NCBI GenBank assembly: GCA_964415025.1
Contig: CAYPXF010000001.1
Location: 78,629 to 142,628 of the forward strand
Source of the DNA: an uncultured Gammaproteobacteria bacterium
GTDB taxonomy: Bacteria; Patescibacteriota; Patescibacteriia; UBA10025; JAHIVO01
Length of the DNA: 64,000 nucleotides
Direction of reading: 5' to 3'
Position numbers and translations under genes: made by a program. Of this stretch, positions 1-64,000 are shown piece by piece. How positions within the stretch are numbered: position 1 is the stretch's first letter; each line of letters opens with the position of its first letter. Below the pieces are notes generated by a model that was given only the letters and a program-made list of their open reading frames with translations, was not told the DNA's origin and ran no database searches.

Positions 1-33
1 TTTTTTTAATACTTTGTCAGGAAGGAGGAGGTC

Positions 34-396
34 ATGCACACACGGAGTGGCATACCCCGGGACGCGCATCCAACATTTGTGGACGCATTTGATCAATGGT
101 CAAAAAAACATTCGGCAGTGCAGGACGCGGCCGAACTACGCGGCGCCGCCAAAGAACTCGGTTTCGACGATCTGATGCAGTTGGCGGCCGGACAACGCCA
201 GATGCCGCGGCTACATCCTGAAATCAGGGCCATAGCCCTGATCGAGCTGGCAAGTCGCGCGCTCACTGGTACGCAGATTACGGCAGTACGGGAAGCCTGG
301 GCTGGTATACAATTCTACGCCCTGGATTCACTAAAGCACTTTGCCACTATTAAGGAGCGTCAACTGCTCAAACAATTGCTCGGCCAATCACTATAG
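34..396 (+). CDS. hypothetical small protein (120 aa)
   Basis: ORF with upstream GGAGG (tcaggaaggaggaggtcATG); no recognisable motif; followed by a bidirectional terminator. Confidence 0.35.
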   Translation: MHTRSGIPRDAHPTFVDAFDQWSKKHSAVQDAAELRGAAKELGFDDLMQLAAGQRQMPRLHPEIRAIALIELASRALTGTQITAVREAWAGIQFYALDSLKHFATIKERQLLKQLLGQSL

Positions 397-407
397 TACT
401 TTTTACG

Positions 408-445
408 CCAAAAGCCCTGTATAATACCAGGGCTTTTATTTTTTA
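408..445. terminator. bidirectional rho-independent terminator
   Basis: hairpin aagccctg-gtataata-ccagggctt followed by a T-run; A-run on the other side; sits between convergent genes. Confidence 0.5.
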
Positions 446-527
446 TGCGCTAGAATACCTCCGCCGATCACAAAGAAATGTTATCAAAAAACTCACCACA
501 TATAATATGTGCTGCGGATACTGCGCG

Positions 528-3365
528 CTATTTCTTGCTCTCTACTCCGCCTTCCTTGGCCAACGGTATCTGCACGTGAAATGTCGAACCCTTGCCCTCG
601 CCGGCAGACTCGACCCAGATCTTACCGCCATGCGCCTCGGTTAGGCGCCGGGCCACGTACAGCCCCAGACCTGAACCGTCGGGATTAACCTGGGCAATGC
701 CGTAGCCGCGTACGAATTTGGTAAATAGTTTCTTCGCCTCTTCCGGCGGGATGCCGCGGCCGGTGTCGTGCACAGAAAAATGCATCATGCCACCGTCAAC
801 CTCTGTCTTCAGGGTGATACTGCCCTCGTCAGTGTATTTGATGGCATTGTCAGTCAGGTTCATGATCACGTCGCCGAGCTTGTCCGCATCAGCCATAACC
901 GGCGGCAATGGTTTATCCGGCTTGTCATACACGAGCTTCAGATCCTTATCTTCGGCCGCCTTACCTACTACGTGCGCTTCTTTTTCTACCAGCTCTTCGA
1001 ACTGGACCTGACGCTTGTTCAGCTCCAGCTTGCCGGATTCAATCTTGGACACGTTCAAGAACAAGTTGATAAGCCGGATCATACGCTGTGATTCCTCCAG
1101 CAAACCCTGCAGGACTTTATTCTGCTCATCCGGCACTTTGCCAAAGTCTCCCTGCAGGATCATGGACAAGTATCCCATAATACCGGTCATCGGCGTACGC
1201 AGTTGGTGCGAGGCAATGGACACAAACTCTGACTTAGCCTGATCCAGCTGCTGCAGATGTTTGTTCGCCTCGGCCAGGTCACGATTCGAATCCTCCAGCT
1301 GGCGATACAGCTCGATGTTCCGGTACACGATCCCAGTCTGGTTGCACAAGGCCTTCATCATGGACAGGTCGGTTTCCTTGAGCTCGCCTGGATCGCGCTC
1401 TAGCAAGAAATCAATAACACCGACAATGCCTTCTTCCGAATAAATCGGCACGGCGATAATCGTCTTAATACCCAGATGCTCCTGGATTTTCTTGGCTACC
1501 TCTGCCGGAATCGGCGGCGAGATAAAATCGGCAAAGTCTGTGCCGATCTGCACTTTGCCGAGCTTAATCGCTTTGATAGAGCGTGTTTTGTCATTACGGT
1601 AATCACCGTAATATGAATCAAAGGGCTTGGGCAGCAGTTTTAATACTTCCTGTGTTTTTTTGGTCTGGGTCACCGCGTCGGGAAACAACTTATGCTTGTT
1701 CTTGCCTAAAAATAACAAAATCCCTCCTAAATACCCGAGCTCGGTAGTAATGCTGTCAGTGATAGCCTGGGTTACCTTATGAAAGTCCAGGGTACGGGTG
1801 ATGAGGTTGGTGACCTTTTGCAGGGCCGAGAGGAATCTGTTTTGCTCCTGCAGCTGGAGGTTGGTATTGCGCAGGCCTTCGGTGGCTACGGCGACTTCCT
1901 TCTTCAGTCGTTCAGTAAACTGCCTGGCTTCCTCATACAGCCGGGATTTTTCCAGTGCTGAAGCCAGCTGCGGCCCGATCAGAGTCAGCAGATCAATGTC
2001 TTCAGAGCCGAACGGGTCGCCGGACAGCTTAGGTCCCATGACCAGCACGGCATTTAAATTGTTTCCTACCATTACTGGTGCAACCACGGCCGCGTCCAGC
2101 GCATCCAAGGCTTTTTTTGATTGTTCCAGTTTTTTACGCTCTGCTTCGTCCTGGGTATCTTCAATTTTCCGTTCCAATGCTTCGAGTACGATAATTTCCT
2201 TGCGCTCGTTCAGGAAATGTACCAGCGGATTGTCATGCGACAGCCGGTCATCTAACTCCCCATTATTATCCTCTTCCTTGCCTTTTATTTTTTTACCGTT
2301 CGCGTCCAGCCGGCCCTTGCGTTTGTAGTACGCTCCCCCGGCCCGGCCGGATAAATACACGCTGACATTTTTGATTTTGAGCCTGTTCTCCAGTTTGCGC
2401 GACAGCGAGTACAGCAGGACGTCCATATCGATTTCCCTGTTAATGATCCGGCTTAGCTCCTGCAACAGCTTCTGATAATCAATCCGCGCTTTGAAAAATA
2501 ATTGGTCAGTGGCCTTGGCAATACCGCGTTTGAGGGGGTCGAGGATAAGAACGATGAAGATGGATACGGCGATTGATATTACTGTTTTGGTTGTTAGACT
2601 TACAGCGAGTATTTCTGGAAGGAGAAGTGTTAATCCAACGACTGTTACTGAAATAAGAAGGACCACGAGTGAATAGGTGATCGTTCTTAATATTATCAAG
2701 CGAATGTCTAACAACCTATGTTTAACAATTGCATAAGCAGTGAAAGCGATAAAGATAATAGTTGATGGTGGACCAATAATGCTTAATCTAGAAATTCCAA
2801 AAAGAGGCAATACACCACTTACAAATATAGCTAAAAAGGCTGTTATAGTTATCCCGGTTAAGATATATCTTAGCTGCTGTTTCAGAATCCCTGAAGCTCC
2901 TCTAAACTTCTTAAAAAGATTTCTTATTGTTATACCAAGATATAAGACAAAGTATAAATTAAATATAAAATAAACAGGCCCAGGAGTTATCTCGCCCCCC
3001 CAATCATGATGAACAGTGTCAGATATGTTTAATGAGGTAAATGCTAAAGGAAAAAGTATGATTGTGGGCAGAAAAATAAGAAATATTTTTTTTCTACTTA
3101 ATTTCTTTTTTTTACCACTAAAATAATATGAAAATAATACCATAAATGGCAGCATCAGAATTGGACCAATAATTGTCATTCTTGCCCAGAATAAATCAGT
3201 TATAACCATGTCCGCCATTAATACACTAAATATCCAAAAACAAACACTAAATGTCATCAAAGAAAAAATACGATTTACTGTTCTACGAGAATTTCTAACA
3301 AGAACTAATAACGCAATTGTTAAAGTTGCCAAAAAAACTGGTATGTATGTGAAGTAATTAATCAT
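528..3365 (-). CDS. membrane sensor histidine kinase (N-terminal 7TM sensor module, GAF domains, HisKA, HATPase_c)
   Basis: multi-TM N-terminus; HisKA H-box SEFVSIASHQLRTPMTGIMGY; HATPase_c N/G boxes NLTDNAIKYT, DTGRGIP, GSGLGLYV; 945 aa. Confidence 0.85.
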   Translation of the reverse strand: MINYFTYIPVFLATLTIALLVLVRNSRRTVNRIFSLMTFSVCFWIFSVLMADMVITDLFWARMTIIGPILMLPFMVLFSYYFSGKKKKLSRKKIFLIFLPTIILFPLAFTSLNISDTVHHDWGGEITPGPVYFIFNLYFVLYLGITIRNLFKKFRGASGILKQQLRYILTGITITAFLAIFVSGVLPLFGISRLSIIGPPSTIIFIAFTAYAIVKHRLLDIRLIILRTITYSLVVLLISVTVVGLTLLLPEILAVSLTTKTVISIAVSIFIVLILDPLKRGIAKATDQLFFKARIDYQKLLQELSRIINREIDMDVLLYSLSRKLENRLKIKNVSVYLSGRAGGAYYKRKGRLDANGKKIKGKEEDNNGELDDRLSHDNPLVHFLNERKEIIVLEALERKIEDTQDEAERKKLEQSKKALDALDAAVVAPVMVGNNLNAVLVMGPKLSGDPFGSEDIDLLTLIGPQLASALEKSRLYEEARQFTERLKKEVAVATEGLRNTNLQLQEQNRFLSALQKVTNLITRTLDFHKVTQAITDSITTELGYLGGILLFLGKNKHKLFPDAVTQTKKTQEVLKLLPKPFDSYYGDYRNDKTRSIKAIKLGKVQIGTDFADFISPPIPAEVAKKIQEHLGIKTIIAVPIYSEEGIVGVIDFLLERDPGELKETDLSMMKALCNQTGIVYRNIELYRQLEDSNRDLAEANKHLQQLDQAKSEFVSIASHQLRTPMTGIMGYLSMILQGDFGKVPDEQNKVLQGLLEESQRMIRLINLFLNVSKIESGKLELNKRQVQFEELVEKEAHVVGKAAEDKDLKLVYDKPDKPLPPVMADADKLGDVIMNLTDNAIKYTDEGSITLKTEVDGGMMHFSVHDTGRGIPPEEAKKLFTKFVRGYGIAQVNPDGSGLGLYVARRLTEAHGGKIWVESAGEGKGSTFHVQIPLAKEGGVESKK

Positions 3366-4701
3366 TGGAGGTATAAGCTAAATAAACATCCGAATCGATC
3401 TTCGTGGCATCAAATTTAGCAAAGATTGATAATAAACGAGCAAAATATCTACCTTTTTTCTTAGTAAGACTTAGTCTAATAACGTTGGGTAGCAGTGGCG
3501 CTCTTTCAATATTTAAGTCTTTTCTGAACTTATATCCATTAATCTTTTCACTCCAATCTGCCAATATTCTTGCATTTCCTTTTGTTCCCTGGTTTTTTAG
3601 CAAATCCCTAGTTCCAGCAACAAATAGTATCAAATATGCAAATGCAGGCATTTTTTTTGAGGTTAGTATCAATTTAATATAGGCATCTGCGATTCTCCAT
3701 CCCTTAGAAACCCAATTTGCTTTATCAGAATTTTGTTTTCCAATTAACAAGTATAAACCTTTAATTTTATTATCCTCGTCAATTAATAAATACTTATCAT
3801 AACTTGGATTTGATAGATAACTAATAAATTCATCTCTAGTATACTCAAGCTTTTGAGGAGAACTCTTATTAATACCTTTTAGTCTATTATGATATAAATC
3901 ATAAATAATATTTTTGTAATCTTCCGGGATTATATTGGCTTTAGAAATAAAAAACCTATTTTTAAAAAAAATACTATTAAATTTATAAATTATTTGACTT
4001 TGATGATTTTTTTCTGAATCAATAAATTGGCCAAATATTTGAAGTAAGTACTCCGCTCTGGTTTTTTTATTTAATGTTTCTTGCCAATGTATATGCGCAA
4101 AAGTCTCCTCATCTAATAAATGCATCTTACCGTTATTATTACCATTTCTATTTAATATTTCATCAGCAAAATATAAATTAGATAATTTTAAAGATATTTC
4201 TGAGTAGTTCATAACTAAATAAACCTTCTGATTCATATACTTACTGACCTCCACATACAAAGATTCTAGTAATTTTATGTAATTAAGTATTTTATTTTTA
4301 AATAACTCATCTGTATATTTAGATAATATAAACCCACAATTATCCCCTATAAGGAAAAGGGGGGTCCTGTTTCCCATGATCACATTTTTGTTTTTTTTAT
4401 TTTTATTATCATAAAAGTATTCAAATGAATAATGTGATTCCGGATACAGAGCTAGATCGTCAGTCACGAACCAATAACCTAAGAAATTATTGTTTCGTAA
4501 TACACTAATTTTAAGTATTTTCTCATTTTCACAAATACTATCAAATAGTTCTCTAGATAAACTGGGCTTACTTTGCACGGAAGATTTATAGTTTTCTTTG
4601 TAACCACAATAAAAGCCCCACCACTTAAATCTATCTTCATAATCAAGTAATTTAGTTTTTATTTTAATTTCTACACCATTATTCATTTTTTCTCCAAACA
4701 C
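3358..4701 (-). CDS. hypothetical protein (447 aa), AT-rich, Lys/Asn-rich; possibly a FemAB/GNAT-like acyltransferase fold (speculative)
   Basis: long ORF overlapping the downstream methyltransferase by 23 nt (operon-like); composition clearly more AT-rich than neighbours. Confidence 0.4.
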   Translation of the reverse strand: MFGEKMNNGVEIKIKTKLLDYEDRFKWWGFYCGYKENYKSSVQSKPSLSRELFDSICENEKILKISVLRNNNFLGYWFVTDDLALYPESHYSFEYFYDNKNKKNKNVIMGNRTPLFLIGDNCGFILSKYTDELFKNKILNYIKLLESLYVEVSKYMNQKVYLVMNYSEISLKLSNLYFADEILNRNGNNNGKMHLLDEETFAHIHWQETLNKKTRAEYLLQIFGQFIDSEKNHQSQIIYKFNSIFFKNRFFISKANIIPEDYKNIIYDLYHNRLKGINKSSPQKLEYTRDEFISYLSNPSYDKYLLIDEDNKIKGLYLLIGKQNSDKANWVSKGWRIADAYIKLILTSKKMPAFAYLILFVAGTRDLLKNQGTKGNARILADWSEKINGYKFRKDLNIERAPLLPNVIRLSLTKKKGRYFARLLSIFAKFDATKIDSDVYLAYTSND

Positions 4702-5365
4702 TTACCCAAATAAAATAAAGTAGTAAAAATGATTTATCTAAATACATCCTGTTTTTGGTCATCATTTCTTTTAACTCACTCCGAGTGTAATATTTTGCAT
4801 ATGGTTCATCAAAGTACTTTGATTTGAGTAATTTTGTCCACTTTTTTCTAAGAAAACCATCTTGGACTGGATCTAGTAAAATAAATATTCCTTTTTCATT
4901 CAAATATCCACGAAATTTATTTAGTACCTTTGATTGATTATCATAATGGTGAAATGAATTCGAACAAATAACGACATCAAATTTTTTATTTACGTGATAT
5001 TCATGAACATCAGTATTTATAAATTTTATTTTAATATTTTTTGTATTAATAAATTTTAACCTAGCAATATTTAGCATCTCATCCGAAACATCCACCCCCG
5101 TAAAATCTAAAAATGGATATTCTGAGGATAATTTCTTTAATAATGTACCAGTCCCACACCCAACATCAAGAACTGAATTGATTACGTTATTTTTATAGTG
5201 ACTACTAACTAAATTTACAACTTTGCCAGCACTGTATTTAAAATATAAATCCCAAAAACCTTTTTTTTCGTAGCTTCTTGCTAGTGAATTAAACTGCTTT
5301 TGAGATTGTTGAGCATTATTAACCACCCAAATAAAAAAAATTCTTATGTTTATATCATACCACAT
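4679..5365 (-). CDS. class I SAM-dependent methyltransferase (small-molecule type)
   Basis: motif I VLDVGCGTGTLLKKL, post-I acidic residue, FDVVICSNSFHHY motif. Confidence 0.75.
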   Translation of the reverse strand: MWYDINIRIFFIWVVNNAQQSQKQFNSLARSYEKKGFWDLYFKYSAGKVVNLVSSHYKNNVINSVLDVGCGTGTLLKKLSSEYPFLDFTGVDVSDEMLNIARLKFINTKNIKIKFINTDVHEYHVNKKFDVVICSNSFHHYDNQSKVLNKFRGYLNEKGIFILLDPVQDGFLRKKWTKLLKSKYFDEPYAKYYTRSELKEMMTKNRMYLDKSFLLLYFIWVSVWRKNE

Positions 5366-5531
5366 TTTCCCGTTTTTTGCAACTTACCGAAAATAACAAA
5401 ACAGCCCTCATTGTACTGAAAATTTGGGCATTAGCAGTGTTATTGTGGGGAAGCATGGGGTGTGTTTTTATTTTTTCGTTGGTTTTATTTTAGCATAAAA
5501 GTACAAATTATTTAAATTAGCAGCTGAATTT

Positions 5532-6164
5532 TTATTCTGTATCAAATGCAAACGATTGTATTATGCCCTGATATATATTTGTGTATTCAGTTGTCTTTTC
5601 TTGATTGGCAATAATGCCGGATATAATATATCCAGTTCCATCACGAATAATATAGGTATTGATGTTGTACCCATATCCCTCATTGGTTACCTGATATGCT
5701 GGCAGGTCACTAACTGTCATCTCCTCTTCATCTACGATATAGTCCTGGAATCCTCCTTTTCGTGAAAAATCTGCCAAAGAATTACCGGGATAATTATCTA
5801 CGTAGACTTCCAATTTCATGCCCTGAATAAGATCCCCGTCAGTCTCTTGGGCCTGCGCTTCAGGATCAAATAACATCACCAGATCGGCTTTGGAAGTTTT
5901 CTTATCAAGCTGCCAATCTGAAGGAACAATAAAAGAATAATTATATATTGTGTTAGTAATATTGATTCCAGAGTCTACCTGCTGTGTCATAATCACTTCT
6001 TCAGCAGTACGCCTGCTATTTAGATTATTATTCTGATTTATAATATTAACCGGGGTATTATTATTTTGTATTGATGGTTGCTCCCCGTTTTGTCTATTTA
6101 AAAACAGTATTGCAGATACTACTACTAATATAAATATAATAGTTATAAATATTTTTTTACTCAT
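5532..6164 (-). CDS. N-terminally anchored secreted/membrane protein, hypothetical
   Basis: N-terminal TM/signal MSKKIFITIIFILVVVSAILF followed by a hydrophilic domain. Confidence 0.45.
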   Translation of the reverse strand: MSKKIFITIIFILVVVSAILFLNRQNGEQPSIQNNNTPVNIINQNNNLNSRRTAEEVIMTQQVDSGINITNTIYNYSFIVPSDWQLDKKTSKADLVMLFDPEAQAQETDGDLIQGMKLEVYVDNYPGNSLADFSRKGGFQDYIVDEEEMTVSDLPAYQVTNEGYGYNINTYIIRDGTGYIISGIIANQEKTTEYTNIYQGIIQSFAFDTE

Positions 6165-6270
6165 ATAAATGATTACAATACGCTATAGAGAAATGGATGG
6201 AGAATACCAGACATGGTATCAATTATTTTTTATGGTGCATAAAATGATAGCAGTAAAATCAATTAATATC

Positions 6271-6525
6271 TTAATCTGCTAGCAGCACAAGTGCATGACC
6301 AGGCCAGAACAATATTTGAAAAATTGAACGTACAATGATTACAAATACTGCGCTAACCCTAGAAAAATCTCCCTCATTTTGTAATTCTTTTGTGGACGCA
6401 GCATGCTGATCAGGAAACAACAAAATAAAAACAACACCTACAACGGTATATATTGCTAAAACAATAAAAAAAATAATGATGCTTTGACGATGTTTCATAA
6501 AAGTAAATGTATGCTGACCCCTCAT
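6271..6525 (-). CDS. small membrane protein, hypothetical
   Basis: 84-aa ORF with two hydrophobic segments; weak. Confidence 0.25.
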   Translation of the reverse strand: MRGQHTFTFMKHRQSIIIFFIVLAIYTVVGVVFILLFPDQHAASTKELQNEGDFSRVSAVFVIIVRSIFQILFWPGHALVLLAD

Positions 6526-6549
6526 AAAAATGAAAGGTCAGCATCACAG

Positions 6550-7146
6550 TCAATACGTTTTTACCCGTAAATAGTACCTTATGTACCCAGCACCAAATGC
6601 AGAGTAAAGACATGATCCGACAACGCCGGTCACACGCTGATAACCTCCTTCCATCCAGGACCAGCTAGTGATATGGCCACCGTAGCACGCACGAATCGCC
6701 CAGTAGAGCGCCCAGTTGGGAGTAGTAAAGTAATATCCTTGCTGTGAACCGGCCCACCATTTATATTCGAGTCGGAGGTCATAGTCATGACCAGAATAAT
6801 AGTAGTAAGCGGCATACGCGATAATGGTTTGGCTAGTAGCGACTTTCGCTTGATGTTGATTCTGATGAGCAATAAATGCCGCTACCATCTCCTGTTCTTC
6901 TGCCGCGCTTATTTCGGGTACCACTCCAGAATCCCGCAAGGCGTAATAGTTCTGCAGCATCTCTTCAAGAGTTTCCGTGCCACTATATCTGACCGCGGCG
7001 GTCTGCTGACGTGCTTCTGACGGTATATTACCTTGCTCACCGACTGTTGATTGTATTGGAGATTCTTTTTCTGAACAACCAATAACAACCAACAATAGTA
7101 TGGTAGCAATCACTACCATGTGCTTAGAATGCTTCAAAAATATCAT
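6550..7146 (-). CDS. lipoprotein, hypothetical (Tyr/Gly/Trp-rich C-terminus)
   Basis: signal peptide plus lipobox LLLVVIGC-S. Confidence 0.5.
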   Translation of the reverse strand: MIFLKHSKHMVVIATILLLVVIGCSEKESPIQSTVGEQGNIPSEARQQTAAVRYSGTETLEEMLQNYYALRDSGVVPEISAAEEQEMVAAFIAHQNQHQAKVATSQTIIAYAAYYYYSGHDYDLRLEYKWWAGSQQGYYFTTPNWALYWAIRACYGGHITSWSWMEGGYQRVTGVVGSCLYSAFGAGYIRYYLRVKTY

Positions 7147-7645
7147 TTCACTATCCTCACTTTCTTCGATTTCAGTGTTTGATTGTAAATAGCAGTTTTT
7201 CTTTCAGAAAGACCCACATGTGTTTTCTGAAAGCGCCCCCTTTTGGTGCCCCCTTAGTAAAGGTTAGGTGTCATAGGCATCGACCTCCTGTAGGCCTTAG
7301 GCAAATTCCGTTATGCAGAATTAGCCGACGGGCCTTACGTTTGAAAATGAACTGTTTTAGTTGGATGTTTTTTGATATTTAATGTTTTTCCACATGATTT
7401 GCCGACGGCTATTCTATGCGACGGCGCAAGATAAAAATACTGATTAAACTCTAATTAAATTAACTTTTTGATTTGTTATATTTTTTTTCTTTGTATACAG
7501 AGTCGTCTTTTTTTTCATGAGCAATCATCATTTCTACCTTTATTTTAGCATTTTTTAAACCATAAGAAAAGAAAGTATGTACTAATAAATACACACATTT
7601 GACATTATGTTGTAGTGAGGTGTAGGTAGTTTGCCGCAGCTCGGT

Positions 7646-7710
7646 GCCCGCTTCGCGGGAGATCCTTCACCCACACACCATATGATGGTGTGGGGTTCTG
7701 GATGACAAAT
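7646..7710 (+). repeat. two-hairpin GC-rich intergenic motif, copy A
   Basis: about 80% identical to 16119-16183; hairpin cccgcttcgcggg plus hairpin cccacacacca/tggtgtggg with a compensatory change in copy B. Confidence 0.55.
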
Positions 7711-7805
7711 AAGTTGTGGCCAATACTTTATGACAAATGTGTCGTGTTATGGAGGGACTCAACTAACGGTAGTCATTCAGGGTCCGTAATACACTTATCA
7801 TGCAT

Positions 7806-8336
7806 TTATTCCCTGGTGAAATCAATAATCGGGTATATACGAAAACATGAATTGAGCCATTCCTGCCCCCTCTTCTTCTCCAACCAAAAATTAAAACTAG
7901 AATAATCGTAATCTTGCATTTCGTTCACATAATCATGCTTGATGGGATTGTGATGGATGTAATTAAAGTGTTTCCAAAAGTCTGCTTCGTCCCTGATGCA
8001 GTGATCCCAGTAATTATGAAATAACTTAGTTCCTTGGGTGCGGTTCATTTTATTAATTCTATATGAGATTCCTCCGTGTATTTTTTGCATCAGTTGAGGC
8101 AACTTTTCCGCGTTTCTTACTTTGAGCAGTAAATGATAGTGATCTTTTAATATAACCCATGCGATTAAATCGTAGCTCGCTCTCCGGATTTCAGCCTTTA
8201 GGCTGTGGAGTAGTATCTTTTTCATTTCATCCGATTCAAACACGGCACGTTTTTTATGTGTACGAGAGGTTATAAAATAGTACATATTATCTAAAAACAG
8301 ATGTGGTGGGTGGTGAAACTTGTTCATATATGTCAC
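7806..8336 (-). CDS. IS200/IS605-family (Y1 HUH, RAYT-like) transposase
   Basis: HUH motif HYHLLL; size (about 170 aa) and sequence typical of Y1 transposases; the annotated GTG start may really be the internal ATG (MNKFHH). Confidence 0.7.
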   Translation of the reverse strand: MTYMNKFHHPPHLFLDNMYYFITSRTHKKRAVFESDEMKKILLHSLKAEIRRASYDLIAWVILKDHYHLLLKVRNAEKLPQLMQKIHGGISYRINKMNRTQGTKLFHNYWDHCIRDEADFWKHFNYIHHNPIKHDYVNEMQDYDYSSFNFWLEKKRGQEWLNSCFRIYPIIDFTRE

Positions 8337-8616
8337 GCTAAAGTCTGGAATCCTTGGAGCGGTGGTCGGGGACTACAACCTTTGGGCTACTTAACCGGGT
8401 GCTGTCTCACCCTAAAGGGTGAAATCCTGGAGACGACCTGGACTCCTCAACCTCCACACACTCGGTTTCGGAGGGCAAGCGAAAGCTTGGAACGGTTTAC
8501 GGTTTTGCAGGCTCTCGCCTGGACTCCGAACAGGTGCGGTTGTGTGAAAGTTTTGCTATATATCACGCTAAAGCGTGGAATCCTTGAGCGGCTACGGATT
8601 ACAGCCTTTAGGCTGG
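8326..8616 (+). repeat. two direct copies of a roughly 60-bp repeat (tatatRtcacgctaaagNNtggaatccttgagcgg...tacaRcctttRggct) separated by about 170 bp
   Basis: direct comparison of 8326-8390 and 8556-8616; contains the palindrome cagcctttaggctg, which also occurs inside the transposase gene at about 8190. Confidence 0.5.
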
Positions 8617-8628
8617 CAACTTTACTGC

Positions 8629-10053
8629 CTAAGTTCTCCCAATCCTCTCCACCGCCTGTTTATAGAGCAACGCATTCGCGATCGCTCCGGTCATCTGCGG
8701 CTGGAGGCGCTGGAGATAGAGTAGGTTGTCAGCCGTGTAGGCCTCCTTGTTTTCTTTCTTGCCGAAGAAAAACGCCCCAACTAACTCCCCTGGTTCGCCG
8801 ACCGGCACTACCAGCCAGACGCCCATGGCTTTCAGTTCCCGCTCGATACTCTCCAGCATTTGCTGTTCACCCTCGTCCTTCTCCTCCTTGAGGTAGGGAA
8901 TCTCTTCGGTAACGATAATACTTTCCTGCTCGCGCAGATAGCGAAATAGCGCCGTATCGGATCCCGCCTGCACCCGCCGCTCATCAGGATAATAATTTTC
9001 CAGGATATTCTTCTGTCGATTTAGCCAGATGAATTGGATATCAGAGGCACCGAGAAACTCGCTAAATTCAGCTCGTATCCGCTTAATCAGCTGATCAAAC
9101 TGCAGAGAGGACGACATAATACTGCGCAGTTTGCTTGATTCAGCCTTTGTATCCTTTTGCTGTGAATAAAATACACGGTCGATCGCTTTTACTAATAATC
9201 GCCGCAGCGGTTCGATTGTCAGGGCAATGATTAAAACAATTAGTATGGTAGTCGCTTGCTCGGACCAACTGTAATTGATTTCTAATAGCCTTTTCGAGAA
9301 AAGTAATAAGTAAATGTATATAGCTGATAGCAGTATTATCGACAAAGAATATACAATTCCTTTTCTTATCACTAATCTAATATCAAGCAACCTATAACGT
9401 AAAATAGAATATGCAAAAGCTAGTGAAATAAATATTGTTCCTAATGAACCCCAGTAACTTTTAATATTTTCGATAAAATAGGGCAAAATTAAATCAGCTA
9501 GGGATCCAATTAATGATGCTAAAGCAAAACCAAATATAACATATTTTAATTTTACTTTTTCTAGTGGTTTACAATTTTTGTATTTTTTATATATAACAAA
9601 AAAAGTGATAATTAAATAAATAATTATATAGAGTGAAAATACATAGTGATAATCACCATACACCGGGGTGCCGAGGCCATCTTCATTAATAAATTGATCC
9701 TTAAAAAATGCATTACCCAAAGACGTCCACCCGATAATGATTGGGGGTATTGTTAATAAAATTATATGAATGAGTTTTACTCTACTTTTGTAAGGAAAAA
9801 ATATTGAAAATAATAGAAATGAGGGGACGATTAATCCTCCCATTAAAAATGAAACTCTCCCAAAAACAGCGGTTACTTCAGCGCTTCCAGTAAAATAGGC
9901 AAAATAATTACCTGCTAGCCAACCATTTAGAATAATAATCAGTATAAAGTAGGTCCACTTAATTCCGCTTCTCTTGCTTCTCACGAGTACCAAAAACGCA
10001 ACTGCAAAGTTTATTAGAATTACTACTAGATATATAATTTTTATTAAAGACAT
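8629..10053 (-). CDS. 7TM sensor module plus GAF domain protein (histidine-kinase-like N-terminus without kinase domains)
   Basis: N-terminal 7TM region paralogous to that of the 528-3365 kinase; C-terminal GAF-like region; ORF ends exactly at the repeat block of the IS element. Confidence 0.6.
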   Translation of the reverse strand: MSLIKIIYLVVILINFAVAFLVLVRSKRSGIKWTYFILIIILNGWLAGNYFAYFTGSAEVTAVFGRVSFLMGGLIVPSFLLFSIFFPYKSRVKLIHIILLTIPPIIIGWTSLGNAFFKDQFINEDGLGTPVYGDYHYVFSLYIIIYLIITFFVIYKKYKNCKPLEKVKLKYVIFGFALASLIGSLADLILPYFIENIKSYWGSLGTIFISLAFAYSILRYRLLDIRLVIRKGIVYSLSIILLSAIYIYLLLFSKRLLEINYSWSEQATTILIVLIIALTIEPLRRLLVKAIDRVFYSQQKDTKAESSKLRSIMSSSLQFDQLIKRIRAEFSEFLGASDIQFIWLNRQKNILENYYPDERRVQAGSDTALFRYLREQESIIVTEEIPYLKEEKDEGEQQMLESIERELKAMGVWLVVPVGEPGELVGAFFFGKKENKEAYTADNLLYLQRLQPQMTGAIANALLYKQAVERIGRT

Positions 10054-10103
10054 ATAGTTTCCCTCGAATTACAATTTATTTCTAAATCACTCTTTTTTGG
10101 TTG

Positions 10104-11903
10104 TTAGCTTTTTGACTTTCTAGTTTTTCCGTACTTCGTAACTGCCCATAAATACATTAATGAATTTTTGATATATGTATTCATATGCATAACAATTTTT
10201 TTGATTGCCATGATATCCTGCACATTATAGGAGCTCTGTTTATTGATCGCCGCTATTACTCCTAATAATTCATTATTTGAAATAACGGGTATCAACAGGG
10301 AAATACTATGGTCAGCCATGGCTTTTTTAATTGCTTGAAAATAATCTTTCGGTATCCCATTTTGATAATATTGTGCATAGCTGGGAATCTCGCTAAATAC
10401 TAATATATTGCCGGTACGCACTAAATATTCTGTCAAATAACTATTATTATTCAGAATTAATGTATCAGCTTCATGAGATGGCATCTGAAAAGAGCTATAT
10501 ACAATTGCTCTTCGAGCTTCATGTTTGAGATACAGCGAGATATGTTCAGCTTTAAGCAAGTGCTGTACCTGGGAAGTAAAAGCATCTAAATCATCAATAA
10601 ATTTATTATAAACGTTACTATGTACTCCCGACGCAGATAACCGCTTGCTGTAGCTATTATCTGTGCTCTGTTCCTGATTCAGAATTATTTCAGCACTAAT
10701 TTTTTTCTGCTTATTTATTTGATGAATATTATTTCGCAGGGGTCTACTGTTTTGTTTTTTTACAATACTATACTGGTGTTTAATTTTTGAAATCATCCCC
10801 TGTCTCAAAGCTTTATTTTGTGCTGGTGTAAAGGTAAATTTTTCATCCAGTTGTTCTGCTGCTTGCGTAAGTAACTTGTTATCAAAATATTTTATTTCAT
10901 CAGCAATCTCATTATTATCTGTCCGTACCAGTGCGACTTCATACCCAGCGCCGACCATTGCCTTATAACTTTCTAGATATACGTTAGCTCCAAAAATATA
11001 TAATTGCGGCTGGGGCGAATCACCCGCCGTAAATGTGAAAGACTTATCAAGAGTGTCATTATCTAAGAATTTTATCAGCTCTTGGAAACGTAACTGCAGT
11101 TCCTTGGCGGAATACCCCATCTGAATTAATAAATTTGACCGAGGCGTCAACATGCATCGCACCGTTATGTTATTTTTAACCAGTTTGCTGATCAGTTTTT
11201 GCTCCCGCTTGCAATAACAAGTTTGCCTGCTATTTGTTGCGACATCTTTATCCGAATGTGAAAAACAGGATAAGCCGGTATGTAATCGAAGTATATTATT
11301 ATGCTGTGACGGTCGTAGTAGCATATCAGCCCCTTTCTGCAACCATGCATATCTTTCTTCTTTCGAATGTATATAAAGCGGATAACGGCCGGTGGGATTC
11401 TTCTCTAGAGCCGTAGTAATAATTGATTTAATACTCTTATCTTTTTCCGCAAAAACTATTTTCCCGTCAAATTCGTCAATTGTTTCTATGAGGGCAGCGG
11501 CAGTTTGTCTGACGATATTACCGCAATAATTAAATCTAGATATTGAATCAAAATTCTGATATTCAGATACTAAATTATTACAAATATAGCTCCCCTTTGT
11601 TGATAAGCGTTTGTCTATTTTCCTGCGAAAAGCAATAATAATTTCCATAAGTTTTGGGGATACGGACTCGTTATCTTCAGCCGGTCCAAATATATGCGCT
11701 AAGATCATTTCGGCTGCCGCGATCGCGCCGCAACAGCGACTGCCATCCAGCCCACCACGCCGCAAACTATGCAGACCAGGGGACATAGAATCAAATGCCT
11801 TGGCTATGGCAATGCTGCATCCATAGTGTTCGCCATCATGATTTCCAAAATAGTAATCCTGTGATTTTTGAATGTATTGTTTGGAAATATTATCGATTGC
11901 CAT
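10104..11903 (-). CDS. C_GCAxxG_C_C-family domain protein with C-terminal GAF-like domain
   Basis: N-terminal HYGCSIAIAKAF...RCCGAIAAAEMIL matches the C-GCAxxG-C-C motif; C-terminal LLIPVISNNELLGVIAAINK is GAF-like. Confidence 0.55.
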   Translation of the reverse strand: MAIDNISKQYIQKSQDYYFGNHDGEHYGCSIAIAKAFDSMSPGLHSLRRGGLDGSRCCGAIAAAEMILAHIFGPAEDNESVSPKLMEIIIAFRRKIDKRLSTKGSYICNNLVSEYQNFDSISRFNYCGNIVRQTAAALIETIDEFDGKIVFAEKDKSIKSIITTALEKNPTGRYPLYIHSKEERYAWLQKGADMLLRPSQHNNILRLHTGLSCFSHSDKDVATNSRQTCYCKREQKLISKLVKNNITVRCMLTPRSNLLIQMGYSAKELQLRFQELIKFLDNDTLDKSFTFTAGDSPQPQLYIFGANVYLESYKAMVGAGYEVALVRTDNNEIADEIKYFDNKLLTQAAEQLDEKFTFTPAQNKALRQGMISKIKHQYSIVKKQNSRPLRNNIHQINKQKKISAEIILNQEQSTDNSYSKRLSASGVHSNVYNKFIDDLDAFTSQVQHLLKAEHISLYLKHEARRAIVYSSFQMPSHEADTLILNNNSYLTEYLVRTGNILVFSEIPSYAQYYQNGIPKDYFQAIKKAMADHSISLLIPVISNNELLGVIAAINKQSSYNVQDIMAIKKIVMHMNTYIKNSLMYLWAVTKYGKTRKSKS

Positions 11904-11905
11904 AT

Positions 11906-12499
11906 TTACAATTTATTCCTAAAATTTTCGTCCTTATCCATTAATTCCTCCAGCAGCTGGCGGAGGAAATCAGCTTTTGTTTTCTTAATCTTCTTCGCTT
12001 TCCAGAGGAGGTAACGCTCCATGCGGGGGGTGATGCGCAGGGTGAATTTTATAGTCGGCTTTTGCTTCAGCCCTTTTCCCTCGCTGACCTCATGCAGGAA
12101 ATCCATGACCGTCTGCTCCAGGTCCTGCTTGGTATATTTGGCCAGGCGCATGTATTCGGGCGTGTTTTTCTTGGTCAGGTAGCCGTGGGCGATTTTTTCC
12201 GGGGTGCCTTTTTTATACAGGTAGAGCAACGGCTTTTTCTGGGAAATGGCGTAGGCCAGGAGATAGCCGATTTCCTGGTCCGGCTTGGATGCCTCCACGA
12301 TGATACAGTCCATCTTGTCCAGCAGTATCTCCCCTGACTCCTGCATGCGCTCGAGTTCCTCTTTCTTAAAATCAGTATTATTCTCGTCTGATGAGGCCAC
12401 TACAAATACACCGGCCTGCCGTAGTGTTTCGACGACAGTCTTATAATTCTGGTCGAGTTCGGTGGTAGATATTAATGGTGAGAAAAAGTAAACGCGCAT
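11906..12499 (-). CDS. nucleoside 2-deoxyribosyltransferase-like domain fused to C-terminal ribbon-helix-helix (CopG-like) domain
   Basis: N-terminus RVYFFSPL (compare KIYLAGP), EASKPDQEIGYLLAYAISQKKPL (catalytic Glu-type motif); C-terminus KFTLRITPRMERYLLWKAKKIKKTKADFLRQLLEEL is RHH-like. Confidence 0.45.
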   Translation of the reverse strand: MRVYFFSPLISTTELDQNYKTVVETLRQAGVFVVASSDENNTDFKKEELERMQESGEILLDKMDCIIVEASKPDQEIGYLLAYAISQKKPLLYLYKKGTPEKIAHGYLTKKNTPEYMRLAKYTKQDLEQTVMDFLHEVSEGKGLKQKPTIKFTLRITPRMERYLLWKAKKIKKTKADFLRQLLEELMDKDENFRNKL

Positions 12500-12507
12500 T
12501 GTATTCG

Positions 12508-12951
12508 TTATAGTTTAACGGTTTGGGTTTGGCGGCTCGTATCGTCTAACGTTTTCGTTTCACGTCTATTTATAAATTTATCCCAGGCCACAGCTAGTTT
12601 AAATAACTGACGGGCTGACTTATCATACATATCGATAAGTTGGGTACATAAAGTAACCTCAATATGATAAATATCTTTCACTTGCTCAATACTGACAATA
12701 CATTCATTGCTTTCTGCCATAGCATCATCAATATATTTCTGAAATCCTGCTCGTTGATGCTTTTTAGCATATCCTTCAGCGACCAATCGCGGTGCTGCTT
12801 TAGACGACCTGCTGAGCTGATCTTTCAAATCATATCTCTCACTCGTAGGCAATTTTGGGATAATTCTCGTCATCACTAAAATACATGCTTTATATAAATT
12901 TTGATAAACGTCTAAATCTCGAAAGCTTCTGATTTTATTCTTACTATCCAT
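12508..12951 (-). CDS. four-helix-bundle protein (23S rRNA intervening-sequence protein family, TIGR02436-like)
   Basis: FRDLDVYQNLYKA...ERYDLKDQLSRSSKAAPRLVAEGYAK family signature. Confidence 0.7.
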   Translation of the reverse strand: MDSKNKIRSFRDLDVYQNLYKACILVMTRIIPKLPTSERYDLKDQLSRSSKAAPRLVAEGYAKKHQRAGFQKYIDDAMAESNECIVSIEQVKDIYHIEVTLCTQLIDMYDKSARQLFKLAVAWDKFINRRETKTLDDTSRQTQTVKL

Positions 12952-13043
12952 AATTTTTTAGTGTAATTATTGCTTTTAACACAATACCTTTTAACTATGC
13001 CGATACGAGCTGCAATAACGTTAACCGGATAACGAAACCCTCC

Positions 13044-14054
13044 CTATTTAAAAGGTTCAACTGTATCGTCCTGCCACATAAACATTCTTATCTTACCAAT
13101 ATCGTTCGTCTGCCCGAGCGCCCACATAAACTTCACAAACGTGATTTCAAACGTCATATCATTTATCAAAATATACTCCCGCTTCTTTTTCTTGACGTCC
13201 AGGGCAAAAGGGTTGTGCGCCACGATGGGGATTTGCTGCTGGTAGGCTTTAGCTAATATTGGTTTAAATGAATCAGGAAATAAATTCGTGTTAAAACTTT
13301 TGACAATAACGCCTTGGCACTGATCGGTCAGCATGTTTTCCAGCAGTTCGGGTCTAGCGCCGGGGTAGAGCTGGAGTAAACAGACTTTATCGGCTATTGC
13401 ATGGTTCAGCTGTAATGCGCCTTTGCGCCGTTTACGGGCCCGGCTAAAAAGCTTGATGCCGAAATCGACCTTGCCCAGCATTCCCTCTTTATCAGCGTCG
13501 AAGAAATTAAACGACGGCGTGTCGCCTTTGGCCGTGGCCGTGGCCCGGATCAGCCGATTGCCAAACATAATGGCTACTTCGGACAGATCCATGGTCGCCA
13601 CCTGGATAGCATTGATTAGGTTTGCTTTCACGCCCAGTGATTTGTAGTCAGAGATCAGGCCGGACAAATCCTGCTTGTCAGATTCTGCTACCTCGGCCGA
13701 CAGCGGCGACCCGGTGAAGACTACCGGCTTACCCAAATTCCCCAGCATGAAGTGCATCATGGCCGCGGTATAGATCATGGTGTCCACGCCGTGGATTATC
13801 ACAAATCCGTCGTACTGCTCATACAGCTCCTTGATTTTCTTGCCGAGCGTGACCCACAGTTCGGGCTTGATTTCCGAAGCGTCCTCGCCAAACACAAACA
13901 CCGGCTCGATGTCCGCGATCAGGTTTATTTCAGGCACAGCACTAAGCCACGGCTTGATATCAGCTGGTTTTTGCACAGACAGAACCCGTTTGTCAGCGAT
14001 CAGCGCCGTCCCGCCGCAGAATAGTAATGCTATTTTTTCGTTCGACTTTGGCAT
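13044..14054 (-). CDS. L-asparaginase (type I) / asparaginase-glutaminase family
   Basis: LFCGGTA N-terminal threonine motif, HGVDTM, 336 aa. Confidence 0.7.
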   Translation of the reverse strand: MPKSNEKIALLFCGGTALIADKRVLSVQKPADIKPWLSAVPEINLIADIEPVFVFGEDASEIKPELWVTLGKKIKELYEQYDGFVIIHGVDTMIYTAAMMHFMLGNLGKPVVFTGSPLSAEVAESDKQDLSGLISDYKSLGVKANLINAIQVATMDLSEVAIMFGNRLIRATATAKGDTPSFNFFDADKEGMLGKVDFGIKLFSRARKRRKGALQLNHAIADKVCLLQLYPGARPELLENMLTDQCQGVIVKSFNTNLFPDSFKPILAKAYQQQIPIVAHNPFALDVKKKKREYILINDMTFEITFVKFMWALGQTNDIGKIRMFMWQDDTVEPFK

Positions 14055-14104
14055 TTGAAAATATCCAATTCCTTAATATCCAATATCCAATCAATGACTA
14101 ATGC

Positions 14105-14773
14105 TTAATGCTTTTTAGTTATTAAATATAAAATACTTGCCAAAACAAAGAAAGCTGAATATGGACCCATCCAAATTAATTGATAATTCCCTATTAAAGG
14201 TAAAATCAAATTGAAAGTAACACCTATGGAAAAACCAATGATAAACCCTATTGAAATATATTGTAATTGTATCTTATTGACTCCTTCACTTGTCCTGAGC
14301 TTCTTAAACAGTATAACAAAGGAATTAATAATATAAGCTAAAAATACCGCTACATACAAATAGTATGCCTCATTTAAAATAATTATGTTCCCACTATCTG
14401 TTTTTTCCGCGTGGTTGATTAGAACTGATGGCGCTACTATAAGTATAATTAATATTAATGCAGGTATATATAGCAGGAATATTTTTCTTTTATCGATTTT
14501 TAGAGACGGAAATGGATATACTAATGAAAAATAATAAAAAGTTGGCGCAATTAATATCGCTGCGATATAATAGAGCACCGCATAAACTACAGCATAATCC
14601 AAATTGTTGCTTATAATAAATAATCCTAAACCCACACTCCATAATCCCGCAAAAAAGAATAACAGCGCAAATGATAAATTAATATGTGATTTTCGATTTC
14701 TGCCGTAAATGTAGCCGGTAATTACAAAACTTATTGCGGTTATTACAAATAATATTATACTTTTTATTTCCAT
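14105..14773 (-). CDS. stand-alone 7TM sensor-module membrane protein (paralog of the kinase N-termini)
   Basis: 7 predicted TM helices; N-terminus similar to those of the 528-3365 and 8629-10053 products. Confidence 0.55.
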   Translation of the reverse strand: MEIKSIILFVITAISFVITGYIYGRNRKSHINLSFALLFFFAGLWSVGLGLFIISNNLDYAVVYAVLYYIAAILIAPTFYYFSLVYPFPSLKIDKRKIFLLYIPALILIILIVAPSVLINHAEKTDSGNIIILNEAYYLYVAVFLAYIINSFVILFKKLRTSEGVNKIQLQYISIGFIIGFSIGVTFNLILPLIGNYQLIWMGPYSAFFVLASILYLITKKH

Positions 14774-15266
14774 ATTGACTAATAACTAACAACTAACTAC
14801 CAAACAATTATCCAAAAACCAACACCTAAAAACCTATGCTCCATATTTCCCTTATATTATGCGCCGTCGCGGATTAGAGCGCCGTCGCACTTTTACCCTA
14901 CCCTACTGCTCATATTTTCGTCAATATTGCATTATCCACTACTATGTGGAAAACTAACAATAAATTTTAAAAAATTCCTTTATTTAAAGGGCTAATGCAG
15001 TAATATATAAAGCCGCTATTCTATATATACAAAGGAATTGCACATTACGAAAAAACCTCTTATCATAGGATAAAACCAATTGCTGGCTACATCGTGTGTC
15101 AAACAATTACCCCCCTAGTTTCCTGATATGATTCTGGCCGGCATTTTTTATTGCATTATTATACCGATATGATTAGGTGTGCTATAGTATAGGTGGTTCT
15201 TCATTCTGGAGTTTTTCATATAGATTCATGGTTTTGTACAAAACCATACCGTACTTTCATTCATAC

Positions 15267-15327
15267 CCCGGCCATAATTCACGATTTCTAGTACCCGACT
15301 TATTTACATTATGGCCGGGTTTTTTTA
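15267..15327 (+). terminator. long-loop hairpin followed by T7 (terminator-like or structured RNA)
   Basis: ccccggccataa ... ttatggccgggt with T-run 15321-15327; loop about 30 nt. Confidence 0.3.
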
Positions 15328-15458
15328 TATGCATATTTTTGGTATACTTATTCTGCTCCTTTCTTAAGACAAGTCCCACCTCTTCTTCTTTATTTAATAC
15401 CCTGGTTACTGCTAATACTAAGAGTAGAGGTGGGTATTTTTTTATGCACAAAAAGCCC

Positions 15459-15486
15459 TTGACGGCCTGAAAATATTGGGTATAAT
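15459..15486 (+). promoter_or_regulatory. sigma70-like promoter TTGACG-16-TATAAT
   Basis: 15459 ttgacg, 15481 tataat; followed 7 nt later by a 13-bp stem terminator (15493-15528). Confidence 0.45.
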
Positions 15487-15492
15487 GCAAAT

Positions 15493-15528
15493 AGAACGAC
15501 CACTGGCCCACGGTGGTTGTTCTTTTTT
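15493..15528 (+). terminator. rho-independent terminator/attenuator immediately downstream of the promoter
   Basis: agaacgaccactgg/cggtggttgttct stem (with G-U pairs) plus a T6 run. Confidence 0.45.
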
Positions 15529-15586
15529 AATTTTCCGCCTGAAAATTAAAAAACACTAGGTTATCGAGGTGTGCTATTACCCTATA

Positions 15587-15798
15587 TTGACATGCTTATT
15601 GCCTGGTATACAATAAAACTAGAACCTTCTAATACCCGCTACAATATCCCCCCAATGGGCAAAGCCACATCAAGTCGTAACCAATTTGCTTTTGATCTGA
15701 CAACATTATGAGGGGGAAACATGGACTGCCGTGTCCATGGTCTATTCTGTCAATCCCAGGAAGCATAGCCTACCATTTATGCTGCCTGGGATTTTTTT
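15587..15798 (+). ncRNA. candidate small transcription unit (promoter TTGACA-16-TACAAT at 15587-15614, terminator 15755-15798); roughly 180-nt RNA with a 15-codon micro-ORF
   Basis: consensus-like promoter; terminator cccaggaagcat/atgctgcctggg plus T7; GAGGGGGAAAC-ATG micro-ORF MDCRVHGLFCQSQEA at 15721-15768. Confidence 0.35.
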
Positions 15799-16118
15799 AT
15801 ACACGTGATAACGAAATGAATAAACTCAACTAGCCGGGGGTCTGATAAGTAGTGTTTGACATATTCGGCGACTTATTTATACTATTAGAGCAGTGTAATA
15901 TACTGCGATTATACTCCATATCTAACAGCCGGGTCATGCGTGGCCTGGCTGCGAACATCGATCTTTTAATATAAAAATCCTTGATCTGGTTCTGCCCGAT
16001 GTACATACAGGTCTTGTTTTCTCTCAACAACGCCACTCGGTAACGGGTGGCGTCTTTATTACAATAAAATATTTGTCATTCCCAAAAATAACCCGCTGCA
16101 TTCATAGTCAAATCAAGC

Positions 16119-16183
16119 CGCCCGCTGCGCGGGAGATTCTTCACCCACGCACCTTCAAAAGGTGCGCGGTTCAGGATGCCAAC
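16119..16183 (+). repeat. two-hairpin GC-rich intergenic motif, copy B
   Basis: about 80% identical to 7646-7710 with a compensatory a>g / t>c change in stem 2. Confidence 0.55.
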
Positions 16184-16220
16184 AAGGGTAAGGATAGAGT
16201 ACCCACTGACAAATATTTAT

Positions 16221-17510
16221 TTATTTCCAGGCCAACCCCTGGCGGACCAATAGTTCCCCTGCCCGGAGCGGCTCGGCCATGAGCTCCTTCACTATTTTTT
16301 CCATGCGTGCGCCTTGGGAACCCTTTACCAGAACAATATCGCCTTTTTTCATCCGCTGCTGGATAAACTTACCGGCAGATTCTGTATCAGCAAAACTGTA
16401 AACCTGTTCAGTGGCCATACCTGCTTGTCTGGCTCCCTCGGCAATTAGTTTGGCGCGTTCACCTACAGTAACCAGATAATCACACGTAGTAGCGGCTGTT
16501 TCGCCTACTTCACGGTGGCCCTGTTCAGTATACGAACCCAGCTCCAGCATGTCACCGAGCGCGGCAAACTTCTTGCCAGACACCGTCATATCAGCCAAAA
16601 CCTTGAGCGCGGCTCTGGCCGCCATTGGTGATGAATTATAGGAGTCGTCAATTAGTGACGTATGCTTGATGCCGGGTAAGAGCCGCATGCGTCCAGCCGG
16701 CGACTGGTACTGTTTAAGCGCGGCAGAAATATCGGCCAAATTCATATCCATGGCAATACCGACTGCCGCTGCGGCCAAGGCGCTGTATACCTGGTGGGTC
16801 CCCAGGACTGAAGGCAAAAACACCGGCACGGTTGAGCCCTGATACTGCAGCTTAAAACTAATACCTTTTATATCCTGGTCTATCCAGGGATCTGGTGAAT
16901 GGCCGGTAGAAATACTGACTTCCGTAGCTCTAACCTGCGTTTGCTCTGAAAAACCGAACGATACTATCTGCGCTCTGGTCTTTTCCCGGGTTTGAGTAAC
17001 CAGCGAGTCATCAGTATTCAGTACAGCGAAGTCGTCCTTTTTCAATCGGGCGATAATCTGCTGTTTTTCGCGCATGACTTTATCCACACTGCCGAACAGC
17101 TCAGTATGTACCGAGCCGATTGCCGTAATCACACTAATATGGGGTGGCGCGATAGCCGTCAAATAACTTATGTCACCAGGCTTATCAGCGCCCATTTCCA
17201 AAACTAGTACTTCTGGATACTCCTTCTTGGTGAATAAAACCATGCCCGTTGCCCGAAGAAAAATACCTACCCAAATAAATGGATTTTTCCGGCCTGACTC
17301 CATGCCCAGAATAGCCAGCGGCAGGCCGATTTCATTGTTATAGTTGCCGATATTTTTGCCCACTCGATATTTCCCGGATAACACAGTAACTATTGCTTCT
17401 TTAGTAGCTGTTTTGCCTACGCTGCCGGTAATACCAATGATGATGGGTTTATACTTCTGTAAAACCCAGCGGGCGAAGAGCTTTAGTTTCCACTCTATAA
17501 TACGTTTCAT
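16221..17510 (-). CDS. murF: Mur ligase family protein, probable UDP-MurNAc-tripeptide--D-Ala-D-Ala ligase, N-terminal domain absent
   Basis: P-loop IIGITGSVGKTATKEAI at residue about 25; Mur ligase central and C-terminal regions; position downstream of ftsI in the dcw cluster. Confidence 0.6.
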   Translation of the reverse strand: MKRIIEWKLKLFARWVLQKYKPIIIGITGSVGKTATKEAIVTVLSGKYRVGKNIGNYNNEIGLPLAILGMESGRKNPFIWVGIFLRATGMVLFTKKEYPEVLVLEMGADKPGDISYLTAIAPPHISVITAIGSVHTELFGSVDKVMREKQQIIARLKKDDFAVLNTDDSLVTQTREKTRAQIVSFGFSEQTQVRATEVSISTGHSPDPWIDQDIKGISFKLQYQGSTVPVFLPSVLGTHQVYSALAAAAVGIAMDMNLADISAALKQYQSPAGRMRLLPGIKHTSLIDDSYNSSPMAARAALKVLADMTVSGKKFAALGDMLELGSYTEQGHREVGETAATTCDYLVTVGERAKLIAEGARQAGMATEQVYSFADTESAGKFIQQRMKKGDIVLVKGSQGARMEKIVKELMAEPLRAGELLVRQGLAWK

Positions 17511-17651
17511 AAATAAATACGTTTCATAAATATCGTTGTCGTTTACGTTGTCGCGGCGCGTACCGTTAATCGGTTACGTTGTACGGCCGATGAAATGAAA
17601 CCGCTAGACTAAACCGATACGAGCCGCGAAACCTAAATCCTCAAACGAAAA

Positions 17652-19409
17652 CTATTCTTCAGGCGGTATGCCGTAATAATTCAGCATAAATTTCGTTAAA
17701 TTACCGAAGAGCGGCGCGGCAGAAGACTCGGCCCACTGCACATCACGCGGTCGATTAATCCGTACGCACATAACAAAAGCCGGATCATCTGCCGGGGCAA
17801 ACCCGCAAAACGATCCAATGGTATGGTTGGGATCATAGCCCGGGCCGTCCTCGCGCGGGACCTGGGCCGTACCCGTCTTGCCGGCCACAAAATACCCGTC
17901 CACGCCGGCCCGGCTGCCGTGGCCGCTCTGCACCACATTGACAAGCATGGCACCCAATGTGGTAGCGGTTCTCTGGGTAATCGGTTGGCCGAGCACGGCT
18001 GGTTCTGTTTTGACACGGAATCCGTCCGGCTTAACAATTTCATCAACAATATACGGCCGCATCAGCTGGCCGCCGTTGGCAATCGCGCCAAAGGCGTTGG
18101 TCATTTGCAGGAGGGTCACTGAAATACCCTGGCCAAACGAACCGGTCGCCATATACAGCTCCTTATGCGAGGCTAACGACGACACGTCGCCATTTGCTTC
18201 TGAATTCAGCTCCAGATCATAGCTCTCTCCGAAGTGGAACGCCCGAACATATTCATCGAATTTTTCCGGACCGATCTGCCGGGCGGCGAAAATAACGCCG
18301 GTGTTGAGCGACTGTTCCAGTACCTGGGTCATGGTATTAATGCCGTGGGCTTTGCCATCGAAGTTTTTGATGGTATATTTTCCGATTTCCTCACTGCCGG
18401 TGTCTTCGTACGTTGTATTCGGACTGACCGCGCCTTCATTCAGGGCCGCGGCCATGGTAATGGGTTTGAAAACCGAGCCTGGCTCATAAATATAGTAGGT
18501 TGCCGGATTAATGTACACATTAATATCTTCTACCTCGTTATATTCATTGGGATTAAAATCAGGCGATCCGCATAGTGATTTCACTGCGCCCGTCTGTGGA
18601 TCCATGATGATAACGCTGCCGCTGTCCGCGCCGTGCTGGGCCACCCACTCGTTTAGCTGTTTACACGCCTCATACTGTATCGTATGGTCGACGGTTAAAA
18701 TAAGATTGTCGCCGTCTTGTGCCTCTTCCAGCAGTTTAGTTCCAAACGTGATCCACCGGCCCTGGGCATCTTTTTCTGCCTGTAAATAACCTTCTTCACC
18801 GGCTAATTCATCATTCCAATACTCTTCGAGTCCGTACTGCCCGACCCGAACATCGTTCTGCATCCCGACAAAACCGAGCAGATGAGAGGCGATATTATTT
18901 TCCGGATAATACCGGTATAGCTGTTCTTGGAATTTTATACCGGTAAATTCCAGCTGCTTGATTTCGTTCACTACTGTTTCATCCACCTGGCGTTTAAGAG
19001 GCTCGTACAAGTCATTTTCCTTGGTCAGCCGCGGTACTAGTTCAGCTTCCTCCAGCTCCAGAAGCGGGGCCAGTGCTTTGGCTACCATTTCCGGATTTTC
19101 TACGCGTTTGGGCTCGGCATAAACTAGATAATATGATTTATTCGTGGCCAGAGGGTAGAGTGTGCCTGGTGTGGCATGGTCTCGGACCAGTATTTCACCC
19201 CGTTTGGGCAGCAGCTTTTCAGACAATCCATGCTGGTCTGCGGCGATTGCTTCATAAAACGAATGCTGGAAAATTTGGATATCGCCCAGCCGGATGGCGA
19301 TCAGCGCGGCAAATATAAAAATAACCGCACGTAATACATCAATGCGGTCGAGCCGATGCTTCGGCTGTTTGTCCTGCTGTACGCGTGATCGGACGCGCCG
19401 ACTCGTCAT
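17652..19409 (-). CDS. ftsI: penicillin-binding protein / peptidoglycan D,D-transpeptidase FtsI
   Basis: N-terminal TM; SVFK (SxxK), SLN (SxN), KTGT motifs; dcw context. Confidence 0.85.
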   Translation of the reverse strand: MTSRRVRSRVQQDKQPKHRLDRIDVLRAVIFIFAALIAIRLGDIQIFQHSFYEAIAADQHGLSEKLLPKRGEILVRDHATPGTLYPLATNKSYYLVYAEPKRVENPEMVAKALAPLLELEEAELVPRLTKENDLYEPLKRQVDETVVNEIKQLEFTGIKFQEQLYRYYPENNIASHLLGFVGMQNDVRVGQYGLEEYWNDELAGEEGYLQAEKDAQGRWITFGTKLLEEAQDGDNLILTVDHTIQYEACKQLNEWVAQHGADSGSVIIMDPQTGAVKSLCGSPDFNPNEYNEVEDINVYINPATYYIYEPGSVFKPITMAAALNEGAVSPNTTYEDTGSEEIGKYTIKNFDGKAHGINTMTQVLEQSLNTGVIFAARQIGPEKFDEYVRAFHFGESYDLELNSEANGDVSSLASHKELYMATGSFGQGISVTLLQMTNAFGAIANGGQLMRPYIVDEIVKPDGFRVKTEPAVLGQPITQRTATTLGAMLVNVVQSGHGSRAGVDGYFVAGKTGTAQVPREDGPGYDPNHTIGSFCGFAPADDPAFVMCVRINRPRDVQWAESSAAPLFGNLTKFMLNYYGIPPEE

Positions 19410-19468
19410 AATATCTCAAGTGTTATCTACTTATTTTGAAAGTATACCAAAATATTACTGTATGTAAA

Positions 19469-19828
19469 CTACCGTACGGCCATAGCGGTATCGGCCGGGA
19501 CAATGTATTCCACGTCATTTGCTGCCACCATGTCCATATCTGCGGTGGCCTGTTCGATTACTGACAATGACTTAAGCTGGGCCGCCTGGAGTTCGAGCTG
19601 TTTATTTGCTTTTTCTAATGCGGTAATTTTATTTTCATATCCCTTGATATCAAATCCGCCGGTCGCCGTCTGGTTCACGAAAAATAAATAAGAAAAGCCG
19701 GCGAACACAATCAGGCATAATAAGACAATACTGAGGCTGATGCGGCTGACAGTAATGCGTTCTTTGATTTTTGTGTTGAGCTTGCTTGATTTGGCAGTAG
19801 TATACTGCTGGGACATGAATTTGGTCAT
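19469..19828 (-). CDS. ftsL: cell division protein FtsL-like (TM plus coiled coil)
   Basis: single TM, coiled-coil KITALEKANKQLELQAAQLKS; located between rsmH and ftsI. Confidence 0.5.
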   Translation of the reverse strand: MTKFMSQQYTTAKSSKLNTKIKERITVSRISLSIVLLCLIVFAGFSYLFFVNQTATGGFDIKGYENKITALEKANKQLELQAAQLKSLSVIEQATADMDMVAANDVEYIVPADTAMAVR

Positions 19829-19853
19829 GATTGGTTTTAGGTTTTATGTTTGG

Positions 19854-20813
19854 TTATATTTTTTCCGCTACGCGCAGTTTGGCGCTGCGGCTGCGTGGAT
19901 TAGTTTTTATTTCCTGCTCACCGGGCGTGATCGGTTTTTTCGTGATGACCCGTACAGTAGCCTGATGCCGGCAGCGGCATACTGGTATGTCCGGCGGGCA
20001 GACGCACTCCTGCGCCTGTTCTCGGAAATACCGCTTCACGATCCTGTCCTCCAGCGAGTGGAAACTGATGACTGCGATACGTCTACCGGGTGAAAGAACA
20101 TCGATCATGTCTGGCAAAGACTGCTGCAGTATGTTCAGTTCATCATTGACGGCGATGCGCAGTGCCTGAAATGTTTTTGTCGCCGGGTGAATACCGCCGA
20201 TCCACGGAACTTCTTTCGTGCTGCCGAGTACTTCCCGGTAGGCCAGGAGTATGGCCTGGACGAGCCTTTTTGTTTTTGTTATAGGTGCCTGTCGGCGGGC
20301 CACAATTATCTGATTTGTTATGGCGCGCGCCAGACGAGACTTTTCTTGACCATACTCCTGGATTATTTGGGTTAGCTTTATGTCAGGCCAGGTATTGACA
20401 ATATCTGCTGCGGTCAGCTCCTGGTGGACATCAAACCGCATATCAAGCGGTGCATCAGCTATCTGGAAAGAAAATCCTCGATCCGTATCTTCGAGCTCAA
20501 ATGATGATAAACCAAGGTCAAGTAAAATACCGCTAATTTTATTGCTAGAAAACTGTTCATTGTATATTTTTTTTATAGTATGGAAACTGCCGTGGGCAAG
20601 GGTAGCTCGATCCTGGAATTGGGACAGTCGACGCTGACTTTTCTGAAGCGCGACCTGGTCCCGGTCAATACCCAGCAGTTTTCCGTCCGGTGCCGTGTGC
20701 TTGAGTATAGTCTCGGCGTGTCCCCCGCCGCCGAGCGTACCGTCTATAAAATGCTGGCCTGGTTGGGGCTGTAATAATTCGATAACTTCGTTTAAAAGTA
20801 CCGGTGCATGCAT
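19854..20813 (-). CDS. rsmH: 16S rRNA (cytosine1402-N4)-methyltransferase RsmH/MraW
   Basis: HAPVLLNEVIELL...FIDGTLGGGGHAE N-terminus, DLGLSS motif. Confidence 0.9.
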   Translation of the reverse strand: MHAPVLLNEVIELLQPQPGQHFIDGTLGGGGHAETILKHTAPDGKLLGIDRDQVALQKSQRRLSQFQDRATLAHGSFHTIKKIYNEQFSSNKISGILLDLGLSSFELEDTDRGFSFQIADAPLDMRFDVHQELTAADIVNTWPDIKLTQIIQEYGQEKSRLARAITNQIIVARRQAPITKTKRLVQAILLAYREVLGSTKEVPWIGGIHPATKTFQALRIAVNDELNILQQSLPDMIDVLSPGRRIAVISFHSLEDRIVKRYFREQAQECVCPPDIPVCRCRHQATVRVITKKPITPGEQEIKTNPRSRSAKLRVAEKI

Positions 20814-20946
20814 AGATTAAATCCAAAAATTCGAATTTCGAAGCACGAAACAAACTCTAAATTATAAATTCAAATTTCTAAATTCGTGCTTATGGTGACC
20901 ATTTTGTCGAAGAACACTGCCAATAATATAAGATCAAAAACAACAA

Positions 20947-21414
20947 CTAAACCCCTAGGTCATCTAACGCCTCGGCAATATCACTTCCCTTTTTCTCCGT
21001 ACTGGTCTTATATTTATTCCAGGCGGCTTCATCCCAGATTTCCAGACGGTTATATAATCCAGCGATAACTGTTTTCTTTTTAATAGTGGCGTACGTGCGT
21101 AAATACTCCGGCACAATAATGCGGCCCTGCTTGTCTATTTCGCAATCCATAGCGCCGGCTAGCATCAGACGGGCAAAGGCACGGGTGTTAGCCTTGGAAA
21201 TAGGCAGCTTGGATAACTTTTCAGCGAGCGCTTCCCAATCCTTTTGCGGATACAAGAACAAACAGTTGTCCAGTCCCCTGGTCACTACTGCTCCCTTTGC
21301 CAGTTCATTACGAAATTTAACCGGAACAGCCAGTCTGCCTTTGCTGTCTATAGAATGATGGTACTCGCCGATGAACATTTGTTTGAATAAAAAATAGTCG
21401 CTAAAGTAGAGCAA
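20947..21414 (-). CDS. mraZ: transcriptional regulator MraZ (true start probably the ATG at 21378, giving MFIGEYHHSIDSKGRLAVP)
   Basis: two MraZ repeats, DSKGRLAVP and DKQGRIIVP; the ORF-track start is a TTG 36 nt upstream. Confidence 0.85.
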   Translation of the reverse strand: MLYFSDYFLFKQMFIGEYHHSIDSKGRLAVPVKFRNELAKGAVVTRGLDNCLFLYPQKDWEALAEKLSKLPISKANTRAFARLMLAGAMDCEIDKQGRIIVPEYLRTYATIKKKTVIAGLYNRLEIWDEAAWNKYKTSTEKKGSDIAEALDDLGV

Positions 21415-21422
21415 AGGGGTGT

Positions 21423-21464
21423 TTATCCACAGTTAGCCTGACTTATCCCCACATTTATCCACTT
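21423..21464 (+). promoter_or_regulatory. cluster of three DnaA-box-like 9-mers upstream of mraZ
   Basis: TTATCCACA (21423-21431, perfect), TTATCCCCA (21443-21451), TTATCCACT (21456-21464). Confidence 0.45.
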
Positions 21465-21638
21465 TTATACCCTTCTACTCCATTTTACACCACTTTCTGG
21501 GAAAAGTCAATCATGCCAATCCAAAAAACGCGTCTCCCCAGTTAATTTACCTACTAGGTAATAAATATGTCTATTCGTCAAATAAAAAACCGGACTACAG
21601 TCATAGCAGTCCGGTCAAAGTACGTGAGGGGTTGTGGG

Positions 21639-21971
21639 TCAGGTGAGCTGAGCAACAGCACCCAGAATGGCGCTGGTATGGATAGGCACTTCCTGTTCGT
21701 TAGGATGATATAGTTCACCACGCAATGGCAATGGCATCATGCCGGATCCTGAATTCAGCTGGTCATCACGGTTTATAATTGCCCGCAGTAGGTTATTCCA
21801 TTGGTCCGGCTTTACCACCAGTTCAATAGCTTTTACCGCCTGATTTGGGTCAGGGAAATCTACGGGAAATACCGGGTCACGCTTATTACCGGCGTGCTTT
21901 CTGAGCAAAACGCCCAATACTTCAATCCTATCAGGGTCTATCCCCATATACCATCTCCTTTCATTGCACAA
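21639..21971 (-). CDS. hypothetical protein (110 aa)
   Basis: ORF only. Confidence 0.35.
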   Translation of the reverse strand: MCNERRWYMGIDPDRIEVLGVLLRKHAGNKRDPVFPVDFPDPNQAVKAIELVVKPDQWNNLLRAIINRDDQLNSGSGMMPLPLRGELYHPNEQEVPIHTSAILGAVAQLT

Positions 21972-22150
21972 AGAGCTTATGATCTATTTTTATTAAATAT
22001 TACCATACATGGCTAAGCAGACTGTGGATAAGTATTATTATAATACGTTTGACCTACAGCACCCATCATATATAATGATGGTTAAGAGGGATAAAGGTCG
22101 ACACATTAATCAACTAAGGGAATTACCTAAATCAACTAAGGGAATTACCT

Positions 22151-22387
22151 ATGATTAAGAAAACGATACTTTTCGCTGTTATTACCATCCTTGTACTGAC
22201 AGGGGCGTTATTTTTAGTATTTAATACATCTGATCAAGCCGCAGCCAAAGCCGGCTTCAGAGATGAGCCAATTGAATGCTATTGGGAGTGCGTCGAATAT
22301 GATTTCGATGGCAATTGTGTCACTGAAGTAGAACGCTGCTGGGGACTAACCGGTGAAGTACGCATGGGCGGGGTGAATGTACGATAA
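22151..22387 (+). CDS. small secreted/membrane-anchored Cys-containing peptide (78 aa)
   Basis: N-terminal signal/TM, mature part has 4 Cys (CYWEC...C...C); strong terminator follows at 22409-22440. Confidence 0.45.
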   Translation: MIKKTILFAVITILVLTGALFLVFNTSDQAAAKAGFRDEPIECYWECVEYDFDGNCVTEVERCWGLTGEVRMGGVNVR

Positions 22388-22408
22388 TAGTCTGAATATT
22401 GCAGTAAA

Positions 22409-22440
22409 AAACCTCCTCCTCCATGAGGAGGTTTTATGTT
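22409..22440 (+). terminator. rho-independent terminator
   Basis: aacctcctcc-tccatg-aggaggttt plus T. Confidence 0.55.
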
Positions 22441-22536
22441 GACAAACTGTCGGATATTAAGTACGATGCTATATTGGCTTATTGAGCCATATAGTAGACG
22501 AAAGATCATTCACAATTACATACACAGAGGTGAAAC

Positions 22537-24018
22537 ATGCAGAATCTTTTCATACTGATCGTTATTGTGGCTGTGCTGCTGCTTGTCTCATGTGCTGGTT
22601 TTGTGCAAACCGGCACTGGTAGAAACGAGGATTCGCGTAAAAATTTGTACAGCAGAAGTCTTAGTTCGCTTCCGGCTGAGCAGCGTACGGCCTGGAAAGA
22701 ACTAAAAGAGTTCATGCGTATTGTCGACGACAGTACGTACAAACAGCTCGAACGTTTATCCGTTACTGAGGAAGCGGGTGAAATCGACAGTTTGGTCAAT
22801 GCGTTTTACAAACGCAAGGATCTGCAGTACAATCCTGAAACACCGGACACAAACGAGTGGCTCGGCGAGATGAAAAAAAGGATTGCCTACTGCAATGAAC
22901 ATTACGCCGGACCGGGGGTTATCGGCCGTCACTGGGACCCGCGGGCCAGAGCCACGTTGCTGCTCGGCATTCCGTTTATGGAGACTGAATTTGAATCATT
23001 CTGCGTCGGCCTGACCACCACCAGCAAAACCAAGTATTGTATGATTTACAAGCAGGAATTTGTTGACGGAACAACTTTTTACTACCAGGGACGGATCAGT
23101 GATCTGCATCCGGATAAAATGATTCCATTCAAGGAGCACGGAGCAGTGACCATAGACGACTTTTTAAGACAGAAAAGTTATACTGAATGGAAAGTCGGCC
23201 GTTTACAGGAACCGGAATTCAGCAACTTTCCTGACGGAAAAGAGCTGGAAATGGGGATCAGATTGTTCAGCTGTCCAGACACAACCGGTAATTTCGGTTT
23301 CTGGACTATTAGCGGTGTGTCGCTGAAAAAACTGCATCCGGACAGCGCAAATCAGCTCCGTTTCCATAGTGAAGTGGCCGTTTATACGGCCGGAAGAGAT
23401 CCGCAACTGGTATGCCAGTATAAAAGTCCGGTGTACACGCTGCCCGGCCATTTAGCTGACAACGGTAATGCAGTCTTTCCCATCCATCTCGGACGTATGC
23501 TGCCACCCGGCTACTACACGGCGTCTGTGTCGCTTTTCGAAGAGGGTACGGACAACAAAGCCGTATACTCGCTTGATGTTCAGCTGCCCTCCCAGTATGC
23601 TACCAACGGTTTCAGTGATCTACTGCTACTCCGTGACATCACGGACAAGCCGAAGAAAAACAGGATACGCCGATATGGCAGATCGATCCTGGCTGATGTG
23701 AATCTGGTATTCCAGCGCGGCGATACGATTCATACGTATTTCGACGCTATACTCCCCCGTGAAAATCTTAATTTTTCAGTGGTGGCAGTATTACACCGAA
23801 TTCCGAAGATGATCAATACACGTATCAGGCGAGACGACATTGATGGTACTATCATTTTCAATGAAAGATTCCGATCGCCAAATCAGCTTTTCCAGTTCGG
23901 CCAAAGCCTGGAAATACCCCGGAAAATTAAAACCGGGGATTATTTCCTGGCCCTCTTCATCCGTGATGTAAACCAGCAGGAATACGGCTACTGCTATACG
24001 CAGATCAAAATCGAGTAA
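22537..24018 (+). CDS. lipoprotein, hypothetical (493 aa)
   Basis: signal plus lipobox LLLVSC-A; no recognised catalytic motif. Confidence 0.55.
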   Translation: MQNLFILIVIVAVLLLVSCAGFVQTGTGRNEDSRKNLYSRSLSSLPAEQRTAWKELKEFMRIVDDSTYKQLERLSVTEEAGEIDSLVNAFYKRKDLQYNPETPDTNEWLGEMKKRIAYCNEHYAGPGVIGRHWDPRARATLLLGIPFMETEFESFCVGLTTTSKTKYCMIYKQEFVDGTTFYYQGRISDLHPDKMIPFKEHGAVTIDDFLRQKSYTEWKVGRLQEPEFSNFPDGKELEMGIRLFSCPDTTGNFGFWTISGVSLKKLHPDSANQLRFHSEVAVYTAGRDPQLVCQYKSPVYTLPGHLADNGNAVFPIHLGRMLPPGYYTASVSLFEEGTDNKAVYSLDVQLPSQYATNGFSDLLLLRDITDKPKKNRIRRYGRSILADVNLVFQRGDTIHTYFDAILPRENLNFSVVAVLHRIPKMINTRIRRDDIDGTIIFNERFRSPNQLFQFGQSLEIPRKIKTGDYFLALFIRDVNQQEYGYCYTQIKIE

Positions 24019-24040
24019 TTGTCCATTCGCACCTTCTACA

Positions 24041-24071
24041 CCCGCATTTCGCCAGAAGTGCGGGGTTTTTT
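24041..24071. terminator. bidirectional terminator between convergent genes
   Basis: cccgcatttcgcc-agaa-gtgcgggg plus T6. Confidence 0.55.
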
Positions 24072-24131
24072 ATCTGTGGATAAGTAGGTATTGACCTTCG
24101 GTTTTTGTTCGGTTATCCTTACAGTACTGTA

Positions 24132-24920
24132 TTATCCCCTTTTTATAGGCCAGGCTACCAGACTGATAATGCTCATTATAATCAAGCTAAGCGCGGCAAA
24201 AATTACTCCATAAGTCAGGAATCCGGCTGCTAAATAAATCGGATGTGTCAGCCACTCAATAATGGTCCAGGTAATCGGTATCTGCAACCATTGATCAAGT
24301 ACATATATGAGGTAAAACAATGCCGCCACACCAAACAAGCCGTAATACGTATATTTTAAGTCAGCGCGTGACGGAGCGGCATGTGAGCTCAAGGACAGCA
24401 TCAGAAAAATAAAGACATAGGTCTGCCATAGACCAAAATCAAACCGGCTGAATAAATCAGCTATATATGACCAGTACTGATTAAAATATGATCCCGTAAA
24501 GGCGAAGAAATTTTCCCAGCTGCTGAAATCGGCTGCTGCAGACTGGACCGCTGATACTTGTACCGCATACAGATCAGGCCACAGCCATTTGGTCAGCAGC
24601 CAGATAACCGCAGTTACGCCAAACAACGGTGCAATAGAAATAATAATATTTTTTATGGGGTTATGTGTCCGGGCATGCTGGACATAACCCAGCGTGGTAC
24701 CGGACGGCGCGAATAAGCGCACCTTATGCACCCGAGTAAAGGTAATAACACAGCCGACCAGATGCGACAACTCATGGATAATAACACCGGGCCACATGGT
24801 CGCCAAATACCAGCCCCTGCCCAGCCGCTTCAATACTAATCTATCCACCATCTGGGATAAAGCGTACAGAATCAGTATCTGTATGAGTAGCGGTAAAAAT
24901 AAATTAAGAATTGCTACCAT
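24132..24920 (-). CDS. integral membrane protein with HExxH motif (putative membrane metalloprotease)
   Basis: HELSHLVGC within a TM-rich protein. Confidence 0.45.
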   Translation of the reverse strand: MVAILNLFLPLLIQILILYALSQMVDRLVLKRLGRGWYLATMWPGVIIHELSHLVGCVITFTRVHKVRLFAPSGTTLGYVQHARTHNPIKNIIISIAPLFGVTAVIWLLTKWLWPDLYAVQVSAVQSAAADFSSWENFFAFTGSYFNQYWSYIADLFSRFDFGLWQTYVFIFLMLSLSSHAAPSRADLKYTYYGLFGVAALFYLIYVLDQWLQIPITWTIIEWLTHPIYLAAGFLTYGVIFAALSLIIMSIISLVAWPIKRG

Positions 24921-24958
24921 ATATATAACAGTATAGCGTAATAATTAAAAACAAAACA

Positions 24959-25576
24959 ATGACCACTATTCTGCCAAAAAAGAAACAGCAAATTCTCCAA
25001 TATTTGAAGGACTATATATCTGACCACGGCTATGCGCCCACGCTGACCGAAATTGCCCAGGAGTTTAATGTCTCCTCCCTAGCAACGGTACATGAACATT
25101 TACAGTTTTTGGAAAAACATAATTTTATCCAGCGAGATAAAGATCAAGCCCGCGGCATTACTATTCCCGAACTAGAACAGGAACAAACCGATGCCAATGC
25201 CGTGTCAGTGCCTGTGGTCGGCCTTATTACAGCCGGTGAACCCATCGAAGCTATCGAAAACCGAGATATGGAACTACCAGTACCAAAAGAGTTAGTCAAT
25301 GATAAGAATGCATACGTACTGAAAGTCAGCGGCGATTCCATGATAGAGTCCCTGATTGCGGACGGCGACTACGTCATCTGTGAAAAAACCGACTACGCCA
25401 AAAACGGCGATACGGTCGTAGCCCTGCTCGAGGACGGATCGGCCACACTGAAAAAATTCTTCAAGACTAAAAGCTACATCAGACTGCAGCCGGCCAATAA
25501 GAAATATAAACCACGGTACGAGAAAAACGTGATAGTCCAGGGTCGCGTGCTGGGTATTATCCGTAAGTTTGGGTAA
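24959..25576 (+). CDS. lexA: SOS repressor LexA
   Basis: N-terminal wHTH (LTEIAQEFNVSSLATVHEHLQFLEK), S24 peptidase Ser (GDSM) and Lys (TLKKF), cleavage-site region VGLITAGEP. Confidence 0.85.
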   Translation: MTTILPKKKQQILQYLKDYISDHGYAPTLTEIAQEFNVSSLATVHEHLQFLEKHNFIQRDKDQARGITIPELEQEQTDANAVSVPVVGLITAGEPIEAIENRDMELPVPKELVNDKNAYVLKVSGDSMIESLIADGDYVICEKTDYAKNGDTVVALLEDGSATLKKFFKTKSYIRLQPANKKYKPRYEKNVIVQGRVLGIIRKFG

Positions 25577-25950
25577 GAGTGGCCTTTTTTTCTAGTTCGC
25601 TGTAATCATTTCATCCCTGCTGGCATAGTAATGTTTATCTTGCCTTTTCTCAAGGTATATTACATTATCATAAGCAAATAAATAGTGCTGGTCAAAAAAT
25701 TTTACATTCTATATTCGGTTTTTGTTCGGCTTTAGATTAAAAAAACGAACCCTGTATTGATCAGCCCTTTTATCCCTTGCCCTATCGCTCCTATAACACA
25801 TATAAACCTGTAGCTCATATAGCACTTCTCAACCTATAAAAACTATAGCCCCTAATTAACTTTTTATCCTCACTCTTATCATTTTTAAGACCTAATCCCC
25901 TTTATCCCTTGTGTGGCCCTCTAACACTTTTAATTCCTCTTAATAACCAT

Positions 25951-27174
25951 ATGCCAAAAAAATCTTCTCCTACTAAAACAATCATGCACGTCGATCTGGA
26001 CGCGTTCTTTGCATCGGTCGAAGAAGCACTTGATCCGGCCCTGCGCAATAAGCCAGTGATAATCGGCGGCAATCCTAAAACACGCGGCGTAGTCGCCTGT
26101 CCCAATTACACGGCCCGAAACCGTGGCGTCAAAACGGCCATGCCCCTGTACCAGGCATATCGTCTGGCTCCGGATGCTGTCTTTCTCCAGGGATCATACC
26201 AGCGATACCAGGAATTTTCAGAACAGTTTTTCCGCATACTAAACCGGTATACTGATACCATCGAGCCTTTATCTTTAGATGAAGCGTTTATTGATCTGAC
26301 CGGATTTGATGACCACTATATTTCACCGGAACAGGCGGCTCATAGTATTCGTCAGGATATCCAGCGTGAACTCGAAATCACGGCGTCTGTCGGCATTGCC
26401 AGTAACAAGGTCACGGCTAAAGTTGCTAGCGAAACAAAAAAACCAAACGCAGTTGTCTACGTACCGCGCGGTAAGGAAGCGGTATTTCTGGCTCCCCTGC
26501 CTATCCGCCAGCTGCCGGGTATTGGCCCGCGGACTGCTGCATACCTGGGCCGAGAACACATCACCACAATCGGAGAGCTGGCATCACTATCTGCAAACAA
26601 AATTATCCATCTGTTTGGCCAGCAGGGATATAGGCTATGGCAGCTCGCCAACGGTCAGGATGACAGTGAAGTTACCGCGCCGGGTAAAGCAAAATCAATC
26701 TCCCGTTCTACGACCTTTCCCTTTGATACTGCTGATACGGCACTTATCAAATCCACGATGTTCTTCCTCCTCGAACAGATATGCAAAACATTACGTGACC
26801 GTGATGCATATGGTCACACACTAGTAGTTAAAATCCGCACACATGATTTCACTACCCGGACTAAACAATGCCGTTTAGCGCAGGGAACTAATCAATCTTA
26901 CGATTGTTATCGTCCTGCTGTCGCGCTGCTTCAGGATATACTCACCCATTCTAGCGATATCCGGCTAGTAGGGGTGGCCATGCATGATTTAGAATCTCAT
27001 ACGCACCAGACCACGCTGTTTGATAACTCCTTTACCAAACTGAAGCAGATCCAGCAGGCAGTGGATACTATCAGGAACCGTTTCGGTTTTACTGCTATGC
27101 ACTCCGGCCGGACTATCAAATATGCCGACGTATATCGGACTAAGCATTTCGCCCGGGATACCGCCTACGCATAA
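25951..27174 (+). CDS. dinB: DNA polymerase IV (Y-family) DinB
   Basis: MHVDLDAFFASVE, Y-family palm/fingers motifs; ATG at 25951 preferred over the ORF-track TTG at 25909. Confidence 0.9.
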   Translation: MPKKSSPTKTIMHVDLDAFFASVEEALDPALRNKPVIIGGNPKTRGVVACPNYTARNRGVKTAMPLYQAYRLAPDAVFLQGSYQRYQEFSEQFFRILNRYTDTIEPLSLDEAFIDLTGFDDHYISPEQAAHSIRQDIQRELEITASVGIASNKVTAKVASETKKPNAVVYVPRGKEAVFLAPLPIRQLPGIGPRTAAYLGREHITTIGELASLSANKIIHLFGQQGYRLWQLANGQDDSEVTAPGKAKSISRSTTFPFDTADTALIKSTMFFLLEQICKTLRDRDAYGHTLVVKIRTHDFTTRTKQCRLAQGTNQSYDCYRPAVALLQDILTHSSDIRLVGVAMHDLESHTHQTTLFDNSFTKLKQIQQAVDTIRNRFGFTAMHSGRTIKYADVYRTKHFARDTAYA

Positions 27175-27178
27175 AGCG

Positions 27179-27604
27179 CTATGCGATTTTCCGTCTTTTC
27201 GGCCTGGTAATATGCGGCTCGCGTCCGTACACTGGCTCGAGCAACTGGTAACCGCTTTTTTTCTTCAGTGCGCGGGCACCGTTCTGGGCGATAATTTTAG
27301 TCGTTATGTCATCACGCTTGCTAAAACCAATTGACGGGATTGTCAGCGCGTATGACAACGTATTTGCGGTAAGGATACCAATACGCAATGACGTGAAATT
27401 GCCCGGTCCCAGCACACATATGATGCCCTTAATATTACTAATGTCCCTCCCCTTTTCCTGGAGCAGGTCATCAATGGCTGGCAATAACTTCTCTTCATGT
27501 TTTTTACGGCTGGCAATTGTTTTGTCGTCAGTTATCTTGCCCGCGCCGGAAACAATACCAATATAAAACTCCTCCTTACGGCTGGTATCTATGAGTAAAT
27601 ACAT
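27179..27604 (-). CDS. tsaB: tRNA t6A biosynthesis protein TsaB (YeaZ-like), short form
   Basis: LLIDTS...GPGNFTSLRIGILTANTLSYALTIP. Confidence 0.7.
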   Translation of the reverse strand: MYLLIDTSRKEEFYIGIVSGAGKITDDKTIASRKKHEEKLLPAIDDLLQEKGRDISNIKGIICVLGPGNFTSLRIGILTANTLSYALTIPSIGFSKRDDITTKIIAQNGARALKKKSGYQLLEPVYGREPHITRPKRRKIA

Positions 27605-27610
27605 ACGAGG

Positions 27611-28177
27611 TTATTTAGAAATAAATATTTTATCTGTCACGACAATTTTTGGCTGCTCCAGGATTGAGTACAAGAATTTATCAGTCAAGGAATTGCGATA
27701 TTCAAATTCCTTCTTAGTCATGACCGTGTAGCGGATTTCCTTATCAAAATCCTTATGAAATTTATTGACTAGGCGTTTGAGTTTTACCCGGTTGACCTTA
27801 CCGACGACTAGAATATCAGTCTGGACGTCCTGAACATTTGTAAAAATACCGGTCAGTGCCAAATATGATATTTGGCCTATGTTTTTGATATTACTGGCTA
27901 GGCTATGTTCCATGGTCAGCTGTGATTTGACGATCAATGATTTCAGCTCATGGTACAGTGTAAAATTTGTATTGACGCGGTAATATTTTTTCTGTCCTTC
28001 CTGATGTGAAATTATCAGGCCCATATCCTCCAGATTGTCCAGCTCGCGCCTGACAGAGTTAATCCGCTCTTTTATCTTGCGCGTCAGCTCCCGAACAAAA
28101 TAATTATTATCTGTATTTGTCAGAAATATCCGGAGTAATTTGACTCTGGTCCGTGAACCAAAAAGTTGTTCAAGCAT
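27611..28177 (-). CDS. winged-helix transcriptional regulator with C-terminal uncharacterised domain
   Basis: N-terminal wHTH-like region (RVKLLRIFLTN...YFVRELTRKI...). Confidence 0.4.
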   Translation of the reverse strand: MLEQLFGSRTRVKLLRIFLTNTDNNYFVRELTRKIKERINSVRRELDNLEDMGLIISHQEGQKKYYRVNTNFTLYHELKSLIVKSQLTMEHSLASNIKNIGQISYLALTGIFTNVQDVQTDILVVGKVNRVKLKRLVNKFHKDFDKEIRYTVMTKKEFEYRNSLTDKFLYSILEQPKIVVTDKIFISK

Positions 28178-28254
28178 GAATACGCTTCTTTACTATTTAC
28201 TATATATATATTATAATATATTTATCAAAATAGAGCAAGAAATCGTGTTTTGCA

Positions 28255-30546
28255 ATGGCACAGCTACCGTATACATACGACAAATTACTCATCTGTAATC
28301 CTGATGTCAGCCGCTCAACCTGCCAGGTATTTGTGGCGCATCAGTCACCTACCGAGGAAAAGAGCCTGGGCAAGGTTTTTTTCGTGGCTGAAATCGCTTC
28401 ACGTGACCGGATTAATCTGGATATTATTAAGAAAATCCAGGAACAGCTGCTATCGAGCTATTACCGGACTGACGATCTGAATATTGAGACAGCCTTTGAA
28501 AAAGCACTGGAAAGCACCAATCAGATCATCGCTGATATGGTCGGTGATTATGATGTCAATTGGCTGGATAAGCTTAATGCCATCGCCTTCGTGCTGAAGG
28601 ATGATGCAATATATTTCAGCACGGTCGGACATACTCATGCATTTTTAGTCCGGCAGAATAAAATCATAGACATCCTGCGGACAACTGAAAATGGCGCGGC
28701 CGCCCATGAAAAAATCAATCCGCTTAAGGCGTTTTCGAATATAATCAGCGGCCCCCTGCAGACAGAGGATACGCTTGTATTAACCACGCCCAACTTACTC
28801 GACTACTTATCCCAGGAAAAACTGCGCCGGATTGTCCAGGAGCACAGCGCTGGCCAGTCAGTGCGCATGATAGATAACCTGCTCTCCGAAAATACTACCA
28901 ATACTGCTTTTAGCGCGGTTATTATTAAGATGGAGCCAGTAAATCAGGAGCAGCGGTCTCCGGCCAATATTAGCGTGGCTACGCAACCTGCCCGGACACA
29001 GCCAACTATTCCTGCTGCACGGGATACTGAATCATCCATGTCAGATCTGCTACAAAAAAAAGAACAAACAGGTGACGTGCTGGCGCCCTCATTGAGCAAG
29101 CATCTCGGTGCCCTGATCAAAAAAACGTTTGAACGTTGCGGAACATTTATTCGACTCAAACTGCTGCGCCAATCAGCCCGTCGTGTCCGTTTTCAGCAGC
29201 AGATGCGAGCCGCGGCCGATCGTGAACAGCCCGCCGTTGCAACACGCACCAAGCCGCTGTTAAAAAACATGAAGGCAACCATGAAAAAAGCCGCGGCAAC
29301 TTCTGGCAAAGGCGCGCGGCTACTGTCCCAAGCCGCCAAAAAAACAGGAAAAGTATCGCGGCAAACCTCACCACGCTCTCTATCAGCAAAAGCTGATCAG
29401 TACATTAACTCCCTAAAAAGACTGCCAAAAATAAGCAAGCTGCTGTTGCTATTGGTACTGATCGTTGCTTTTGTGTTAGCACAAGGTATTTTTAGTTCTG
29501 CGCAATCAAAGCAGTCAGCACAAGAACTCATCGTGCACACCCAGACAATTTCTGATATTTCAGAAAAAATACTAAAGGCCGAAGCGGCGCTGTCGTACGG
29601 TAATGAAGATGGGGCCAAGGAACTGCTGACTGAAGCGCAGGAGCTGCTCGCGTCATTTCCAGACGATGACGAAAGTACCGCCGAAAAACGTGCCGAGCTG
29701 TCCCAGGATATAGACGCGCAGTTTGCGCGTACGCGGCATATTGTGGTATCTGCCCCACGGGACATAGCCGATTTATCAGAATTTGAAACCGATATTACAG
29801 CGCGATCGCTGGTCTATCTGCCAAATAACACCCTGGTTACAGTGAACCCCTCAACAAACACCATCTATACCACTGACAGCGACAGCGGCGAAACAACCTC
29901 ATCTGACCAGTCAGACCACCCGCGGGCATTGCAATACGTCACCGCAAAAGGAACAAGCAGTACGGTGCTGATGGATACCGGCCTCAAGCTGTCTGAATTT
30001 AACACAACCGATGACAATTTTTCTTCGCTCACCTTTAATCTAGAACAAAGCGATCCGAACATAGCCAGCATCGCGCTTTACGATACCAGACTATACTTGC
30101 TGGATATAAAGAATAATCAAATTTACCGCTCATTTGGCGCCGGCAGTGGCTATGGCACGCCAGTAGAATGGAAAACAGATGACACTGACCTGACCAGCGC
30201 CGTCAGTATGGCGATTGACGGTAATATTTATGTACTGCGTAGTGATGGAGGGGTTATCAAGTTGTTCCAGGGACAGCGACTGGATTGGTCAATAGCACCC
30301 ATCGATCCGGCCTTAACCAATGGCGATGCCATCTGGACTAATTCCGAGACTGACAAGCTGTACATCCTCGATGCTAAAGGCAGACGGGTGCTCGAATTCT
30401 CGAAAGAGTCTGGCTCCCTCGTCAACCAATATACCGCCGATGTATTCAGTGTCATGCATGACATCGCCGCATCGCCAGAGGACGGTGAACTGTATGTCCT
30501 GAACAATACGGTATTATACGGCGTGGAACTGCTGCCGCAATCATAA
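28255..30546 (+). CDS. membrane protein: degenerate PP2C-like N-terminal domain, Ala/Lys-rich linker, TM helix, C-terminal beta-propeller-like repeats
   Basis: PP2C-like blocks FFVAEIASRD / FSTVGHTHAFLVRQNKII / DTLVLTTPNLLDYLS with metal-binding Asp residues replaced; TM KISKLLLLLVLIVAFVLA; repeated YVLxxDGxI motifs. Confidence 0.45.
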   Translation: MAQLPYTYDKLLICNPDVSRSTCQVFVAHQSPTEEKSLGKVFFVAEIASRDRINLDIIKKIQEQLLSSYYRTDDLNIETAFEKALESTNQIIADMVGDYDVNWLDKLNAIAFVLKDDAIYFSTVGHTHAFLVRQNKIIDILRTTENGAAAHEKINPLKAFSNIISGPLQTEDTLVLTTPNLLDYLSQEKLRRIVQEHSAGQSVRMIDNLLSENTTNTAFSAVIIKMEPVNQEQRSPANISVATQPARTQPTIPAARDTESSMSDLLQKKEQTGDVLAPSLSKHLGALIKKTFERCGTFIRLKLLRQSARRVRFQQQMRAAADREQPAVATRTKPLLKNMKATMKKAAATSGKGARLLSQAAKKTGKVSRQTSPRSLSAKADQYINSLKRLPKISKLLLLLVLIVAFVLAQGIFSSAQSKQSAQELIVHTQTISDISEKILKAEAALSYGNEDGAKELLTEAQELLASFPDDDESTAEKRAELSQDIDAQFARTRHIVVSAPRDIADLSEFETDITARSLVYLPNNTLVTVNPSTNTIYTTDSDSGETTSSDQSDHPRALQYVTAKGTSSTVLMDTGLKLSEFNTTDDNFSSLTFNLEQSDPNIASIALYDTRLYLLDIKNNQIYRSFGAGSGYGTPVEWKTDDTDLTSAVSMAIDGNIYVLRSDGGVIKLFQGQRLDWSIAPIDPALTNGDAIWTNSETDKLYILDAKGRRVLEFSKESGSLVNQYTADVFSVMHDIAASPEDGELYVLNNTVLYGVELLPQS

Positions 30547-30552
30547 CAAACA

Positions 30553-30590
30553 AAAAACCATCCGGACGTATTACTGGATGGTTTTTTGTT
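30553..30590. terminator. bidirectional terminator
   Basis: aaaaaccatccgg-acgtattac-tggatggtttttt. Confidence 0.45.
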
Positions 30591-30597
30591 TGGAAAT

Positions 30598-31068
30598 CTA
30601 TTTGAGGTTTACTTTGGCACCTGCTTCTTCGAGTTTTTTCTTCAGCTCTTCTGCTTCCTCTTTAGTCGCGCCTTCCTTGATAACCTTAGGAGCGCCATCG
30701 ACCATGTCTTTTGCTTCTTTCAGGCCTTTTTCCGTAATTTCGCGCACAACCTTAATCACGGCAATCTTGTTCGAGCCTGCTTCTGCCAGCTCGATGTCAA
30801 ACGAAGACTTCTCTTCGCCGCCTTCTTCACCGCCGCCAGCCGGAGCCGCGCCGGCAACCGCCACTGGCGCCTGGGCAGACACACCGAATTTATCTTCGAG
30901 TACTTTTACCAGTTCAGCCAGCTCCATCACGGTCAGCTTTTCGATCTGGTCTACCAAGTCCTTGAACTTGGCCGGGACTTCGGCAGCTTCCTTTTTTTCT
31001 TCTGCTGCGTCGTCTTTTTTATCCTCGGCTGCTTCTGGAGCAGCTTCCTTTTTTTCTTCGTCAGCCAT
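30598..31068 (-). CDS. rplL: 50S ribosomal protein L7/L12 with about 30-aa Lys/Glu/Ala-rich N-terminal extension
   Basis: core [24 protein letters not shown]...[26 protein letters not shown]...EEAGAKV. Confidence 0.9.
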
Positions 31069-31100
31069 AGTATTGATATGTTTACTTATTTATTAGTATA

Positions 31101-31625
31101 TTAGTCTTTTGATTCTTTGATAGCGTTCAGCGCGTATACGAGATTGCGCATCGATCCTGCCAGCACGTTCACCAATCCACTCACCGGATAGTTGATAAGC
31201 CATACTAGTTTTGCTTGGAGCTCTTCCTTGCCAGGTAATTGCGCCAGCGCGGTCACTTCTTCTGCATCGATAAATTTTCCCTGATAAATTCCACCGATTA
31301 ATTTGACTGCCTCATGTTTTTTGGCGAATGTATATAGGATTTTCGCCGGCAATACTTCATCCCCATACCCAAAAGCAGTGCCAAGTCCTCCCTCAAGCCG
31401 GGATATATCAATCGCTCCCATGTCTGCTTGTTTCAGTGCCAGTGCCAGAAGCGTCCGTTTAGCCACGGTATAATCAATGCCCTGCTCACGCAGCTGGGCG
31501 CGCAGTTCATTAGCTTTATCTACACTTAATCCCTCAAAATTAGTGAAAATAACAGACTTTGTTTTTCCTAATTTATCAGTCAGTGTTTTAACTATTTCTT
31601 CTTTTTGTTGCTTGGTTTTAGCCAT
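31101..31625 (-). CDS. rplJ: 50S ribosomal protein L10
   Basis: KQQKEEIVKTLTDKL...VIFTNFEGLSV; immediately upstream of rplL. Confidence 0.9.
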   Translation of the reverse strand: MAKTKQQKEEIVKTLTDKLGKTKSVIFTNFEGLSVDKANELRAQLREQGIDYTVAKRTLLALALKQADMGAIDISRLEGGLGTAFGYGDEVLPAKILYTFAKKHEAVKLIGGIYQGKFIDAEEVTALAQLPGKEELQAKLVWLINYPVSGLVNVLAGSMRNLVYALNAIKESKD

Positions 31626-31828
31626 AGGTTTAAAAAAATCTGCGGATTAATACCACAGACTTGTATGTGTCTACTCTAGCTTGCTACCTTACTAACTCGA
31701 CAGCTCGCTAGTTTTTACCTCGGCAGGATTTATGAAGCCTTTGCTACACCTGCTGTCTGTGGTGATAAGATTGTATTATCCCCAGTATAGCAGACAAAAA
31801 AACACTGTCAAGCCGTGCCCGCTATGTA

Positions 31829-32149
31829 TTACGCTGCCGATGAATCCGGCGTCGACGAATATGAATCTGCCAGGCGGGCAGCCAGCTGCGTTACATCCAC
31901 CTGGTTTCTGGCAAGTGTCCCGACCTGATCACGGATAATTACCAGCTGTGGCTCCTGTATTGTTTGGTCTGATTCATGTTCGAGGCGTGTGGCAATCAAC
32001 ATATGCAAATGCTGCGGGGTCAGCCCAGTCTCTATTTCAGAAAAAAGTTTCTCAATAATGGCTTGGAAATGTTCCGCTATTGCTTGTCTTTCCGCGGATT
32101 GTTCTGCCTGAACAAACGGCAGTTCAAATTGTGGTGGCGTTTCCCGCAT
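31829..32149 (-). CDS. hypothetical protein (106 aa)
   Basis: ORF only. Confidence 0.3.
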   Translation of the reverse strand: MRETPPQFELPFVQAEQSAERQAIAEHFQAIIEKLFSEIETGLTPQHLHMLIATRLEHESDQTIQEPQLVIIRDQVGTLARNQVDVTQLAARLADSYSSTPDSSAA

Positions 32150-32152
32150 AGG

Positions 32153-32836
32153 CTAACTAATGCGTGTGCCTTTATACGAATTATTTAGAACAATATTTTC
32201 AATATTTTTTAAATACGTGCCATTGCAGATAATTGCTTCGAGATTAATAGTTTTGGCAACCTTGGACGCTTCGGGGTCAAACGGCACGTGCGCGCCCGGC
32301 CGCCAGGTAGGGCCGGTCAGCTGCAATAATTCATGCCATGACATGTGTTTTATAGATTTGGCATTTTCGTCCTTATTTGGATCTGCTGTATACACGTAAT
32401 CAATATTACTCATGTTAATAATACGCTTAGCAGAAAATGTTTTAGCCAGCAGCACTGCGTCCTTGTCAGACGAACATCCCGGTTTCCAGCCGCTGCCGAT
32501 CAGTACTTTTTTCGCCGTCCTGATTTTTTTCGTCGGATTATGCAGTACTGATGCGTAGGCCATACGTCCGAACATTGAGCGTACTAATTCAGCATTGAGT
32601 TTAGTCGCCGCAATACCGATCCAGTCGAGATCAGGTGCTGATGTCTGTGAAGCGACCTTTTTGGCTGCCTGCTGATACGTCCGGGCAGTATCCCCGCCGC
32701 CGGTAACAATGATAAAACGATAACCGCGCCGAGACAACCGAACGATTAATGACTTAAATCGTTTTAAATAATTTATGTTAACCTTGTCAGGGACAATTAT
32801 TGACCCGCCCAGAGAGAGAACAATGGTTTTAATCAT
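32153..32836 (-). CDS. pyrH: UMP kinase, archaeal type (amino-acid kinase family)
   Basis: IVLSLGGSIIVP, IIVTGGGDTARTY, GSGWKPGCSSDKDAVLLA, IDYVYTADPNKDENAKSIKHMSWHELL closely parallel archaeal UMPK blocks. Confidence 0.75.
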   Translation of the reverse strand: MIKTIVLSLGGSIIVPDKVNINYLKRFKSLIVRLSRRGYRFIIVTGGGDTARTYQQAAKKVASQTSAPDLDWIGIAATKLNAELVRSMFGRMAYASVLHNPTKKIRTAKKVLIGSGWKPGCSSDKDAVLLAKTFSAKRIINMSNIDYVYTADPNKDENAKSIKHMSWHELLQLTGPTWRPGAHVPFDPEASKVAKTINLEAIICNGTYLKNIENIVLNNSYKGTRIS

Positions 32837-32932
32837 AGATTAATATTGACAATATCAGTACCATGCTATAGTATAGCATAACAAAAGTATTACTGTCGCG
32901 TACATAATAATTGAACGTATTGGGGAGGAATT

Positions 32933-33352
32933 ATGTCGCAGCGCACTTTACCATTTATTGTTACTCCTGAAACATTCCACCTGCTCCAGATCGGGGATAT
33001 TGTTACTGTTGAGTTCGAAGATCCAGATGATAAAGGCAATTGCCACTATCATTGTGGTGAAGTACACCGGTGTTTTATCATCCGTACTGGCACAGGGCCT
33101 CGGCGGGTAAAGCCAGGACAACCAGGCAGTATTTTCTTCGATCTCGATGTTAATGCTATCGGCCGGGACAAAAGAAACAATAACCATACCACCTTTACCT
33201 GGCAGAATAGTACACAAAAATGGTTCAGCTGTATAGGCTATAACACGCTTAGCACCATCACAGTCATCGGTCATATGAACAACCTACCGATCGATCTGAT
33301 AACAAAAATACCCGTCAGATTGGCAGATATGGGCGATCCGTACGAACTGTAA
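32933..33352 (+). CDS. hypothetical protein (139 aa)
   Basis: GGAGG RBS 7 nt upstream of the ATG; preferred over the overlapping antisense ORF. Confidence 0.4.
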   Translation: MSQRTLPFIVTPETFHLLQIGDIVTVEFEDPDDKGNCHYHCGEVHRCFIIRTGTGPRRVKPGQPGSIFFDLDVNAIGRDKRNNNHTTFTWQNSTQKWFSCIGYNTLSTITVIGHMNNLPIDLITKIPVRLADMGDPYEL

Positions 33353-33391
33353 TCAAACGCACACTACAGACCCCGCGGTTTCCGTGGGGTT

Positions 33392-34447
33392 TTATTGTAA
33401 GTATTTTTGCTTGTTTGCCACGTGTTCCTGAAACGTCCTGCTGAACACGATCGAACCATCATCATTAATCCGGTGCAGGAAATACATGTAATCCGTATCA
33501 GCCGGATAAACCGCTGCCTTGATGGCTTCGAGCGATGGATTACCGATTGGTCCGGGCGGCAATCCTCGATTTCGGTATGTATTATACGGGCTCTCTGCTG
33601 CCAAATCTGCCGCAGTCGGCTGCGGACGGTCACCTTTTGTCACATAATTGACGGTGGCGTCCGACTCCAGGGCAATACCGTTGTTCAGCCGGTTATAAAA
33701 TATGCCGGCGACAATATAATGGTCATTATTAATAGGTTCCCCGTCTTTGCGTTCTATATTAACTTCGTTCTCGATGATAGACGCCAGTGTGACAATCTGA
33801 TGTATGTCCATATTGCTGGCGGCGGCATCGAGTGCCATCTGCTCGGTGAATTTATTGCCGAAGTTATTGAGCATGCGCTCAATAATATCCGCGGTTTCAG
33901 CCGTCTCAAAAATACGATAGGTGTCAGGGAATAAATACCCCTCCAGCCCCTGGCCATCCGGTTTGTCGGCCAAAAAATCATATGTCTTACCCGGGATAAT
34001 ATCGCGCGAATCATTGAGTGACGCCCCTTCGACGAACGAATCCTTGGACACGACTCCTTCCTGCTCCAGATACTCGCCTATCTCTTCGGTAGTCCATCCC
34101 TCGAGAATAGTAATGCTGCGTTCGGCCGCGGTATTACCCGACTTAAGCGCGCTGACCACCTCGCGCATGTTCATATCCGGCCGCAAGCTGTACGTACCGG
34201 CGATAAAATCAGATTCTGACCCCTCCAGATACACGTACCATTCAAACCAATACGCGCTGCGGATCAGGCCCTGCTTTTCCAGATTGTCAGCGATCTCTTT
34301 TACCCCTTGACCAGATGTAATTTGGTACAAAACCGTCTCATCAGATGAACCCGCCGGCAGACTTACCTGATTCCAAAAATAGAGCCCGGCAAGTAGCGCG
34401 GCTCCGATAAGCATAAAAACGATAATGAGGATGATTTTTTTGGACAT
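33392..34447 (-). CDS. mltG: endolytic murein transglycosylase MltG (YceG family)
   Basis: N-terminal TM, YceG-like domain, C-terminal YMYFLHRINDDGSIVFSRTFQEH. Confidence 0.65.
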   Translation of the reverse strand: MSKKIILIIVFMLIGAALLAGLYFWNQVSLPAGSSDETVLYQITSGQGVKEIADNLEKQGLIRSAYWFEWYVYLEGSESDFIAGTYSLRPDMNMREVVSALKSGNTAAERSITILEGWTTEEIGEYLEQEGVVSKDSFVEGASLNDSRDIIPGKTYDFLADKPDGQGLEGYLFPDTYRIFETAETADIIERMLNNFGNKFTEQMALDAAASNMDIHQIVTLASIIENEVNIERKDGEPINNDHYIVAGIFYNRLNNGIALESDATVNYVTKGDRPQPTAADLAAESPYNTYRNRGLPPGPIGNPSLEAIKAAVYPADTDYMYFLHRINDDGSIVFSRTFQEHVANKQKYLQ

Positions 34448-34457
34448 TCGGGTTGGG

Positions 34458-35534
34458 TTAGAGGTATTTATTCTTTTTCTTCTTATCTAATGTTTCGACA
34501 ATTTTTTTCACGTCCTGGGCGCGGTCTTTCGGACAAACCAGCAGGGCATCATCTGTTTCAATCACGATCATATTTTCCAGTCCGGCTGTGGCGATCAGTT
34601 TGCCCGAATAGCTATACAGAAGATTATCACGCGAATCAATACTCACGATTGTACCACGTTCCACATTATCTGTCTCGCGCCGGGCCAGAATATCCTTGAC
34701 CGTCCGCCAATTCCCGACGTCGGCCCAGTCAAAGCTCGCCGGTATCACGGCAATGTGCTTCGTCTTTTCCATAATCCCGTAATCTATGGAAATTGATTTG
34801 AATTTCTTATACTCGCGCTGTACCGCCTGCTTCTCGCGGCTGGTACCCAGGATCGGCTGGAGTCTTTTCATAATCGCGTAGTGTTGTGGCAGGTGCTGCC
34901 GGAACAAGGCATGCAGCTGTTCTACGTGCCAGCAAAAAATACCCGAGTTCCATAAATAATCCCAGGAACGTACATATTTTTTAGCCGTGGTCAGATCCGG
35001 CTTTTCGACAAACCGCTGTCCGTAAAATATTTCATCATTACCGATCTGCTCGAAGACTTTGTTTATCTTGATATAGCCGTATCCCGTTTCCGGATACGTG
35101 GGTCTGATGCCGATCACAAACGTATAGCTCGGATGCTGCTGAACCATGCGATCCGCCAGCTTTAACAATCGACTGTACTCTCTCACGTCTTTTATATAGT
35201 GGTCGGCATTGGCCATGATCATGGTCTCCTGCGGATCGATCTTGGCTAATCGTGCCGCCGCCAGACCAATAGCCGCGGCCGTATCGCGCTTTTCAGTTTC
35301 CAGGATAAAATTACCGCGTTTGAGCTCCGGTACCTGGCGCTTCAGAGCCGGATAGAGCTTGTAATTAGTAGAAATAAAAATATCCTTGTCAGGCACCGCT
35401 TTTCTGATGCGTCGATAGGTTGCCTCCAGTAACGTTCTGTCGCCGATCAGCGGCTGGCTCTGCTTTGGTTTAGTTTTTCGCGAAACGGGCCACAGCCGCG
35501 TCCCTCCTCCGCCCGCGAGTATAACTATCTTCAT
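34458..35534 (-). CDS. mannose-1-phosphate guanylyltransferase (sugar nucleotidyltransferase)
   Basis: ILAGGGGTRLWPVSR N-terminal NTP-transferase motif; 358 aa. Confidence 0.75.
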   Translation of the reverse strand: MKIVILAGGGGTRLWPVSRKTKPKQSQPLIGDRTLLEATYRRIRKAVPDKDIFISTNYKLYPALKRQVPELKRGNFILETEKRDTAAAIGLAAARLAKIDPQETMIMANADHYIKDVREYSRLLKLADRMVQQHPSYTFVIGIRPTYPETGYGYIKINKVFEQIGNDEIFYGQRFVEKPDLTTAKKYVRSWDYLWNSGIFCWHVEQLHALFRQHLPQHYAIMKRLQPILGTSREKQAVQREYKKFKSISIDYGIMEKTKHIAVIPASFDWADVGNWRTVKDILARRETDNVERGTIVSIDSRDNLLYSYSGKLIATAGLENMIVIETDDALLVCPKDRAQDVKKIVETLDKKKKNKYL

Positions 35535-35603
35535 AATTAGTAATTGATTATTGGTACATTATGAATTGATTCGGAATAGTAATTGGTAATTAGAAATTTA
35601 TAT

Positions 35604-36284
35604 TTATTCTCCCCATTCTTTCGGTACCAACGGTACGAACTGAAATCCTGGAAATTTTTTCTCCTGATAATCCGTCTCCGACTTTTTATCTACCTGCACC
35701 ATTTCCTGCTCGTATTTACCGACCGGAATGACCAAGCGTCCGCCGATAGCCAGCTGCTGCAACAGTACGTCTGGTATGCCTATCTCAGCAGCCGCGGCTA
35801 CAATTATTTTATCATAGGGCGCATTTTTTTTATATCCCTTTGTGCCGTCTCCGGTAATAAACTCTACATTTGTGTAGCCGTATGTTTTGACATTTGCTTC
35901 GCCAAACCGTTTCAGATCCGGGACGCGTTCGATGGCAATTACTTTACCTTCTGGCCCTACCAGCTCTGCCAGCAGTGCTGTCTGCCATCCTGACCCAGAA
36001 CCCACGTCTAAAATTTTATCTCCTGTTTTCGGCTGCAGCAGCTCGAGCATAAAGGCGACTGTCAGGGGCTGTGAAATCGTCTGGCCATACTCGAGGGGCA
36101 GGGGCGCGTTCACATGTGACTGGTCTTTCATCTGTTCAGTGACAAAATCAGATCGCTTCACTTTGCGAAAAGCCTTGATAATACGCTCGGACTTGAGATA
36201 GCCCTCGTCGATTAATTGTTGCACTAATTCCTCCATATTGATTTTTTTATTACTATGTGATATACTTATAGGGTAAGGGCGCAA
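35604..36284 (-). CDS. pcm: protein-L-isoaspartate O-methyltransferase
   Basis: LDVGSGSGWQTALLAELVG, ...RVIAIERVPDL. Confidence 0.85.
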   Translation of the reverse strand: MRPYPISISHSNKKINMEELVQQLIDEGYLKSERIIKAFRKVKRSDFVTEQMKDQSHVNAPLPLEYGQTISQPLTVAFMLELLQPKTGDKILDVGSGSGWQTALLAELVGPEGKVIAIERVPDLKRFGEANVKTYGYTNVEFITGDGTKGYKKNAPYDKIIVAAAAEIGIPDVLLQQLAIGGRLVIPVGKYEQEMVQVDKKSETDYQEKKFPGFQFVPLVPKEWGE

Positions 36285-36301
36285 TCGGCCCTTATTTTAT
36301 T

Positions 36302-37036
36302 GTGCTGAAAATTGCACCAAAAACAAAAAGTAAAAACAAAATGAAAATCAAATTGTGGCGACGTTTTTTCGGTGTGGCGGCAGCCTGTTCCGGCATGCTG
36401 CTCCTGGCCTCCCCTGGAGTCGCCCAGACACAACCCATCACTCCGGACGATATCTATACCCGCATTAATAACGTGCGAGCTGTCAACCATCTCAATGCAT
36501 TATCCCGTAATGCCGCTCTGGCGCGCGCGGCCCACCTGCGTGCCGCTGATATGACTGCGCGTGGCTATTTTTCGCATACCAGTCCCGACGGTGACATGCC
36601 CTGGGACGTGGCGCTGCGGGCTGGCTATGACTATGAACTCATCGGCGAAAACCTGGCCATTGACTGGCTGCGTCCAGATGATGTCATCACTGCCTGGCTC
36701 GACAGTAGCACCCACCGTGAAAATATCATGAAGCCAGCGTATACTGAAACCGGCATTGCCGTCACCTGCCAGTCCGCTGGCTGCTTAATCGTCCAGCTGT
36801 TCGGTAACCGTGCTGCTATCGCACCGCCAACACCCCAACAAAATATTACGGTAGTAAAAGAGCCTTTCCCGGCTACTCCCAGTATACCAAATTCATCACC
36901 CGGAGAAAAATCTGCGGTTCTAGGCAGTACTATTATAAAACAGAACTCCCCTGTTTTGTCCGTGCGCGATCGCTACCCGAACTGCATTGCTTTTAGTTAT
37001 TACCCAGTCGCACTTGGAGTTTACATGTTGCAATAA
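36302..37036 (+). CDS. secreted CAP/SCP/PR-1-like domain protein
   Basis: signal peptide; YFSHTSPDG...GENLA...HRENIMKPAYTETGIAV. Confidence 0.7.
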   Translation: MLKIAPKTKSKNKMKIKLWRRFFGVAAACSGMLLLASPGVAQTQPITPDDIYTRINNVRAVNHLNALSRNAALARAAHLRAADMTARGYFSHTSPDGDMPWDVALRAGYDYELIGENLAIDWLRPDDVITAWLDSSTHRENIMKPAYTETGIAVTCQSAGCLIVQLFGNRAAIAPPTPQQNITVVKEPFPATPSIPNSSPGEKSAVLGSTIIKQNSPVLSVRDRYPNCIAFSYYPVALGVYMLQ

Positions 37037-37108
37037 TCTCAAATATGAATATGGATTGCTAACCGCTGTTATCGGCGGTTTTTTAGTAAATGCACGCATT
37101 AGAATAAT

Positions 37109-37136
37109 TTGACACTTTTAACAATGCTGATAAAAT
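37109..37136 (+). promoter_or_regulatory. sigma70-like promoter TTGACA-16-TAAAAT upstream of the TasA-like gene
   Basis: 37109 ttgaca, 37131 taaaat. Confidence 0.4.
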
Positions 37137-37369
37137 TAACTAATCGCAAAAATTAAGTAAAAACAAACATCGAGAATATGGAGGATGGTTGTTTTCTAAT
37201 ATGCCTACATACTATTCCAACGCCAATAATCTAATCAAATATTTAGCCATGCCTGGCAAGGATATGGATTGTGGCCCTCATCGCAATCCCGTGTTTACCA
37301 GACATGGTCGATAATCAGCCGCGCACTGTTGTCGGTTGATTTTTTTATTATCTTTCATCTTGAAAGGGG

Positions 37370-37927
37370 GTGACAAACATGAAAAAAATTCTCGTATCCA
37401 TGCTTACCATTGCTTTTGTCGGCGCACTGTCTGTCGGTGCTACTAGCGCTGTATTTACCAGCCAGGCGACGGTAGAGGACAACACGTTCGCGACTGGTAC
37501 ACTCGAAGTACGGGTTAACGGTCAATCCAGCATCGACGGATTTGATTTTGACAATGCCGCACCAGGCGACTGCTATGACGGCCAGTTCACCGTCAATAAC
37601 TACGGTGCGCCATGGTTTGCCGGTCCGTCAACACTTGACGCCAACACCCTGACTGTCAGCGCCGTACAGGACGGCGGCAGTACCTATCTCTTCGATAAGC
37701 TGGAGATTGATGTCAACGCTAACCGCGGCTGGCCTACGGCCATGGACGTCTACGACGGCTCACTGTCTGGTCTGACCAGCGCTGATCTGCTAGCTCCGCG
37801 CTGGAGCAGTCTGGTTCCTGGTAATTCCGAGGATGTCTACTACGAAGTATGCCTCCCGGCTGACGCTGACGACTCATATCAGGGTCTGAGCACAACCTTT
37901 GATTTTATGGTTGATGCGACTACCTAG
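37370..37927 (+). CDS. TasA/camelysin-like secreted protein (SipW-cognate family)
   Basis: signal peptide then ATSAVFTSQATVEDNTFATGTLEV matching the TasA/CalY N-terminal signature (AxFxDxxxxxxxxFxxGTLxL); likely ATG start at 37379 with RBS AGGGGGTGA. Confidence 0.6.
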   Translation: MTNMKKILVSMLTIAFVGALSVGATSAVFTSQATVEDNTFATGTLEVRVNGQSSIDGFDFDNAAPGDCYDGQFTVNNYGAPWFAGPSTLDANTLTVSAVQDGGSTYLFDKLEIDVNANRGWPTAMDVYDGSLSGLTSADLLAPRWSSLVPGNSEDVYYEVCLPADADDSYQGLSTTFDFMVDATT

Positions 37928-37933
37928 TATGGG

Positions 37934-39304
37934 ATGAAGTCTTTTAGGCTGTTTATCCTGAAGATAAACAGCCACCTAAGGTTTTATAATATGAATCGTA
38001 ATCCACTGACTAACAAACGTGCCAGAAAAAAAATCATACAAAACACAGTCAATGTGGTGGTGCTGTTTGTGTTTGTCATCGCTCTCCTTATCGTCATGTC
38101 GCACGCGGGATTTGCCGGCATGAAGGTGCTGTCCGTGCAGTCGGGGTCAATGTCCCCCACCATTCCCACCGGCAACCTCGTTTTTGTTACTCCCAGTGAT
38201 TCGTACGAGGTAAATGATATCATTACCTTCCGATCGTCGGGCGAGCGCGAACTCATCACGCACCGCATCGTATCTGCCGATCCGCAGTCAGCCGAACCGC
38301 AGTTCCAGACACAGGGTGATGCAAATGATGTGGCTGATTCATATACCGTACCCCAGCGCGGTATAGTCGGTAAAGTCAGACTGTCCCTGCCGCTGCTGGG
38401 ATATGTCATCAGTTTCGCCAAACAACCGCTAGGATTAACCCTGCTGATAATTATTCCCGGAACAATCATCATTTACGAAGAGTTGAAAAAAATCAGGCGC
38501 CAGTGGAATAAAATAAAACGTGCGAAAGGATCGGGGTATTCTGTCAGAACTGCTGCTGGTGAAGCATGGCAATCAAGCATACGTACAATTAAAAAGGCAC
38601 TGCGCAACGGCCGGGATAAATTTAATATGATTTTCTTCATACTATTTATCGGGACTCTGAGCTTAATTGCCGCACCTGCCGCTGCCATCACACAAACCGC
38701 AGGAGATTTACAGATAACATACCCGCATTCTCCCCTGTTCCAGGTATCCGATGCCGTACCGGACACCGCCATGACCCGTTCGATAAATGTTTTTAATACT
38801 GGAGACGAACCACATACAGTCGGACTCGTTATGGACAGTAATCCGTCCCTACCATTAAACCAGATACTACAAATCAATATCAGACATGATGCTGAATATA
38901 TTTACGGCTATGAGCTGGGTGGGCCTACTATTACCGATGCCATACACCAAGGAGAAATCCCCCTCTGGACACTAAACCCTCAGGAAACAGCTATTTTTCA
39001 TATATCCCTCTATCTGCCACACACTGCGAATAACCAGTTACAAGGCCAGGAAACGGTTTTTAACCTGGGTATTGGCTTTACCCAGACTGAAACAGCCCCA
39101 CTTAACCCTGTGGATAACCCATCAGATGGCCTGGTTTTAGGCGACCAAACGGAAAAACCCAAGCAAACCCCTACAAACGGTACAATACTGGGGATTGATA
39201 TAGAATTACCCCGCACTGGAGGAATATTATCCTTATCCACAGCCGCAGTCATTACCAGTATAAGTATATTATTTATCAGAAAAAACAATACTAAAAATTA
39301 CTAA
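37934..39304 (+). CDS. SipW-type signal peptidase I fused in frame to a second secreted domain ending in LPRTG sorting signal
   Basis: SVQSGSMSPTIPTGNLVFV (S26/SipW catalytic Ser), two TM helices; after residue about 225 a new hydrophobic segment MIFFILFIGTLSLIAAPAAA; C-terminus LPRTGG plus TM plus RKNNTKNY. Confidence 0.6.
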   Translation: MKSFRLFILKINSHLRFYNMNRNPLTNKRARKKIIQNTVNVVVLFVFVIALLIVMSHAGFAGMKVLSVQSGSMSPTIPTGNLVFVTPSDSYEVNDIITFRSSGERELITHRIVSADPQSAEPQFQTQGDANDVADSYTVPQRGIVGKVRLSLPLLGYVISFAKQPLGLTLLIIIPGTIIIYEELKKIRRQWNKIKRAKGSGYSVRTAAGEAWQSSIRTIKKALRNGRDKFNMIFFILFIGTLSLIAAPAAAITQTAGDLQITYPHSPLFQVSDAVPDTAMTRSINVFNTGDEPHTVGLVMDSNPSLPLNQILQINIRHDAEYIYGYELGGPTITDAIHQGEIPLWTLNPQETAIFHISLYLPHTANNQLQGQETVFNLGIGFTQTETAPLNPVDNPSDGLVLGDQTEKPKQTPTNGTILGIDIELPRTGGILSLSTAAVITSISILFIRKNNTKNY

Positions 39305-39321
39305 TTGCTCGTTTTAACCCC

Positions 39322-39349
39322 TTGACAAAAATACTATTTTTGCTAAGAT
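39322..39349 (+). promoter_or_regulatory. sigma70-like promoter TTGACA-16-TAAGAT
   Basis: 39322 ttgaca, 39344 taagat. Confidence 0.35.
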
Positions 39350-39697
39350 AGGTAGAACACAAAACAAAAAGTAGATATTGACAAAAACAAGCCAAAAATA
39401 CCAAAATACTATCGCACCTTAGGAGAATAACGCACTTTTGTACAAATAACATTTGGAGGAATGTTAAAAGCCAACATTGAGTTATAAAAAGGAGGAAACT
39501 CAAGGAAAAATAAAAAAAATCAGCACAACCCAGTCGCAATTCTCAATTTTTTGAAGCTATAAAACAGCTGATTTATGCCTTATTTAAAATTTTGTAACTT
39601 AGTGTTGGCTTTTTTTGTTTGCTTAGCAAAATTTACAAGCCGAAAAATACTACCCAATAATACAAATTCGGCGATGAAAATTATACTAAGCAAACAA

Positions 39698-39796
39698 TCC
39701 CGCTGCAGCCGAGCAATGCGAGGCGGATAGCGGGATAGCAAGCTTATTCACAACCCGAGCAAAAGCGAGGGGTCGTACAGAACCGAGCAAAAGCGA
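39698..39796 (+). promoter_or_regulatory. three direct repeats CCGAGCAA(A/T)RGCGA plus GC hairpin upstream of the adhesin gene
   Basis: repeats at 39709, 39754, 39782; hairpin atcccgct...agcgggat 39698-39736. Confidence 0.4.
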
Positions 39797-39860
39797 AAAA
39801 ATCGCGCTCAAATAACAAATATTTATATATATTTTAGAAAATAACTAATCAAACAAGTAT

Positions 39861-42800
39861 ATGAGTCTAAACAACCTTATTTCCGTGAAAACACGCCAGG
39901 CCCTGTCAAAAGGCCTGCATGTTGTCGCACTCACTGTCCTGGTCCTGAATATGTCCATGGTCGGTGTGTTTGCTGTACCGCAGGCTGCTGCAGCCAGCAC
40001 TCCCGGTGAAAGCGCTGGATTAACAGTCAGCTCTGGAGTTTGCCCAGAAGGTGACGTCAAATTAGAGGCTGACGCAGTAACGTATGAGGACACAGAAGGT
40101 AGTGCTACTATCAGCTATCATCAGGGTGATGAGCATAACTATGTTACTTGGGAAGCAACAACCGGCTATACTATCACCGGCGTCTGCCTCAAGTACGGCA
40201 CTACGCTCGACAATCCTGATCCAGCAGACGGTCAGGCCGGTCCATATGACCATGATATCAGCCACGTCGTGTTGCACACAGCTGAAGATGGACCAGTATT
40301 GCCTGATCCAGTGCGTAATGAACTTCCCCAGGCATGCGGTATGCCGATTGAAGTCATGATGGTGATTGACAGATCCGGCAGTATGGATGATGCCGGCGGC
40401 GGTGAGCCGCTCGCCTCGGTCAAGGCCGCGGCCAATGAATTCGTCAATCTGATGAATTTTGATCCGTCTGACCCTATTGCCACAGACCGCGCCGGCGTAA
40501 CTTCATATGATGGATATGCCACGCTGCGCCAAACATTGACCGATAACAGCACGGACGTTATCGATGCTATCAACGCTTTGCAGGCAGCAGGCAGTACTAA
40601 TATCGGAGAAGGCGTATTAACTGGCCAGAACGACCTCATGACTAACAAACGGATTGACCCCCTCGAAGCACAGCCAATCATGATAGTATTGTCAGATGGC
40701 GTAGCGAATCGATCAAGTAATGATACTTCTTGCGAATTATGGCCGAGCGAACATACTAACTGCACTATTGATGCTGTTGAACAGGCTAATGCTGCTAAAA
40801 CCGACGATACTGTAATTTTTACCATCGGCTATTTTACACAGGCTGTTGAAAACGCATATCCTGCATCAATCGCTTTAGCGCGCCAGACAATGAATTATAT
40901 GGCATCGCAGGAAGACTACTACTTCGAAACAGACTCAACCGCTAACCTCCAGGAAATTTATAATCAAATCCAGTTTGAGCTGTGCGATCCAAATCTTGAT
41001 TTCAGCAAATCAGTAGAAAACCTGACCCGCCCGGGCTATACGACAGAAGCCATGCCGGCACACGCTGGTGATGTGATAAAATATTCGCTGACGGCACAGA
41101 CGACTGATGTATGGCCGGCAGAGGATGTCGTAGTGGAAGATGATATTTCTGATATCCTGGAATACGCTACCGTAACAAATGCGTATGACGGTACTGTCAC
41201 CGGTGGCACAATCTCCTACCCGGCTGTTGATCTCGAGGGTAATGATTCAGTGACGAAATATTTCGAAGTTACTATCAACACTGCCGATACCTGGCCGACA
41301 GACGGTGATTTTGTCATGACAAACGTATACGGCAACAGCACCGAGGTATATATCGAGGAATTCGGCACGATCCACGGCTATAAATTCCATGACTATGACC
41401 GTGACGGCGAATGGGACGATAGCGAACCAGCTCTGAACGGTATCACTATCAAGCTCTACCAGGGCGATGCACTCATCGATGAAATGGTGACTGGCGACGG
41501 TGTAGCAGTTGGGTATTACCAATTTACCGACCTGCCAGCCGGTGATTACACAGTTATGGAAGTCAAGCCAAACGGCTATGTAAATACAACCCCCATTTCC
41601 GTGCCAGTAACAGTGTCAGCCAACAGCACCGAGCGTGTTGACTTTGGTAACGACGCTGCCGAATGTAAATTCGAACTGACGAAAGAAGCTACCGAATACG
41701 TTGATGTAAACGGTGCCATAACCTATACCCTGTTTTATGAAAACGGTAACTGCACCGGCGGCGGTGTTAAGGTAAAAGACTATATCCCCGACTATACGAC
41801 CTACGTGCCCGATTCCGCTAATCCGTCAGCTACGTTTGATGGGGAAAAAGTACTGTGGAATATCGGCACAGTCGAACCGGGTGAATTCGGCACGCTGACA
41901 TTTCAGGTAACTGCTGATGACCGCGACCAGTGCGGCGACTGGGAAATCCCCAATACCGCCTACTTCTGGGCAAATGAAATGCCGAACTGGGACGATAACT
42001 ATAGCAATACTGTCTATACCACCGTACACAAAAATTGTGAAGGCGACCTGACTGTTATTAAGAACGTCATCGGCGGTGAGATGGAAGGACACAACCCAGA
42101 TGATTGGACTATGGTAGCCAACGGCCCGGAATATAGAGAATTTGCAGGTAGTGCAACTGGCGTCACCCACACCTATGATGCTGGTTCATATGTGATCAAT
42201 GAAAAAGACGGTCCAGCTAACTACACGCTATCGTTTTCTGAAAACTGTGATGAATATGGAAATGTCACTATTGAACATAGTGATAACAAAACCTGCACCC
42301 TGACGAATGAGCGCGATACCGCTACCGTCAGAATAAATAAATTTGTCGAATATGCTGACGGCTCTACCAAGAAAAATCCGGATAACTGGTCATGGCAGTG
42401 GTCAAACCAGTATGCTGACGAGTCTGGTATTGCTGGCGGTATGCAACGAACCGTATTATCCAATGTCGAATACACCATTACCGAAGATACAACCCACTAC
42501 CCAGCTGATAACTACAATACGTCATGGGTGTGTTATCCTGCCGGTGGCGTAGGTATAGCTACTGATGCGAACAAGATGCAGCCGATGTTCCACACAGGCA
42601 CGTCATTTGACGTAACACTCGAAAAAGACCAGCATATTGTCTGCACCTTTACTAATATCCGCGAAACGACTGATATCACTTTTGATAAGGTTGTTGTTGG
42701 CAGCGACATGGCTGATGACAACTGGACGTTTGCTGTTGATGGTCAAGGTGATTACAAGGATGGTGATACTGTCACCCTCCCGACTAATGAAACATTTACC

Positions 42801-44144
42801 GTGACCGAGTCATCAGAGTATGACAATCTCTTCACCCTGACTAATGCGTCCGGTGCCTGCGAGCTCGATAACGGAGTAATCACACTGTATACAGACGGCC
42901 GCAGTGACACTTGCGTTGTCGAGAATACCCGTAATACCGGCGACCTGACCCTGGTAAAAGAAATCACCGCTTCAGAACTCAAACCAGGCGGCTTCATCAC
43001 GTACCAGCTGACCTATGCCAACAACGGCAATATTGATCTCACTGGGGTACAAATAACTGACGACTATCCGCAGCAATACGTGACGGTAACAAACAGCGGC
43101 ACCGGCGCTGACAACGGTGATACCATTGTCTGGAATATCGGCGATCTGCCGATTGATACCACAGGCACTGTTACCTATACCGTCAGTATCGATGAATCAA
43201 CACCGGCGGACACTGATATTATCAACATCGCCGTCATCACCTCTGACCAGACCGGTCCATATCAGGCCAGCGCTACTACAGAAATACCTGAAACGCCTGC
43301 CGGGCCCGTTCTGACCATCGATAAAACCGTCGGCGCTGACTTCGTCAATCCTGGCGATACAGCTACCTATACGGTTGTTATAGAAAATATTGGTGACACC
43401 ACCGCGACTAATGTCGAATTAACCGACCTCCTGCCTGTTGGCTTCACTTTTGTAGAATTCAGCACCGGCCTGTATACCTGGGAGCTCGGTGACCTGGCTC
43501 CAGAAGCGTCATTCACGCTGACATACGATGTCCTCATCGGTGAAGATGTTACTGTTGGTACGTATGAAAACTTTGCAGTTGCTTCTGCTGACAATCATCC
43601 TAACGTGCATGACCAGGCTTTGCTGGAAGTACGCGTCCCGACCGTCCTGGCCGAGGAAGCTGATCCAGTCCTGCAGATCGTCAAAACTGCTGATAAAGAA
43701 TTTATCAACAAAGGCGACAGCGTTACCTACACCGTAATTGTCACCAATGTCGGTGACGAGGATGCTGAGGCAGTCGCGCTCAACATCATGGTTCAGGACA
43801 TCATGCCGGCCGGCTTCACCTTTGAGGACGGTACGGTTACCAAAGTCTGGGCCCTGGGCGACCTGCGCGTCGGCGAATCACGGGAAATTTCCTACACCGG
43901 TATTTCCGATGACACGGTCCTGCCGGGTATGTACGAAAACCTGGCCGTAGCCTGGGCCGATAACCATGACAAGGTGGACGATTCAGTATCTGTCGAGGTA
44001 CGCGAACCCCAGGTGCTGGGCGAAGAACTGCCGACCACTGGCGGCTCCCTGCTCCACTACATCTACTTCATCGCTGCCGGACTGATTATCGCTTTCGCCG
44101 CCTTTGTTCTGAAACTCACCGCCTCTCCCCGCAGCCGGTCATAA
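39861..44144 (+). CDS. giant LPXTG-anchored surface protein: VWA domain, Cna-B/SdrD-B-like domain, multiple DUF11 (TIGR01451) repeats
   Basis: signal peptide; VWA MIDAS VIDRSGSMDD...GSTNIGEG...VLSDGVAN; DUF11 units such as ATYTVVIENIGDTTATNVELTDLLPVGFTFV; C-terminus LPTTGG plus TM plus RSRS. Confidence 0.8.
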   Translation: MSLNNLISVKTRQALSKGLHVVALTVLVLNMSMVGVFAVPQAAAASTPGESAGLTVSSGVCPEGDVKLEADAVTYEDTEGSATISYHQGDEHNYVTWEATTGYTITGVCLKYGTTLDNPDPADGQAGPYDHDISHVVLHTAEDGPVLPDPVRNELPQACGMPIEVMMVIDRSGSMDDAGGGEPLASVKAAANEFVNLMNFDPSDPIATDRAGVTSYDGYATLRQTLTDNSTDVIDAINALQAAGSTNIGEGVLTGQNDLMTNKRIDPLEAQPIMIVLSDGVANRSSNDTSCELWPSEHTNCTIDAVEQANAAKTDDTVIFTIGYFTQAVENAYPASIALARQTMNYMASQEDYYFETDSTANLQEIYNQIQFELCDPNLDFSKSVENLTRPGYTTEAMPAHAGDVIKYSLTAQTTDVWPAEDVVVEDDISDILEYATVTNAYDGTVTGGTISYPAVDLEGNDSVTKYFEVTINTADTWPTDGDFVMTNVYGNSTEVYIEEFGTIHGYKFHDYDRDGEWDDSEPALNGITIKLYQGDALIDEMVTGDGVAVGYYQFTDLPAGDYTVMEVKPNGYVNTTPISVPVTVSANSTERVDFGNDAAECKFELTKEATEYVDVNGAITYTLFYENGNCTGGGVKVKDYIPDYTTYVPDSANPSATFDGEKVLWNIGTVEPGEFGTLTFQVTADDRDQCGDWEIPNTAYFWANEMPNWDDNYSNTVYTTVHKNCEGDLTVIKNVIGGEMEGHNPDDWTMVANGPEYREFAGSATGVTHTYDAGSYVINEKDGPANYTLSFSENCDEYGNVTIEHSDNKTCTLTNERDTATVRINKFVEYADGSTKKNPDNWSWQWSNQYADESGIAGGMQRTVLSNVEYTITEDTTHYPADNYNTSWVCYPAGGVGIATDANKMQPMFHTGTSFDVTLEKDQHIVCTFTNIRETTDITFDKVVVGSDMADDNWTFAVDGQGDYKDGDTVTLPTNETFTVTESSEYDNLFTLTNASGACELDNGVITLYTDGRSDTCVVENTRNTGDLTLVKEITASELKPGGFITYQLTYANNGNIDLTGVQITDDYPQQYVTVTNSGTGADNGDTIVWNIGDLPIDTTGTVTYTVSIDESTPADTDIINIAVITSDQTGPYQASATTEIPETPAGPVLTIDKTVGADFVNPGDTATYTVVIENIGDTTATNVELTDLLPVGFTFVEFSTGLYTWELGDLAPEASFTLTYDVLIGEDVTVGTYENFAVASADNHPNVHDQALLEVRVPTVLAEEADPVLQIVKTADKEFINKGDSVTYTVIVTNVGDEDAEAVALNIMVQDIMPAGFTFEDGTVTKVWALGDLRVGESREISYTGISDDTVLPGMYENLAVAWADNHDKVDDSVSVEVREPQVLGEELPTTGGSLLHYIYFIAAGLIIAFAAFVLKLTASPRSRS

Positions 44145-44171
44145 GACCGCATCGCGGTTACTATAAACCAA

Positions 44172-44204
44172 AAAGACCCCGAGCATGTGCAAAGGGTCTT
44201 TTTG
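44172..44204 (+). terminator. rho-independent terminator
   Basis: aaaagacccc-gagcatgtgcaaa-gggtctttttgg. Confidence 0.5.
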
Positions 44205-44304
44205 GTTGGCGAGAGACTCTTTTGTCGACGGGATCCTGAATCAGGTTCAGGATGACATGTTGTTATATTACCTTGTCATTCCGGGCTAGGCCCAATTATT
44301 ATAT

Positions 44305-44655
44305 TCACAAAAACTCCCGGCAAATCCTCTCGATAACACCTCGCATGTTTTCATACACGTCTTCATTCCTGAACCGCAAAAATCGTATGCCAAACTGTTC
44401 TATGTACTTCTGTCGCTGGTAATCATATTCTTCCCGGCCAATGTGCGACGGGCCGTCAACTTCTATAGCCAATTTCAGTTTAGGACAATAAAAATCAACT
44501 ATATAATTCCCCACGCTGTACTGCCGGCGGAATTTGTAGCCGTATAACCGCTTATTCCGCAGCTGCGCCCACAGTAGAGCCTCGGCCTGCGGGGACTCCT
44601 TCCGCAGTTTCTTACGTCGTTTTTTCATTGACTGCTTGTTGAATGCGAATGTCAT
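44305..44655 (-). CDS. DUF559 / Vsr-like endonuclease domain protein
   Basis: YIVDFYCPKLKLAIEVDGPSH...FGIRFLRFRNEDV (E-x-D-G-x2-H Vsr-like core). Confidence 0.7.
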   Translation of the reverse strand: MTFAFNKQSMKKRRKKLRKESPQAEALLWAQLRNKRLYGYKFRRQYSVGNYIVDFYCPKLKLAIEVDGPSHIGREEYDYQRQKYIEQFGIRFLRFRNEDVYENMRGVIERICREFL

Positions 44656-44666
44656 AGTTTGTTTGT

Positions 44667-44908
44667 GGAACTACCTCCCCGCTATCACCTCCCCTCCGGC
44701 AGCCCCTTAACTTCATTGAACCCGCCCAGGCTCTTCCCCTCCTTGGAAAGGAGGGGTAACCATCCTCGTTACTTTTAGTAACTGACGTGGGACGGGGAGG
44801 TAGTTCCAGAGCACCCAGTCCACTCTATTCACCGGCCTCGGCTAGGAGGGACGGTTGTCTTACTTCCCAAGGAGGGGTGAATATTCTCGTTACTTTTAGT
44901 ATGGTGGG
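44667..44908. repeat. structured intergenic repeat block: 15-bp perfect inverted repeat plus two copies of a roughly 36-bp unit
   Basis: ggaactacctccccg (44667-44681) and cggggaggtagttcc (44793-44807); units 44745-44780 and 44866-44901 (CCAAGGAGGGGTRA...CTCGTTACTTTTAGTA); inner hairpin cccctcc-ttggaaa-ggagggg. Confidence 0.5.
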
Positions 44909-45171
44909 TGGTGTGGGGAGGATGAAAAACAGAAGGGGAGGATTACATAAAACAAAACCTTCCTGACCAGGGAAGGCTCTGCTGTTATTATACCATATCC
45001 CCCCACAGACATTTATGCTTTGACAATAATGCCATCACGTGATATTGTATGTTAATAGCAACGTTGACAAAAAATACCTTATTTTACTATAATTTGAGAG
45101 TACTAATACAAAATAAAAACTACTAATAAACCACAAAAAATAAAGAAATTATTAGTATTATCAACAATTAA

Positions 45172-48100
45172 ATGAACAAATCTATGCACAAGCACACATT
45201 ACGCTTGAGCAAGCTAGCAACCCCCCTCCTGGTCGTGACGGTGGCGGTTTTTGGTTTTGCTCTCACCGCCCACGCGGATGATGCGGGTAGCGGCGCAATT
45301 TGGACTACTACCGGTAGCTGTGGTGATCCGCAAAATGTAAACCAATACCATACAGGAGAAACCGTGTTCATTAATGGTGCAGGCTTTTCTACTAACCATG
45401 AGTATGATTGGGTTATTAGAAAACCTGGGGTAAACGGTGATATTCTTATCAATGGACAACACACTACTGATGCAGATGGCAAATTTTGTTTTCCTGCAGT
45501 AAGCCTCGACGCCGGTGCAAATGGTGTGTACCAGGTTAAATTTGGTGAAGTCAAGGGAGATAATTTTAAGGTTGTCTCTATCCCCCGCTATACTTCTGGG
45601 GATACCTGCCCACGCGGCTATACACCAGAATTATTGGACTCATACGACATCAACAGTACAGACAAAAACGGAGTAAATTTTGGCGTTACTGCAGGTAATA
45701 CATATCTATTCCATGCCTCCGGCTGGTATAATGCTAGCAATAATATTATGGCAGATGCGGGATACTCTTGGAACCAAAGTGGCCCTTTACCCGACTATGG
45801 TATTAATGGAACGGGTAGCAACTATGGTGCACACGCCTTACTTGGAGACTTGGGTGATGGAGTTGGGGTTGTTATGTGGGGCGTATTCAATGCACAAAAC
45901 ATATATGACTTTTACTATCAACCCACTACGAACAATATACAATTCCTTATAGGTGATCGATACAGCGATTGGTTCAATACCCCTTGGGACAATCAAAAAG
46001 GAATGAAAGATGATAATTCAGGCTTATTAACTCTTGATGTTTACGAATGTCAGCCTGAACCAATGAAAATAGTTGCTCACAAGATTACCTGTGAAGACTA
46101 CGCTGATTTACCTGAATGGGGAGTCGGAGCAGCAGATATTGATAAAGATACTGCTCAAAATTGGGTTACTTCCCATAAGAGCTGTGATTTCGCTAAAGAC
46201 TGGAAATTTGAGTGGGGTGACCACAATGCTAAGAACCCCGGCGATACACATTACGGTACAGCAGCAGAGGCAGGAAAGAAAGGATGGCACACCTTCGGTC
46301 CTACCGACAGCAATGGCATGGCCACGACAACCATAGATGACATACAGAAGAATTTCTGGTTCCGTGAAGTTTTACAGCTTGGCTATATCCCCTTCACTTA
46401 TGGCCCTGAAGGGAACCGGAATACCAATTCACTTTCAGCACAGGTTTATTGTAAATCAGATGTACTAAACTACGATAACTACGATCGCATTGATGATCCT
46501 CACTACGGAGAAACAATATATTGTGTTGCATTCAATGCTGAAGTCCCGGATCCATCTGTCATCCAGGGTCGCAAATACGATGACGTGAATGGCAACGGCT
46601 ACCATGATTCAAATGACACCGAAACACGTATGGATGGCTGGACTACCCGCCTCTACGACGAAAACTGGAACAGTGTCGAAGATATGAACAGCAATAACAG
46701 TATGGTCACCGGCGACACCGGCAATCCCGGTCAGTTTGCATTCGACGTCATGCCTGGCACTTATAATGTTTGCGAGGTTATGCAGAATGAGTGGCAGCAG
46801 ACCGGTCCCCTAGTTGGTACTCATCCGGTGAATTTCGATCTCCAGGACCAGAATGATGCCACCGCGGTCGCTAACCAATCCGGCATGCATGATGAGGGTT
46901 CGACCTGCTGGCAAGTGGAAATTGATGCTCAAGGCGGCGAATCGTACGGCTGGCTGAAATTTGGTAACTACTATGCAGAATGTGGAAACAAAATAAAAGA
47001 TAGCGACGAAACGTGTGATGATGGCGCAATGAATGGCCAACCAGGATATTGTAACAATGAATGTACCGGAGTAACCGCGACAGATGAAAAGAAAATTCAG
47101 ATAAATAAAACCGTCGATCCGGCCATAGCAACTCACGGTGATACGATTACCTATACCATCACTGCTACTAACGCCGACGACACTGACACCTGTGATAATG
47201 CTACTTTAACCATTACTGATGATATAACTGATGTGCTCGCCGATGCCGTACTAGTAAGTACAGACCCGTCCGTTGTCCCGGATAACAATGTACTTACCTG
47301 GACGTTTGATAACGTATCTTGCGGTGACCCCAAAACAGCCACGGTAACTGTAGAAGTAACTAATGAGGCCTTTGACGGTGCTGTTGTTGAAAATATCGCC
47401 TGGGTCATGGATCAGAATGAAAATCAGGCCACTTCTAAACAGGTAGAAACAGCTATTTCAGTCGACAGTCCCGTGCTCGAGTTAACCAAAACAGCTGCCG
47501 AGGGCCCCTTTAACCCCGGTCAGACTGTCGAGTACACCGTGACAGTGACGAACAATGGCACGGCTGACGCGACAAACGTCGTGCTGACTGATGCATTACC
47601 GGACAATATGATGTTCCAGGACGGCACGACGACCAAAACCTGGACCTGGGATATAATAGCGGTAGGCACCAGCCAAGAGGCTGCCTATACCGCCATCATC
47701 GATGATGAAGCAACTGCCAATACATATACAAATAATGCAACTGTGACGGCAGATAGTCTCGATCCAGTCAGTGCCAGCGCTGATACAGAGGTGATTGTAC
47801 CGATCGTGCTTGGCGATGCCGCGCCGTTCTTCAACATCACAAAAACGGCTGACAAAGATTTCGCCGCACCAGGAGAAACTGTTGCCTATACAGTAGTTGT
47901 CACTAATGACAGCGATGTTGACGCACTCAACACTGTCATGACAGATACATTACCGATCGGCTTTGTATTCAAAGGCAGTACTGACACGGTCAAAAACTGG
48001 GACCTGGGCACCATGGCCGCTGGCCAGAGCCGCACTATTACCTATGACGTCACCATTGACCAGGCAGCTGGCGAAGATATGTATACCAACACGGTAACGG

Positions 48101-48300
48101 TGACAGCTAATGACGCTGGACTGGTATCAGACACGGCCACTGTCGAGGTACGCAAACCGGCCGTGCTCGGCGCTGAAACAGAGGAAACTGTATTACCGGT
48201 CACCGGCGGTTCCCTGCTCCACGTGCTCTATGTGCTGGGTGCCGGACTGATCGTCGTGTTTTCCGGATTTATCCTAAGGCTCACCTCGTCCCGAGGTTAA
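45172..48300 (+). CDS. giant LPXTG-anchored surface protein: Cna-B/SdrD-B-like domain, Cys-rich repeat, DUF11 repeats
   Basis: signal peptide; CGNKIKDSDETCDDGAMNGQPGYCNNEC Cys-rich repeat; DUF11 units (ATYTVVVTNDSDVDALNTVMTDTLPIGFVF); C-terminus LPVTGG plus TM plus SSRG. Confidence 0.8.
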   Translation: MNKSMHKHTLRLSKLATPLLVVTVAVFGFALTAHADDAGSGAIWTTTGSCGDPQNVNQYHTGETVFINGAGFSTNHEYDWVIRKPGVNGDILINGQHTTDADGKFCFPAVSLDAGANGVYQVKFGEVKGDNFKVVSIPRYTSGDTCPRGYTPELLDSYDINSTDKNGVNFGVTAGNTYLFHASGWYNASNNIMADAGYSWNQSGPLPDYGINGTGSNYGAHALLGDLGDGVGVVMWGVFNAQNIYDFYYQPTTNNIQFLIGDRYSDWFNTPWDNQKGMKDDNSGLLTLDVYECQPEPMKIVAHKITCEDYADLPEWGVGAADIDKDTAQNWVTSHKSCDFAKDWKFEWGDHNAKNPGDTHYGTAAEAGKKGWHTFGPTDSNGMATTTIDDIQKNFWFREVLQLGYIPFTYGPEGNRNTNSLSAQVYCKSDVLNYDNYDRIDDPHYGETIYCVAFNAEVPDPSVIQGRKYDDVNGNGYHDSNDTETRMDGWTTRLYDENWNSVEDMNSNNSMVTGDTGNPGQFAFDVMPGTYNVCEVMQNEWQQTGPLVGTHPVNFDLQDQNDATAVANQSGMHDEGSTCWQVEIDAQGGESYGWLKFGNYYAECGNKIKDSDETCDDGAMNGQPGYCNNECTGVTATDEKKIQINKTVDPAIATHGDTITYTITATNADDTDTCDNATLTITDDITDVLADAVLVSTDPSVVPDNNVLTWTFDNVSCGDPKTATVTVEVTNEAFDGAVVENIAWVMDQNENQATSKQVETAISVDSPVLELTKTAAEGPFNPGQTVEYTVTVTNNGTADATNVVLTDALPDNMMFQDGTTTKTWTWDIIAVGTSQEAAYTAIIDDEATANTYTNNATVTADSLDPVSASADTEVIVPIVLGDAAPFFNITKTADKDFAAPGETVAYTVVVTNDSDVDALNTVMTDTLPIGFVFKGSTDTVKNWDLGTMAAGQSRTITYDVTIDQAAGEDMYTNTVTVTANDAGLVSDTATVEVRKPAVLGAETEETVLPVTGGSLLHVLYVLGAGLIVVFSGFILRLTSSRG

Positions 48301-48324
48301 TATACGCAGTACAAACTGCACCAA

Positions 48325-48352
48325 ACCGTCCCGCTCCAGCGGGGCGGTTTTT
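48325..48352 (+). terminator. rho-independent terminator
   Basis: accgtcccgc-tcca-gcggggcgg plus T5. Confidence 0.5.
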
Positions 48353-48412
48353 GGTTGATTTTCATCATTAAAAATGATATACTATAGTAAACTGTCATCA
48401 AGGGGGTGACAA

Positions 48413-48655
48413 ATGGCAACTGATCTGATTCTAATTGATCTTTCAAAATGTGAGATCAGTAAACACGCGCTAGAGCGCTTTATGCAGCGCACCGGTAAAA
48501 CCGATGAGGCCAGAGCCTTAATCGAGCTTCGGGCAATGCTCGGCCAATGTAATTATAAACATCCGTGCGGAAATTTTTGCTATACATTTTCATCGTTTGA
48601 TTGGAGTATTGTGGCAAATATTAGAGATAGTATTATCATCACTATTTACCACTAG
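48413..48655 (+). CDS. small hypothetical protein (80 aa) with the same translation-initiation region as the TasA-like gene
   Basis: RBS/ATG context agggggtgacaaATG identical to 37366-37381. Confidence 0.4.
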   Translation: MATDLILIDLSKCEISKHALERFMQRTGKTDEARALIELRAMLGQCNYKHPCGNFCYTFSSFDWSIVANIRDSIIITIYH

Positions 48656-48782
48656 CGCGTATATTAAGCCTTTCTATTATATGAAGGGCTTTCTTTTTGC
48701 GCACTTACCCTTGACAAATTAAGTATGCTATGGTAGATTATATTGTTATAAATATGAATTGTACGATATAATATAAAAAGGT

Positions 48783-50378
48783 ATGACTGCTAAACAAGCA
48801 CAAAAAAATATCAGCCATCATTGTAAACGTGCGGGCGAGCATACAAAACATTTTTTCATACCGCACCACGGCAACAACCACCATCCCCACGCTTTGCGAC
48901 CACCGGCACTACGTTTGTACGCCGTGTCAATTATTGGTATCAAATTGTTTGTTAGTGCTTTTCTCTTTGCCGCGTACCCGTCGACAGGTGAATTCGCGAC
49001 CATTGCCCGGGCTGAAATACTAAACCTAACCAATAGCTCCCGAGCTGCTGCCGGCGTGGCTGCGTTATCTATGAGTACGACCCTGAACCAGGCTGCCCAG
49101 CTCAAGGCCGAGCATATGCTGGCACACGGCTATTTTGCCCATACAGCGCCAGACGGCACCAAGCCATGGTCTTTTCTCAAACAGGCCGGCTACGACTATA
49201 CTGCCGCGGGTGAAAATTTGGCTATGGACTTTACCGAGGCCAGCACAGTGCACGCCGCCTTTATGAACAGCCCGTCGCATAAGAAAAATATCATGAACGC
49301 CAAGTACACTGAAATGGGTGTGGCCGTACTCGAGGGTGAGCTAAACGGTACGCAGACGATTATTTTAGTCGAGTTTTTCGGTACACCGTACCAATCTCCT
49401 GCTACTCCGGTAGCCGAACCCGAGCCAACGCCAGCTCCCGAACCTGAACCAGTCCCTACTCCTGCGCCCGAGCCTGCCCCAACACCAGAACCTACTCCTG
49501 CGCCTGAACCTACTCCTGCGCCTGAACCTACTCCGGCGCCCGAGCCAGAACCCGAGCCAGCACCTACTCCTGCTCCCCGGCCAACAGCGGCTGAAATCGC
49601 GGCTAATCCAATTAACTACCAGGCCGAGCTCTCTGACCAGAGCGCTGAACAGCTGGGTATCAAAACACTGGAGGAATTTGACTACTGGGTAGAGTTTAAA
49701 AACACCGGCACGGCCACTTGGACTAAAAGCGGCGAGTATTATGTCGCCCTGAACGTAACCAACCCGGCTGGCCGACACAGCGAGTTTGAGCATGAAACCT
49801 GGGTCGAATACTATCGTCCGGCCGTATTACTACAGTCTTCAGCTGCCCCGGGAGAGGTTGGCCGGTTCGAATTCACGCTCCAGGCACCAGAAGAGGCCGG
49901 TACGTACGAAGAATCGTTTGGTCTGGTAGCAGAAGACCTGGCCTGGATTGACGGCGGTTCGATCGAATTGCCTATCGTAGTCGTGGCTCCGCCCGAAAAA
50001 AGCACTGAAACCGAAGTAGAGGTGGTTAATACCCCGCTCTCTACCTCGCCTGACCAACCTGACACCCCGTCTGAACCAACACCCACAATAGAACCACTGG
50101 CCACTGAAGAAGCCGAGGGGCCTATCGTGGAATCACAGTCATTTGACAGCGACGAACAAAGTTTTGTGGCGAAAATTATCGAATACTCGCATCAATACTA
50201 CGCAATTATACTGGCTTTTCTGATAATCGCGCTCGGCATCAATATATTTGTTGATGTCCGCGTGCAGCACGCTCATGTTATTGCGCAGACACTGATCGTC
50301 ATCATTATAGCGTCTGCCGCTATTTTCCTGCACCCGCACTTCCTGGAACAGCTGCCAAAAGCCTTTAAAATCATATAA
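48783..50378 (+). CDS. surface protein: CAP/SCP domain, Pro-rich (PAPEPTP) linker, Ig-like beta-sandwich domain, C-terminal TM anchor
   Basis: HGYFAHTAPDG...GENLA...HKKNIMNAKYTEMGVAV; linker PAPEPEPVPTPAPEPAPTPEPTPAPEP...; C-terminal hydrophobic helices. Confidence 0.65.
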   Translation: MTAKQAQKNISHHCKRAGEHTKHFFIPHHGNNHHPHALRPPALRLYAVSIIGIKLFVSAFLFAAYPSTGEFATIARAEILNLTNSSRAAAGVAALSMSTTLNQAAQLKAEHMLAHGYFAHTAPDGTKPWSFLKQAGYDYTAAGENLAMDFTEASTVHAAFMNSPSHKKNIMNAKYTEMGVAVLEGELNGTQTIILVEFFGTPYQSPATPVAEPEPTPAPEPEPVPTPAPEPAPTPEPTPAPEPTPAPEPTPAPEPEPEPAPTPAPRPTAAEIAANPINYQAELSDQSAEQLGIKTLEEFDYWVEFKNTGTATWTKSGEYYVALNVTNPAGRHSEFEHETWVEYYRPAVLLQSSAAPGEVGRFEFTLQAPEEAGTYEESFGLVAEDLAWIDGGSIELPIVVVAPPEKSTETEVEVVNTPLSTSPDQPDTPSEPTPTIEPLATEEAEGPIVESQSFDSDEQSFVAKIIEYSHQYYAIILAFLIIALGINIFVDVRVQHAHVIAQTLIVIIIASAAIFLHPHFLEQLPKAFKII

Positions 50379-50499
50379 AACAAGCATAACAGGGGCTCGA
50401 TCCCTGTTTTTGGCGATACCGGGGCCTGGCTTGACTGGTTTGGCTGTTTTTATTACAATACAATAATTATCTCTTAAACAAGTAACCAAAAGAAACCGT

Positions 50500-51633
50500 A
50501 TGATAAGCAGGATTTACAGGGGGGCTGTTAATTCACGATGGCTGATTATTGCCGCCGTGGGATTTTTTGTTTTATGCTGGGGCATGGTAGCCCAGGCGCA
50601 GACTGATACTAATCATCCGCCGATGATTACCTCTGAACCAGAGATTGAACTCACGACTGATGAGCTGTTCCGCTATGAAATTACGGCGACTGACCGTAAC
50701 GATGACACGCTTGTCTACAGTCTGACGACCGCGCCAGATGAGGCTATTATTGCAAATAATATAGTTTCCTGGCAGCCAACCGAGCCCGGAACGTATAATT
50801 TTGTGATTGAGGTAACCGACGATCAGGCGGGTTTTGATACCCAGGCCTGGCAAGTTACCGTCGCTACCGGCCAAACTGCGTCCATCGTTATTACCCCTAA
50901 TGACCGACCGACACTCGTACCCATCGGCTCGAGCCAGCAGTTTTCCGCTCGGCTATATGATGCGTACAATAACCCAATCACTGATATTAATCCGGTATGG
51001 ACCACTGATCCGATTACCGGCACCATTACTGACAATGGATTGTTCTTTGCCAAAACCGGAGGAATCGGCTATGTAGCAGCTACTGCGGAAAACATAACCA
51101 CTTCTATCGGCGTCATCGTGAAGGATATCCGCTCCGAGCTCGTGACTGAAACGCAGGCCGATGAACCAACAGCGGACGAAGCAGCAGAACAAACAGACGC
51201 GCCAACCGAACAAACAGCGCCAGTGGAGAATACTGCCCCTGAACAAGAACAGGACGAGGGCGATGTGATGGGCGAAGAAACAATTGCTGAAACCGGTACT
51301 GAAGAAGCGGCTACCGAAGAGAACGATGAAGCAGCTGCCTGCACTAACTGGGCGCACTGGGCTATTATTACTATCCTGGCGGTCTACGGTTTGGCATTGA
51401 TCGTGTTCTTCCGCTATGAAAAGAAAAACCGGGCCGGTAGCTGGTGGATATTTCCGACTCTGCTGACAGTAATCGGTCTGATACTGTATTACAAATACTT
51501 CTGCCCCGAGACGTATTTGTGGTGGCCGTGGGTATTAGTCGGCATTGGCGTAGTCGTTACTATCTTTTTCAAAGGCAGGCCAAATAACCCAACGGATGAA
51601 ATTGATGACTCGCAGAATGAGCTGCCACTCTAG
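50500..51633 (+). CDS. surface protein with putative Ig (He_PIG-like) and Big_2-like domains, acidic linker and C-terminal TM helices
   Basis: signal peptide; PMITSEPEIELTTDELFRYEITATDRNDDTLVYSL (He_PIG-like); acidic linker; 3 C-terminal TM helices. Confidence 0.5.
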   Translation: MISRIYRGAVNSRWLIIAAVGFFVLCWGMVAQAQTDTNHPPMITSEPEIELTTDELFRYEITATDRNDDTLVYSLTTAPDEAIIANNIVSWQPTEPGTYNFVIEVTDDQAGFDTQAWQVTVATGQTASIVITPNDRPTLVPIGSSQQFSARLYDAYNNPITDINPVWTTDPITGTITDNGLFFAKTGGIGYVAATAENITTSIGVIVKDIRSELVTETQADEPTADEAAEQTDAPTEQTAPVENTAPEQEQDEGDVMGEETIAETGTEEAATEENDEAAACTNWAHWAIITILAVYGLALIVFFRYEKKNRAGSWWIFPTLLTVIGLILYYKYFCPETYLWWPWVLVGIGVVVTIFFKGRPNNPTDEIDDSQNELPL

Positions 51634-51657
51634 ATTCTGACTACGGCTATCATAATA

Positions 51658-51688
51658 AAGACCCGTTCATCAATAGCGGGTCTTTTTC
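51658..51688. terminator. bidirectional terminator between convergent genes
   Basis: aaagacccg-ttcatcaata-gcgggtcttttt. Confidence 0.5.
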
Positions 51689-51700
51689 TTTCCGCTGCTG

Positions 51701-52513
51701 CTACAGTACGATAAAAGCGATAATAATAATGCCAAGTGCAATCCGGTACCAGCCAAACGCATTCAGCGGTCTATGCTCCAGAAAGCGCAGTAAAAACTTG
51801 ATAGCAAAGTAGCCGACGACCGCGGCAGTTGCCAGGCCTACTGCCATGACGACCCATTCAGCGCCACTAATACCAACTGCCGTGAGGTCGTACATTTTTT
51901 TCATGCCCGCACCGAAAACCACGGGTATGGACAAGAGGAAGGAAAACCGAGCCGCGTGCACCCGTCGTAAGCCAAGTCCCATGCCAGTAATGATGGTGAT
52001 GCCAGAACGGGAAACGCCAGGTAAGAGCGCGGCTGCCTGGGCTAGGCCGATCAATAAGGCTGATTTCCAGGACAGCCTTTCTAATCCATGCGCCTGCCGG
52101 GCCACGCGTTCGATGACGAAAAACAACAAGCCAACACCGATCAGCAGTCCGGCCACCAGCCACAAATTACGGAATACAGTCTCGGCATAGTCCATCACCA
52201 GATAGCCAACGATAAAAGCAGGCACCGAACCAAGCGCAATATACCAGGCCAGCCGCTGCTGCATGTCGTGAGCCAGATTCCAGTTGGCAAAACTACTAAA
52301 CAATGCTACGATATATGCACTTATTTCTCGGCGAAAAAAAACGACCAAGGCAAATAGCGTTCCTAGATGCAGCGCCACGTCAAAACCTAGATTGTTCACA
52401 AAATCAAAATCCAGCATTTCATGAGCGACGACTAGATGACCGGAGCTGGAAATTGGCCAAAATTCTGTCAGTCCCTGGACAATACCGAGTATAATTGAGT
52501 AAATATATTCCAT
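51701..52513 (-). CDS. uppP: undecaprenyl-diphosphatase
   Basis: GLTEFWPISSSGHL N-terminal motif; 8 TM; 270 aa. Confidence 0.85.
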   Translation of the reverse strand: MEYIYSIILGIVQGLTEFWPISSSGHLVVAHEMLDFDFVNNLGFDVALHLGTLFALVVFFRREISAYIVALFSSFANWNLAHDMQQRLAWYIALGSVPAFIVGYLVMDYAETVFRNLWLVAGLLIGVGLLFFVIERVARQAHGLERLSWKSALLIGLAQAAALLPGVSRSGITIITGMGLGLRRVHAARFSFLLSIPVVFGAGMKKMYDLTAVGISGAEWVVMAVGLATAAVVGYFAIKFLLRFLEHRPLNAFGWYRIALGIIIIAFIVL

Positions 52514-52959
52514 ATATGCTGCTCTCGATAGAAATAATTTTAACTGCGGTAATAACGTTTATTGTAGTACAATCAATAAAATTAGCAACTGACGGGATCA
52601 AGGGGAATTATAACATTCGCAGTATCCTGTCCACGTACGGCGGCATGCCCTCAAGCCACGCCGCATTTGTTATTTCCCTGACTACGCTGGTTGGCTATCG
52701 TGAGGGTACTGATTCTACCGCCTTTGGCATTGCCCTTATTTTTTCATTGATTGTTATCGTGGATGCCATTTTTTTGCGCAAATACATTAATCTGCAGGGA
52801 TTGGCGCTGCAGCGACTTATTCAGGTATTACCGCCAGATCAGCAGAAAAGCTTTCCCGCCATCACCACCGGACTACAGCACACCTTTTCACAGGTTGTCG
52901 TCGGCAGTATTATCGGTTTTCTCATCGCCACTGCCGTGCATTGGCTGGTAGTAGCGTAA
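52495..52959 (+). CDS. divergent PAP2 family membrane protein (DUF212)
   Basis: YGGMPSSHAAFVISL matches the GGMPSSHSA signature. Confidence 0.7.
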   Translation: MSKYIPYMLLSIEIILTAVITFIVVQSIKLATDGIKGNYNIRSILSTYGGMPSSHAAFVISLTTLVGYREGTDSTAFGIALIFSLIVIVDAIFLRKYINLQGLALQRLIQVLPPDQQKSFPAITTGLQHTFSQVVVGSIIGFLIATAVHWLVVA

Positions 52960-53826
52960 TCATTGCTGGCAAGTCGGGCAAAACGTCGTGCCGCGGCCGC
53001 CCAGCACTATATAGCCTATCGCCATACTACAGCGCGGACAGGGCTCTCCTTTGCGTCCGTATATTTTGAGGTACGGCACGTACTCCCCCGGCCGCCCATA
53101 GGCATCGACATAATTCTGGGAAGAGGTCCCCTGTTTTTTAACAGCCTGCCGCAGGATCGTACGAAGCGCGGTGAACAACCGCCGCTGTTCTGCGCTCGTC
53201 AGTGTCTGTGCCCGACGTGTCGGCCGGATACCCGCCCGCCAGCACGCTTCAGTAGCATAAATATTTCCAACCCCGGCGATAAACGTCTGATCCATTAGTA
53301 ATTGTTTGATTTTGCTCTGGGGCCTGCGTTCCAGGTTGTCTGAAAACTTTTTTAGTGTAAATAACCGCGCCAGCGGTTCTGGACCGAGCGCCATGGTTCG
53401 CCATAAGTCTGCCAGCTTGGCTTGCTTGAGATAACGGACATAGCCGAATTGCCTGGTATCATTAAAAAATAATGTGCCGCCGCCTGCCAAGCTGAAAATA
53501 ATATGTGAATATTTGTTCGGCAGATCCTGAATATCGTGCTGTATCGGATGTCCGCCTACAGCTATTTTTTTCCGTGAAATATAGACGAGCTGGCCCGTCA
53601 TTTTCAGATGAAATAACAATACAGTACCGTTATCCAGTTCCCAGTACAGTAATTTCGCGCGTCGTTTGACTGATTTGACGCGCGTACCCAAAACCGTCCG
53701 GCGAAACGACGGAACCGTATTGCGTACCATTTTTTTCAGACGTATATCAATACCGGTTATTTTCTTACCCGGCAGTTCACGCGCCAGCTGGCGGCGGATA
53801 GTCTCGACTTCTGGTAATTCAGGCAT
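52960..53826 (-). CDS. mutM: formamidopyrimidine-DNA glycosylase
   Basis: MPELPEVETIRR N-terminus (Pro2/Glu3), C-terminal zinc finger CPRC...CPTCQ. Confidence 0.85.
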   Translation of the reverse strand: MPELPEVETIRRQLARELPGKKITGIDIRLKKMVRNTVPSFRRTVLGTRVKSVKRRAKLLYWELDNGTVLLFHLKMTGQLVYISRKKIAVGGHPIQHDIQDLPNKYSHIIFSLAGGGTLFFNDTRQFGYVRYLKQAKLADLWRTMALGPEPLARLFTLKKFSDNLERRPQSKIKQLLMDQTFIAGVGNIYATEACWRAGIRPTRRAQTLTSAEQRRLFTALRTILRQAVKKQGTSSQNYVDAYGRPGEYVPYLKIYGRKGEPCPRCSMAIGYIVLGGRGTTFCPTCQQ

Positions 53827-53832
53827 GTGGCG

Positions 53833-54285
53833 CTATATATTGAGCCTCTTTTTCAGGATGTTATTGTAAATATCACGCCTGGCCACCACGCCGATAACTT
53901 CATTTGACTGGCCGACGACCATGACCCGGTGGATGCCGCGTACCAGCATAATCGAGCCGACCTGCATCAGCGACGCATCCGGATTTACTGTGACTACTTC
54001 CCTAGTCATAATATCGACGACCGGCTTGTCAGCTGATTCCATGGTCTTTTCCTCCAGCTTGTCCAGATCTATCCATATGCCCGGACTGTCATAAAACTCT
54101 GCGTGAGAAGGATATAGTGACTTGAATATATCTTTTTCTGACACTATTCCAATCATTGTGCCCTCTTGGTCCAATACCGGCGCGCCAGAAACCCCCGCCG
54201 TTGACAGTATTTCGGCCGCATCCCGCAGTGTAGCGGTGTGCGGAACAGTAACCACTGATTTGTTCATGATCTCCGATACGTTCAT
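53833..54285 (-). CDS. CBS-domain pair protein
   Basis: two CBS repeats (VVTVPHTATLRDAAEIL..., VVTVNPDASLMQVGSIM...). Confidence 0.75.
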   Translation of the reverse strand: MNVSEIMNKSVVTVPHTATLRDAAEILSTAGVSGAPVLDQEGTMIGIVSEKDIFKSLYPSHAEFYDSPGIWIDLDKLEEKTMESADKPVVDIMTREVVTVNPDASLMQVGSIMLVRGIHRVMVVGQSNEVIGVVARRDIYNNILKKRLNI

Positions 54286-54342
54286 AGTATTGCTTTATTA
54301 TGTATAGCTTTAGTATAGCGTACTATCGCGGTTTAGTAAAAG

Positions 54343-55572
54343 CTAATCTCGGAATAGCACTGATTCTTTTCGGTAGATGTATGCGGCAAAATATATTGCT
54401 ATCAGAGCATATAGTATAGATGAAATCACCGTGATGCTTATATGAGTCACGTCATACGTGCCGATCAATACCTCCTTAAACAGCAGGATAGCATTGACTA
54501 CGGGCAGCGCGAAAAACCACGCAGCTGGCTGGAAATTCGGCAAAGTATTGACGATGACCGTCGGTAAAATAATAACCAAATATGATGGTCCGATGTAGCT
54601 CTGGGCTTCTTTATAGCTTTTGGCGAAAATCGATATGGAAAGCTGCACTGCGGAAAACATTAACACTAGCAAAACACTAACGCCGAACAGTATCAGAATC
54701 GCCATTGGTTCGATCGAAAAATCGAGTCCGCTGGCTTGCATCGCCTGCGCAGAGGAACTATCACCTGTTTGACCGTAATCGCCAAACCCAAACACGGCGA
54801 TTGCCGCATACAGACTGCCCAGGGCGACCACTACTGAAACCAGCGCCGCGGTCGATACGGCTAAAAACTTGCCAAATACTATATCCAGGCGCCGTACCGG
54901 AGTCAGTAATAACGACTCGAGTGTTTTGCGCTCTTTTTCTCCGGCCGAGGTGTCCATAGCCACGTACTGGCCGCCAACCACCGACCACATGATGATAAAT
55001 AAGGGCAACAGAAATCCCAGGCCAAATCCGCCGACCTCTTCTTTGGTTGCCACATCTTGTCCCTGGATCGTAATGCCGGTGAGAATGCTCTGGTCTATAC
55101 CCGTAGTACTGAATCGCTGGGCAATAATGTTTTTGGTATAGGCAGCGGCTACCTCGTTAATACGCTGGACAGCGGCGGTTGAATCGGTGTTAATAGAATT
55201 ACGCACTACGGTGACAGGTACTGGTTGCTGTTGGTCAACCAGTGTTTGGAAGTTTTCCGGCAACTCCAGCCCGGCATCGAAGGCATCATCTCTCACCAGG
55301 GCGCGTATATCCCCGTCGTAATCAGCCACAACATCAACACGCTCATGTGCGGCCAGCTGATCGATAAAAGCAGGCGCTGCCTCGTCATTGTCCACTGCTA
55401 TTCGCACTATTGTTTCTTCTGCCTGCCTGATTTGGTATTCGGTGAACTTGCCAATGCCGACAATCAGCACCGGCATCAGAAATATGGGCATGATAATCAT
55501 GGCCATGAGCGTGCGGCGGTCGCGGATCGTATCGCGAAGTTCTTTTTTCCAGATGGTAGTTATCTTTTTCAT
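54343..55572 (-). CDS. ABC-2 family transporter permease
   Basis: N-terminal TM, large extracytoplasmic loop, 5 C-terminal TMs; adjacent to the ABC ATPase. Confidence 0.7.
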   Translation of the reverse strand: MKKITTIWKKELRDTIRDRRTLMAMIIMPIFLMPVLIVGIGKFTEYQIRQAEETIVRIAVDNDEAAPAFIDQLAAHERVDVVADYDGDIRALVRDDAFDAGLELPENFQTLVDQQQPVPVTVVRNSINTDSTAAVQRINEVAAAYTKNIIAQRFSTTGIDQSILTGITIQGQDVATKEEVGGFGLGFLLPLFIIMWSVVGGQYVAMDTSAGEKERKTLESLLLTPVRRLDIVFGKFLAVSTAALVSVVVALGSLYAAIAVFGFGDYGQTGDSSSAQAMQASGLDFSIEPMAILILFGVSVLLVLMFSAVQLSISIFAKSYKEAQSYIGPSYLVIILPTVIVNTLPNFQPAAWFFALPVVNAILLFKEVLIGTYDVTHISITVISSILYALIAIYFAAYIYRKESVLFRD

Positions 55573-56231
55573 ATTTCCTGCAAAATATCTCGTAAATCAC
55601 TTATTTCATAATCAGGCCGTATCTGCAATACGTGCTCTTTGTTAAACTGATTGCGCACGTAATAGGTAGTAGCGCCGACCGCCTGGCCGGCCTGAATGTC
55701 GCTTTCCCGGTCGCCGATTTTTATTATTGTTCCGTGGTGATTAGATTTGATATATGATTGCAAAGCCTGCGCCTTGAGCTGCTGTATTTCTGTTTTTTGG
55801 CGCGGTTCACTATGCATGTCAAGGCCGATATAGTCGTCAATGTATTGATCGAGCGCCACAAGTTTCACGAACCACCGTAGGGCATCAGGCGCGGTATTGC
55901 TCATAATGACGTTGGTAGATCCGGCGGATTTAATTTTCGATAGTACTGCCTGGGCGTGGGGCGCGGATTTAATATGCCGCGGCACGATTTCCCGGGCCGG
56001 CCGGCTGACAAACGTTTTCATCTGTAGCCATGCCTGCTGATTGCCGCTCGGGTGGACAAAGCGGAAATAGTCTATCCAGCTCAACCCATACAGCTCCACA
56101 GCCTCCTCCAATGACATGCGCCGTGACTCCCCTACATATTCGGCTGCCATATTCACCAATTCCTGGACGGCCCGGACATTTCCCGTTTCCAGCGTACCGT
56201 GAAAATCCCAGACAAAAAGCATTGGCTTCAT
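55569..56231 (-). CDS. HAD-superfamily hydrolase (motif I variant DxHGTL)
   Basis: VWDFHGTLE, ...MSNT..., K, GDRESD motifs. Confidence 0.6.
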   Translation of the reverse strand: MKPMLFVWDFHGTLETGNVRAVQELVNMAAEYVGESRRMSLEEAVELYGLSWIDYFRFVHPSGNQQAWLQMKTFVSRPAREIVPRHIKSAPHAQAVLSKIKSAGSTNVIMSNTAPDALRWFVKLVALDQYIDDYIGLDMHSEPRQKTEIQQLKAQALQSYIKSNHHGTIIKIGDRESDIQAGQAVGATTYYVRNQFNKEHVLQIRPDYEISDLRDILQEI

Positions 56232-57265
56232 GAGGAATGTTTTTTAAGATATGTTCTGGTCACCATAATCCCCAGCGCGCCGATCAGGACCAGAGCAGTA
56301 CCCATTGTTTGCGCCCATTCGGCAATATCAGATAAAAACAGCGGTACCAGGCCAATAACAATAACAAAATACGCAGCCACACGGAGCTGCTGAACGACGA
56401 CTTTCATATCGCGCTTTTTCTCCGGTGCTGCGGTTCTGTCATCTGATACCCTGGCGGTCTCTGATTTGGCTCGCTGTTCCGGCCTGCCCTGGACTAATCG
56501 CAAAAATGCATTCTCGAGATTGTCAGTTCGTGTTTTTTGCTTAATATCATCGAGTGTATCAATTGCAATTATGCTCCCGCGGTGGATGATAGCGACACGA
56601 TCACACAGACGCTCGGCGTCAGACATTTGGTGCGTCGATAAAATAACAAGCCGTCCCAGGTCGCGCGAACGGCGCATGAACCGCATCACTGTCTGGGCGG
56701 CCAATACGTCAAGTCCTGACGTCGGCTCATCAAAAATAATAATTTTCGGATCATGGATCACCGAGCGTGCGATTGCCAGCTTTTGCTTCATGCCAGTGGA
56801 GTACTTGCCTGCCCGCTTGTCAATAAAATCAGCCATAGCCAATAAATCAATCAGCTCGCTGATGCGCCTATCCAAATCACCCGCCGACATGCTGTACAGA
56901 CGGCCATAGTAGCGCAAATTTTCCCTCCCGGTAAAACGATCGTACACGCCGATATCAGTCGTCAGCACGCCGATACGCTGGCGCACATTTTCTGGGTCCT
57001 GGCGGATATCAAAACCATCTACCAGGGCTGTCCCGTCAGTTGCTTGCAAAGTCGTCGCAATCAATCGAATAGTGGTTGTTTTACCGGCACCATTTGGTCC
57101 GAGCAGGCCAAAAATTTCACCCGAACGGGCGGCAAAGCTCGCCTTATCAACAGCGGTTATGTCTCCGGTTTTGGCCTTGAATTTTTTTGTTAATCCTTTG
57201 ACGACGAGCAGATCCATAGTGTCGTAATTATACCGCCGCGCTATAGAAATATCAATGCAAAACAA
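56228..57265 (-). CDS. ABC transporter ATP-binding protein with C-terminal membrane extension
   Basis: Walker A GPNGAGKTT, signature STGMKQKLAIA, Walker B IIIFDEPTSGLD, H-loop. Confidence 0.85.
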   Translation of the reverse strand: MFCIDISIARRYNYDTMDLLVVKGLTKKFKAKTGDITAVDKASFAARSGEIFGLLGPNGAGKTTTIRLIATTLQATDGTALVDGFDIRQDPENVRQRIGVLTTDIGVYDRFTGRENLRYYGRLYSMSAGDLDRRISELIDLLAMADFIDKRAGKYSTGMKQKLAIARSVIHDPKIIIFDEPTSGLDVLAAQTVMRFMRRSRDLGRLVILSTHQMSDAERLCDRVAIIHRGSIIAIDTLDDIKQKTRTDNLENAFLRLVQGRPEQRAKSETARVSDDRTAAPEKKRDMKVVVQQLRVAAYFVIVIGLVPLFLSDIAEWAQTMGTALVLIGALGIMVTRTYLKKHSS

Positions 57266-57300
57266 GCTCTGTTATAACAGAAAACAGGCCAAATTGTTTA

Positions 57301-57792
57301 CTAAAATATTATGCGCCACACAAAAATACCGATCATCACCGCGCCGACGGCAAACTTGATTACCCCGCCGCCGATTAGCCCGATAAAACTTCCGGTACTG
57401 GAACGGAGAGCCTCACTGCTTCGCTTGCCGCCGATTAGCTCAAATCCGTAGGCGCCGACAAACGAACCGATTATCAGTCCGGGTAATCCGCTGGTGAGAA
57501 GACCGATAAACATCCCGGCCAGAGCGCCGACCATGCCCAGTTTGGTACCTCCCATGCGCCTGACACCGTACATGGTAGCCAGATAATCAATCAGCAGGCT
57601 AGCCGCAGTCAGAATAGCGAACAGGGCAATCGTATTCCAGGTAATAAGCTCAAACCCTTCGATAATAGCAAAGACAAATGCCGCGCCAAATATCAGCGGT
57701 ATACCGGGCAGTACTGGCAGTAGCACGCCCCACAGCCCGACAAACATAACCAGGAGGATAATGACGAAAAGGATAACCAAGCCGATAGACAT
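57301..57792 (-). CDS. DUF456-like integral membrane protein
   Basis: 4 TM, Gly-rich helices; family assignment tentative. Confidence 0.45.
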   Translation of the reverse strand: MSIGLVILFVIILLVMFVGLWGVLLPVLPGIPLIFGAAFVFAIIEGFELITWNTIALFAILTAASLLIDYLATMYGVRRMGGTKLGMVGALAGMFIGLLTSGLPGLIIGSFVGAYGFELIGGKRSSEALRSSTGSFIGLIGGGVIKFAVGAVMIGIFVWRIIF

Positions 57793-57795
57793 GAC

Positions 57796-57993
57796 TTAAA
57801 ACGGTTTAAACGGATAATTGCGCACATCCTGCTCTGCTTTATCATGTGTCACTTTCTTGTCGCTTCGCTGCCACCCTTCACTCGTTTTTTTCATGAGGTA
57901 CAGTATGACACCGAGCCCAATGGCGATCAGCATGGGGAATCCCAGACTGTGCGCATCCGTGAAAAAATAGACAATATACTCAAGCCATTCCAT
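57796..57993 (-). CDS. small membrane protein (65 aa)
   Basis: one TM; overlaps the start of the downstream gene. Confidence 0.3.
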   Translation of the reverse strand: MEWLEYIVYFFTDAHSLGFPMLIAIGLGVILYLMKKTSEGWQRSDKKVTHDKAEQDVRNYPFKPF

Positions 57994-58429
57994 CGTCTTT
58001 GTGCGTTAATTCAACAGTGGTTTTCCGCCTGATACCAAGCGTGGCGATAATAAGAATCGCGGTATAAATTAGAAATCCGTACACACATGCCGGCAGATCA
58101 CTAATTGGGGTTCGCAGTGTAACCAATTCATAAAATGAAAGTGACCCGGAAAATAACACGCCGACCACGGCGAGCCATAATATGCCCGCCATCCAGCCGC
58201 GTGTTTTGTTTCTCAAACCAAACAGCGCGAGTACGCCTACTGTTACATACATGCCAAAGCCGTATACGCAGGTAGGTAAGCCAAACAGCTCTATCGGTTT
58301 CGAACCGCAGCTGACTACCGCCTCTTGGCAGCCCGGTCCCCACAGTGTGTAGTAGGACAAATAACCGGAAAAAATAGTGCCGCCAATACCCAGTAGTAGC
58401 AGCACCCAATAGTATCGTATATAAATCAT
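57980..58429 (-). CDS. integral membrane protein with internal repeat (LPxCVYGF x2) and Cys pair, possible thiol-oxidoreductase-like
   Basis: 4-5 TM; GPGCQEAVVSC loop cysteines; repeated PTCVYGFGMYV / PACVYGFLIYT. Confidence 0.35.
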   Translation of the reverse strand: MIYIRYYWVLLLLGIGGTIFSGYLSYYTLWGPGCQEAVVSCGSKPIELFGLPTCVYGFGMYVTVGVLALFGLRNKTRGWMAGILWLAVVGVLFSGSLSFYELVTLRTPISDLPACVYGFLIYTAILIIATLGIRRKTTVELTHKDDGMA

Positions 58430-58431
58430 AA

Positions 58432-58692
58432 TTATTTTTTACCTAGTTTCTTTAATTCGTTTTCAATATCATGGGCCAAGCGGTTGCCGATTCCTTCAAT
58501 TTTTTGTAAGCCGGCCAGCCAGCTGTGCGCGTATATCTCATCCACGCCGCGGTCAAGCTTGCGCAGAGCACTCGCGGCCCGGCGGTAAGCCACGGCTCTG
58601 AATTTATAGCGCTCTCCCTTTTGCTCCAGAACGCCAGCTTTGGCTAAGAACACATTGGCAATACGCTGGTTAGTTTCAGATGTCATATGCAT
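58432..58692 (-). CDS. helix-hairpin-helix DNA-binding protein (pol X N-terminal-like)
   Basis: LQKIEGIGNRLAHDI HhH GIG motif. Confidence 0.4.
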   Translation of the reverse strand: MHMTSETNQRIANVFLAKAGVLEQKGERYKFRAVAYRRAASALRKLDRGVDEIYAHSWLAGLQKIEGIGNRLAHDIENELKKLGKK

Positions 58693-59458
58693 CTGGCTCT
58701 AGCTGTTCGCGTATTTCCAGCATGGCGTTCAGCTCTTTTGTGCACCAGGTATTTGGCACATATAAAAACGATCCCCGGGTAGCGTCCGGAACCTCGACAG
58801 TTTCAGACATAATGCACCTGCTGTCATCAATATGGCTCATGCCCACCTGGTGCCCTATCTCGTGCAGTATCGTAGAAGCGATAAACTGATCGCGCTGCCG
58901 GCTAGACCCAAATTCTAGATCGAGGATAGTATCATAAAAAAGCACTATACCGTCTTCTTCGACAGTCATGCCCACGTGCGATGGATTATCCGCATTGGCA
59001 TTGAGGCAAAGCACATAAAAAACCGCTTTCCTGCCGCCAGTGGATATATTTTGATGCCGTCTGGCTAATTTCCGTATGTGCTCATTGGTGTAGCTGCCTT
59101 GTAACAGCGCTAATTCTTCATTATAAACGACTTCATAGCCGTCTGGCTTTTGCAGAATTTTTTCAGCTTCCTCCTGTACATCAGCAAAGATTGATTCATC
59201 GAGCTCACATTCATCATACGAATCAACTTCAAAAACCAATTTCGTATAGTTCTCATCGAGCAAATAATCAGTTTTTCCATCACCGTCCCAGTGCAGACTA
59301 AAAAAATCCCGCACAACCGGATACCGGGCAAATGACTCACGCCAGCTTTCATTAAACCAGTTATCCTCATCCGCTACCGTCGCGAAATACCGGATCGTAA
59401 AATATGAACCAATCAATAGGATAAAAATAACCAGTCCGACGGTTAATATTTGCTTCAT
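58676..59458 (-). CDS. membrane-anchored zinc metalloprotease, metzincin-type (HExxHxxGxxH)
   Basis: HEIGHQVGMSH; N-terminal TM. Confidence 0.65.
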   Translation of the reverse strand: MKQILTVGLVIFILLIGSYFTIRYFATVADEDNWFNESWRESFARYPVVRDFFSLHWDGDGKTDYLLDENYTKLVFEVDSYDECELDESIFADVQEEAEKILQKPDGYEVVYNEELALLQGSYTNEHIRKLARRHQNISTGGRKAVFYVLCLNANADNPSHVGMTVEEDGIVLFYDTILDLEFGSSRQRDQFIASTILHEIGHQVGMSHIDDSRCIMSETVEVPDATRGSFLYVPNTWCTKELNAMLEIREQLEPDAYDI

Positions 59459-59784
59459 AGTGAAAAGTTATCACCAGCCTCGAGTTTGACCCATGTTTCC
59501 CCTTCCCGGCGGTAGACCTTAAACGTGTGGACTTTTTCGGTGTCTGAATATAGCTTTTCCACGTGTGTTTCACTGCCAATGCGGCGTGAGCCGATTGTTT
59601 TTTCATCGACAACGAGCGGTGTACTAGTACGCTCGAGCTTCATCGTGCCCAGCGGGCCTTGGAAAACAATATACTCAACCAGGCCGGGTCCATCATCATC
59701 TGACAGCTCGCGTGTCTCATGTTCTATTACTTCAAATTCGTCCTGCACTCGGGCGATGATATCCCGCCATTTTTTATCATGCAT
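59455..59784 (-). CDS. hypothetical protein (109 aa)
   Basis: ORF overlapping the next gene by 4 nt (operon-like). Confidence 0.35.
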   Translation of the reverse strand: MHDKKWRDIIARVQDEFEVIEHETRELSDDDGPGLVEYIVFQGPLGTMKLERTSTPLVVDEKTIGSRRIGSETHVEKLYSDTEKVHTFKVYRREGETWVKLEAGDNFSL

Positions 59785-59848
59785 ATGGTAGCTAATTACT
59801 GTTCTATGGTATTATTGTACGTGGTTTGGCTGGTTCAGTCAAAATGTG

Positions 59849-60262
59849 CTATGCGGCGATATGCTGGTGTGCCTTATCCAGAATTAGTCGCACATTTGGA
59901 AAAGTCAGCCGCTGCCTGGCTTGTTCGTATTCCAGCCAGCAATAATCGCGGTGTTCGTCTGACAAGCTTATGGAATCGGATTTCGCGCGTGCGATAAAAT
60001 ACACTGCCTGCTTATGAGACAGCTTTCCCAAGCGGCGATATTTCCATGAATACGGCACCCGAAACGTGTCATCAAAATCAAGCTCTGCTAATCCGGTTTC
60101 CTCCCTGATCTCGCGTTTAGCCGCAGCAACCTCCCCTTCTCCCTGCTCAATATGGCCGCGCGGAAAATCCCAGTGTCCCTGTGGATACTGGAGTATTAAA
60201 TATCGCGGCCACCGTTCCCGTATATAATAAATAACTGCTCCGGCAGATTGTTCATCAAACAT
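59849..60262 (-). CDS. NUDIX hydrolase
   Basis: Nudix box GHWDFPRGHIEQGEGEVAAAKREIREETGL. Confidence 0.8.
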   Translation of the reverse strand: MFDEQSAGAVIYYIRERWPRYLILQYPQGHWDFPRGHIEQGEGEVAAAKREIREETGLAELDFDDTFRVPYSWKYRRLGKLSHKQAVYFIARAKSDSISLSDEHRDYCWLEYEQARQRLTFPNVRLILDKAHQHIAA

Positions 60263-60344
60263 ACATAGGTAATAATCACTGAAAAATCAGGACCGCTGCC
60301 TGCTGGCTAGCGGAGCCTGACTTTTCAAAATTATGAAACTGACG

Positions 60345-60509
60345 CTAGATCAGCCAGATCACTACAGCAGCGAGGATAATAACCAGGATTACGACCAGCC
60401 AAATACCAGCTTTGCTTCCGCCGCCACCCTGCTCCGGGGTTTCCGAGCCTTGAGGCGCGGGCTGCTGGCCGGCCGGCTGCTGCGGTTGGCCTTGTGGTTG
60501 ATTCTCCGG
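60345..60509 (-). CDS. unlisted 55-aa Gln/Pro-rich tail-anchored membrane peptide (MPENQPQGQPQQPAGQQPAPQ...IWLVVILVIILAAVVIWLI)
   Basis: own translation of the minus strand; AAGGA RBS about 9 nt upstream; below the ORF-track length cutoff. Confidence 0.35.
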   Translation of the reverse strand, partial: PENQPQGQPQQPAGQQPAPQGSETPEQGGGGSKAGIWLVVILVIILAAVVIWLI

Positions 60510-60584
60510 CATAGTATAGGTTCCTTTTGTTAATAATCAACCTTATATATAAGTATACCTTATATGGTTAAAAATGTCCAATTG

Positions 60585-61130
60585 TTACGGTTTTTTAAGT
60601 GTATACAGGAGATATGCGGCCATAAAATACGGTTCCTTTATTTGACCCTGTTTGAGCATTGATTGCAGCTTTTTTTCCGTGACAAATTCATGCTCGATAA
60701 ATTCAGCTTCCTCGGGTTCTGGCCGGCCGCGGCGCAGGCCGCGTGCGAGGAAAGCGTAAAATACTGTACCGCTGCGGGCCGGATTGGCGTAAAAGCGTCC
60801 CAGCAGGCGCATACTGCGGGCCGTATACCCCCCTTCCTCGCGCAGCTCGCGCCTGGCTGCCTGCACTGGTGTCTCGCCTTTTTCCACGCCGCCACCAATT
60901 GATTGGAATATTATTTCATTAACAGGATAACGGTACTCTTTGCACAGTAAAAAATTCCCTCTTTGATCCACGGCAATTACCGCAACCGCGCGGGCGCCCT
61001 TGTCATTGATATAATAATCATATGTTTTACCGTTTGGCAGGAGAACGACGTCTTTTGATACTTTAACAAACTTGTTCTGATACAATATTTCTGAATCTAG
61101 TTTTTTCCATTTTTTCAGCTTTGTTTTCAT
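60585..61130 (-). CDS. NUDIX hydrolase (ADP-ribose pyrophosphatase-like)
   Basis: Nudix box GGGVEKGETPVQAARRELREEGG. Confidence 0.8.
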   Translation of the reverse strand: MKTKLKKWKKLDSEILYQNKFVKVSKDVVLLPNGKTYDYYINDKGARAVAVIAVDQRGNFLLCKEYRYPVNEIIFQSIGGGVEKGETPVQAARRELREEGGYTARSMRLLGRFYANPARSGTVFYAFLARGLRRGRPEPEEAEFIEHEFVTEKKLQSMLKQGQIKEPYFMAAYLLYTLKKP

Positions 61131-61240
61131 GTTTTTAGTATACCACGATTAAACACAAAATTCCCCCTTGACATAACAGTGTTTTTATAGTACGGTACTC
61201 TATTCTGCTCATTTCATCAAAACATTCCAAGGAGGAACAC

Positions 61241-62056
61241 ATGCAAGGACACAAGGAACTTGAAGCAATCCCTGGCATTATCGCTAAAGTAAACATGGGC
61301 CATGAACCGGGCGATCTGGTAATTGATACCCACGGAAAATGCTATGCCCGGAAATGCTATGCCCGGCCCGCACAAAAAATCGAATTCAGCTTGGATTTTA
61401 CCGAACATCTGGATAATGTGGCCGCCCTTAAAATAACAGGCAGTACTGTGCAGGCTCTGCGGTCACACCGATCGGAAATTGGTTGCCGCTACCGCATCAC
61501 TATTCGGGTCATCAGAAACAATGATGTCGTATTCACTCCGTACGCGCATAATAACATCCGGCTGTTGACCGTGACTCCGGATGGCCATGGAGAATTGTGG
61601 GCTGTCGGGCTGGTTATCCAGCGCGGGCAGCTATACCTGGTCGAACACCGGATGTACGAATTCCAGTGCTACCGAGCGAATAACGGTCATCTTATTTGCC
61701 CGGTATTCCAGCAAAAGTATTCTTGCCGGTCCAGCTGGTCAGAAATGCTTACGCTCATCCGGGACATGGTGCCGGCACCGCGGACAGAACTGCCGCCGAT
61801 CGAGGAGTATGATACTCCCGAATCGGCAGAAAATATCCTCGACAGTAATGAGGGTATGATTCAGTGGTTTGATCCCTTCATGGGCATGGGCGCGGTACAA
61901 ACCCGACACGGTATCGCCCGGGTTACGGCAGACCAAATCCAAGGCAACGGCAATCTGGTTAATCCGGCTCCGGATACCAAGTGCTCATTCAGTAAAATTG
62001 TACGACCTGAAAAAGGCTCGTTCAAACTTGAGGTCAAGGATGTTTACCTCGTGTAA
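61241..62056 (+). CDS. hypothetical protein (271 aa) with in-frame tandem duplication KCYARKCYAR
   Basis: GGAGG RBS; strong terminator downstream. Confidence 0.45.
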   Translation: MQGHKELEAIPGIIAKVNMGHEPGDLVIDTHGKCYARKCYARPAQKIEFSLDFTEHLDNVAALKITGSTVQALRSHRSEIGCRYRITIRVIRNNDVVFTPYAHNNIRLLTVTPDGHGELWAVGLVIQRGQLYLVEHRMYEFQCYRANNGHLICPVFQQKYSCRSSWSEMLTLIRDMVPAPRTELPPIEEYDTPESAENILDSNEGMIQWFDPFMGMGAVQTRHGIARVTADQIQGNGNLVNPAPDTKCSFSKIVRPEKGSFKLEVKDVYLV

Positions 62057-62064
62057 TATTCTCT

Positions 62065-62098
62065 CCCCTGGTTATGGCCATAACCAGGGGATTTTTTT
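62065..62098 (+). terminator. rho-independent terminator
   Basis: cccctggttatgg/ccataaccagggg 13-bp stem plus T7. Confidence 0.6.
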
Positions 62099-62323
62099 AT
62101 GTAATTAAATACAAACCGAACCTCGACAAAGAAACTGACAACAGCACCTACCAAAAAAAATGACCACGCCAAAAATTAAGGACATAACCGGCACGCTGTT
62201 AATCAGCCGGCTGGCCATGACTTTATGGATGACATTGGAGCCGGCCCAGACCAAGGCTGCCGCCAGCGCTAAATTAAAACCAATACCCATAGCGGACTAT
62301 ATAATAATTTGCATCATATCGGC

Positions 62324-62695
62324 TTATTTTTTTCTCAAATGGTTTTTGATCTCTTGGAGTGTTTCTTTGATTTCGTCAATTTTTTCTCCGGATGCCACGT
62401 CTACTTCATAATCCAGCACGTCACGGATTTCATTTTCGCGCGATTCCCTGTTTTGGGCCATCAATACGAATGTAGAAAGAAATATCGCCTCCAACGACAC
62501 CACCAGCACCAGGAAAATAAAGGGGTATGGATCCCACGCTTTATCTCCCAGGATAATATTAATAACAATCCACGCAGTGAATATCGCAGCATGTACCCAG
62601 ACAAACCAGATATTCCCGACAAAATCAGAAATTTTATCGGCCAGCTTATCCGACCAGCTTAATTTCTCCTCGATAATTTTCTTTCGTCTGGCCAT
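62324..62695 (-). CDS. DUF1003-family membrane protein
   Basis: WDPYPFIFLVLVVSLEAIFLSTFVLMAQNRESREN matches the DUF1003 core. Confidence 0.65.
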   Translation of the reverse strand: MARRKKIIEEKLSWSDKLADKISDFVGNIWFVWVHAAIFTAWIVINIILGDKAWDPYPFIFLVLVVSLEAIFLSTFVLMAQNRESRENEIRDVLDYEVDVASGEKIDEIKETLQEIKNHLRKK

Positions 62696-62964
62696 ATGAT
62701 TATAATTACTAATTTATAATGTATAATTTAGAATTAAATTCTAAGCAGGAATATCCCCGCCACAAATATCTATTTTTTCAATTAAGAAGGGGGGTCCCGC
62801 CTTAGTGCCGAGCTAGCCGAGGCACGGATGGCGGTGATAATTTCTAACCAACTCCTAATTCCCAATTATCCAATTATTAGATAAATTTTGCAAAATTATT
62901 AGTACATTAGACATTGGTGTTTTGAATAGAAATTAGATATTAGGAATTGGAAATTAGGAGACTG

Positions 62965-64000
62965 TCAGTCTTGAGAATCTGATTTTGAATGGTAATAATT
63001 TCTCCCTACCAACTTCTTCGGCAAATACTCTTGTTTCCCTTCTTCCTCACTATAGTCATGCGAATATTTATAGTCCTGGCCGTAGTTGAGATCTTTCATC
63101 AGGTCGGTTACGGCGTTGCGTAAATGCAATGGTACTGGTTCATTCATCGTATCTTTGACATCCCGCTTGGCCTCCAGCAGACCGACATAAGCGCTATTAT
63201 CTTTTGGCGCTTTACTTAAGTATATCACGCCATGCGCTAAATTAATTTGGCACTCGGGATAACCGATTTTTTGCACTGCTTCGAATACATCCAGAGCGAT
63301 TCGTAAGGCGCCCGGATCTGCCATGCCCACGTCTTCCGAGGCAAAAATAACCATCCGGCGGGCAATAAACTCCGGATCCTCCCCAGCCTCGACCATTCGA
63401 TTGAGCCAGTAGAGCGCGCCGTTCGGATCAGAGCCGCGCATAGATTTGATAAAAGCGGAGATTACATTGTAGTGTTCTTCGCCTTTTTTGTCGTATTGCA
63501 GAACCTTATGCTGGAGGGCGTCTGCTACGGTTTTTTGGCCAATATGCTTAATGCCCTGGCTATCAGCAGAAGTGGCCTTGACAGCGATTTCTAAGGCATT
63601 GAGGGCGGTTCTGGCGTCTCCATTTGCCCCGGAAATAAGCAAATCCAGTGCTTTTGGAGCTAGTTTAACTTGCTGGCCACCTAGGCCTTTTTCCCTGTCT
63701 GTGAGGGCTCGTTTGATGATGCGGGACAATTGGGCCACCCCATGCCGCTCCATCACAAACACGCGCGAGCGGGACAGTAGCGGCGCGATAACTTCGAATG
63801 ACGGATTTTCCGTAGTCGCGCCAATCAGCGTAACAATACCCTTTTCTACATAGGGTAATAACGCATCCTGCTGGGCTTTATTCCATCGGTGTATTTCATC
63901 GACGAATAATATGGTCCGGTTATTATGCAGTTTGCGACGGTCAATAGCCTCTTTCACTATCTTCCGTAAATCAGCCAGCCCAGCCGTGACCGCGCTCACC
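62965..64000 (-). CDS. rarA: replication-associated recombination protein A (AAA+ ATPase), 5' end beyond the window
   Basis: Walker B/sensor ILFVDEIHRWNKAQQDALLPYVEKGIVTLIGATTENPSFEV; MgsA C-terminal domains. Confidence 0.85.
   Translation of the reverse strand, partial: VSAVTAGLADLRKIVKEAIDRRKLHNNRTILFVDEIHRWNKAQQDALLPYVEKGIVTLIGATTENPSFEVIAPLLSRSRVFVMERHGVAQLSRIIKRALTDREKGLGGQQVKLAPKALDLLISGANGDARTALNALEIAVKATSADSQGIKHIGQKTVADALQHKVLQYDKKGEEHYNVISAFIKSMRGSDPNGALYWLNRMVEAGEDPEFIARRMVIFASEDVGMADPGALRIALDVFEAVQKIGYPECQINLAHGVIYLSKAPKDNSAYVGLLEAKRDVKDTMNEPVPLHLRNAVTDLMKDLNYGQDYKYSHDYSEEEGKQEYLPKKLVGRNYYHSKSDSQD

Follow-up and report, generated by a model that had tools for sequence, protein, structure and literature searches.

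A probable REPtron in a Patescibacteria genome: a RAYT gene among local REP-like hairpins, with a hairpin copy in its own reading frame

Within the 64-kb stretch of DNA analysed here (the window), a Y1 transposase-like gene and the hairpins around it very probably form a REPtron, that is, a single-copy, vertically inherited RAYT gene (TnpA-REP; class 2, Y1 HUH family) lying in a BIME-like cluster of cognate REP-like hairpins. As part of the same judgement, we regard the gene as of the domesticated type, vertically inherited and housekeeping-like, its single-copy state having been tested in the window. We prefer a REPtron to an IS200/IS605 element because the protein scores above the cutoff of the RAYT model and below that of the IS200 model, the hairpins are found family-wide and the gene position is syntenic. 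RAYT/REP is a textbook case of a domesticated bacterial transposase, characterised nearly always in Proteobacteria and with GTAG-footed REPs. The system described here is of this known type; it departs from that type in its non-GTAG foot, in having very few REP copies and in a REP copy that lies in frame without being an insertion. A literature search combining RAYT with Patescibacteria found no relevant paper.

Results

The RAYT gene and its product

The RAYT (TnpA-REP) gene occupies positions 7806..8336 of the minus strand and encodes 176 aa, as judged from the ORF list, Pfam, NCBIfam, a PDB profile search and an AlphaFold model; its start codon is GTG at 8336 or, more likely, ATG at 8327. 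A preliminary description had assigned to this ORF (7806-8336, minus strand) a 176-aa Y1 transposase with an HYHLLL HUH motif, and the Pfam Y1_Tnp match of the protein (35.8 bits, cutoff 23) bears this out. The HUH motif is H66-Y67-H68, within DHYHLLL (DHYH being residues 65-68), and the catalytic tyrosine is Tyr126, in NYIHHNPIKH (YIHHNP, 126-131). In an alignment of 26 homologues, H66, Y67, H68, Y126 and the Y-x3-NP signature, which marks class 2 Y1 proteins (PMC6006769), are invariant. The invariance of the catalytic HUH and Tyr across the family argues for the cleavage chemistry being retained; the cleavage site, strand preference and activity of this RAYT subfamily are ones that we infer by analogy.

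The NCBIfam equivalog model NF047646 (REP_Tyr_transpos) was passed with 117.4 bits (cutoff 80), whereas the IS200 model NF033573 failed with 24.4 bits (cutoff 55). In the PDB profile search the top relative was 4ER8, the E. coli TnpA-REP (E=2.7e-15), while the IS608 and ISDra2 transposases reached only 1e-3 to 0.06. The AlphaFold model (pLDDT 89.2) also had 4ER8 as its top fold match (E=2.4e-10, TM 0.69/0.73), at a sequence identity of ~18%. The alignment gives NHYH, IW[YFW], YIH[HQ]NP and an HRPPH N-terminus as consensus motifs of the family; the equivalent of E. coli W94 is Phe here (KLFHNYWD) and Trp in most homologues. The gene start is wrong in a public annotation, where the 159-aa call (P0001) begins at M18, so that the conserved HxPPH N-terminus is lost.

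Hairpin units around the gene

Searched over the whole 64-kb window, the strict unit pattern C-NNN-C TAAA G-NNN-G RAATCC has five matches (~0.9 expected by chance), all of them inside 8186-8615. A looser scan (perfect 5-bp stem, N2-4, TCC) found eight units within 7647-8615, where shuffling gives an expectation of ~0.4 per kb. Altogether about nine hairpin+TCC units lie in 7647-8615: seven upstream of the RAYT gene, one downstream and one inside it. No TAAA-loop unit occurs in the 64-kb window outside 8186-8615, a point against the REPtron reading, of which a genome-wide REP population is a hallmark.

Farthest upstream is copy B (8557..8620) of a ~60-bp direct repeat, a REPIN-like inverted doublet. 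Its inner half is the plus-strand unit CACGC-TAAA-GCGTG + GAATCC (8564..8583) and its outer half the minus-strand unit CAGCC-TAAA-GGCTG + TAATCC (8596..8615), 14 nt past the stop codon of the neighbouring 7TM-GAF gene; the feet of the two units are able to pair (DNA fold -10.9 kcal/mol, z = -2.2). Towards the RAYT gene follow two variants from the looser scan, CAGGC-TCTC-GCCTG + GACTCC on the plus strand (8508..8527) and CAAGC-TTTC-GCTTG + CCCTCC on the minus strand (8470..8489), and then the strict-pattern unit CACCC-TAAA-GGGTG + AAATCC (8408..8427, plus strand). Copy A of the ~60-bp repeat (8327..8390) is a decayed inverted doublet. One half is a degenerate minus-strand unit read from the sequence, TAGCC-CAAA-GGTTG + TAGTCC (8362..8381); also in this stretch is the imperfect plus-strand unit CACGC-TAAA-GTCTG + GAATCC (8334..8353), which overlaps the start-codon region of the RAYT gene and has a homologue adjoining the start codon in the related locus L002.

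Copies A and B have a mean column identity of 84%, with two 4-nt indels. The two upstream direct repeats of the preliminary description are present, and so is the palindrome that it placed inside the gene, with exact CAGCCTTTAGGCTG both in copy B (8602-8615) and intragenically (8192-8205); copy A lacks the exact palindrome and has only the degenerate form CAACCTTTGGGCTA. The preliminary description had also asked whether the repeats form inverted pairs, as in REPINs, and both ~60-bp repeats prove to be inverted doublets of one unit. Most units of the array are arranged in this way, in alternating orientation and with their feet facing each other. The foot is N3-TCC 3' of the stem, or GGA-N3 5' of it on the other strand; the canonical GT[AG]G foot is absent, as it likewise is in subclasses 2.6 and 3 (PMC6006769). 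Spurious ORFs, for example 8301-8891 on the plus strand, arise from the GC-rich hairpin arrays.

A separate two-hairpin element downstream

Repeat comparison and DNA folding define a composite two-hairpin element downstream of the gene at 7633..7709 (core 7647-7709, plus strand; -20 kcal/mol, z = -3.6). Its hairpin 1, CCCGC-TTC-GCGGG + AGATCC (7647-7665, plus strand), fits the hairpin+TCC rule, and hairpin 2 (7670-7695, plus strand) is closed by GATCC/GGATG. As had been noticed earlier, this GC-rich motif recurs at 16119..16183 (plus strand), just 3' of the minus-strand murF gene and in the same sense orientation. The two copies have a 20-mer in common (0 chance matches expected) and are 77% identical over the aligned stretch, with a single compensatory replacement, of A-T by G-C, in the second stem. 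In a relative, the composite element stands at the orthologous site without any RAYT. The motif is a separate composite palindromic repeat, distinct from the REP doublets. A metagenome-wide scan for GGGAGATYCTTCACCCAC returned 40 matches, none of them extending beyond the pattern and none with a RAYT nearby; the collection evidently does not hold the source genome.

Hairpins across the family

The association was followed in 41 loci (the window and homologues, mostly from Patescibacteria, also from WOR-3, Zixibacteria and others). Hairpin+TCC units lie within 350 bp of the gene in 31 of the 41 loci, and on both sides of it in 27. Close to the gene there are 4.3 units per kb, as against 0.66 in other non-ORF DNA and 0.28 in ORFs, which is a ~6.5-fold enrichment near the gene over other intergenic DNA, and distant non-ORF DNA has 2.4-fold more than ORFs. 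TCC follows 34% of the near-gene hairpins, as against 6-9% of those elsewhere. Dispersal was measured by motif-specific scans, repeated 13-mer blocks being too noisy in AT-rich DNA; these gave one distal doublet, lying 6.4 kb away from the gene in the relative L080. The units of the nearest homologues are within ~200 bp of the gene.

Among 35 units from 11 loci, each of the three inner stem pairs shows 4-5 pair types, while the loop and the closing pairs are constant; in the foot, T18 and C20 never vary and C19 is kept in >90%. The stems are species-specific and covarying, while the gene position is conserved. The number, order and orientation of the units vary among orthologous loci, as would follow from gain and loss of units. 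Where the preliminary description had offered a REP/RAYT or an IS200-type organisation, the first stands on NF047646, 4ER8 and the hairpins at 31 of 41 loci, and the second falls with the failure of NF033573. Nor does the protein lack an HMM match, Y1_Tnp having matched, and analogous repeats accompany homologous transposase genes, 31 of 41 loci carrying units.

The REP copy inside the reading frame

The intragenic unit, CAGCC-TAAA-GGCTG + AAATCC (8186..8205, minus strand), spans codons H44 to R51 (S-L-K-A-E-I). It would lie in helix alpha-A of the predicted structure, upstream of HuH, where it brings no insertion and no change of length. It is identical to an upstream copy at 22 of 24 nt, the match reaching 4 nt past the foot, and in L013 the ORF matches its own downstream flank at 24 of 24 nt. 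Gene-versus-flank likeness was assessed with a 21-nt ungapped match-rank test, after exact 12-mer sharing had been informative only for the window (WIN), L013 and L014. The likeness is limited to the hairpin unit, no further ORF segment being repeated in the flanks. In the SLKAE clade, codon identity is 84% at the intragenic copy versus 47% elsewhere. The intragenic copy tracks the flanking REPs in two clades: its foot is GAAATCC, GAAGTCC, GAATTCC or GGACTCC according to lineage, and its stem codons covary (AGC/GCT, TGC/GCA, TGT/ACA). Most family members have flanking units without an intragenic copy.

Copy number, synteny and neighbourhood

The RAYT gene is single-copy within the 64-kb window. 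Its 60%-identical homologue in L079 likewise follows the 3' end of the 7TM-GAF gene; with an orthologue at this site, the gene has kept its place over a long divergence (~40% in protein sequence). The corresponding intergenic site in L124 is without a RAYT gene. L013, L014, L080, L081 and L082 are mutually syntenic, and L013 and L016 are divergent paralogues on one contig, with different REPs. Synteny argues against a recent insertion of the RAYT gene. The idea that the hairpins are the subterminal ends of an inserted element, raised in the preliminary description, was not upheld, since the window has one copy of the gene and a 60%-identical relative carries it in the same place.

The adjoining 7TM-GAF sensor gene named there was recovered as a 474-aa HisKA_7TM and GAF-like gene (8629..10053, minus strand; HisKA_7TM 43 bits, GAF_2 weak), a neighbour outside the system, with orthologues at 18731-20158 of L124 and, as a remnant, at 9686-9889 of L079. 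An Rfam scan of the whole window at gathering thresholds gave only an L10 leader (31622-31780), and a permissive scan of 7400-8800 gave no credible match; the GC-rich upstream block is therefore no known structured RNA, and its central part folds like shuffled sequence (z = -1.4). Scanning 7300-8800 for promoter and terminator consensus sequences yielded no sites. Two assemblies, going with the read sets SRR7048225 and SRR7048227, both break at 7269. Three further readings were considered and found to be without support: a CRISPR-like array, a 5'-UTR riboswitch and, tnpB being absent, a guide RNA of the omega-RNA/TnpB type.

Discussion

Comparison with known systems

The E. coli REPtron (TnpA-REP/RAYT yafM, 4ER8, with REP/BIME; Bertels group 2, Quentin subclass 2.2) is the top match in both sequence and structure, and has in common with the present locus the Y1 HUH fold, the single catalytic Tyr in Y-x3-NP, and a single-copy gene between hairpins that occur in both orientations and in inverted pairs. 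Its guide-contact residues align with residues invariant here (R104 with R115, E100 with D111; PMC6006769). The HuH motif is (N/D)HYH here and DHLH in E. coli. The REPs of E. coli are long bulged palindromes with a 5' GTAG foot, in ~600 dispersed copies (PMC8266576), whereas the stems here are perfect and of 5-6 bp, the loop is TAAA, the foot is TCC (GGA on the other strand) and none are dispersed in 64 kb. The Pseudomonas REPIN-RAYT system (Bertels group 3, subclass 2.5; PMC3116915, PMC5581495) likewise combines short perfect palindromes in inverted doublets with a single-copy, vertically inherited RAYT; it has hundreds to thousands of REPINs in a genome, with a GTAG-type foot (PMC3116915, PMC5581495), in contrast to the local, minimal population in this small CPR genome.

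By its published description, Quentin subclass 2.8 resembles the present family in NHYH, W[YH], YIH[YH]NP, the proline-containing HxPPH N-terminus and a length of ~180-200 aa; it has relatives in 'other unrelated phyla' and some members with REP insertions (PMC6006769). Long canonical REPs that carry 5' GT[AG]G are reported to flank its genes (PMC6006769); the flanking REPs here lack this foot. Subclass 2.6 is alike in its length (~179 aa), in YIH[QN]NP and in having 'atypical secondary structures' without GT[AG]G (PMC6006769). The intragenic REPs reported so far are insertions, generally between HuH and Y (PMC6006769), unlike the copy described here, which lies upstream of HuH in helix alpha-A and leaves the length unchanged. 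With the IS200/IS605 TnpA proteins (IS608, ISDra2) the RAYT has the HUH/Y1 core fold in common (fold-search ranks 2-29), as well as, presumably, hairpin-on-ssDNA recognition; it differs from them in failing the IS200 model, and Y-x3-Q, multi-copy IS behaviour, a left-/right-end pair and tnpB are all absent from the window.

Alternative explanations

An autonomous IS200/IS605 insertion sequence, with TnpA between left- and right-end subterminal hairpins and inserted beside the 7TM-GAF gene, is very improbable. It would explain the Y1_Tnp domain, the hairpins on both sides of the gene and the gene-free intergenic site of L124, but the protein scores well under the cutoff of NF033573 and above that of the RAYT model, and the motif is YIHHNP instead of Y-x3-Q (PMC6006769, Table 1). 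The 64 kb hold no second copy and no tnpB; some nine hairpins alternate in orientation where one left end and one right end on a single strand would be expected; L079 has a 60%-identical orthologue at the same site; and stems differ by species around a gene whose position is conserved. Even less probable is that the upstream repeats arose when the 5' part of the gene was partially duplicated and have since decayed, as relics of a segmental duplication with no REP system. The 22/24-nt match between intragenic and upstream copies, running 4 nt past the foot, and the 24/24-nt match between ORF and downstream flank in L013 would fit such an origin; against it, the likeness is restricted to the hairpin unit, the units are found in either orientation and on both sides with compensatory stem changes, and the intragenic copy is absent from most members that have flanking units.

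More weight, while still rather unlikely, is due to the possibility that the hairpins are not mobile REPs but cis-acting sites fixed in place (operators, or structures of mRNA or ssDNA), and the Y1 protein a domesticated DNA/RNA-hairpin binder that regulates itself or its neighbours, with no REP spreading in the lineage. Every TAAA-loop unit of the 64 kb is at the locus, units stay within ~200 bp of the gene in the nearest homologues, one lies over the start codon, and another is kept in the ORF, with codon identity there of 84% against 47%. Yet HUH and Tyr are invariant across the family, the number, order and orientation of units differ among orthologous loci, L080 has a distal doublet, and hairpin+TCC units are 2.4-fold commoner in distant non-ORF DNA than in ORFs.

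Proposed mechanism and significance

On the REPtron reading, the cognate unit would consist of a GC-rich stem of 5 bp with closing C-G pairs, a tetraloop of the TAAA type and a conserved N3-TCC foot. By analogy with E. coli TnpA-REP, the enzyme would bind the folded hairpin on single-stranded DNA and read its unpaired foot (PMC8266576). Cleavage near the hairpin by the HUH-bound metal and Tyr126 would leave a 5'-phosphotyrosine, after which the strands would be rejoined (PMC8266576); REP doublets might in this way be duplicated, deleted or moved, the gene staying in place (PMC8266576). The REP population of this genome appears to be tiny and local. Since REP copies lie in the ORF and over the start codon, the gene itself is likely a binding substrate, which, speculatively, could serve autoregulation or cis-preferential action.

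We advance a broader proposal only tentatively: that RAYTs of this kind from uncultured phyla (~140 clusters at 50% identity) make up a subfamily of their own, with an uncatalogued REP class (short stem, TAAA loop, TCC/GGA foot) and, in at least two clades, a non-insertional in-frame REP copy co-evolving with the flanking REPs, the gene being substrate or operator of its own product. If this is true, the intragenic copy might be a self-recognition or autoregulatory site, or a master copy seeding the flanking REPs.

The locus points to a RAYT architecture in the streamlined genomes of Patescibacteria with a different foot and a minimal REP population, and would be a simple system for asking what role a RAYT has when there are almost no REPs to mobilise. 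An in-frame REP that tracks the flanking REPs through compensatory codons offers a testable handle on substrate recognition and possibly on self-regulation.

RAYT protein and its class

The minus-strand ORF at 7806-8336 encodes a protein of 176 aa with the motifs DHYHLLL (HUH) and NYIHHNPIKH. The preliminary description took it for a Y1 transposase, which the Pfam Y1_Tnp search bears out (35.8 bits, cutoff 23), and left a choice between a REP/RAYT and an IS200-type element with subterminal hairpins. The protein passes the NCBIfam equivalog 'REP-associated tyrosine transposase' (117.4 bits, cutoff 80) and fails the NCBIfam IS200/IS605 model (24.4 bits, cutoff 55). A profile built from 26 homologues matched E. 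coli TnpA-REP (4ER8) at E=2.7e-15 and the IS608 and ISDra2 transposases only at 1e-3 to 0.06; 4ER8 was also the top PDB fold match of the AlphaFold model (pLDDT 89.2; E=2.4e-10, TM 0.69/0.73), with the IS608 and ISDra2 transposases ranking behind. Residues H66, Y67, H68, N125, Y126 and P131 are among those invariant in the homologue alignment.

The protein carries the Y-x3-NP signature of class 2 of Quentin et al. 2018 (PMC6006769). Judged by the published motif descriptions, the motifs (N/D)HYH, IW[YFW] and YIH[HQ]NP and the HxPPH N terminus would place it nearest the small subclass 2.8, with a partial fit to subclass 2.6. At E<=1e-30 an exhaustive profile search retrieved 139 representative clusters (50% identity), and at E<=1e-10 it retrieved 5,436; this makes it a modest subfamily of the broad RAYT class. 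Named members come from Patescibacteria, Falkowbacteria, Buchananbacteria, WOR-3, Zixibacteria, Edwardsbacteria and similar groups. The public gene call (P0001, 159 aa) begins at M18 and so loses the conserved HxPPH N terminus at the gene start (8285-8336), and a spurious 196-aa plus-strand ORF at 8301-8891 is a product of the GC-rich REP array.

Position and inheritance of the gene

The gene is present once in the 64-kb window, directly downstream of a minus-strand gene (8629-10053) for a HisKA_7TM protein with a weak GAF match. In the related locus L079 (RAYT 60% identical), it likewise comes immediately after the 3' end of the 7TM-GAF orthologue, and a block common to both loci lies upstream (7TM, asparaginase, 23S-IVP and a protein of about 200 aa). 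The shared position shows that RAYT already stood here before the lineages of the window genome and L079 split. Locus L124 (MurF 70% identical) is collinear with the window over about 20 kb; at the orthologous site, the 7TM-GAF orthologue and the gene after it are separated by a 238-bp spacer that contains no RAYT, and that lineage either lost or never acquired the gene. A second syntenic set, with different REP stems, comprises L013, L014, L080, L081 and L082. The single copy in the window, the synteny with L079 and this second set speak against an IS200 insertion sequence; the observation itself is confirmed, the IS200 reading rejected and the RAYT/REP reading supported. The single-copy, syntenic pattern is the housekeeping-like one known from RAYTs (PMC5581495; PMC8266576).

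In L079, a 67-aa C-terminal remnant (9686-9889), preceded by an NYN-domain gene, is all that stands of the 7TM-GAF gene upstream of RAYT, pointing to rearrangement adjoining the REPtron. The window is low in GC at 3000-12000 (27-40% versus about 47% elsewhere), a stretch holding RAYT, two GAF-type sensor genes and several ORFs without a family match; the GC content is about 37% in the RAYT gene and over 50% in its REP array. Independent Logan assemblies of two sister samples (L001 and L078) stop at exactly the same position, 7269, about 370 bp past the downstream two-hairpin element; variation between strains or the edge of a repeat may be the cause.

The MurF of the window shares 60-68% identity with proteins that bear the names Patescibacteria or Kerfeldbacteria, which assigns the window to a Patescibacteria (CPR) genome. 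The closest RAYT (61% identity) belongs to GCA_964549245.1 (L002, L012, L123), labelled 'uncultured Gammaproteobacteria bacterium'; its MurF is 77% identical to that of the window, and it also holds two divergent RAYT paralogues. This assembly is evidently a Patescibacteria relative, and its taxonomic label looks wrong.

REP units at the locus and across the family

The palindrome noted earlier is part of a 20-nt unit in which a 5-bp stem closes a TAAA loop and N3-TCC follows the second, complementary arm. The pattern C-NNN-C TAAA G-NNN-G RAATCC occurs five times, always inside 8186-8615 (0.9 expected across the whole window), and its stems vary with complementarity kept (CAGCC/GGCTG, CACCC/GGGTG, CACGC/GCGTG). 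REP-like units lie within the RAYT ORF (8186-8205), over its start-codon region (8334-8353) and, in degenerate form, at 8362-8381 (-). A looser hairpin+TCC scan yielded three further units: CAAGC-TTTC-GCTTG-CCCTCC (8470-8489, -), CAGGC-TCTC-GCCTG-GACTCC (8508-8527, +) and CCCGC-TTC-GCGGG-AGATCC (7647-7665, +). Over the 290 bp upstream, read in gene sense, 'hairpin then TCC' alternates with 'GGA then hairpin'. The two direct repeats of about 60 bp reported there were recovered at 8327-8390 and 8557-8620, each as an inverted doublet with its feet face to face; the second folds into two hairpins with paired feet. An upstream array of such doublets is a BIME/REPIN architecture. The foot, here and in relatives, is TCC and differs from the canonical GT[AG]G.

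We fetched 76 genome loci of RAYT homologues. Their flanks repeat the hairpin design with species-specific stems, as in CAGCC-TGAA-GGCTG-AAGTCC (L003), CCGAC-TAAA-GTCGG-GACTCC (L014), CCTCAAC-AA-GTTGAGG-CATCC (L006, L007) and AATCC-TTAC-GGATT-AACTCC (L008-L010, L015). Among the 41 loci at >=38% identity, window included, a GC-containing hairpin followed by TCC occurs within 350 bp of the gene in 31, and on both sides in 27. In this set TCC follows 34% of hairpins near the gene versus 7% of distant ones, and hairpin+TCC density is 4.32/kb near the gene, 0.66/kb in distant non-ORF DNA and 0.28/kb in distant ORFs. A set of 35 units drawn from 11 loci has constant closing C-G pairs, loop and TCC foot, with four to five pair types at each of the three inner stem positions. 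The 97% stem pairing is partly by construction, because many of these units were selected for at least 4/5 complementary positions; the informative part is the diversity of pair types.

A motif scan found no TAAA-loop units beyond the locus in the 64 kb, the REP units of the nearest homologues are likewise no more than about 200 bp from the gene, and L080 has one additional intergenic doublet 6.4 kb away. On this evidence, REP units seem to be very few in the window and the homologue loci.

An intragenic REP copy

Two clades carry a REP unit of the local type, foot included, in the codons homologous to H44-R51: clade 1 (window, L002, L003, L004, L079) with the motif S-L-K-A-E-[I/V/F], and clade 2 (L013, L014, L080, L081, L082) with C-L-K-[A/T]-G-L. 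For similarity to the flanks, this segment comes 1st to 8th among the roughly 170 windows of each gene in these loci; in all other loci the homologous segment has an unremarkable rank in the same test. In L013, 24 nt of it are identical to a REP downstream. The stem codons covary (AGC...GCT, TGC...GCA, TGT...ACA), and a C invariably follows the I/V/F/L codon, completing TCC. Where amino acids are identical in the SLKAE clade, the codons agree in 84% of cases within the hairpin and in 47% elsewhere. Clades 1 and 2 are not sisters in a crude neighbour-joining tree.

The codons fall in predicted helix alpha-A of the AlphaFold model, and the protein alignment has no indel at their position. The REP insertions described for subclass 2.4 and some 2.8 members are of another kind and as a rule fall between HuH and Y (PMC6006769). 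Insertions of 40-160 aa follow the HUH strand in some family members, for example P0059 and P0065 (alignment columns 84-131), and further in P0202, P0212, P0218, P0253, P0259-P0261 and P0270; they include internally repeated peptides (ALPQFATP...), as in-frame REP-array insertions would. Together with members of 220-340 aa with split matches in the exhaustive profile search, P0059 and P0065 suggest that insertions of the 2.4/2.8 kind occur in this family too.

Other repeats of the window

The downstream two-hairpin motif does recur, as described: the element at 7633-7709 and its copy at 16119-16183 each lie directly 3' of a minus-strand gene (RAYT and murF, respectively) in sense orientation. 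Hairpin 1, with an AGATCC or AGATTC foot, is REP-unit-like; hairpin 2 is bounded by GATCC...GGATG. L124 has two fuller palindromic versions (15139-15230 and 20211-20300), TGTCATTCTGAG...GAAGAATCTCC-hairpin-GGGACTCTTCGC...CTCAGAGTGACA; all four copies are directly 3' of a gene in sense orientation. Because one L124 copy occupies the RAYT-orthologous site, where RAYT is absent, the element is a separate repeat family of the window's lineage. It may resemble a widespread repeat that gives spurious '...AQNDK'-type ORFs in metagenomes.

Elsewhere, two 53-nt direct repeats (44748-44800, 44869-44921) lie in the intergenic region of about 500 bp (44656-45170) that precedes a 1042-aa ORF, and both comprise the hairpin CCCCTCC-TTGGAAA-GGAGGGG and, after it, GTTAC-TTTTA-GTAAC; an Rfam gathering scan found no match in this region. 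A 38-nt inverted repeat (82% complementary) has its arms 5 kb apart, at the 3' end of a 23S_rRNA_IVP-family gene (12507-12544; gene 12508-12951) and directly upstream of murF (17615-17652).

Discussion

E. coli TnpA-REP is the model for hairpin binding, foot reading and cleavage (PMC8266576). By analogy, the RAYT protein would bind REP hairpins folded from single-stranded DNA and recognise the foot, and the DNA would then be cut and rejoined through HUH-bound metal and Tyr126. The residues aligned with guide-contacting positions of the E. coli protein are invariant in the family (R115, D111); the position aligned with Q95 differs, which is consistent with a different foot. RAYT/REP is a known kind of system, of which this locus is a variant; its main points of interest are the atypical REP class and the co-evolving intragenic REP copy.

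Follow-up and report, generated by a model that had tools for sequence, protein, structure and literature searches.

Two copies of a two-hairpin motif in a Patescibacteria genome: probable half-decayed members of a CGTC/TGTC-tagged REP-like DNA repeat

A motif of about 65 nt that folds into two hairpins occurs twice in the 64,000-nt stretch of Patescibacteria DNA analysed here (the window), and in one of its stems a base change on one arm is matched by a change on the other. Does this pattern mark a structured RNA, a DNA element moved by the transposase gene that lies beside one of the copies, or a repeat of another kind? The first-pass annotation had placed the first two possibilities side by side, proposing either a REP-like element mobilised by an adjacent RAYT-like transposase or a small structured RNA. 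We find that the two copies, A and B, are probably diverged and half-decayed copies of a CGTC/TGTC-tagged REP-like DNA repeat.

The pairwise identity of about 80% originally given for 7646-7710 and 16119-16183 holds: the two copies, both on the plus strand, are 81% identical over 63 nt. The best-fitting spans are 7646-7708 for copy A and 16120-16182/84 for copy B, the latter one base off the 16119-16183 first proposed, and the sequences around the 65-nt core of A and B are unalignable to each other. Both copies are intergenic, as claimed, according to the ORF listing and to gene calls on Logan contigs. A 29-nt degenerate pattern drawn from A and B matches only these two sites in the window with up to three mismatches allowed (chance expectation 0.00, from 100 dinucleotide shuffles). 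A covariance model built from the two copies, a check suggested in the first-pass annotation, recovered both of them with filters off (A, 95.4 bits; B, 94.5 bits) and found nothing else above 20 bits in a scan of the whole 64-kb window, so that this part of the check yielded the known pair and no further copy. The tally for the 64 kb read is two A/B-type copies and one canonical dimer, the relatives being denser; a high copy number in the host genome is more than two copies and one dimer per 64 kb can demonstrate. No mobility was observed: copy B is identical in the two available sequencing runs of one organism (L024 and L025).

Both copies fold into the two hairpins described for them. Hairpin 1 has the form CCCGC-NNC-GCGGG, and hairpin 2 the form AUYC(U)/internal loop/ACCCAC[R]CACC...GGUG[Y]G.GG/(W)GGAU. 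The RNA folding energy is -31.2 kcal/mol for A (z = -4.8) and -26.2 kcal/mol for B (z = -2.5). On the reverse strand the values are about equal to those of the plus strand (A, -30.2; B, -27.4 kcal/mol), and single-stranded DNA folds give z scores of -5.3 for A and -2.5 for B. Since both strands, and single-stranded DNA, fold about equally, the structure singles out no RNA strand. A closing helix is predicted around the 65-nt core of A and has no counterpart at B.

The compensatory a>g/t>c change is real; it turns the A-U pair formed by alignment columns 32 and 48 into G-C. Of the 18 base pairs no other has changed on both sides, and 267 of 500 shuffles do as well; because only two sequences are available, this control is uninformative and the compensatory pair carries no statistical weight. 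The other stem differences between A and B are one C-G to U-G change and one unpaired cell, and the remaining differences lie chiefly in the loops, the internal loop, and the flanks. A single compensatory change is as compatible with a DNA palindrome as with an RNA.

Read on the minus strand, the copies follow a common plan (Table 1): a TGTC tag, an outer stem of 4-5 bp that begins with AT, a tandem GA-GA loop, an inner hairpin of 9-10 bp, the returning arm of the outer stem, and a CTC tail. Copy A reads TTTGTC-ATCC(A)-GA-[ACCCCACACC..GGTGTGTGGGT]-GA-(A)GGAT-CTC on this strand, followed beyond the CTC tail by the central hairpin CCCGC-GAA-GCGGG. It thus combines the TGTC tag (GACA at 7704-7707 of the plus strand), the AT-first stem, and the CTC tail with an expanded inner hairpin of 28 nt. 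In copy B the tag is one substitution off (GACA to GCCA; GGC on the minus strand).

The small GC-rich hairpin 1 that follows the CTC tail corresponds to the central spacer hairpin found in intact dimers of related contigs, and hairpin 1 of copy A may be interpreted as the spacer hairpin of a former head-to-head dimer. The partner unit that would lie across it has decayed. At copy A the remnant is statistically detectable: when the left flank is aligned with the right unit in reverse complement, the score is one that eight of 2000 shuffles reach (∼0.004), and the region includes the left arm of an outer inverted repeat (7593-7610). At copy B the case is partial; shuffling gives no significant partner-unit remnant in the left flank, of which only TGTC-ATTCC is left.

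A significant inverted repeat encloses each copy and delimits a composite of about 150 nt, a feature that the first-pass annotation did not mention. At A the arms are ACACATTTGACAT (from 7593) and ATGACAAATGTGT (ending at 7742), matched by two of 2000 shuffles; at B they are AATATTTGTCA (16068-78) and TGACAAATATT (16207-17), matched by one of 2000. The partner remnant, the coincidence of the outer repeats with the tag region, and the family features described below together lead us to see in A and B head-to-head dimers, now half-decayed, that represent an expanded variant of the family.

In both copies a second tag, GACAAAT or ATGACAAAT-like, follows downstream of the first at a distance of 28-31 nt, and a small hairpin separates the two. 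At A the second ATGACAAAT tag lies 28 nt past the first within a direct repeat (7702-7718/7730-7746), and at B the corresponding segments are 16174-16182 and 16207-16217; in each case the second tag is the right outer arm. Its origin might be a third unit that was truncated, or else a duplication.

Table 1. Coordinates of the REP-like copies, their flanking elements, and the neighbouring transposase features in the window
Feature	Position	Strand	Characteristics or basis
Copy A, decayed left partner unit	7593..7645	.	Keeps tag-like TTTGaCAT and an inner-stem remnant
Copy A, hairpin 1	7646..7659	-	CCCGC-TTC-GCGGG; RNA and single-stranded DNA folds
Copy A, REP-like unit	7659..7709	-	Folds, covariance model, pattern comparison
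Copy A, right arm of outer inverted repeat	7725..7742	.	2/2000 shuffles
RAYT gene (REP-associated tyrosine transposase)	7806..8336	-	176 aa; Pfam Y1_Tnp, E = 9.7e-9
RAYT-linked hairpin cluster	8327..8615	.	CASSC-TWWA-GSSTG and GRAWTCC
Copy B, left arm of outer inverted repeat	16068..16084	.	Holds intact TGTC-ATTCC start of left partner
Copy B, hairpin 1	16120..16133	-	CCCGC-TGC-GCGGG; fold and covariance model
Copy B, REP-like unit	16133..16182	-	GAG-ATTCT..AGGAT-GCCA
Copy B, right arm of outer inverted repeat	16207..16217	.	TGACAAATATT, a second tag
Third superfamily locus	44230..44296	.	Canonical unit and inverted partner

A third locus in the window belongs to the same superfamily. Its canonical unit (44230-44257) reads TGTC-ATCCTGAA-CCTGA-TTCAGGAT-CCC on the minus strand, with a stem of 8 and a loop of 5, and its partner (44274-44296) reads TGTC-ATTCCGGGC-TA-GGCCCAAT. 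The two TGTC tags (44254-57 and 44274-77) face inward, making this a tail-to-tail dimer. The pair sits just past a terminator-like hairpin (∼44170-44205) at the 3′ end of a gene. A finder for units with 5-bp stems gives ∼2.5 chance matches per 64 kb, and we have therefore limited the count for the window to units verified in the sequence.

Beyond the window, we searched metagenomes with a gapped pattern that placed no constraint on the inner stem. Contigs L011 and L012 proved to be true relatives; a further candidate from the metagenome scan, L010, was rejected as a chance match. Both relatives carry GAGATCCTTC-ACCCC..GGGGT-TCAGGATGAC(AA) with other inner stems and another hairpin 1, and the ends that they have in common with A and B are GAGATYCTTC and TCAGGATGAC. 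In L011 there are eight units in 12 kb, arranged as four head-to-head dimers, where shuffles predict 0.6 units. The doublet there takes the form CGTC-ATYCTGA...GAAGRAT-CTC, a spacer, and GAG-ATYCTTC...TCAGRAT-GACG. One CGTC head-to-head dimer of this contig (6009-6100) lies in frame within a Wzy_C (O-antigen ligase) domain, and the 475-aa ORF gains ∼30 residues from it.

Contig L020 comes from a relative whose MurF is 70% identical and whose gene order is conserved; it has at least seven units in 21 kb. Its TGTC-tagged head-to-head dimers (9888-9954, 15135-15220, and 20207-20290) have a central hairpin, CTGACC-TTG-GGTCAG, between the two units, and at the centre of a fourth element (15921-15939) stands GGTGCCCGC-AGG-GCGGGAGA, a near match to hairpin 1 of copy A. 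The dimer at 20207-20290 follows a 475-aa HisKA_7TM gene and so occupies the same syntenic place as copy A.

A scan of IMG/VR with GTCATYCTGA...GAAGRATCTC found at least 120 loci and at least 155 units. The base before GTC, which the pattern leaves unconstrained, is T in 119 of the 155 units listed, with C in a further 25. Inner segments in the listed units are mostly 7 nt long (GCGCAGC or GCGAAGC) and reach 36 nt, the longer segments often forming a hairpin of their own, so the 28 nt of copy A fall within the range of the family. The contigs concerned (L026-L145, at least 120 of them) are classed as viral, and one of them, L069, has up to six units in 10.6 kb; either the repeats populate phage genomes too, or many of these contigs are cellular. 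A search with the 19-mer CGGGAGATNCTTCACCCAC gave no match among viral contigs and eight in a collection of genome contigs; the eight come from unrelated phyla and none has the hairpins, and we therefore regard all of them as chance. The signature, together with the scatter of units and dimers across environmental genomes, some of them related and others not, supports the description of the motif as a REP-like element.

The repeats most like these are the CGTC superfamily, which according to the text of its published survey comprises CGTC-1 to CGTC-4 and includes Neisseria dRS3 and Rickettsia RPE-4 and RPE-6 (Di Nocera, De Gregorio, and Rocco 2013, BMC Genomics 14:522, PMC3733652). As described there, a unit has a CGTC tag, often TGTC and also CCTC, and its first stem pairs are A-T and T-A; the stem is 8-9 bp, the loop 4-5 nt, and a short unpaired tail has the consensus CCA. 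The same text describes the units as mostly head-to-head dimers with tags outside and 20-100 bp apart, with spacers that sometimes contain a small stem-loop, and singletons as often being dimer remnants. Copies lie downstream of genes, and some are in-frame intragenic copies encoding 20-30 aa; the repeats are reported in five phyla, with no dedicated transposase in the account given there (PMC3733652).

Much of this description fits A and B, which we set against the families as they are characterized in the survey's text (PMC3733652). Copy A has the unpaired terminal TGTC, from which B is one substitution removed; AT...AT stands just inside the tag in A, B, the 44230 unit, L011, L012, and L020; and a short unpaired tail, of another sequence than the consensus, lies opposite the tag. 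Head-to-head dimers with tags outside and a spacer stem-loop are seen in the relatives, the location is 3′ of genes, L011 provides an in-frame intragenic copy, and no dedicated transposase flanks the units. There are also clear differences. The A/B unit is ∼48 nt long and has an outer stem of 4-5 bp, a GA/GA internal loop, and an inner stem of 9-10 bp with a loop of 3-7 nt, unlike the published stem of 8-9 bp and loop of 4-5 nt, dimensions that the 44230-44257 unit and one L020 unit (9887-9914) do have. In place of the published CCA, the tail reads CTC in A and B, as it does in L011, L012, and L020, and it reads CCC at 44230. The Patescibacteria host is outside the five reported phyla, and copy number here is low. 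Given the stem and loop dimensions and the CTC tail, we do not file A and B as plain members of CGTC-1 to CGTC-4. The Rickettsia palindromic elements (Ogata et al. 2000, as cited in PMC3733652), of which RPE-4 and RPE-6 are CGTC-tagged according to the survey's text, are likewise palindromes inserted in frame, as is the Wzy_C dimer of L011, but A and B are intergenic, and both the host lineage and the sequence are different. A search of the literature for strings of the repeat DNA or of its pseudo-peptides returned unrelated primer matches only, and we found no literature linking REPs with Patescibacteria.

Could the motif instead be a functional RNA, either a small RNA or a domesticated 3′-UTR element whose hairpins are under selection at the RNA level? 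The loops vary but the stems are kept, one of their pairs having changed in compensation and another from G-C to G-U; the fold z-scores of both copies are strong; and both lie in sense orientation just 3′ of genes. The plus strand alone allows a 9-bp helix around A that has two G-U pairs (GCCGCAGCU/AGUUGUGGC), and selection on function could alternatively explain why hairpin 1 and the inner stem are 81% conserved beside flanks that do not align. Against this, the plus-strand closing helix of A has no counterpart at B, both copies fold about equally on the two strands, and Rfam 15 has no match over A or B at the gathering threshold or at E up to 10. Our scans found no promoter- or terminator-like sites around A and none at or adjoining B, where the nearest terminator-like hairpin is ∼65 nt upstream (16030-16053); neither copy has an intrinsic terminator on either strand, and no T-run follows the hairpins. 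Motif B is also missing from the orthologous region downstream of murF in three relatives (L019, 77% MurF identity; L020 and L022/L023, 70%). The sequence signatures, moreover, place A and B in a DNA repeat family that also inserts inside ORFs. The lack of an Rfam match and of transcription signals, the symmetric folds, and the membership in an ORF-inserting repeat family argue against a conserved regulatory RNA, and we consider the small structured RNA proposed in the first-pass annotation very unlikely. More improbable still by a little is a composite MITE of ∼150 nt with terminal inverted repeats of 11-13 bp (ATTTGTCA...TGACAAAT), moved by a DDE transposase and having the 65-nt motif as its conserved interior. 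In favour of such an element, A and B are both enclosed by significant inverted repeats at similar distances, and the repeats do match within each copy while differing between A and B. However, between the inverted repeats and the 65-nt core A and B are not alignable, unlike MITE copies; no target-site duplication is evident at A or B, and no matching transposase is found nearby. The core of the inverted repeats (TTTGTCAT/ATGACAAA) consists of the family tag plus the first stem bases, and the arms are therefore better read as tags of partner units.

The transposase beside copy A raises a further alternative, and it is genuine: the "RAYT-like" gene is a RAYT by both the NCBIfam (NF047646, 117.4 bits; cut-off 80) and the Pfam profiles. 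GTAG REPs and REPINs together with a RAYT (TnpAREP) form a REPtron (Nunvar 2010; Bertels and Rainey 2011; Ton-Hoang 2012; Quentin 2018, PMC6006769), and the motif might be the cognate REP of this RAYT, cleaved and rejoined as single-stranded DNA and dispersed in consequence. Copy A lies 96 nt downstream of the gene, whose HuH (HYHLL) and Y (YIHHNP) motifs are intact, and L013 has, at the corresponding syntenic position, a 60%-identical RAYT with a degenerate GGTCAT...CAGGACA element after it. Like the repeats of a GTAG REPtron, the motif consists of short GC-rich palindromes, often in inverted doublets, which would act as single-stranded DNA hairpins. Unlike them, A and B have no GTAG (GT[AG]G) at the feet of their hairpins, and the RAYT is not flanked on both sides by the A/B motif, the TGTC motif standing on its downstream side only. 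What flanks the gene on both sides, here and in its homologues in L013 and L014 (60% and 53% identity), is a different hairpin, specific to the RAYT, that also occurs within the gene. In the window it is found at 8408-8421, 8564-8577, and 8602-8615, in degenerate form at 8327-8356, and within the CDS at 8192-8205; in L013 at 9960-9973, 10123-10136, and 10548-10561; and in L014 at 9841-9854, 9902-9915, 9922-9935, and 10556-10569. Its copies, in both orientations, stand upstream of the gene, across the stop codon (in L013 and L014), and inside the CDS at a conserved position (the SLKAEI codons). None is found elsewhere in the window or in the RAYT-free contigs L011, L012, L019, L020, and L022. 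This hairpin, CASSC-TWWA-GSSTG followed by GRAWTCC, looks like a REPtron or IS200-like end structure specific to this RAYT clade. By tblastn there is no RAYT in L011, L012, L020, or L022, all of which have TGTC/CGTC units. No unit is present at the RAYT homologue loci L016 and L018; in L014 a distance of 590 nt, with another gene in between, separates the RAYT from the nearest dimer; and at the syntenic site in L020 the dimer is present and the RAYT absent. The published survey found no RAYT flanked by CGTC units (PMC3733652), and by a rough estimate (three loci, ∼8 kb of intergenic DNA) the probability that one element lies near the RAYT by chance is ∼0.1. The proposal that the motif is mobilised by the adjacent RAYT is thus unsupported in view of the gene's own hairpins, the one-sided position of the motif, and the presence of TGTC units in RAYT-free stretches. 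Because a RAYT can act in trans, which makes the RAYT-free loci compatible with a REPtron, and because L013 has its degenerate tagged element, we keep this reading as an unlikely one. It is similarly doubtful that the RAYT gene and the TGTC unit directly downstream form a conserved pair with a degenerate form in L013. If they did, a dedicated tyrosine transposase would for the first time be known for a CGTC/TGTC-type REP, a class reported to lack one, and the pairing would sit in a streamlined Patescibacteria genome.

Several other classes of element were considered and set aside. ARAGORN finds no tRNA or tmRNA. A TnpB/IscB guide RNA was rejected, the 429-aa neighbour of copy B being MurF and no TnpB being found; and retron, attC, and CRISPR readings were dropped, as there is no RT or integrase nearby and the spacing is not regular.

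The REP-like repeat reading is carried by the family signature, by the dispersion of units and dimers in relatives, and by the absence of the motif at orthologous sites. Under it, the units would spread as DNA, probably through single-stranded hairpin intermediates handled by a putative enzyme, as the REP literature suggests. Palindromic constraint, or repair within the palindrome, would keep the stems complementary, and this would account for the single compensatory change. Copy B follows murF (16221-17510, minus strand) at a distance of 37 nt and stands just right of the plus-strand terminator-like hairpin at 16030-16053, and the tag strand of both copies is sense to the upstream minus-strand genes (the RAYT gene and murF). 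If transcribed, the copies would form stable 3′-UTR hairpins of about -27 to -31 kcal/mol that could incidentally protect mRNA ends, as for REPs generally. Since the tag strand with its tandem GA/GA loop is sense to murF and the RAYT gene, such a passive 3′-UTR role is plausible.

The surroundings of the copies have features of their own. To the left of copy B, 14774-16119 is a 1.35-kb AT-rich stretch without convincing ORFs. It contains three strong plus-strand promoter-like sites at 15459-86, 15587-614, and 15856-83 (each with 11 of 12 matches) and terminator-like plus-strand hairpins at 15493-523 and 16030-53, which on sequence grounds make it a candidate source of small transcripts. GC content is 0.30-0.46 at 2000-16000 and 0.43-0.52 across the rest of the window; the low-GC part may be lineage-typical rather than a recent island, much of its gene set being common to L013 and L020. 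The names carried by close homologues put the genome among the Patescibacteria. The sole Rfam match in the window is a ribosomal protein L10 leader (RF00557; 31622-31780, minus strand; 48.5 bits, gathering threshold 44). There is also a 53-nt direct repeat (44748-44800 and 44869-44921), 75% identical and 121 nt apart, with the sequence AAGGAGGGGT...CTCGTTACTTTTAGTA...GGGGAGG.

With A and B read as REP-like repeats, a false lead is removed: the covariation-like signal comes from a palindromic DNA repeat and not from a new riboswitch or small RNA. To the five other phyla from which CGTC/TGTC repeats are known, Patescibacteria can be added, and many IMG/VR contigs contain them too. There they take an expanded form, with an inner hairpin in the unit and a central hairpin in the dimer, and in-frame copies within genes are possible. 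Repeats of this kind break assemblies, seed spurious ORFs, and mimic structured-RNA signals in comparative screens, so that recognition of the pattern TGTC-AT...GA...GA...AT-CTC aids the annotation of these genomes.

Follow-up and report, generated by a model that had tools for sequence, protein, structure and literature searches.

The 64-kb stretch of DNA analysed here (the window), which probably stems from a CPR/Patescibacteria genome, contains a locus whose core we read, with a probability of roughly 0.6, as a two-gene TasA-type fibre module, with the two giant adhesins downstream as neighbours rather than parts of one 11-kb system. What is new here is that the second gene of this module joins a SipW-type signal peptidase to a TasA-like subunit that would be wall-anchored and form the base of the fibre, a fusion that was overlooked in the earlier note on this DNA. 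The open reading frames (ORFs) of that note were each recovered in place, and its domain assignments stand. Coordinates are listed in Table 1.

Table 1. Features of the TasA-type module and its neighbours (window coordinates).
Feature	Position	Strand	Details
Secreted CAP/YkwD-like protein	36302..37036	+	PF00188 CAP, 67.5 bits
Sigma-70-like promoter (candidate)	37109..37136	+	TTGACA, 16-nt spacer, TAAAAT, with TG; 11/12, consensus match only
Major TasA-like fibre subunit (probable start)	37379..37927	+	182 aa; PF12389 and TIGR04088 above cut-offs
SipW-type signal peptidase I domain	37991..38527	+	TM1, catalytic domain, TM2; TIGR02228
Signal-peptide-like internal TM3	38618..38686	+	MIFFILFIGTLSLIAAPAAA; read from sequence
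Minor TasA-like domain without donor strand	38687..39208	+	Followed by Pro/Thr-rich linker with VLGD motif
Sorting signal of fusion	39209..39301	+	LPRTGG, hydrophobic helix, RKNNTKNY
Fibrillar adhesin 1	39861..44144	+	1427 aa; domain matches
Terminator-like hairpin after adhesin 1	44171..44205	+	AAAAAGACCC, 14-nt loop, GGGTCTTTTTGG; read from sequence
Sigma-70-like promoter before adhesin 2 (candidate)	45064..45093	+	TTGACA, 18-nt spacer, TATAAT; perfect, 12/12
Fibrillar adhesin 2	45172..48300	+	1042 aa; domain matches
Intrinsic terminator after adhesin 2	48331..48357	+	7-bp stem, 6 GC pairs, then T-run
Second CAP-domain gene	48783..50378		Flanks locus

The first gene of the module had been described as TasA/camelysin-like, and an HMM search bore this out, with Peptidase_M73 scoring 31.1 bits (cut-off 22.5) and TIGR04088, the model of the SipW-cognate signal peptide, 28.5 bits (cut-off 19). 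The ORF list starts this gene at GTG 37370, but translation probably starts at ATG 37379, so that the N-terminus reads MKKILVS as in homologs. The sequence GGGGGTGACAAA, which reads as a strong Shine-Dalgarno region, precedes this ATG by one base and ATG 48413 directly, so that the initiation region previously proposed to be common to these two genes is genuine, though short. The leader of ~240 nt between the upstream promoter-like site and the gene gave no matches to Rfam families. In the protein, the SipW-type signal peptide is followed by the N-terminal donor strand (VFTSQATVEDN, then TFATGTLEV), and this in turn by the jelly-roll body. A profile of the major-subunit family matched Bacillus subtilis TasA (5OF1/8AUR) with an E-value of 5e-5, whereby TVEDNTFATGTLE of the family was aligned with KSKDATFASGTLD of TasA, and the donor strand corresponded residue for residue to TasA residues 33-47; the TasA donor strand itself comprises residues 28-38 (PMC9674648). 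The AF2 model of the major subunit had a pLDDT of 89.4, and its top folds in the PDB were the archaeal pilin AbpA (7UEG) and the cannulae (9H8B), with modest Foldseek TM-scores of 0.36-0.50. Homologs formed 56 clusters, 53 of them at 47-77% identity, and some clusters were labelled Patescibacteria or Andersenbacteria by source. Among relatives, the major subunit was 74% identical where its fusion partner reached only ~42%, as would be expected if the whole subunit surface is an interface.

The following ORF (37934-39304) encodes 456 residues, in which an ER/archaeal-type signal peptidase precedes a second, divergent TasA-like domain. The SipW-type peptidase claimed for this position was confirmed by the archaeal-type signal peptidase I model TIGR02228 (107.8 bits, cut-off 51.85), while the SipW equivalog NF046067 scored 106.9 bits, which is under its cut-off of 190. 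The catalytic Ser, His and Asp motifs of the peptidase (SGSM at residue 70, THR at 109 and GDAN at 128) were invariant among homologs, and the best fold matches of this domain were human SEC11A/C (7P2P/7P2Q, E 3e-6). Where minor subunits are free-standing, their N-terminal signal peptides align with the internal TM3, which ends in a predicted AxA cleavage site, between AAA and ITQ after residue 251; just N-terminal of it, at residues 244-249, the AF2 pLDDT drops below 50. The pLDDT of the minor domain was mostly above 90, and its third-ranked fold match was the TasA fibre (8AUR, E 2e-5). It is related to the major subunit both by BLASTP (E 8e-4) and in an hhalign comparison of the two families (probability 98.8%, E 1.4e-16), in which the alignment starts at ATGTLEV, and throughout the minor family a G-x-L motif lies only 2-6 residues after the mature N-terminus. 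The tail gave no matches to LPXTG HMMs; its sorting signal was conserved in three of the four fusion relatives (L002, L092 and L093, with none in P0003), the relatives' motifs reading LPITG in L002 and L093, and LPETG in L092 and L084.

Related metagenomic loci that extended far enough downstream numbered 38, and in all of them sipW was located directly after the major subunit. In many loci sipW is followed by a lamin-tail-domain (LTD) protein that has only the donor strand, and by a donor-less minor subunit with a membrane or LPXTG anchor. Against the major-subunit HMM, the match of the minor family begins at position ~40-54, and the LTD proteins match positions 1-44 only. Every minor subunit of the family carries a C-terminal anchor (LPXTG, a single TM or three TMs), and since many of those in other lineages are TM-anchored, the system does not depend on wall linkage. 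The window contains no donor-only LTD gene.

Based on family knowledge, we propose that the 182-aa major subunit is exported and that its SipW-type signal peptide is cut by the peptidase domain encoded by the next gene. The N-terminal strand, positionally homologous to TasA residues 28-47, would be retained in the mature protein, which could then polymerise by donor-strand exchange like TasA, AbpA and the cannulae. The fusion is a single polypeptide with four membrane passes, running from TM1 through an external SipW catalytic domain to TM2 and a basic cytoplasmic linker, then through the signal-like TM3 with its AxA site to the second, external TasA-like jelly-roll and an LPRTGG-TM4-basic tail. 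Cleavage in front of ITQ would free a minor subunit that is an acceptor body without a donor strand, and may therefore accept a free donor strand at one fibre end only, while its LPXTG signal would be linked to peptidoglycan by a sortase encoded elsewhere. As a one-end acceptor with LPXTG, the minor subunit could thus be both fibre terminator and anchor, by analogy with basal pilins and PapH. In sister lineages sipW and the minor subunit remain two distinct genes of the same operon, often with addition of an LTD protein of only signal peptide and donor strand as a putative donor-only component like TapA. Sortase-assembled Gram-positive pili of the SpaA/SpaB/SpaC type have a basal pilin, and the proposed logic is that of the basal pilin or of PapH, the chaperone-usher terminator: the shaft is closed off and tethered by a special subunit that can be added at one side only and that holds the anchor to wall or membrane. 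However, the shaft proposed here would rest on non-covalent strand exchange and not on sortase-made isopeptide bonds, and in contrast to sortase pili and chaperone-usher systems, the window has no pilin motif, class C sortase or usher.

Alternatively, the TasA-like proteins could be monomeric secreted or surface proteins, like camelysin or a matrix coat, with the fused domain as a paralog anchored to membrane or wall. The Pfam match of the major subunit, which is weak and confined to its N-terminal 75 residues, and the low TM-scores agree with this, but we consider it unlikely, since the conserved donor-strand segment aligns with that of TasA position by position, every top structural match is a donor-strand filament, conservation of the major subunit is very high, and the presence of donor-only, donor-plus-acceptor and acceptor-only proteins in a single operon would be difficult to account for unless strands are exchanged.

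The two proteins of 1427 and 1042 aa had been put forward as LPxTGG adhesins, and their VWA, SdrD_B and DUF11 modules, TM helix and basic tail were confirmed. Adhesin 1 consists of a Sec signal, VWA, an SdrD_B/SpaA-like part, DUF7927 plus four DUF11/CLIPPER stretches, VLGEELPTTGG, a TM helix and a basic tail. Adhesin 2 has a Sec signal, an unassigned N-terminal region, a single Cys-rich repeat at residue 604, three DUF11/CLIPPER stretches and VLGAETEETVLPVTGG, with LPVTGG as sorting motif, before its TM helix and basic tail. LPXTG HMM scores of the adhesins remained under the cut-offs (TIGR01167, 13.7 bits versus 15.9 in adhesin 1), and in all nine relatives of adhesin 2 whose alignment reaches the C-terminus, the protein closes with LP.TG or LA.TG, then a TM helix and a basic tail, supporting these motifs as sorting signals. 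DUF11 is now named CLIPPER, an isopeptide-bonded stalk domain, and the giant proteins resemble CLIPPER-stalk fibrillar adhesins in their N-terminal adhesive region, with VWA in one of them, their stalk of SpaA/CnaB-like and CLIPPER repeats and their C-terminal sorting signal (PMC12617251). Adhesin 2 found 16,376 cluster representatives at E<=1e-3, chiefly through its CLIPPER repeats; both proteins add new sequences to a very large known family, and nothing notable sets them apart.

The earlier note had combined module and adhesins into one dedicated 11-kb unit. The genes are indeed adjacent and on the same strand with a CAP gene on either side, the only three LPXTG-type signals of the window are found here and share a VLG-x-E...LPxTGG pattern, and in one related locus (L105) a 439-aa DUF11 protein with LPITG comes straight after an LPSTG minor subunit. 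The adhesins might then decorate the fibre or be presented on it, or all components might share regulation and processing, yet this seems improbable. Of 16 other related loci that reach more than 3 kb past the module on its downstream side, the 15 besides L105 lack a DUF11/LPXTG protein, and both adhesins have ordinary Sec signals and no TasA-type donor strand. The spacers are long, 556 bp from the fusion to adhesin 1 and about 1 kb between the adhesins, the latter holding a DUF559 gene on the opposite strand. By their promoter- and terminator-like sites, which are consensus matches only, module, adhesin 1 and adhesin 2 look like separate transcription units, whereby terminator-like sites were not enriched over shuffled sequence (17 versus 13.9, sd 3.6). 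A strong terminator had been assigned to each large gene; this holds for adhesin 2, whose hairpin occupies 48331-48347 and is followed by a T-run, but the hairpin of adhesin 1 is weaker, and it escaped the terminator scan because its loop exceeds 8 nt. We therefore regard the giant proteins as typical wall-anchored fibrillar adhesins, independent of the fibre module and co-located with it. One sortase probably serves them and the fusion, given the pattern shared by the three signals. The earlier view that a TasA/SipW-type module adjoins proteins with sortase-type signals is supported.

Streptococcus pyogenes SipA is not known to be catalytic. The possibility that the SipW homolog acts like SipA/LepA of this species, as a signal-peptidase-like factor required for sortase-mediated pilus polymerisation with the giant VWA/CnaB adhesins as clients, is suggested by SipA (4N31) as its fourth-ranked fold match (E 2e-4), by SipW homologs in sortase-pilus loci of Lachnospiraceae (L026, L028, L036 and L042), and by the VWA and SpaA-like composition of adhesin 1, as in pilus tip adhesins. 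Intact catalytic Ser and His motifs, the universal TasA-like neighbour with cognate signal, the lack of a class C sortase nearby and of a YPKN pilin motif in the adhesins make this very improbable. An artefact of assembly or frameshift that joined sipW to the gene downstream, as the separate sipW and minor-subunit genes of most related loci could imply, is hardly credible, since fusions of 436-480 aa with a self-consistent membrane topology and only ~40% mutual identity recur in four independent loci from different metagenomes and in P0003. The fusion is restricted to the lineage of the window.

As in the B. subtilis tapA-sipW-tasA operon, a dedicated ER/archaeal-type signal peptidase adjoins a subunit that has the TasA fold and a SipW-type signal peptide, with accessory proteins encoded in the operon. 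The mature subunit of the window is shorter (~158 versus ~233 aa) and only weakly similar to TasA outside the N-terminus, its host is a probable CPR bacterium, and in place of a TapA homolog the accessory protein is a TasA paralog of the acceptor-only kind, which bears a sortase signal and is fused to the peptidase. The pairing had been called undescribed as a unit, but TasA paralogs and LPXTG proteins beside sipW have already been reported in Firmicutes. The Clostridium perfringens sipW-bsaA-bsaB(-bsaC) operon likewise has sipW, then a polymerising TasA-family protein and TasA paralogs, and TasA-family genes often adjoin LPxTG, SpaA, signal peptidase and sortase genes (PMC7395162, PMC11580942). 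An LPXTG motif is present in one paralog of most strains, and this paralog was speculated to anchor the polymer to peptidoglycan (PMC11580942). BsaA forms intermolecular isopeptide bonds, and neither a peptidase-paralog fusion nor a CAP neighbour is described for this operon (PMC7395162, PMC11580942). A sortase gene, srtB, is adjacent there, whereas neither the window, nor the 5 kb retrieved on its left side, nor any related locus contained one; sortases are present in CPR genomes (PMC7143001). The archaeal bundling pili AbpA/AbpB and the Pyrodictium cannulae (CanA), which matched the major subunit best in structure, are likewise built from compact jelly-roll subunits by donor-strand complementation without chaperone or usher, but lack an LPXTG anchor and have no dedicated SipW gene nearby (PMC9245690).

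The two CAP genes reported to flank the locus were both found. The first is followed by a terminator-like hairpin (37061-37080) and is a recurrent neighbour of the module that seems to form its own transcription unit. Of 19 related loci with long flanks, 11 had a CAP gene no more than 4 kb from the module, compared to 1 of 80 SipW loci of other phyla.

All genes named in the earlier note were recovered in our ORF list, and its domain calls were upheld by HMM searches against Pfam and NCBIfam (see the table below). The tasA-like gene likely starts at ATG 37379 and not at GTG 37370, because the N-terminus MKKILVS then matches those of its homologs. The initiation region said to be shared with the small gene at 48413 was also found, as a 12-nt sequence, GGGGGTGACAAA, that lies 1 base ahead of ATG 37379 and directly ahead of ATG 48413. 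A CPR/Patescibacteria origin of the window is likely, judging from the housekeeping neighbours (mraW, PBP, Mur ligase, lexA, L10/L12, and bacA), from the closest SipW domains among GTDB species representatives, which came from Paceibacterota, Saccharibacteria, and Parcubacteria MAGs and were relatives of the peptidase domain only, and from those homologs of the TasA-like protein whose source is named, as "Patescibacteria group bacterium" or "Candidatus Andersenbacteria". No tRNA genes were found in the window, and identical proteins were present in the Logan assemblies of SRR7048225.

Features of the locus and of related loci (L numbers are compared metagenomic loci; other coordinates are window positions)
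Feature	Coordinates or loci	Description
HisKA_7TM/GAF gene cluster	528-14773 (-)	four genes with HisKA_7TM and/or GAF domains
CAP protein	36302-37036	CAP domain (PF/NCBIfam)
Promoter-like site of module	37109	
TasA-like protein (major subunit)	37370-37927	as listed ORF
"SipW" ORF	37934-39304	456 aa
Imperfect direct repeat	39700-39800	short
Adhesin 1	39861-44144	1427 aa
DUF559 gene	44305-44655 (-)	116 aa, opposite strand
Adhesin 2	45172-48300	1042 aa
80-aa ORF	48413-48655	
Second CAP protein	48783-50378	CAP domain
Ig-domain surface protein	50500-51633 (+)	377 aa, He_PIG/Big_9
CAP genes near tasA-like/sipW pair, other loci	L084, L093, L100, L106, L110, L115, L117, L123, L124, L127, L128	
LTD proteins	L084:11216-11821, L086:11201-11836, L104:3409-3984, L105:3056-3706, L106:11206-11853, others	
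Minor subunits, LPXTG anchor	window, L002, L092, L093, L084, L105	
Minor subunits, single TM helix	L104, L106, L109, L118	
Minor subunits, three-TM (multi-TM) module	L086:11837-12802, L100:13191-14393, L110:5632-6525, L124:12037-13032, L126:119-1099	

The TasA-like protein, hereafter the major subunit, matched Peptidase_M73 (PF12389) with 31.1 bits (cut-off 22.5) over residues 5-80 only, and carries a signal peptide of the SipW-dependent type (TIGR04088, 28.5 bits, cut-off 19). Its score against the TasA equivalog model NF046066 was 18.8 bits against a cut-off of 450, indicating that it is not an ortholog of Bacillus subtilis TasA. A homolog search returned 56 clusters, 53 of them at 47-77% identity to the query. 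The nearest relative, in locus L002, shares 74% identity, while the adjoining SipW-fusion protein in the same locus shares only ~42%, the pattern expected for a self-polymerising subunit. The family profile matched B. subtilis TasA (5OF1, 8AUR) at E 5e-5, pairing TVEDNTFATGTLE of the major subunit with KSKDATFASGTLD of TasA, and a C-terminal N-x-Y-Q-G motif is common to both. In TasA, mature residues 28-38 form the donor strand and residues 39-47 lead the strand into the next subunit (PMC9674648). Based on this definition and the profile alignment, the CPR protein retains the predicted donor strand, with mature VFTSQATVEDN followed by TFATGTLEV. Structure prediction, one of the checks proposed in the earlier note, yielded a jelly-roll/beta-sandwich like that of solved TasA-family filaments (AF2 pLDDT 89.4, flexible N-terminus). 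The best PDB folds were the archaeal bundling pilus protein AbpA (7UEG, E 2.8e-4) and a cannula subunit (9H8B, E 3.7e-4), both donor-strand filaments, with modest TM-scores of 0.36-0.50. When the window was searched in six frames for further proteins with a TasA-type signal and donor strand, only the major subunit was found. Two cysteines of the major subunit, C68 and C161 (numbering of the 185-aa ORF; PGDC... and ...VCLP), are both present in most homologs and missing together in others, e.g. L084 and L086, which suggests that they form an optional disulfide.

The sipW gene follows the tasA-like gene, whose signal peptide is of the cognate type, at a distance of 6 nt. Its product matched the archaeal-type signal peptidase I model TIGR02228 (107.8 bits, cut-off 51.85) and scored below the cut-off of the Bacillus SipW equivalog NF046067 (106.9 bits against 190), indicating the same type of peptidase in a different ortholog group. 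The peptidase occupies residues 34-198 and has motifs of the Ser-His type, not Ser-Lys, namely SGSM (residue 70), THR (109), and GDAN (Asp, 128), which were invariant in seven aligned homologs; the top fold matches of this domain were human SEC11A/C. After TM2 follow a basic linker and a signal-peptide-like helix ending in AAPAAA/ITQ, with AF2 confidence under 50 just ahead of the AAA/ITQ site (residues 244-249), and then a beta-sandwich with pLDDT mostly above 90. This C-terminal half is a TasA paralog: it matched the major subunit by BLASTP (E 8e-4 over 173 residues), the two families matched by hhalign (probability 98.8%, E 1.4e-16), and the TasA fibre 8AUR was its third fold match (E 2e-5). 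The hhalign match begins at ATGTLEV, so that the donor strand of ~11 residues is absent, and in 16 members of this minor family the predicted mature N-terminus lies 2-6 residues ahead of the G-x-L motif. At the end of the fusion, a linker leads to LPRTGG, which is followed by a TM helix and a basic tail. The four-pass topology is coherent, with folded domains outward and basic segments inward. An assembly artefact could produce such a joined ORF, and was rejected, as the same fusion was seen in L002/L003/L091, L092, L093, and the related SipW protein P0003.

A motif scan of all window ORFs detected exactly three convincing LPXTG-type signals, all in this locus: LPRTGG on the fusion, LPTTGG on adhesin 1, and LPVTGG on adhesin 2. 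All three read LPxTGG with VLG[DEA] ahead, and in each case a hydrophobic helix and a basic tail then close the protein. The earlier note had described the two adhesin signals and overlooked the third, which sits on the SipW ORF itself. Scores against the anchor models stayed below the cut-offs, with a narrow shortfall of the adhesins against TIGR01167 (13.7 and 14.2 bits, cut-off 15.9) and 8.6 bits against the LPXTG anchor PF00746 (cut-off 20), and the fusion tail matched neither HMM. Lack of conservation across homologs had been named as an argument against true sorting signals, and the opposite was found: all nine adhesin-2 relatives that align through the C-terminus have kept the signal, as VLG[AED]...LP.TG in seven and LA.TG in two, followed by a TM helix and a basic tail. 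Relatives of the fusion carry LPITG or LPETG (L002, L092, and L093), with P0003 being without, and free-standing minor subunits have LPETG (L084) or LPSTG (L105).

No sortase was detected in the 64-kb window (Pfam on large ORFs, TLxTC motif, and an SrtA HMM that is weak, as it represents a single approximate sequence and has low sensitivity), in the 5 kb recovered left of the window, or in any related CPR locus (TLxTC motif and SrtA HMM). The TLxTC motif search was validated by its recovery of sortases beside SipW in control loci of Clostridium and Lachnospiraceae. One closed CPR genome has been reported to encode a sortase (PMC7143001). SipW-type peptidase genes also occur inside classical sortase loci, in Dorea/Lachnospiraceae (L026, L028, L036, and L042) and Clostridium (L010, L013, and L014), and the Lachnospiraceae loci hold LPSTG proteins as well as class C-like sortases with TLxTCTPY. 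This arrangement recalls SipA/LepA of the Streptococcus pyogenes pilus loci.

Scanning metagenome contigs with the major-subunit alignment, followed by annotation with custom-built HMMs, gave 45 distinct loci. The sipW gene directly follows the major subunit in all 38 related loci with more than 300 nt downstream. Where more than 3 kb downstream was available, a lamin-tail-domain (LTD) protein was present in 11 of 17 loci, as was a minor TasA-like subunit (11/17). A gene for a secreted CAP/YkwD-like protein lies within 4 kb of the module in 11 of the 19 CPR loci with long flanks, compared to 1/80 for SipW in loci from other phyla. The LTD proteins are encoded right after sipW and match the major-subunit HMM at positions 1-44 only, i.e. 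the signal peptide and donor strand, from which they pass directly into the LTD fold. By sequence they are donor-only proteins, and TapA-like candidates for the fibre tip or nucleator; TapA itself has been proposed to be a donor-only protein in Bacillus (PMC9674648). In P0005, P0006, and P0008, sipW is itself joined to an LTD domain. The minor subunit always has a C-terminal anchor, either LPXTG, a single TM helix, or a three-TM module. Its family size rests on the HMM annotation of the loci, since the minor-family alignment, used in a word-indexed search, retrieved only six proteins. Fusion of peptidase and minor subunit was seen only in the window's lineage (window, L002/L003/L091, L092, L093, and P0003), and an LTD gene is absent from this fusion-bearing lineage. 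Just downstream of the locus, the Ig-domain surface protein ends in a three-TM module (residues 280-360) that matched the HMM of the multi-TM anchors of minor subunits (E 5.8e-8, 29 bits). This module looks like a shared, unnamed C-terminal anchor with conserved Cys and Trp-Trp positions.

A bolder reading, to which we give roughly one chance in three, is that a chaperone-free donor-strand pilus of three parts, so far undescribed, is conserved in many CPR/Patescibacteria, and that in the window's lineage the peptidase and base have been fused and the tip gene lost. The shaft would be the highly conserved 180-aa TasA-like subunit, the tip or nucleator the donor-strand-only LTD protein, and the base a TasA paralog that acts only as acceptor, closes the fibre, and is fixed to the cell by a sortase signal or a membrane anchor. 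A dedicated SipW peptidase would serve the system, with a CAP-domain protein as a frequent neighbour, and the peptidase-base fusion of the window's lineage would be a self-processing polypeptide. For the window itself, starting from the homologies, the folds, the protein classes that have or lack a donor strand, the anchors, and the synteny, we infer the following mechanism. The peptidase domain would process two substrates, the major subunit and the TasA-like half of its own polypeptide, and the major subunit would polymerise via strand exchange. The anchored minor subunit, having no donor strand, would take up the strand that is left free where the fibre grows, thereby both ending and tethering the fibre. 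A sortase encoded elsewhere would link the minor subunit and, independently, both adhesins to peptidoglycan.

Several elements of this locus have been described before. A Pfam survey reported TasA homologs in Patescibacteria (PMC9245690), and TasA-family genes often share putative operons with genes for LPxTG and SpaA proteins, signal peptidases, and sortases (PMC11580942). In Clostridium perfringens an LPXTG-bearing BsaB-like paralog may anchor BsaA polymers via SrtB, as its authors themselves speculated (PMC11580942). In control loci from Mycobacteriales, Nocardioides, and Bacilli (L032, L062, L072, L076, and L082), the gene next after sipW encodes a small LPXTG or NPxTG protein. The general theme of TasA/sipW beside LPXTG proteins is therefore already known, the pairing cannot be called undescribed as the earlier note had it, and the locus is not a categorically new system. 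What stands of that interpretation is a genuine module with genuine sorting signals, but neither the 11-kb "unit" nor its undescribed status. In the literature searched, we found no description of the CPR operon architecture, of proteins explicitly sorted into donor-only, dual, and acceptor-only kinds, of the association of CAP genes with the module, or of the peptidase-anchor fusion.

To our knowledge, every cultivated member of the CPR/Patescibacteria lives attached to another microbe, and we are aware of little on their surface structures beyond type IV pili. The TasA-like subunit is a good candidate for a second fibre system in the CPR radiation, because it is conserved at 47-77% identity over 53 clusters and always paired with its own signal peptidase. 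If the bolder reading is true, the three-part fibre could be one of several appendages by which these ultrasmall cells hold hosts or surfaces. That a single fold occurs in donor-only, donor-plus-acceptor, and anchored acceptor-only forms predicts how TasA-type fibres start, end, and are tethered, which as far as we know are open questions even in Bacillus and Clostridium. The locus offers a lead that is useful and testable, both for the surface fibres of CPR bacteria and for the anchoring of TasA-type fibres, and the naturally fused peptidase and anchor make a compact construct for studying SipW cleavage and sortase anchoring together.

The two giant proteins are typical, ordinary fibrillar adhesins. 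Adhesin 1 contains VWA, SdrD_B, and SpaA domains and four DUF11 stretches, and adhesin 2 three DUF11 stretches (177.9 and 131.3 bits, respectively). DUF11 now goes by the name CLIPPER, a CnaA-like stalk domain with isopeptide bonds that is typical of fibrillar adhesins, and both proteins fit the definition of this class: a signal peptide, an adhesive N-terminal region, tandem stalk repeats, and a C-terminal sorting domain (PMC12617251). Their signal peptides are ordinary Sec signals and they have no donor strand. Adhesin 2 matched 16,376 cluster representatives, mostly via the CLIPPER repeats, and no full-length relative outside its own cluster was found among these matches. The idea that the adhesins are sortase-polymerised pilins was rejected, since the pilin motif [WYF]PK[NDQ] is absent from both adhesins, as it is from the fusion and the major subunit, and there is no class C sortase nearby.

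The view of the locus as a single 11-kb unit was not borne out by either promoter/terminator-like sites or synteny. A terminator-like hairpin of its own goes with the CAP gene and a promoter-like site with the module; adhesin 1 has a 556-bp spacer ahead and a hairpin after, and adhesin 2 a 12/12 promoter match ahead and a terminator-like hairpin after. These consensus matches, which are suggestive only, point to separate transcription units. Promoter-like sites were commoner than in shuffled sequence (37 versus 23.9, sd 4.7), whereas terminator-like sites as a class were no commoner (17 versus 13.9, sd 3.6). Among 16 other loci with enough downstream sequence, a DUF11/LPXTG protein adjoined the module only in L105. 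No Rfam match at E<=0.1 was found for regulatory RNA in 36000-51000.

Three further features of the window were observed. Within the spacer that precedes adhesin 1 lies a direct repeat, short and imperfect, (a)acccgagcaaaagcga / aaccgagcaaaagcga. Alone between the adhesin genes lies a gene with a DUF559/Vsr-like endonuclease fold (PF04480, 122.6 bits). Finally, one of the four genes in the segment with HisKA_7TM and/or GAF domains encodes a complete histidine kinase, and the GC content over much of this segment is 0.30-0.41, compared to ~0.47 elsewhere; the segment may be foreign or fast-evolving.

Follow-up and report, generated by a model that had tools for sequence, protein, structure and literature searches.

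SipW-Type Peptidases and TasA-Like Fibers in Described Systems

Dedicated SipW-type signal peptidases and TasA-like fibers are known in Bacillus, Clostridium, and archaea, and the start and surface attachment of the fibers are still debated. The tapA-sipW-tasA locus of Bacillus subtilis consists of three separate genes, whereas the 64-kb stretch of DNA analyzed here (the window) encodes the peptidase and the minor partner as a fusion. The partners also differ in kind, as TapA is not a TasA-fold protein with an LPXTG motif and is thought to donate a strand, while the window partner bears a signal of the sortase type and begins, in its mature form, with a very short N-terminus. In Streptococcus pyogenes, a sortase-dependent pilus locus encodes SipA/LepA, a protein of signal-peptidase fold that is devoid of the catalytic residues and works as a chaperone-like factor. 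A fold search related the window peptidase to SipA (PDB 4n31, E = 8.7e-4) but, unlike SipA, the window peptidase kept Ser53 and His91 and is of the endoplasmic reticulum (ER)/archaeal type.

The Clostridium perfringens operon sipW-bsaA-bsaB-bsaC contains the same parts as the window, namely SipW, a major subunit of TasA type, another TasA-like protein (a bsaB-like gene that encodes an LPXTG motif in some strains), and the VWA protein BsaC (PMC7395162, PMC11580942). The operon ends with the VWA protein and the window likewise encodes one downstream of the fusion (39861..44144), although the Clostridium genes are separate and their order differs from that of the window. BsaA polymerizes via intermolecular isopeptide bonds, and a sortase gene lies alongside the bsa genes whereas none was found in the 64 kb of the window. 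In Haloarcula hispanica, the signal peptidase I TafD is dedicated to a donor-strand-type fiber, the Tat-fimbriae (PMC11821415). By its description, TafD shares the overall topology of the window fusion, with four predicted membrane segments and two extracytoplasmic domains, but it is archaeal, serves substrates of the Tat pathway, has a second domain of undescribed function, and no LPXTG motif or internal cleavage site has been reported for it. Among the papers searched, none described the window architecture or SipW fused to varied passenger domains.

The Fusion Gene and Its Genomic Neighborhood

The flagged open reading frame (ORF; 37934..39304, forward strand) comprised 456 codons, running uninterrupted from the ATG at 37934 to the stop codon at 39302-39304. 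Its first 19 codons are probably not translated, since 37991 encodes the Met with which the database copy of the protein (P0001) and all of its orthologs start (MNRNPL...), and this ATG is preceded at 12 nt by AAGG, in contrast to the ATG at 37934 that has no such site upstream. The probable true coding sequence is therefore 37991..39304 (437 aa), and residue numbers refer to the 437-aa P0001 unless the 456-codon ORF is named. The first-pass annotation had described a stop-free reading frame that continues from a SipW-like peptidase into a signal-peptide-like segment, a further domain, LPRTG, a membrane segment, and RKNNTKNY, and all of these elements were present. Neither half was encoded in any alternative frame.

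Four hydrophobic segments and two extracytoplasmic domains were predicted. Charge distribution and hydropathy point to a topology in which a basic N-terminus inside the cell is followed by segment 1, the peptidase outside, segment 2, a basic linker inside, and segment 3, after which the TasA-like domain would lie outside, followed by a spacer, LPRTG, segment 4, and a basic tail inside. The three predicted inside loops contained 26-38 Lys/Arg per 100 residues vs 3-7 in the two large domains, and this positive-inside pattern was the same in all five fused proteins identified. Segment 1 (approximately residues 19-41; 38045..38113) is the putative N-in signal anchor of the peptidase according to hydropathy and charge count, being preceded by five Lys/Arg in 13 residues and covered by a helix at 5-39 in the AlphaFold2 model. 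Segment 2 (approximately residues 139-162; 38405..38476), supported by hydropathy and the model, corresponds to the C-terminal membrane segment usual for SipW-type peptidases, and the resulting two-segment layout was also found in most SipW homologs at the fetched loci. The Lys/Arg-rich cytoplasmic linker (residues 163-212; 38477..38626) was delimited by charge count and the model, in which a helix at 189-226 leads from the linker into segment 3; the computed loop 156-209 held 14 Lys/Arg among 54 residues. A similar cytoplasmic tail is present in P0216, an unfused SipW, and among the fused orthologs the linker was kept at the protein level (KEKIW.AL.KHRK). The AlphaFold2 model as a whole reached a pTM of 0.54 with low interdomain confidence.

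Immediately upstream on the same strand lies a gene for a 182-aa TasA/camelysin-like protein (37379..37927) that exceeded the cutoffs of Pfam Peptidase_M73 (31.1 bits, cutoff 22.5) and TIGR04088 (28.5 bits, cutoff 19) and has a SipW-dependent-type signal peptide (...GATSA|VFTSQATVEDNTFATGTLEV), making it a candidate major fiber subunit and SipW substrate. Downstream, also on the forward strand, 39861..44144 encodes a surface protein of 1,427 aa, a candidate adhesin of the locus, in which VWA and SdrD_B/SpaA-like domains are combined with four DUF11 (CLIPPER) domains and LPTTGG is followed at the C-terminus by a hydrophobic stretch and basic tail. It is followed by a second large DUF11-repeat protein (45172..48300, forward strand) with the C-terminus LPVTGG, hydrophobic stretch, and basic tail. 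A promoter and terminator scan gave match counts no higher than in shuffled sequence and thereby did not establish the operon structure.

Peptidase Half

The extracytoplasmic catalytic domain (38114..38404, forward strand) was assigned to the signal peptidase I family from the TIGR02228 match, invariant motifs, and Foldseek. TIGR02228, the archaeal/ER-type signal peptidase I model, matched residues 34-185 of the 456-aa ORF at 107.8 bits (cutoff 51.85). The sequence carries the ER/archaeal-type signature, with Ser in SGSMxP, His rather than Lys in THR(I/V), and GDAN...D, represented here by Ser53 in SGSMSP (38147-38149), His91 in THRI (38261-38263), and the GDANDxxD motif. S53, H91, D110, and D116 were invariant in 15 SipW sequences and across the fused orthologs. 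The predicted layout is the usual signal peptidase pattern of an N-terminal anchor, an outside catalytic domain, and a second C-terminal segment (hydropathy, positive-inside rule), and the closest solved fold was that of human SEC11A/C (7p2p and 7p2q, E = 2.7e-6). Each element of the peptidase part described earlier (membrane segment, SGSMSP, and C-terminal membrane segment) was thus located, and the N-terminal half is, judging from its motifs, a SipW-type peptidase with intact catalytic motifs. The score against the Bacillus SipW equivalog NF046067 was 106.9 bits, under its cutoff of 190, and by this measure the peptidase half is a relative within the family rather than an ortholog of Bacillus SipW.

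TasA-Like Domain and Sorting Signal

The C-terminal half contains a TasA-superfamily beta-sandwich domain (residues 233 to approximately 365; 38687..39085), hereafter the C-domain. Alone it matched no Pfam family, and PF12389 recognized just three of the 48 members of the C-domain family. Its relationship was revealed by comparison with the upstream PF12389/TIGR04088 protein, to which it aligned by hhalign over 124 columns (probability 93.4%, E = 2.5e-7), with TAGDL in the C-domain placed opposite ATGTL in the upstream protein, and by a local hmmsearch (E = 4e-5). Fold comparison placed it with the TasA-type jelly-roll/beta-sandwich fold, while the C-domain profile found nothing meaningful among PDB chain sequences (best E = 0.7). 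Homology and fold together bear out the suggestion that the downstream half is a tapA/tasA-like partner.

The domain is followed by a Pro/Thr/Asp-rich disordered spacer (approximately residues 366-405; 39086..39205; model confidence < 50) that differs in length among orthologs and is likely a stalk through the wall. The LPRTG pentapeptide (residues 406-410; 39206..39220), read directly from the sequence, is followed by hydrophobic segment 4 and the basic tail (39221..39301), giving the complete three-part sorting signal of LPRTG, 19 hydrophobic residues, and RKNNTKNY. The pentapeptide was retained by four of the five fused proteins, as LPITG in P0002 and P0025 and LPETG in P0004, and was lost in P0003 (degenerate SVKVG). 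The curated LPXTG-anchor model TIGR01167 scored the fusion at 12.5 bits (cutoff 15.9), and the two neighboring LPxTGG proteins also fell just under this cutoff (14.5 and 14.9 bits). A search for sortases by the TLxTC motif gave none in the 64-kb window or in the fetched CPR loci; among the fetched loci, matches were found solely in those from Clostridium and Lachnospiraceae.

Conservation and Origin of the Fusion

Four more fused proteins (P0002, P0003, P0004, and P0025) were identified from other samples and assemblies with approximately 37-42% identity, each in one continuous frame and with invariant residues in both halves. The first-pass annotation had offered a self-processing fusion, a gene fusion, or a sequencing frameshift hiding two genes as explanations, and the last of these, an indel deleting the stop codon between adjacent genes during sequencing or assembly, might be suspected as most relatives have separate genes and a second, identical assembly (L001, run SRR7048225; 21,314/21,314 bases identical, junction included) is possibly from the same sample and reads and hence not independent proof. 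Four fused proteins from different samples and assemblers nevertheless maintain one frame over a junction that has diverged at the DNA level, a stop codon at the junction was absent in the orthologous loci, the linker is conserved as protein, and no alternative frame carries either half. An artifact is thereby refuted by the fused orthologs and retains a practically negligible probability, whereas a real, conserved SipW::TasA-like gene fusion is almost certain.

A TasA-like gene was present 5' of the fusion in all three ortholog loci for which upstream DNA was read (L003/L004, L085, and L088), and the wider neighborhood matched in L085, the sole locus where it was comparable. The host of the fusion is probably a CPR (Patescibacteria) bacterium, and the fusion indicates that CPR bacteria have TasA-type fiber loci combined with sortase-type signals; surface structures of CPR bacteria probably matter for host attachment.

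The architecture had been called unusual, and the relatives of both halves were indeed mostly encoded by separate genes. SipW homologs were mostly unfused proteins of 165-220 aa. A search with the C-domain profile yielded 2,103 cluster representatives, and among the 150 matches listed nearly all were standalone proteins with the domain at the N-terminus behind their own signal peptide. P0026-P0032, for instance, are separate proteins of 229-264 aa in which the signal peptide and domain are followed by an LPxTG-like motif, a hydrophobic stretch, and a basic tail, so that the set is complete. At the locus of P0029, a 206-aa peptidase and a standalone anchor are encoded by separate genes in the same neighborhood as in the window, the pair being situated between rplJ and an amino-acid kinase gene as is the fusion. 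A full-length alignment scan of GTDB species representatives gave 80 SipW loci and no full-length fused ortholog, and a C-domain alignment scan of JGI metagenome contigs gave only three loci, two of them already known. From these distributions, the fusion appears as a lineage-specific exception derived from the separate genes of a tasA/bsa-type fiber operon.

The fusion could also be selectively neutral, tolerated because cleavage separates its parts, adding no new function and free to be lost. Unfused and truncated relatives were intermixed with fused ones in the SipW tree, which was a rough neighbor-joining tree without support values; unfused P0216 (201 aa) was sister to the P0001-P0004 group, and P0223 (234 aa, two samples) ended just past the linker motif KGKIWTALTKHRKIF, as if an earlier fusion had been lost again. 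Neutrality is countered by the survival of the fused state down to approximately 40% identity with both halves constrained, and this explanation is considered improbable.

Internal Signal Peptide and Possible Fates of the Precursor

Hydrophobic segment 3 (MIFFILFIGTLSLIAAPAAA; residues 213-232; 38627..38686) aligned to the N-terminal signal peptides of standalone C-domain family members and, on this alignment, derives from the signal peptide with which the downstream gene originally began. Its AAPAAA c-region predicts a cut after Ala232, between 38686 and 38687; in the AlphaFold2 model, confidence falls at 227-230 and the first strand begins at Ile233. The junction xxA|(V/I)T(K/E)T(S/A)GDL is common to fused and standalone family members, and the -3/-1 residues of the fused proteins were AxA, VxA, AxA, TxA, and AxA, a conservation that rests on five sequences and could partly reflect shared ancestry. 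Segment 3 gave no match to TIGR04088, the model of SipW-dependent-type signal peptides, even at E <= 10. As it is of the generic AxA type rather than SipW-dependent, a housekeeping peptidase could be the cutting enzyme.

The halves might instead be made separately from overlapping cistrons in one frame, if translation also started internally, just before segment 3, for example at the MIFF methionine raised in the first-pass annotation. An ATG (Met213, 38627) does lie at the start of segment 3 in the window, and the linker of the L085 ortholog has AAGGAG, 9 nt, and an ATG leading into a textbook signal peptide (MALKKHRKLIIL...SAFA|ITKT). Met213 is, however, Leu or Ile in the other four fused proteins, and a signal peptide starting there would have no basic n-region. 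The L085-type site was missing from the window and L003, with a good ribosome binding site plus ATG in L085 only, and an internal start would in any case leave the full-length product in place. Internal initiation is consequently unlikely to be general and is a very improbable source of the two halves.

A more substantial alternative is that the fusion is never cut and works as a permanent four-segment enzyme, with the TasA-like domain tethered beside the active site, where it would dock, chaperone, or nucleate TasA-like subunits as they arrive. The 50-residue linker would let both outside domains sit side by side, TapA is a nucleator and chaperone for TasA (PMC9674648), and TafD, which is needed for TafA processing, is described with four membrane segments and two extracytoplasmic domains (PMC11821415). 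A sortase acting at LPRTG would then pin the peptidase itself to the wall. Against this stands the retention in all five fused proteins of the -3/-1 small residues and of the mature N-terminus of cleaved standalone relatives, since a plain membrane anchor needs no small residues at these positions. We know of no precedent for joining a sortase substrate to a polytopic enzyme. A permanently uncut fusion is considered unlikely, though it carries more weight than the other alternatives.

Proposed Processing and Anchoring

A single polypeptide unites the enzyme with its probable substrate, and for it we infer cleavage, action in cis or in trans, sortase anchoring, and a role as base subunit. A signal peptidase would most likely cut segment 3 after Ala232 (AAA|ITQ), and the cut might be made by the SipW-type domain within that chain or by the one in a neighboring copy. 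SipW would then remain in the membrane with three segments, and the TasA-like subunit would be set free with the new N-terminus ITQTAGDLQITYPHSPLFQVSDAVPDTAMTR, so that a sortase could link it to the cell wall through LPRTG. The two neighboring proteins with LPxTGG C-termini favor such anchoring, whereas the sub-cutoff TIGR01167 score, the loss of the pentapeptide in P0003, and the lack of a sortase gene in the window and the fetched CPR loci count against it. The anchored subunit could serve as an acceptor-only base holding fibers built from the upstream TasA-like protein. This last role is suggested by the three residues before the first conserved strand in the anchored subunit vs 13 in the upstream protein, the mature N-terminus of the C-domain being approximately 10 residues shorter than that of its upstream paralog. 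The first 11 mature residues of TasA form its donor strand (PMC9674648), and the corresponding donor-strand candidate of the mature upstream protein (from Val25) would be VFTSQATVEDNTF. A short mature N-terminus was common to the whole standalone C-domain family, so the acceptor-only character would be a property of the family and not due to the fusion. The complete chain of fusion, cleavage at segment 3, and a sortase-anchored base subunit is the reading we favor, with moderate confidence.

The fusion is a rearrangement of known parts and our claim is modest, the key cleavage step being one that we infer from sequence. That the peptidase is joined to a TasA-fold subunit with an LPXTG motif suggests that this subunit is the partner nearest the wall, and a single polypeptide that comprises enzyme, cleavage site, and product could offer a simple system for the action of a membrane signal peptidase in cis.

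Other SipW Fusions

Further SipW fusions were found in P0005/P0006/P0008, P0226/P0228/P0282, L007, and P0010, sharing with the window fusion the order of SipW, basic linker, third signal-peptide-like hydrophobic segment, and passenger. The passengers differ, being a lamin-tail domain, acidic low-complexity tails, or domains not significant against the C-domain profile. These fusions were located on different branches of the rough SipW tree and so look like separate fusion events, and the repeated joining to other passengers hints at an advantage, contrary to a neutral origin. A bolder generalization is that SipW-type peptidases fused to their own substrate form a recurrent and so far unrecognized class of self-processing precursors in CPR, Actinobacteria, and perhaps haloarchaea (TafD), each making an intramolecular cut in one substrate in cis. 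If so, the signal peptide, once cut free, would remain in the membrane as a third segment that could gate or position the active site. In the family of the window fusion, every peptidase would then have exactly one wall-anchored fiber base beside it, and fiber assembly would start where the subunits are processed. This generalization is put forward tentatively and is rather doubtful.

Comparison of the C-domain family with the passengers of P0010 and L007 by hhalign was not significant (E = 0.031 and 0.29, respectively), and on these values both fusions are analogous in layout with unsupported passenger homology to the C-domain family. P0010 is similar to the window fusion in its C-terminus, where LPATGG precedes a hydrophobic stretch and basic tail, and SipW-substrate genes of the TIGR04089 type are present at the P0010 locus. 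Several of the other fusions have a SipW-type A(Y/F)F.D.E motif in contrast to the generic AxA site of the window fusion. The retention of such recognizable cleavage motifs, one of them above a curated cutoff (internal segment of L007 against TIGR04088, 21.0 bits, cutoff 19), also argues against fusions that are never cut.

Open Reading Frame and Layout of the Fused Peptidase

The open reading frame ran uninterrupted on the forward strand of the window from an ATG at 37934 to a stop codon at 39302-39304 (456 codons). Its database entry (P0001, 437 aa) was 100% identical to the window protein and began at the Met at 37991, all orthologues likewise started at the matching Met, and an AAGG lay 12 nt 5' of this ATG with nothing comparable before that at 37934; the start was therefore taken as 37991, from which the residues of the fusion are numbered. 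The basic N-terminus of the 437-aa protein was followed by a first hydrophobic segment, the peptidase motifs SGSMSP (with Ser53), THRI (with His91), and GDANDxxD, a second hydrophobic segment followed by a Lys/Arg-rich linker, a third segment at residues 213-232 (MIFFILFIGTLSLIAAPAAA), a folded domain, a disordered spacer, LPRTG at residues 406-410, and a fourth hydrophobic segment with the tail RKNNTKNY. Reading of the sequence recovered every element that the first-pass annotation had listed for this SipW-like peptidase joined in frame to a second secretory domain.

Conservation of the Fusion Among Orthologues

The same full architecture was present in one frame in four further proteins sharing 37-42% identity (P0002, 452 aa; P0003, 449 aa; P0004, 436 aa; and P0025, 450 aa) that originated from differing samples and sources, and invariant alignment columns were spread over both halves of the fused proteins. 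A TasA-like gene coding for 183-207 aa preceded the fusion at all three loci for which upstream DNA was read (L003/L004, L085, and L088). The wider neighborhood was compared in L085, whose contig was long enough, and its gene order was that of the window: rplL, rplJ, an unannotated gene, amino-acid kinase, YceG, nucleotidyl transferase, methyltransferase, the TasA-like gene, and the fusion. The junction DNA had diverged among the orthologous loci, yet the reading frame was kept. A contig from a second assembly (L001) showed no difference from the window across 21,314 bases and possibly derived from the same sample. Since the orthologues were fused, the L085 neighborhood conserved, and the frame maintained across diverged junction DNA, a frameshift or assembly error was excluded as the cause of the architecture; of the options initially raised, a frameshift masking two genes was thus discarded and a gene fusion upheld. 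An internal translation start, for which a check had also been named, was judged highly improbable as a general explanation from the orthologue alignment and DNA.

Family and Fold of the Two Halves

The N-terminal half exceeded the curated cutoff of TIGR02228 for archaeal-type signal peptidase I (107.8 versus 51.85 bits) and reached 106.9 of the 190 bits required by the Bacillus SipW equivalog model. Residues S53, H91, D110, and D116 did not vary among 15 aligned SipW sequences. An AlphaFold2 model of the whole fusion (mean confidence 80.3) had as best solved-structure match the catalytic subunits of the human signal peptidase complex (7p2p and 7p2q). A Pfam search with the C-terminal half alone matched no family. 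A profile of this half from four fused proteins matched the upstream gene at 37379-37927 over 124 columns (hhalign probability 93.4%, E = 2.5e-7) and, as that gene itself belongs to Peptidase_M73 (camelysin/TasA) and carries a signal peptide of the SipW-dependent type, the C-terminal half was placed in the TasA superfamily. The architecture and homology of the fusion are regarded as solid.

Predicted Topology and Internal Signal Peptide

Each of the five fused proteins had four predicted hydrophobic segments. The N-terminus, the loop joining segments 2 and 3, and the C-terminal tail contained 20-67 Lys plus Arg per 100 residues, compared with 3-14 in the two large domains; by the positive-inside rule, this distribution predicts both large domains outside the membrane. 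Segment 3 matched the N-terminal signal peptides of standalone relatives (C-domain proteins devoid of a peptidase half) column by column, including the basic n-region (KKHRK in orthologues). The junctions of the fused proteins (PAAA|ITQTAGDL, SVLA|FTKTSGDL, SALA|VTVTAGDL, STYA|VTEMSGDL, and SAFA|ITKTSGDL) had Ala at position -1 and A, V, or T at -3 in five of five cases, and those of the standalone proteins read SAFA|VTKTSGDL, PVYA|VTETTGDL, SVYA|ITKTSGDL, and KTFA|ITKTSGDL. The fusion model displayed a helix up to residue 226, a confidence drop at 227-230, and a first strand from Ile233. Based on the conserved junction residues and this helix/strand boundary, cleavage after Ala232 is proposed. 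Segment 3 gave no match to the SipW-type signal peptide model TIGR04088 and the site was of the generic AxA kind, so that the cleaving enzyme could be another copy of the protein or a housekeeping peptidase as well as the fused SipW domain itself.

The main rival is that the fusion is never cut and its second domain serves as a tethered docking or nucleation module, which we consider unlikely while giving it appreciable weight. Such an uncleaved tether would have a parallel in TafD, a fimbrial peptidase of haloarchaea for which four membrane segments and a second outside domain with unknown function have been described (PMC11821415); TafD was also the closest published remark in the literature searched, in which no description of the fusion architecture was found.

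The linker of P0025 (L085 about 10601-10630) contained AAGGAG, 9 nt, and an ATG from which a textbook signal peptide would be produced (MALKKHRKLIIL...SAFA|ITKT). The site may be what is left of the old gene start or, in that lineage alone, may still serve for internal initiation.

Sorting Signal and Proposed Processing

The LPRTG, 19 hydrophobic residues, and basic tail corresponded to the three-part definition of a sorting signal, and the pentapeptide was LPITG in P0002 and P0025, LPETG in P0004, and lost in P0003. The fusion scored 12.5 bits on the curated anchor model (cutoff 15.9), and two large neighbors ending in LPTTGG and LPVTGG were also just under this cutoff. No sortase was encoded in the 64-kb window or in the fetched CPR loci. 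Judged from these motifs, sortase anchoring of the TasA-like part is plausible. In the proposed processing, a precursor would be inserted in the membrane with both domains outside and a signal peptidase would cut after Ala232, leaving the SipW part in the membrane with three segments and handing the TasA-like part to a sortase, which would attach it to the wall via a spacer of ~40 residues.

The donor strand of TasA consists of the first 11 mature residues, which enter the next subunit (PMC9674648). The upstream protein had 13 residues from its predicted cleavage site (TSA|VF) to the ATGTLEV strand versus only three ahead of the aligned TAGDLQI in the C-domain, suggesting that the anchored subunit may accept a strand without donating one. 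An acceptor-only subunit would suit the base of a fiber, but the feature was common to the whole standalone family. The Clostridium perfringens sipW-bsaA-bsaB-bsaC operon, in which BsaC is a VWA protein and an LPXTG-bearing bsaB-like gene occurs in some strains (PMC11580942), has the same parts list as the window locus, where a 1,427-aa VWA/SpaA-like/DUF11 protein is encoded 3' of the fusion.

Rarity and History of the Fusion

At E <= 1e-3, an exhaustive C-domain profile search gave 2,103 cluster representatives. Of the 150 listed, nearly all had the domain starting within the first 10-30 residues, behind their own signal peptide, and among these 150 it lay beyond residue 210 only in P0001, P0004, and P0025. 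An exact standalone counterpart with signal peptide, domain, spacer, LPxTG-like motif (LPITG, LPLSG, LPKTG, LPLTG, or FPETG), hydrophobic stretch, and basic tail was represented by P0026-P0032 (229-264 aa). The P0029 locus, in the same neighborhood as the window, had the peptidase (206 aa) and the standalone anchor encoded by separate genes of one row flanked by rplJ and amino-acid kinase, three other genes lying between the two. Most proteins at 80 SipW loci of species-representative genomes were 170-220 aa with two hydrophobic segments, and nearly all of the best 120 SipW relatives in a large protein collection were 165-220 aa, bearing out the earlier description of the architecture as unusual.

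The closest unfused SipW (P0216; 201 aa, ~55% identical) had a cytoplasmic tail similar to the fusion linker, with a TasA-like gene before it and no anchor gene after. P0223, a 234-aa SipW identical in two samples (L093 224-928 and L094 205-909), stopped just past the linker motif KGKIWTALTKHRKIF typical of the fused family and looks like a fusion whose second half was later lost. Fused and unfused SipW forms were interleaved in a rough neighbor-joining tree without support values. Because standalone relatives prevail, P0223 ends early, and the forms interleave, the fusion is derived and rare, and apparently reversible. The interleaving also favors a neutral fusion that is tolerated solely through separation of its parts by cleavage, a reading given little credence.

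P0223 was followed by a gene for a lamin-tail-domain protein whose signal peptide was of the SipW type. Standalone P0027 and fused P0002 were near-identical over their last 40 residues (ELPITGDQLLSYSLLLISITI...KLLQKHNSR.KK) and far more diverged in the rest of their domains, which may reflect recombination or a recent paralogue.

Other SipW Fusions

Additional SipW proteins continued into a third hydrophobic segment with a passenger after it. In P0005, P0006, and P0008 the passenger was a lamin-tail domain (PF00932) preceded by a GSFFSD-type motif, and P0226, P0228, and P0282 had acidic low-complexity tails. P0010 terminated in LPATGG plus an anchor, with TIGR04089 SipW-substrate genes at its locus, and a 484-aa Saccharibacteria SipW (L007 6908-8362), located after two TasA-like genes, had an acidic C-terminal tail and no LPXTG. 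Several kept an A(Y/F)F.D.E motif. The L007 internal segment (GGTKAYFNDVEVS) passed TIGR04088 (21.0 bits versus cutoff 19) and aligned with the signal peptide of the adjoining TasA-like gene (E = 7e-6). The two passengers tested, from P0010 and L007, had no significant match to the C-domain profile. These proteins fell on different branches of the rough neighbor-joining tree and are read as independent fusions sharing one layout.

The peptidase relatives P0013-P0019 carried a long polytopic N-terminal membrane extension before the catalytic domain, a different kind of fusion on the enzyme's other side. In a separate contig (L002), a gene at 3-242 ending in an apparent lamin-tail domain lay 5 nt before a standalone anchor gene.

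Host Lineage and Surrounding Genes

The nearest named SipW relatives were from Candidatus Pacebacteria, Paceibacterota, Parcubacteria, and Saccharibacteria genomes, and the window gene content fits a CPR (Patescibacteria) bacterium. Downstream of the fusion were the 1,427-aa protein (39861-44144) with VWA, SdrD_B/SpaA-like, and four DUF11 (CLIPPER) domains and a 1,042-aa protein (45172-48300) with three DUF11 domains, ending in LPTTGG and LPVTGG, respectively, the motif preceding a hydrophobic stretch and basic tail in both; counting the fusion, three LPxTGG proteins were encoded within about 10 kb. A small DUF559/MTES_1575 endonuclease-like gene (44305-44655) lay between the two putative adhesin genes on the opposite (reverse) strand, and secreted CAP-domain (cysteine-rich secretory protein family) proteins were encoded on both sides of this surface-protein island (36341-37036 and 48783-50378). 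The AT-rich gap of 556 nt between the fusion and VWA genes (39305-39860) held promoter-like sites at 39322-39349 and 39378-39407 and, on the forward strand, no terminator-like site, with match counts in the region not above shuffled sequence. A low-complexity frame at 30578-31096 (+; 172 aa, SSSFFFSSS...) lay antisense to rplL and was rejected as almost certainly spurious. The sole Rfam match in the window was a ribosomal protein L10 leader (RF00557) at 31622-31780 on the reverse strand (48.5 bits versus a gathering score of 44).
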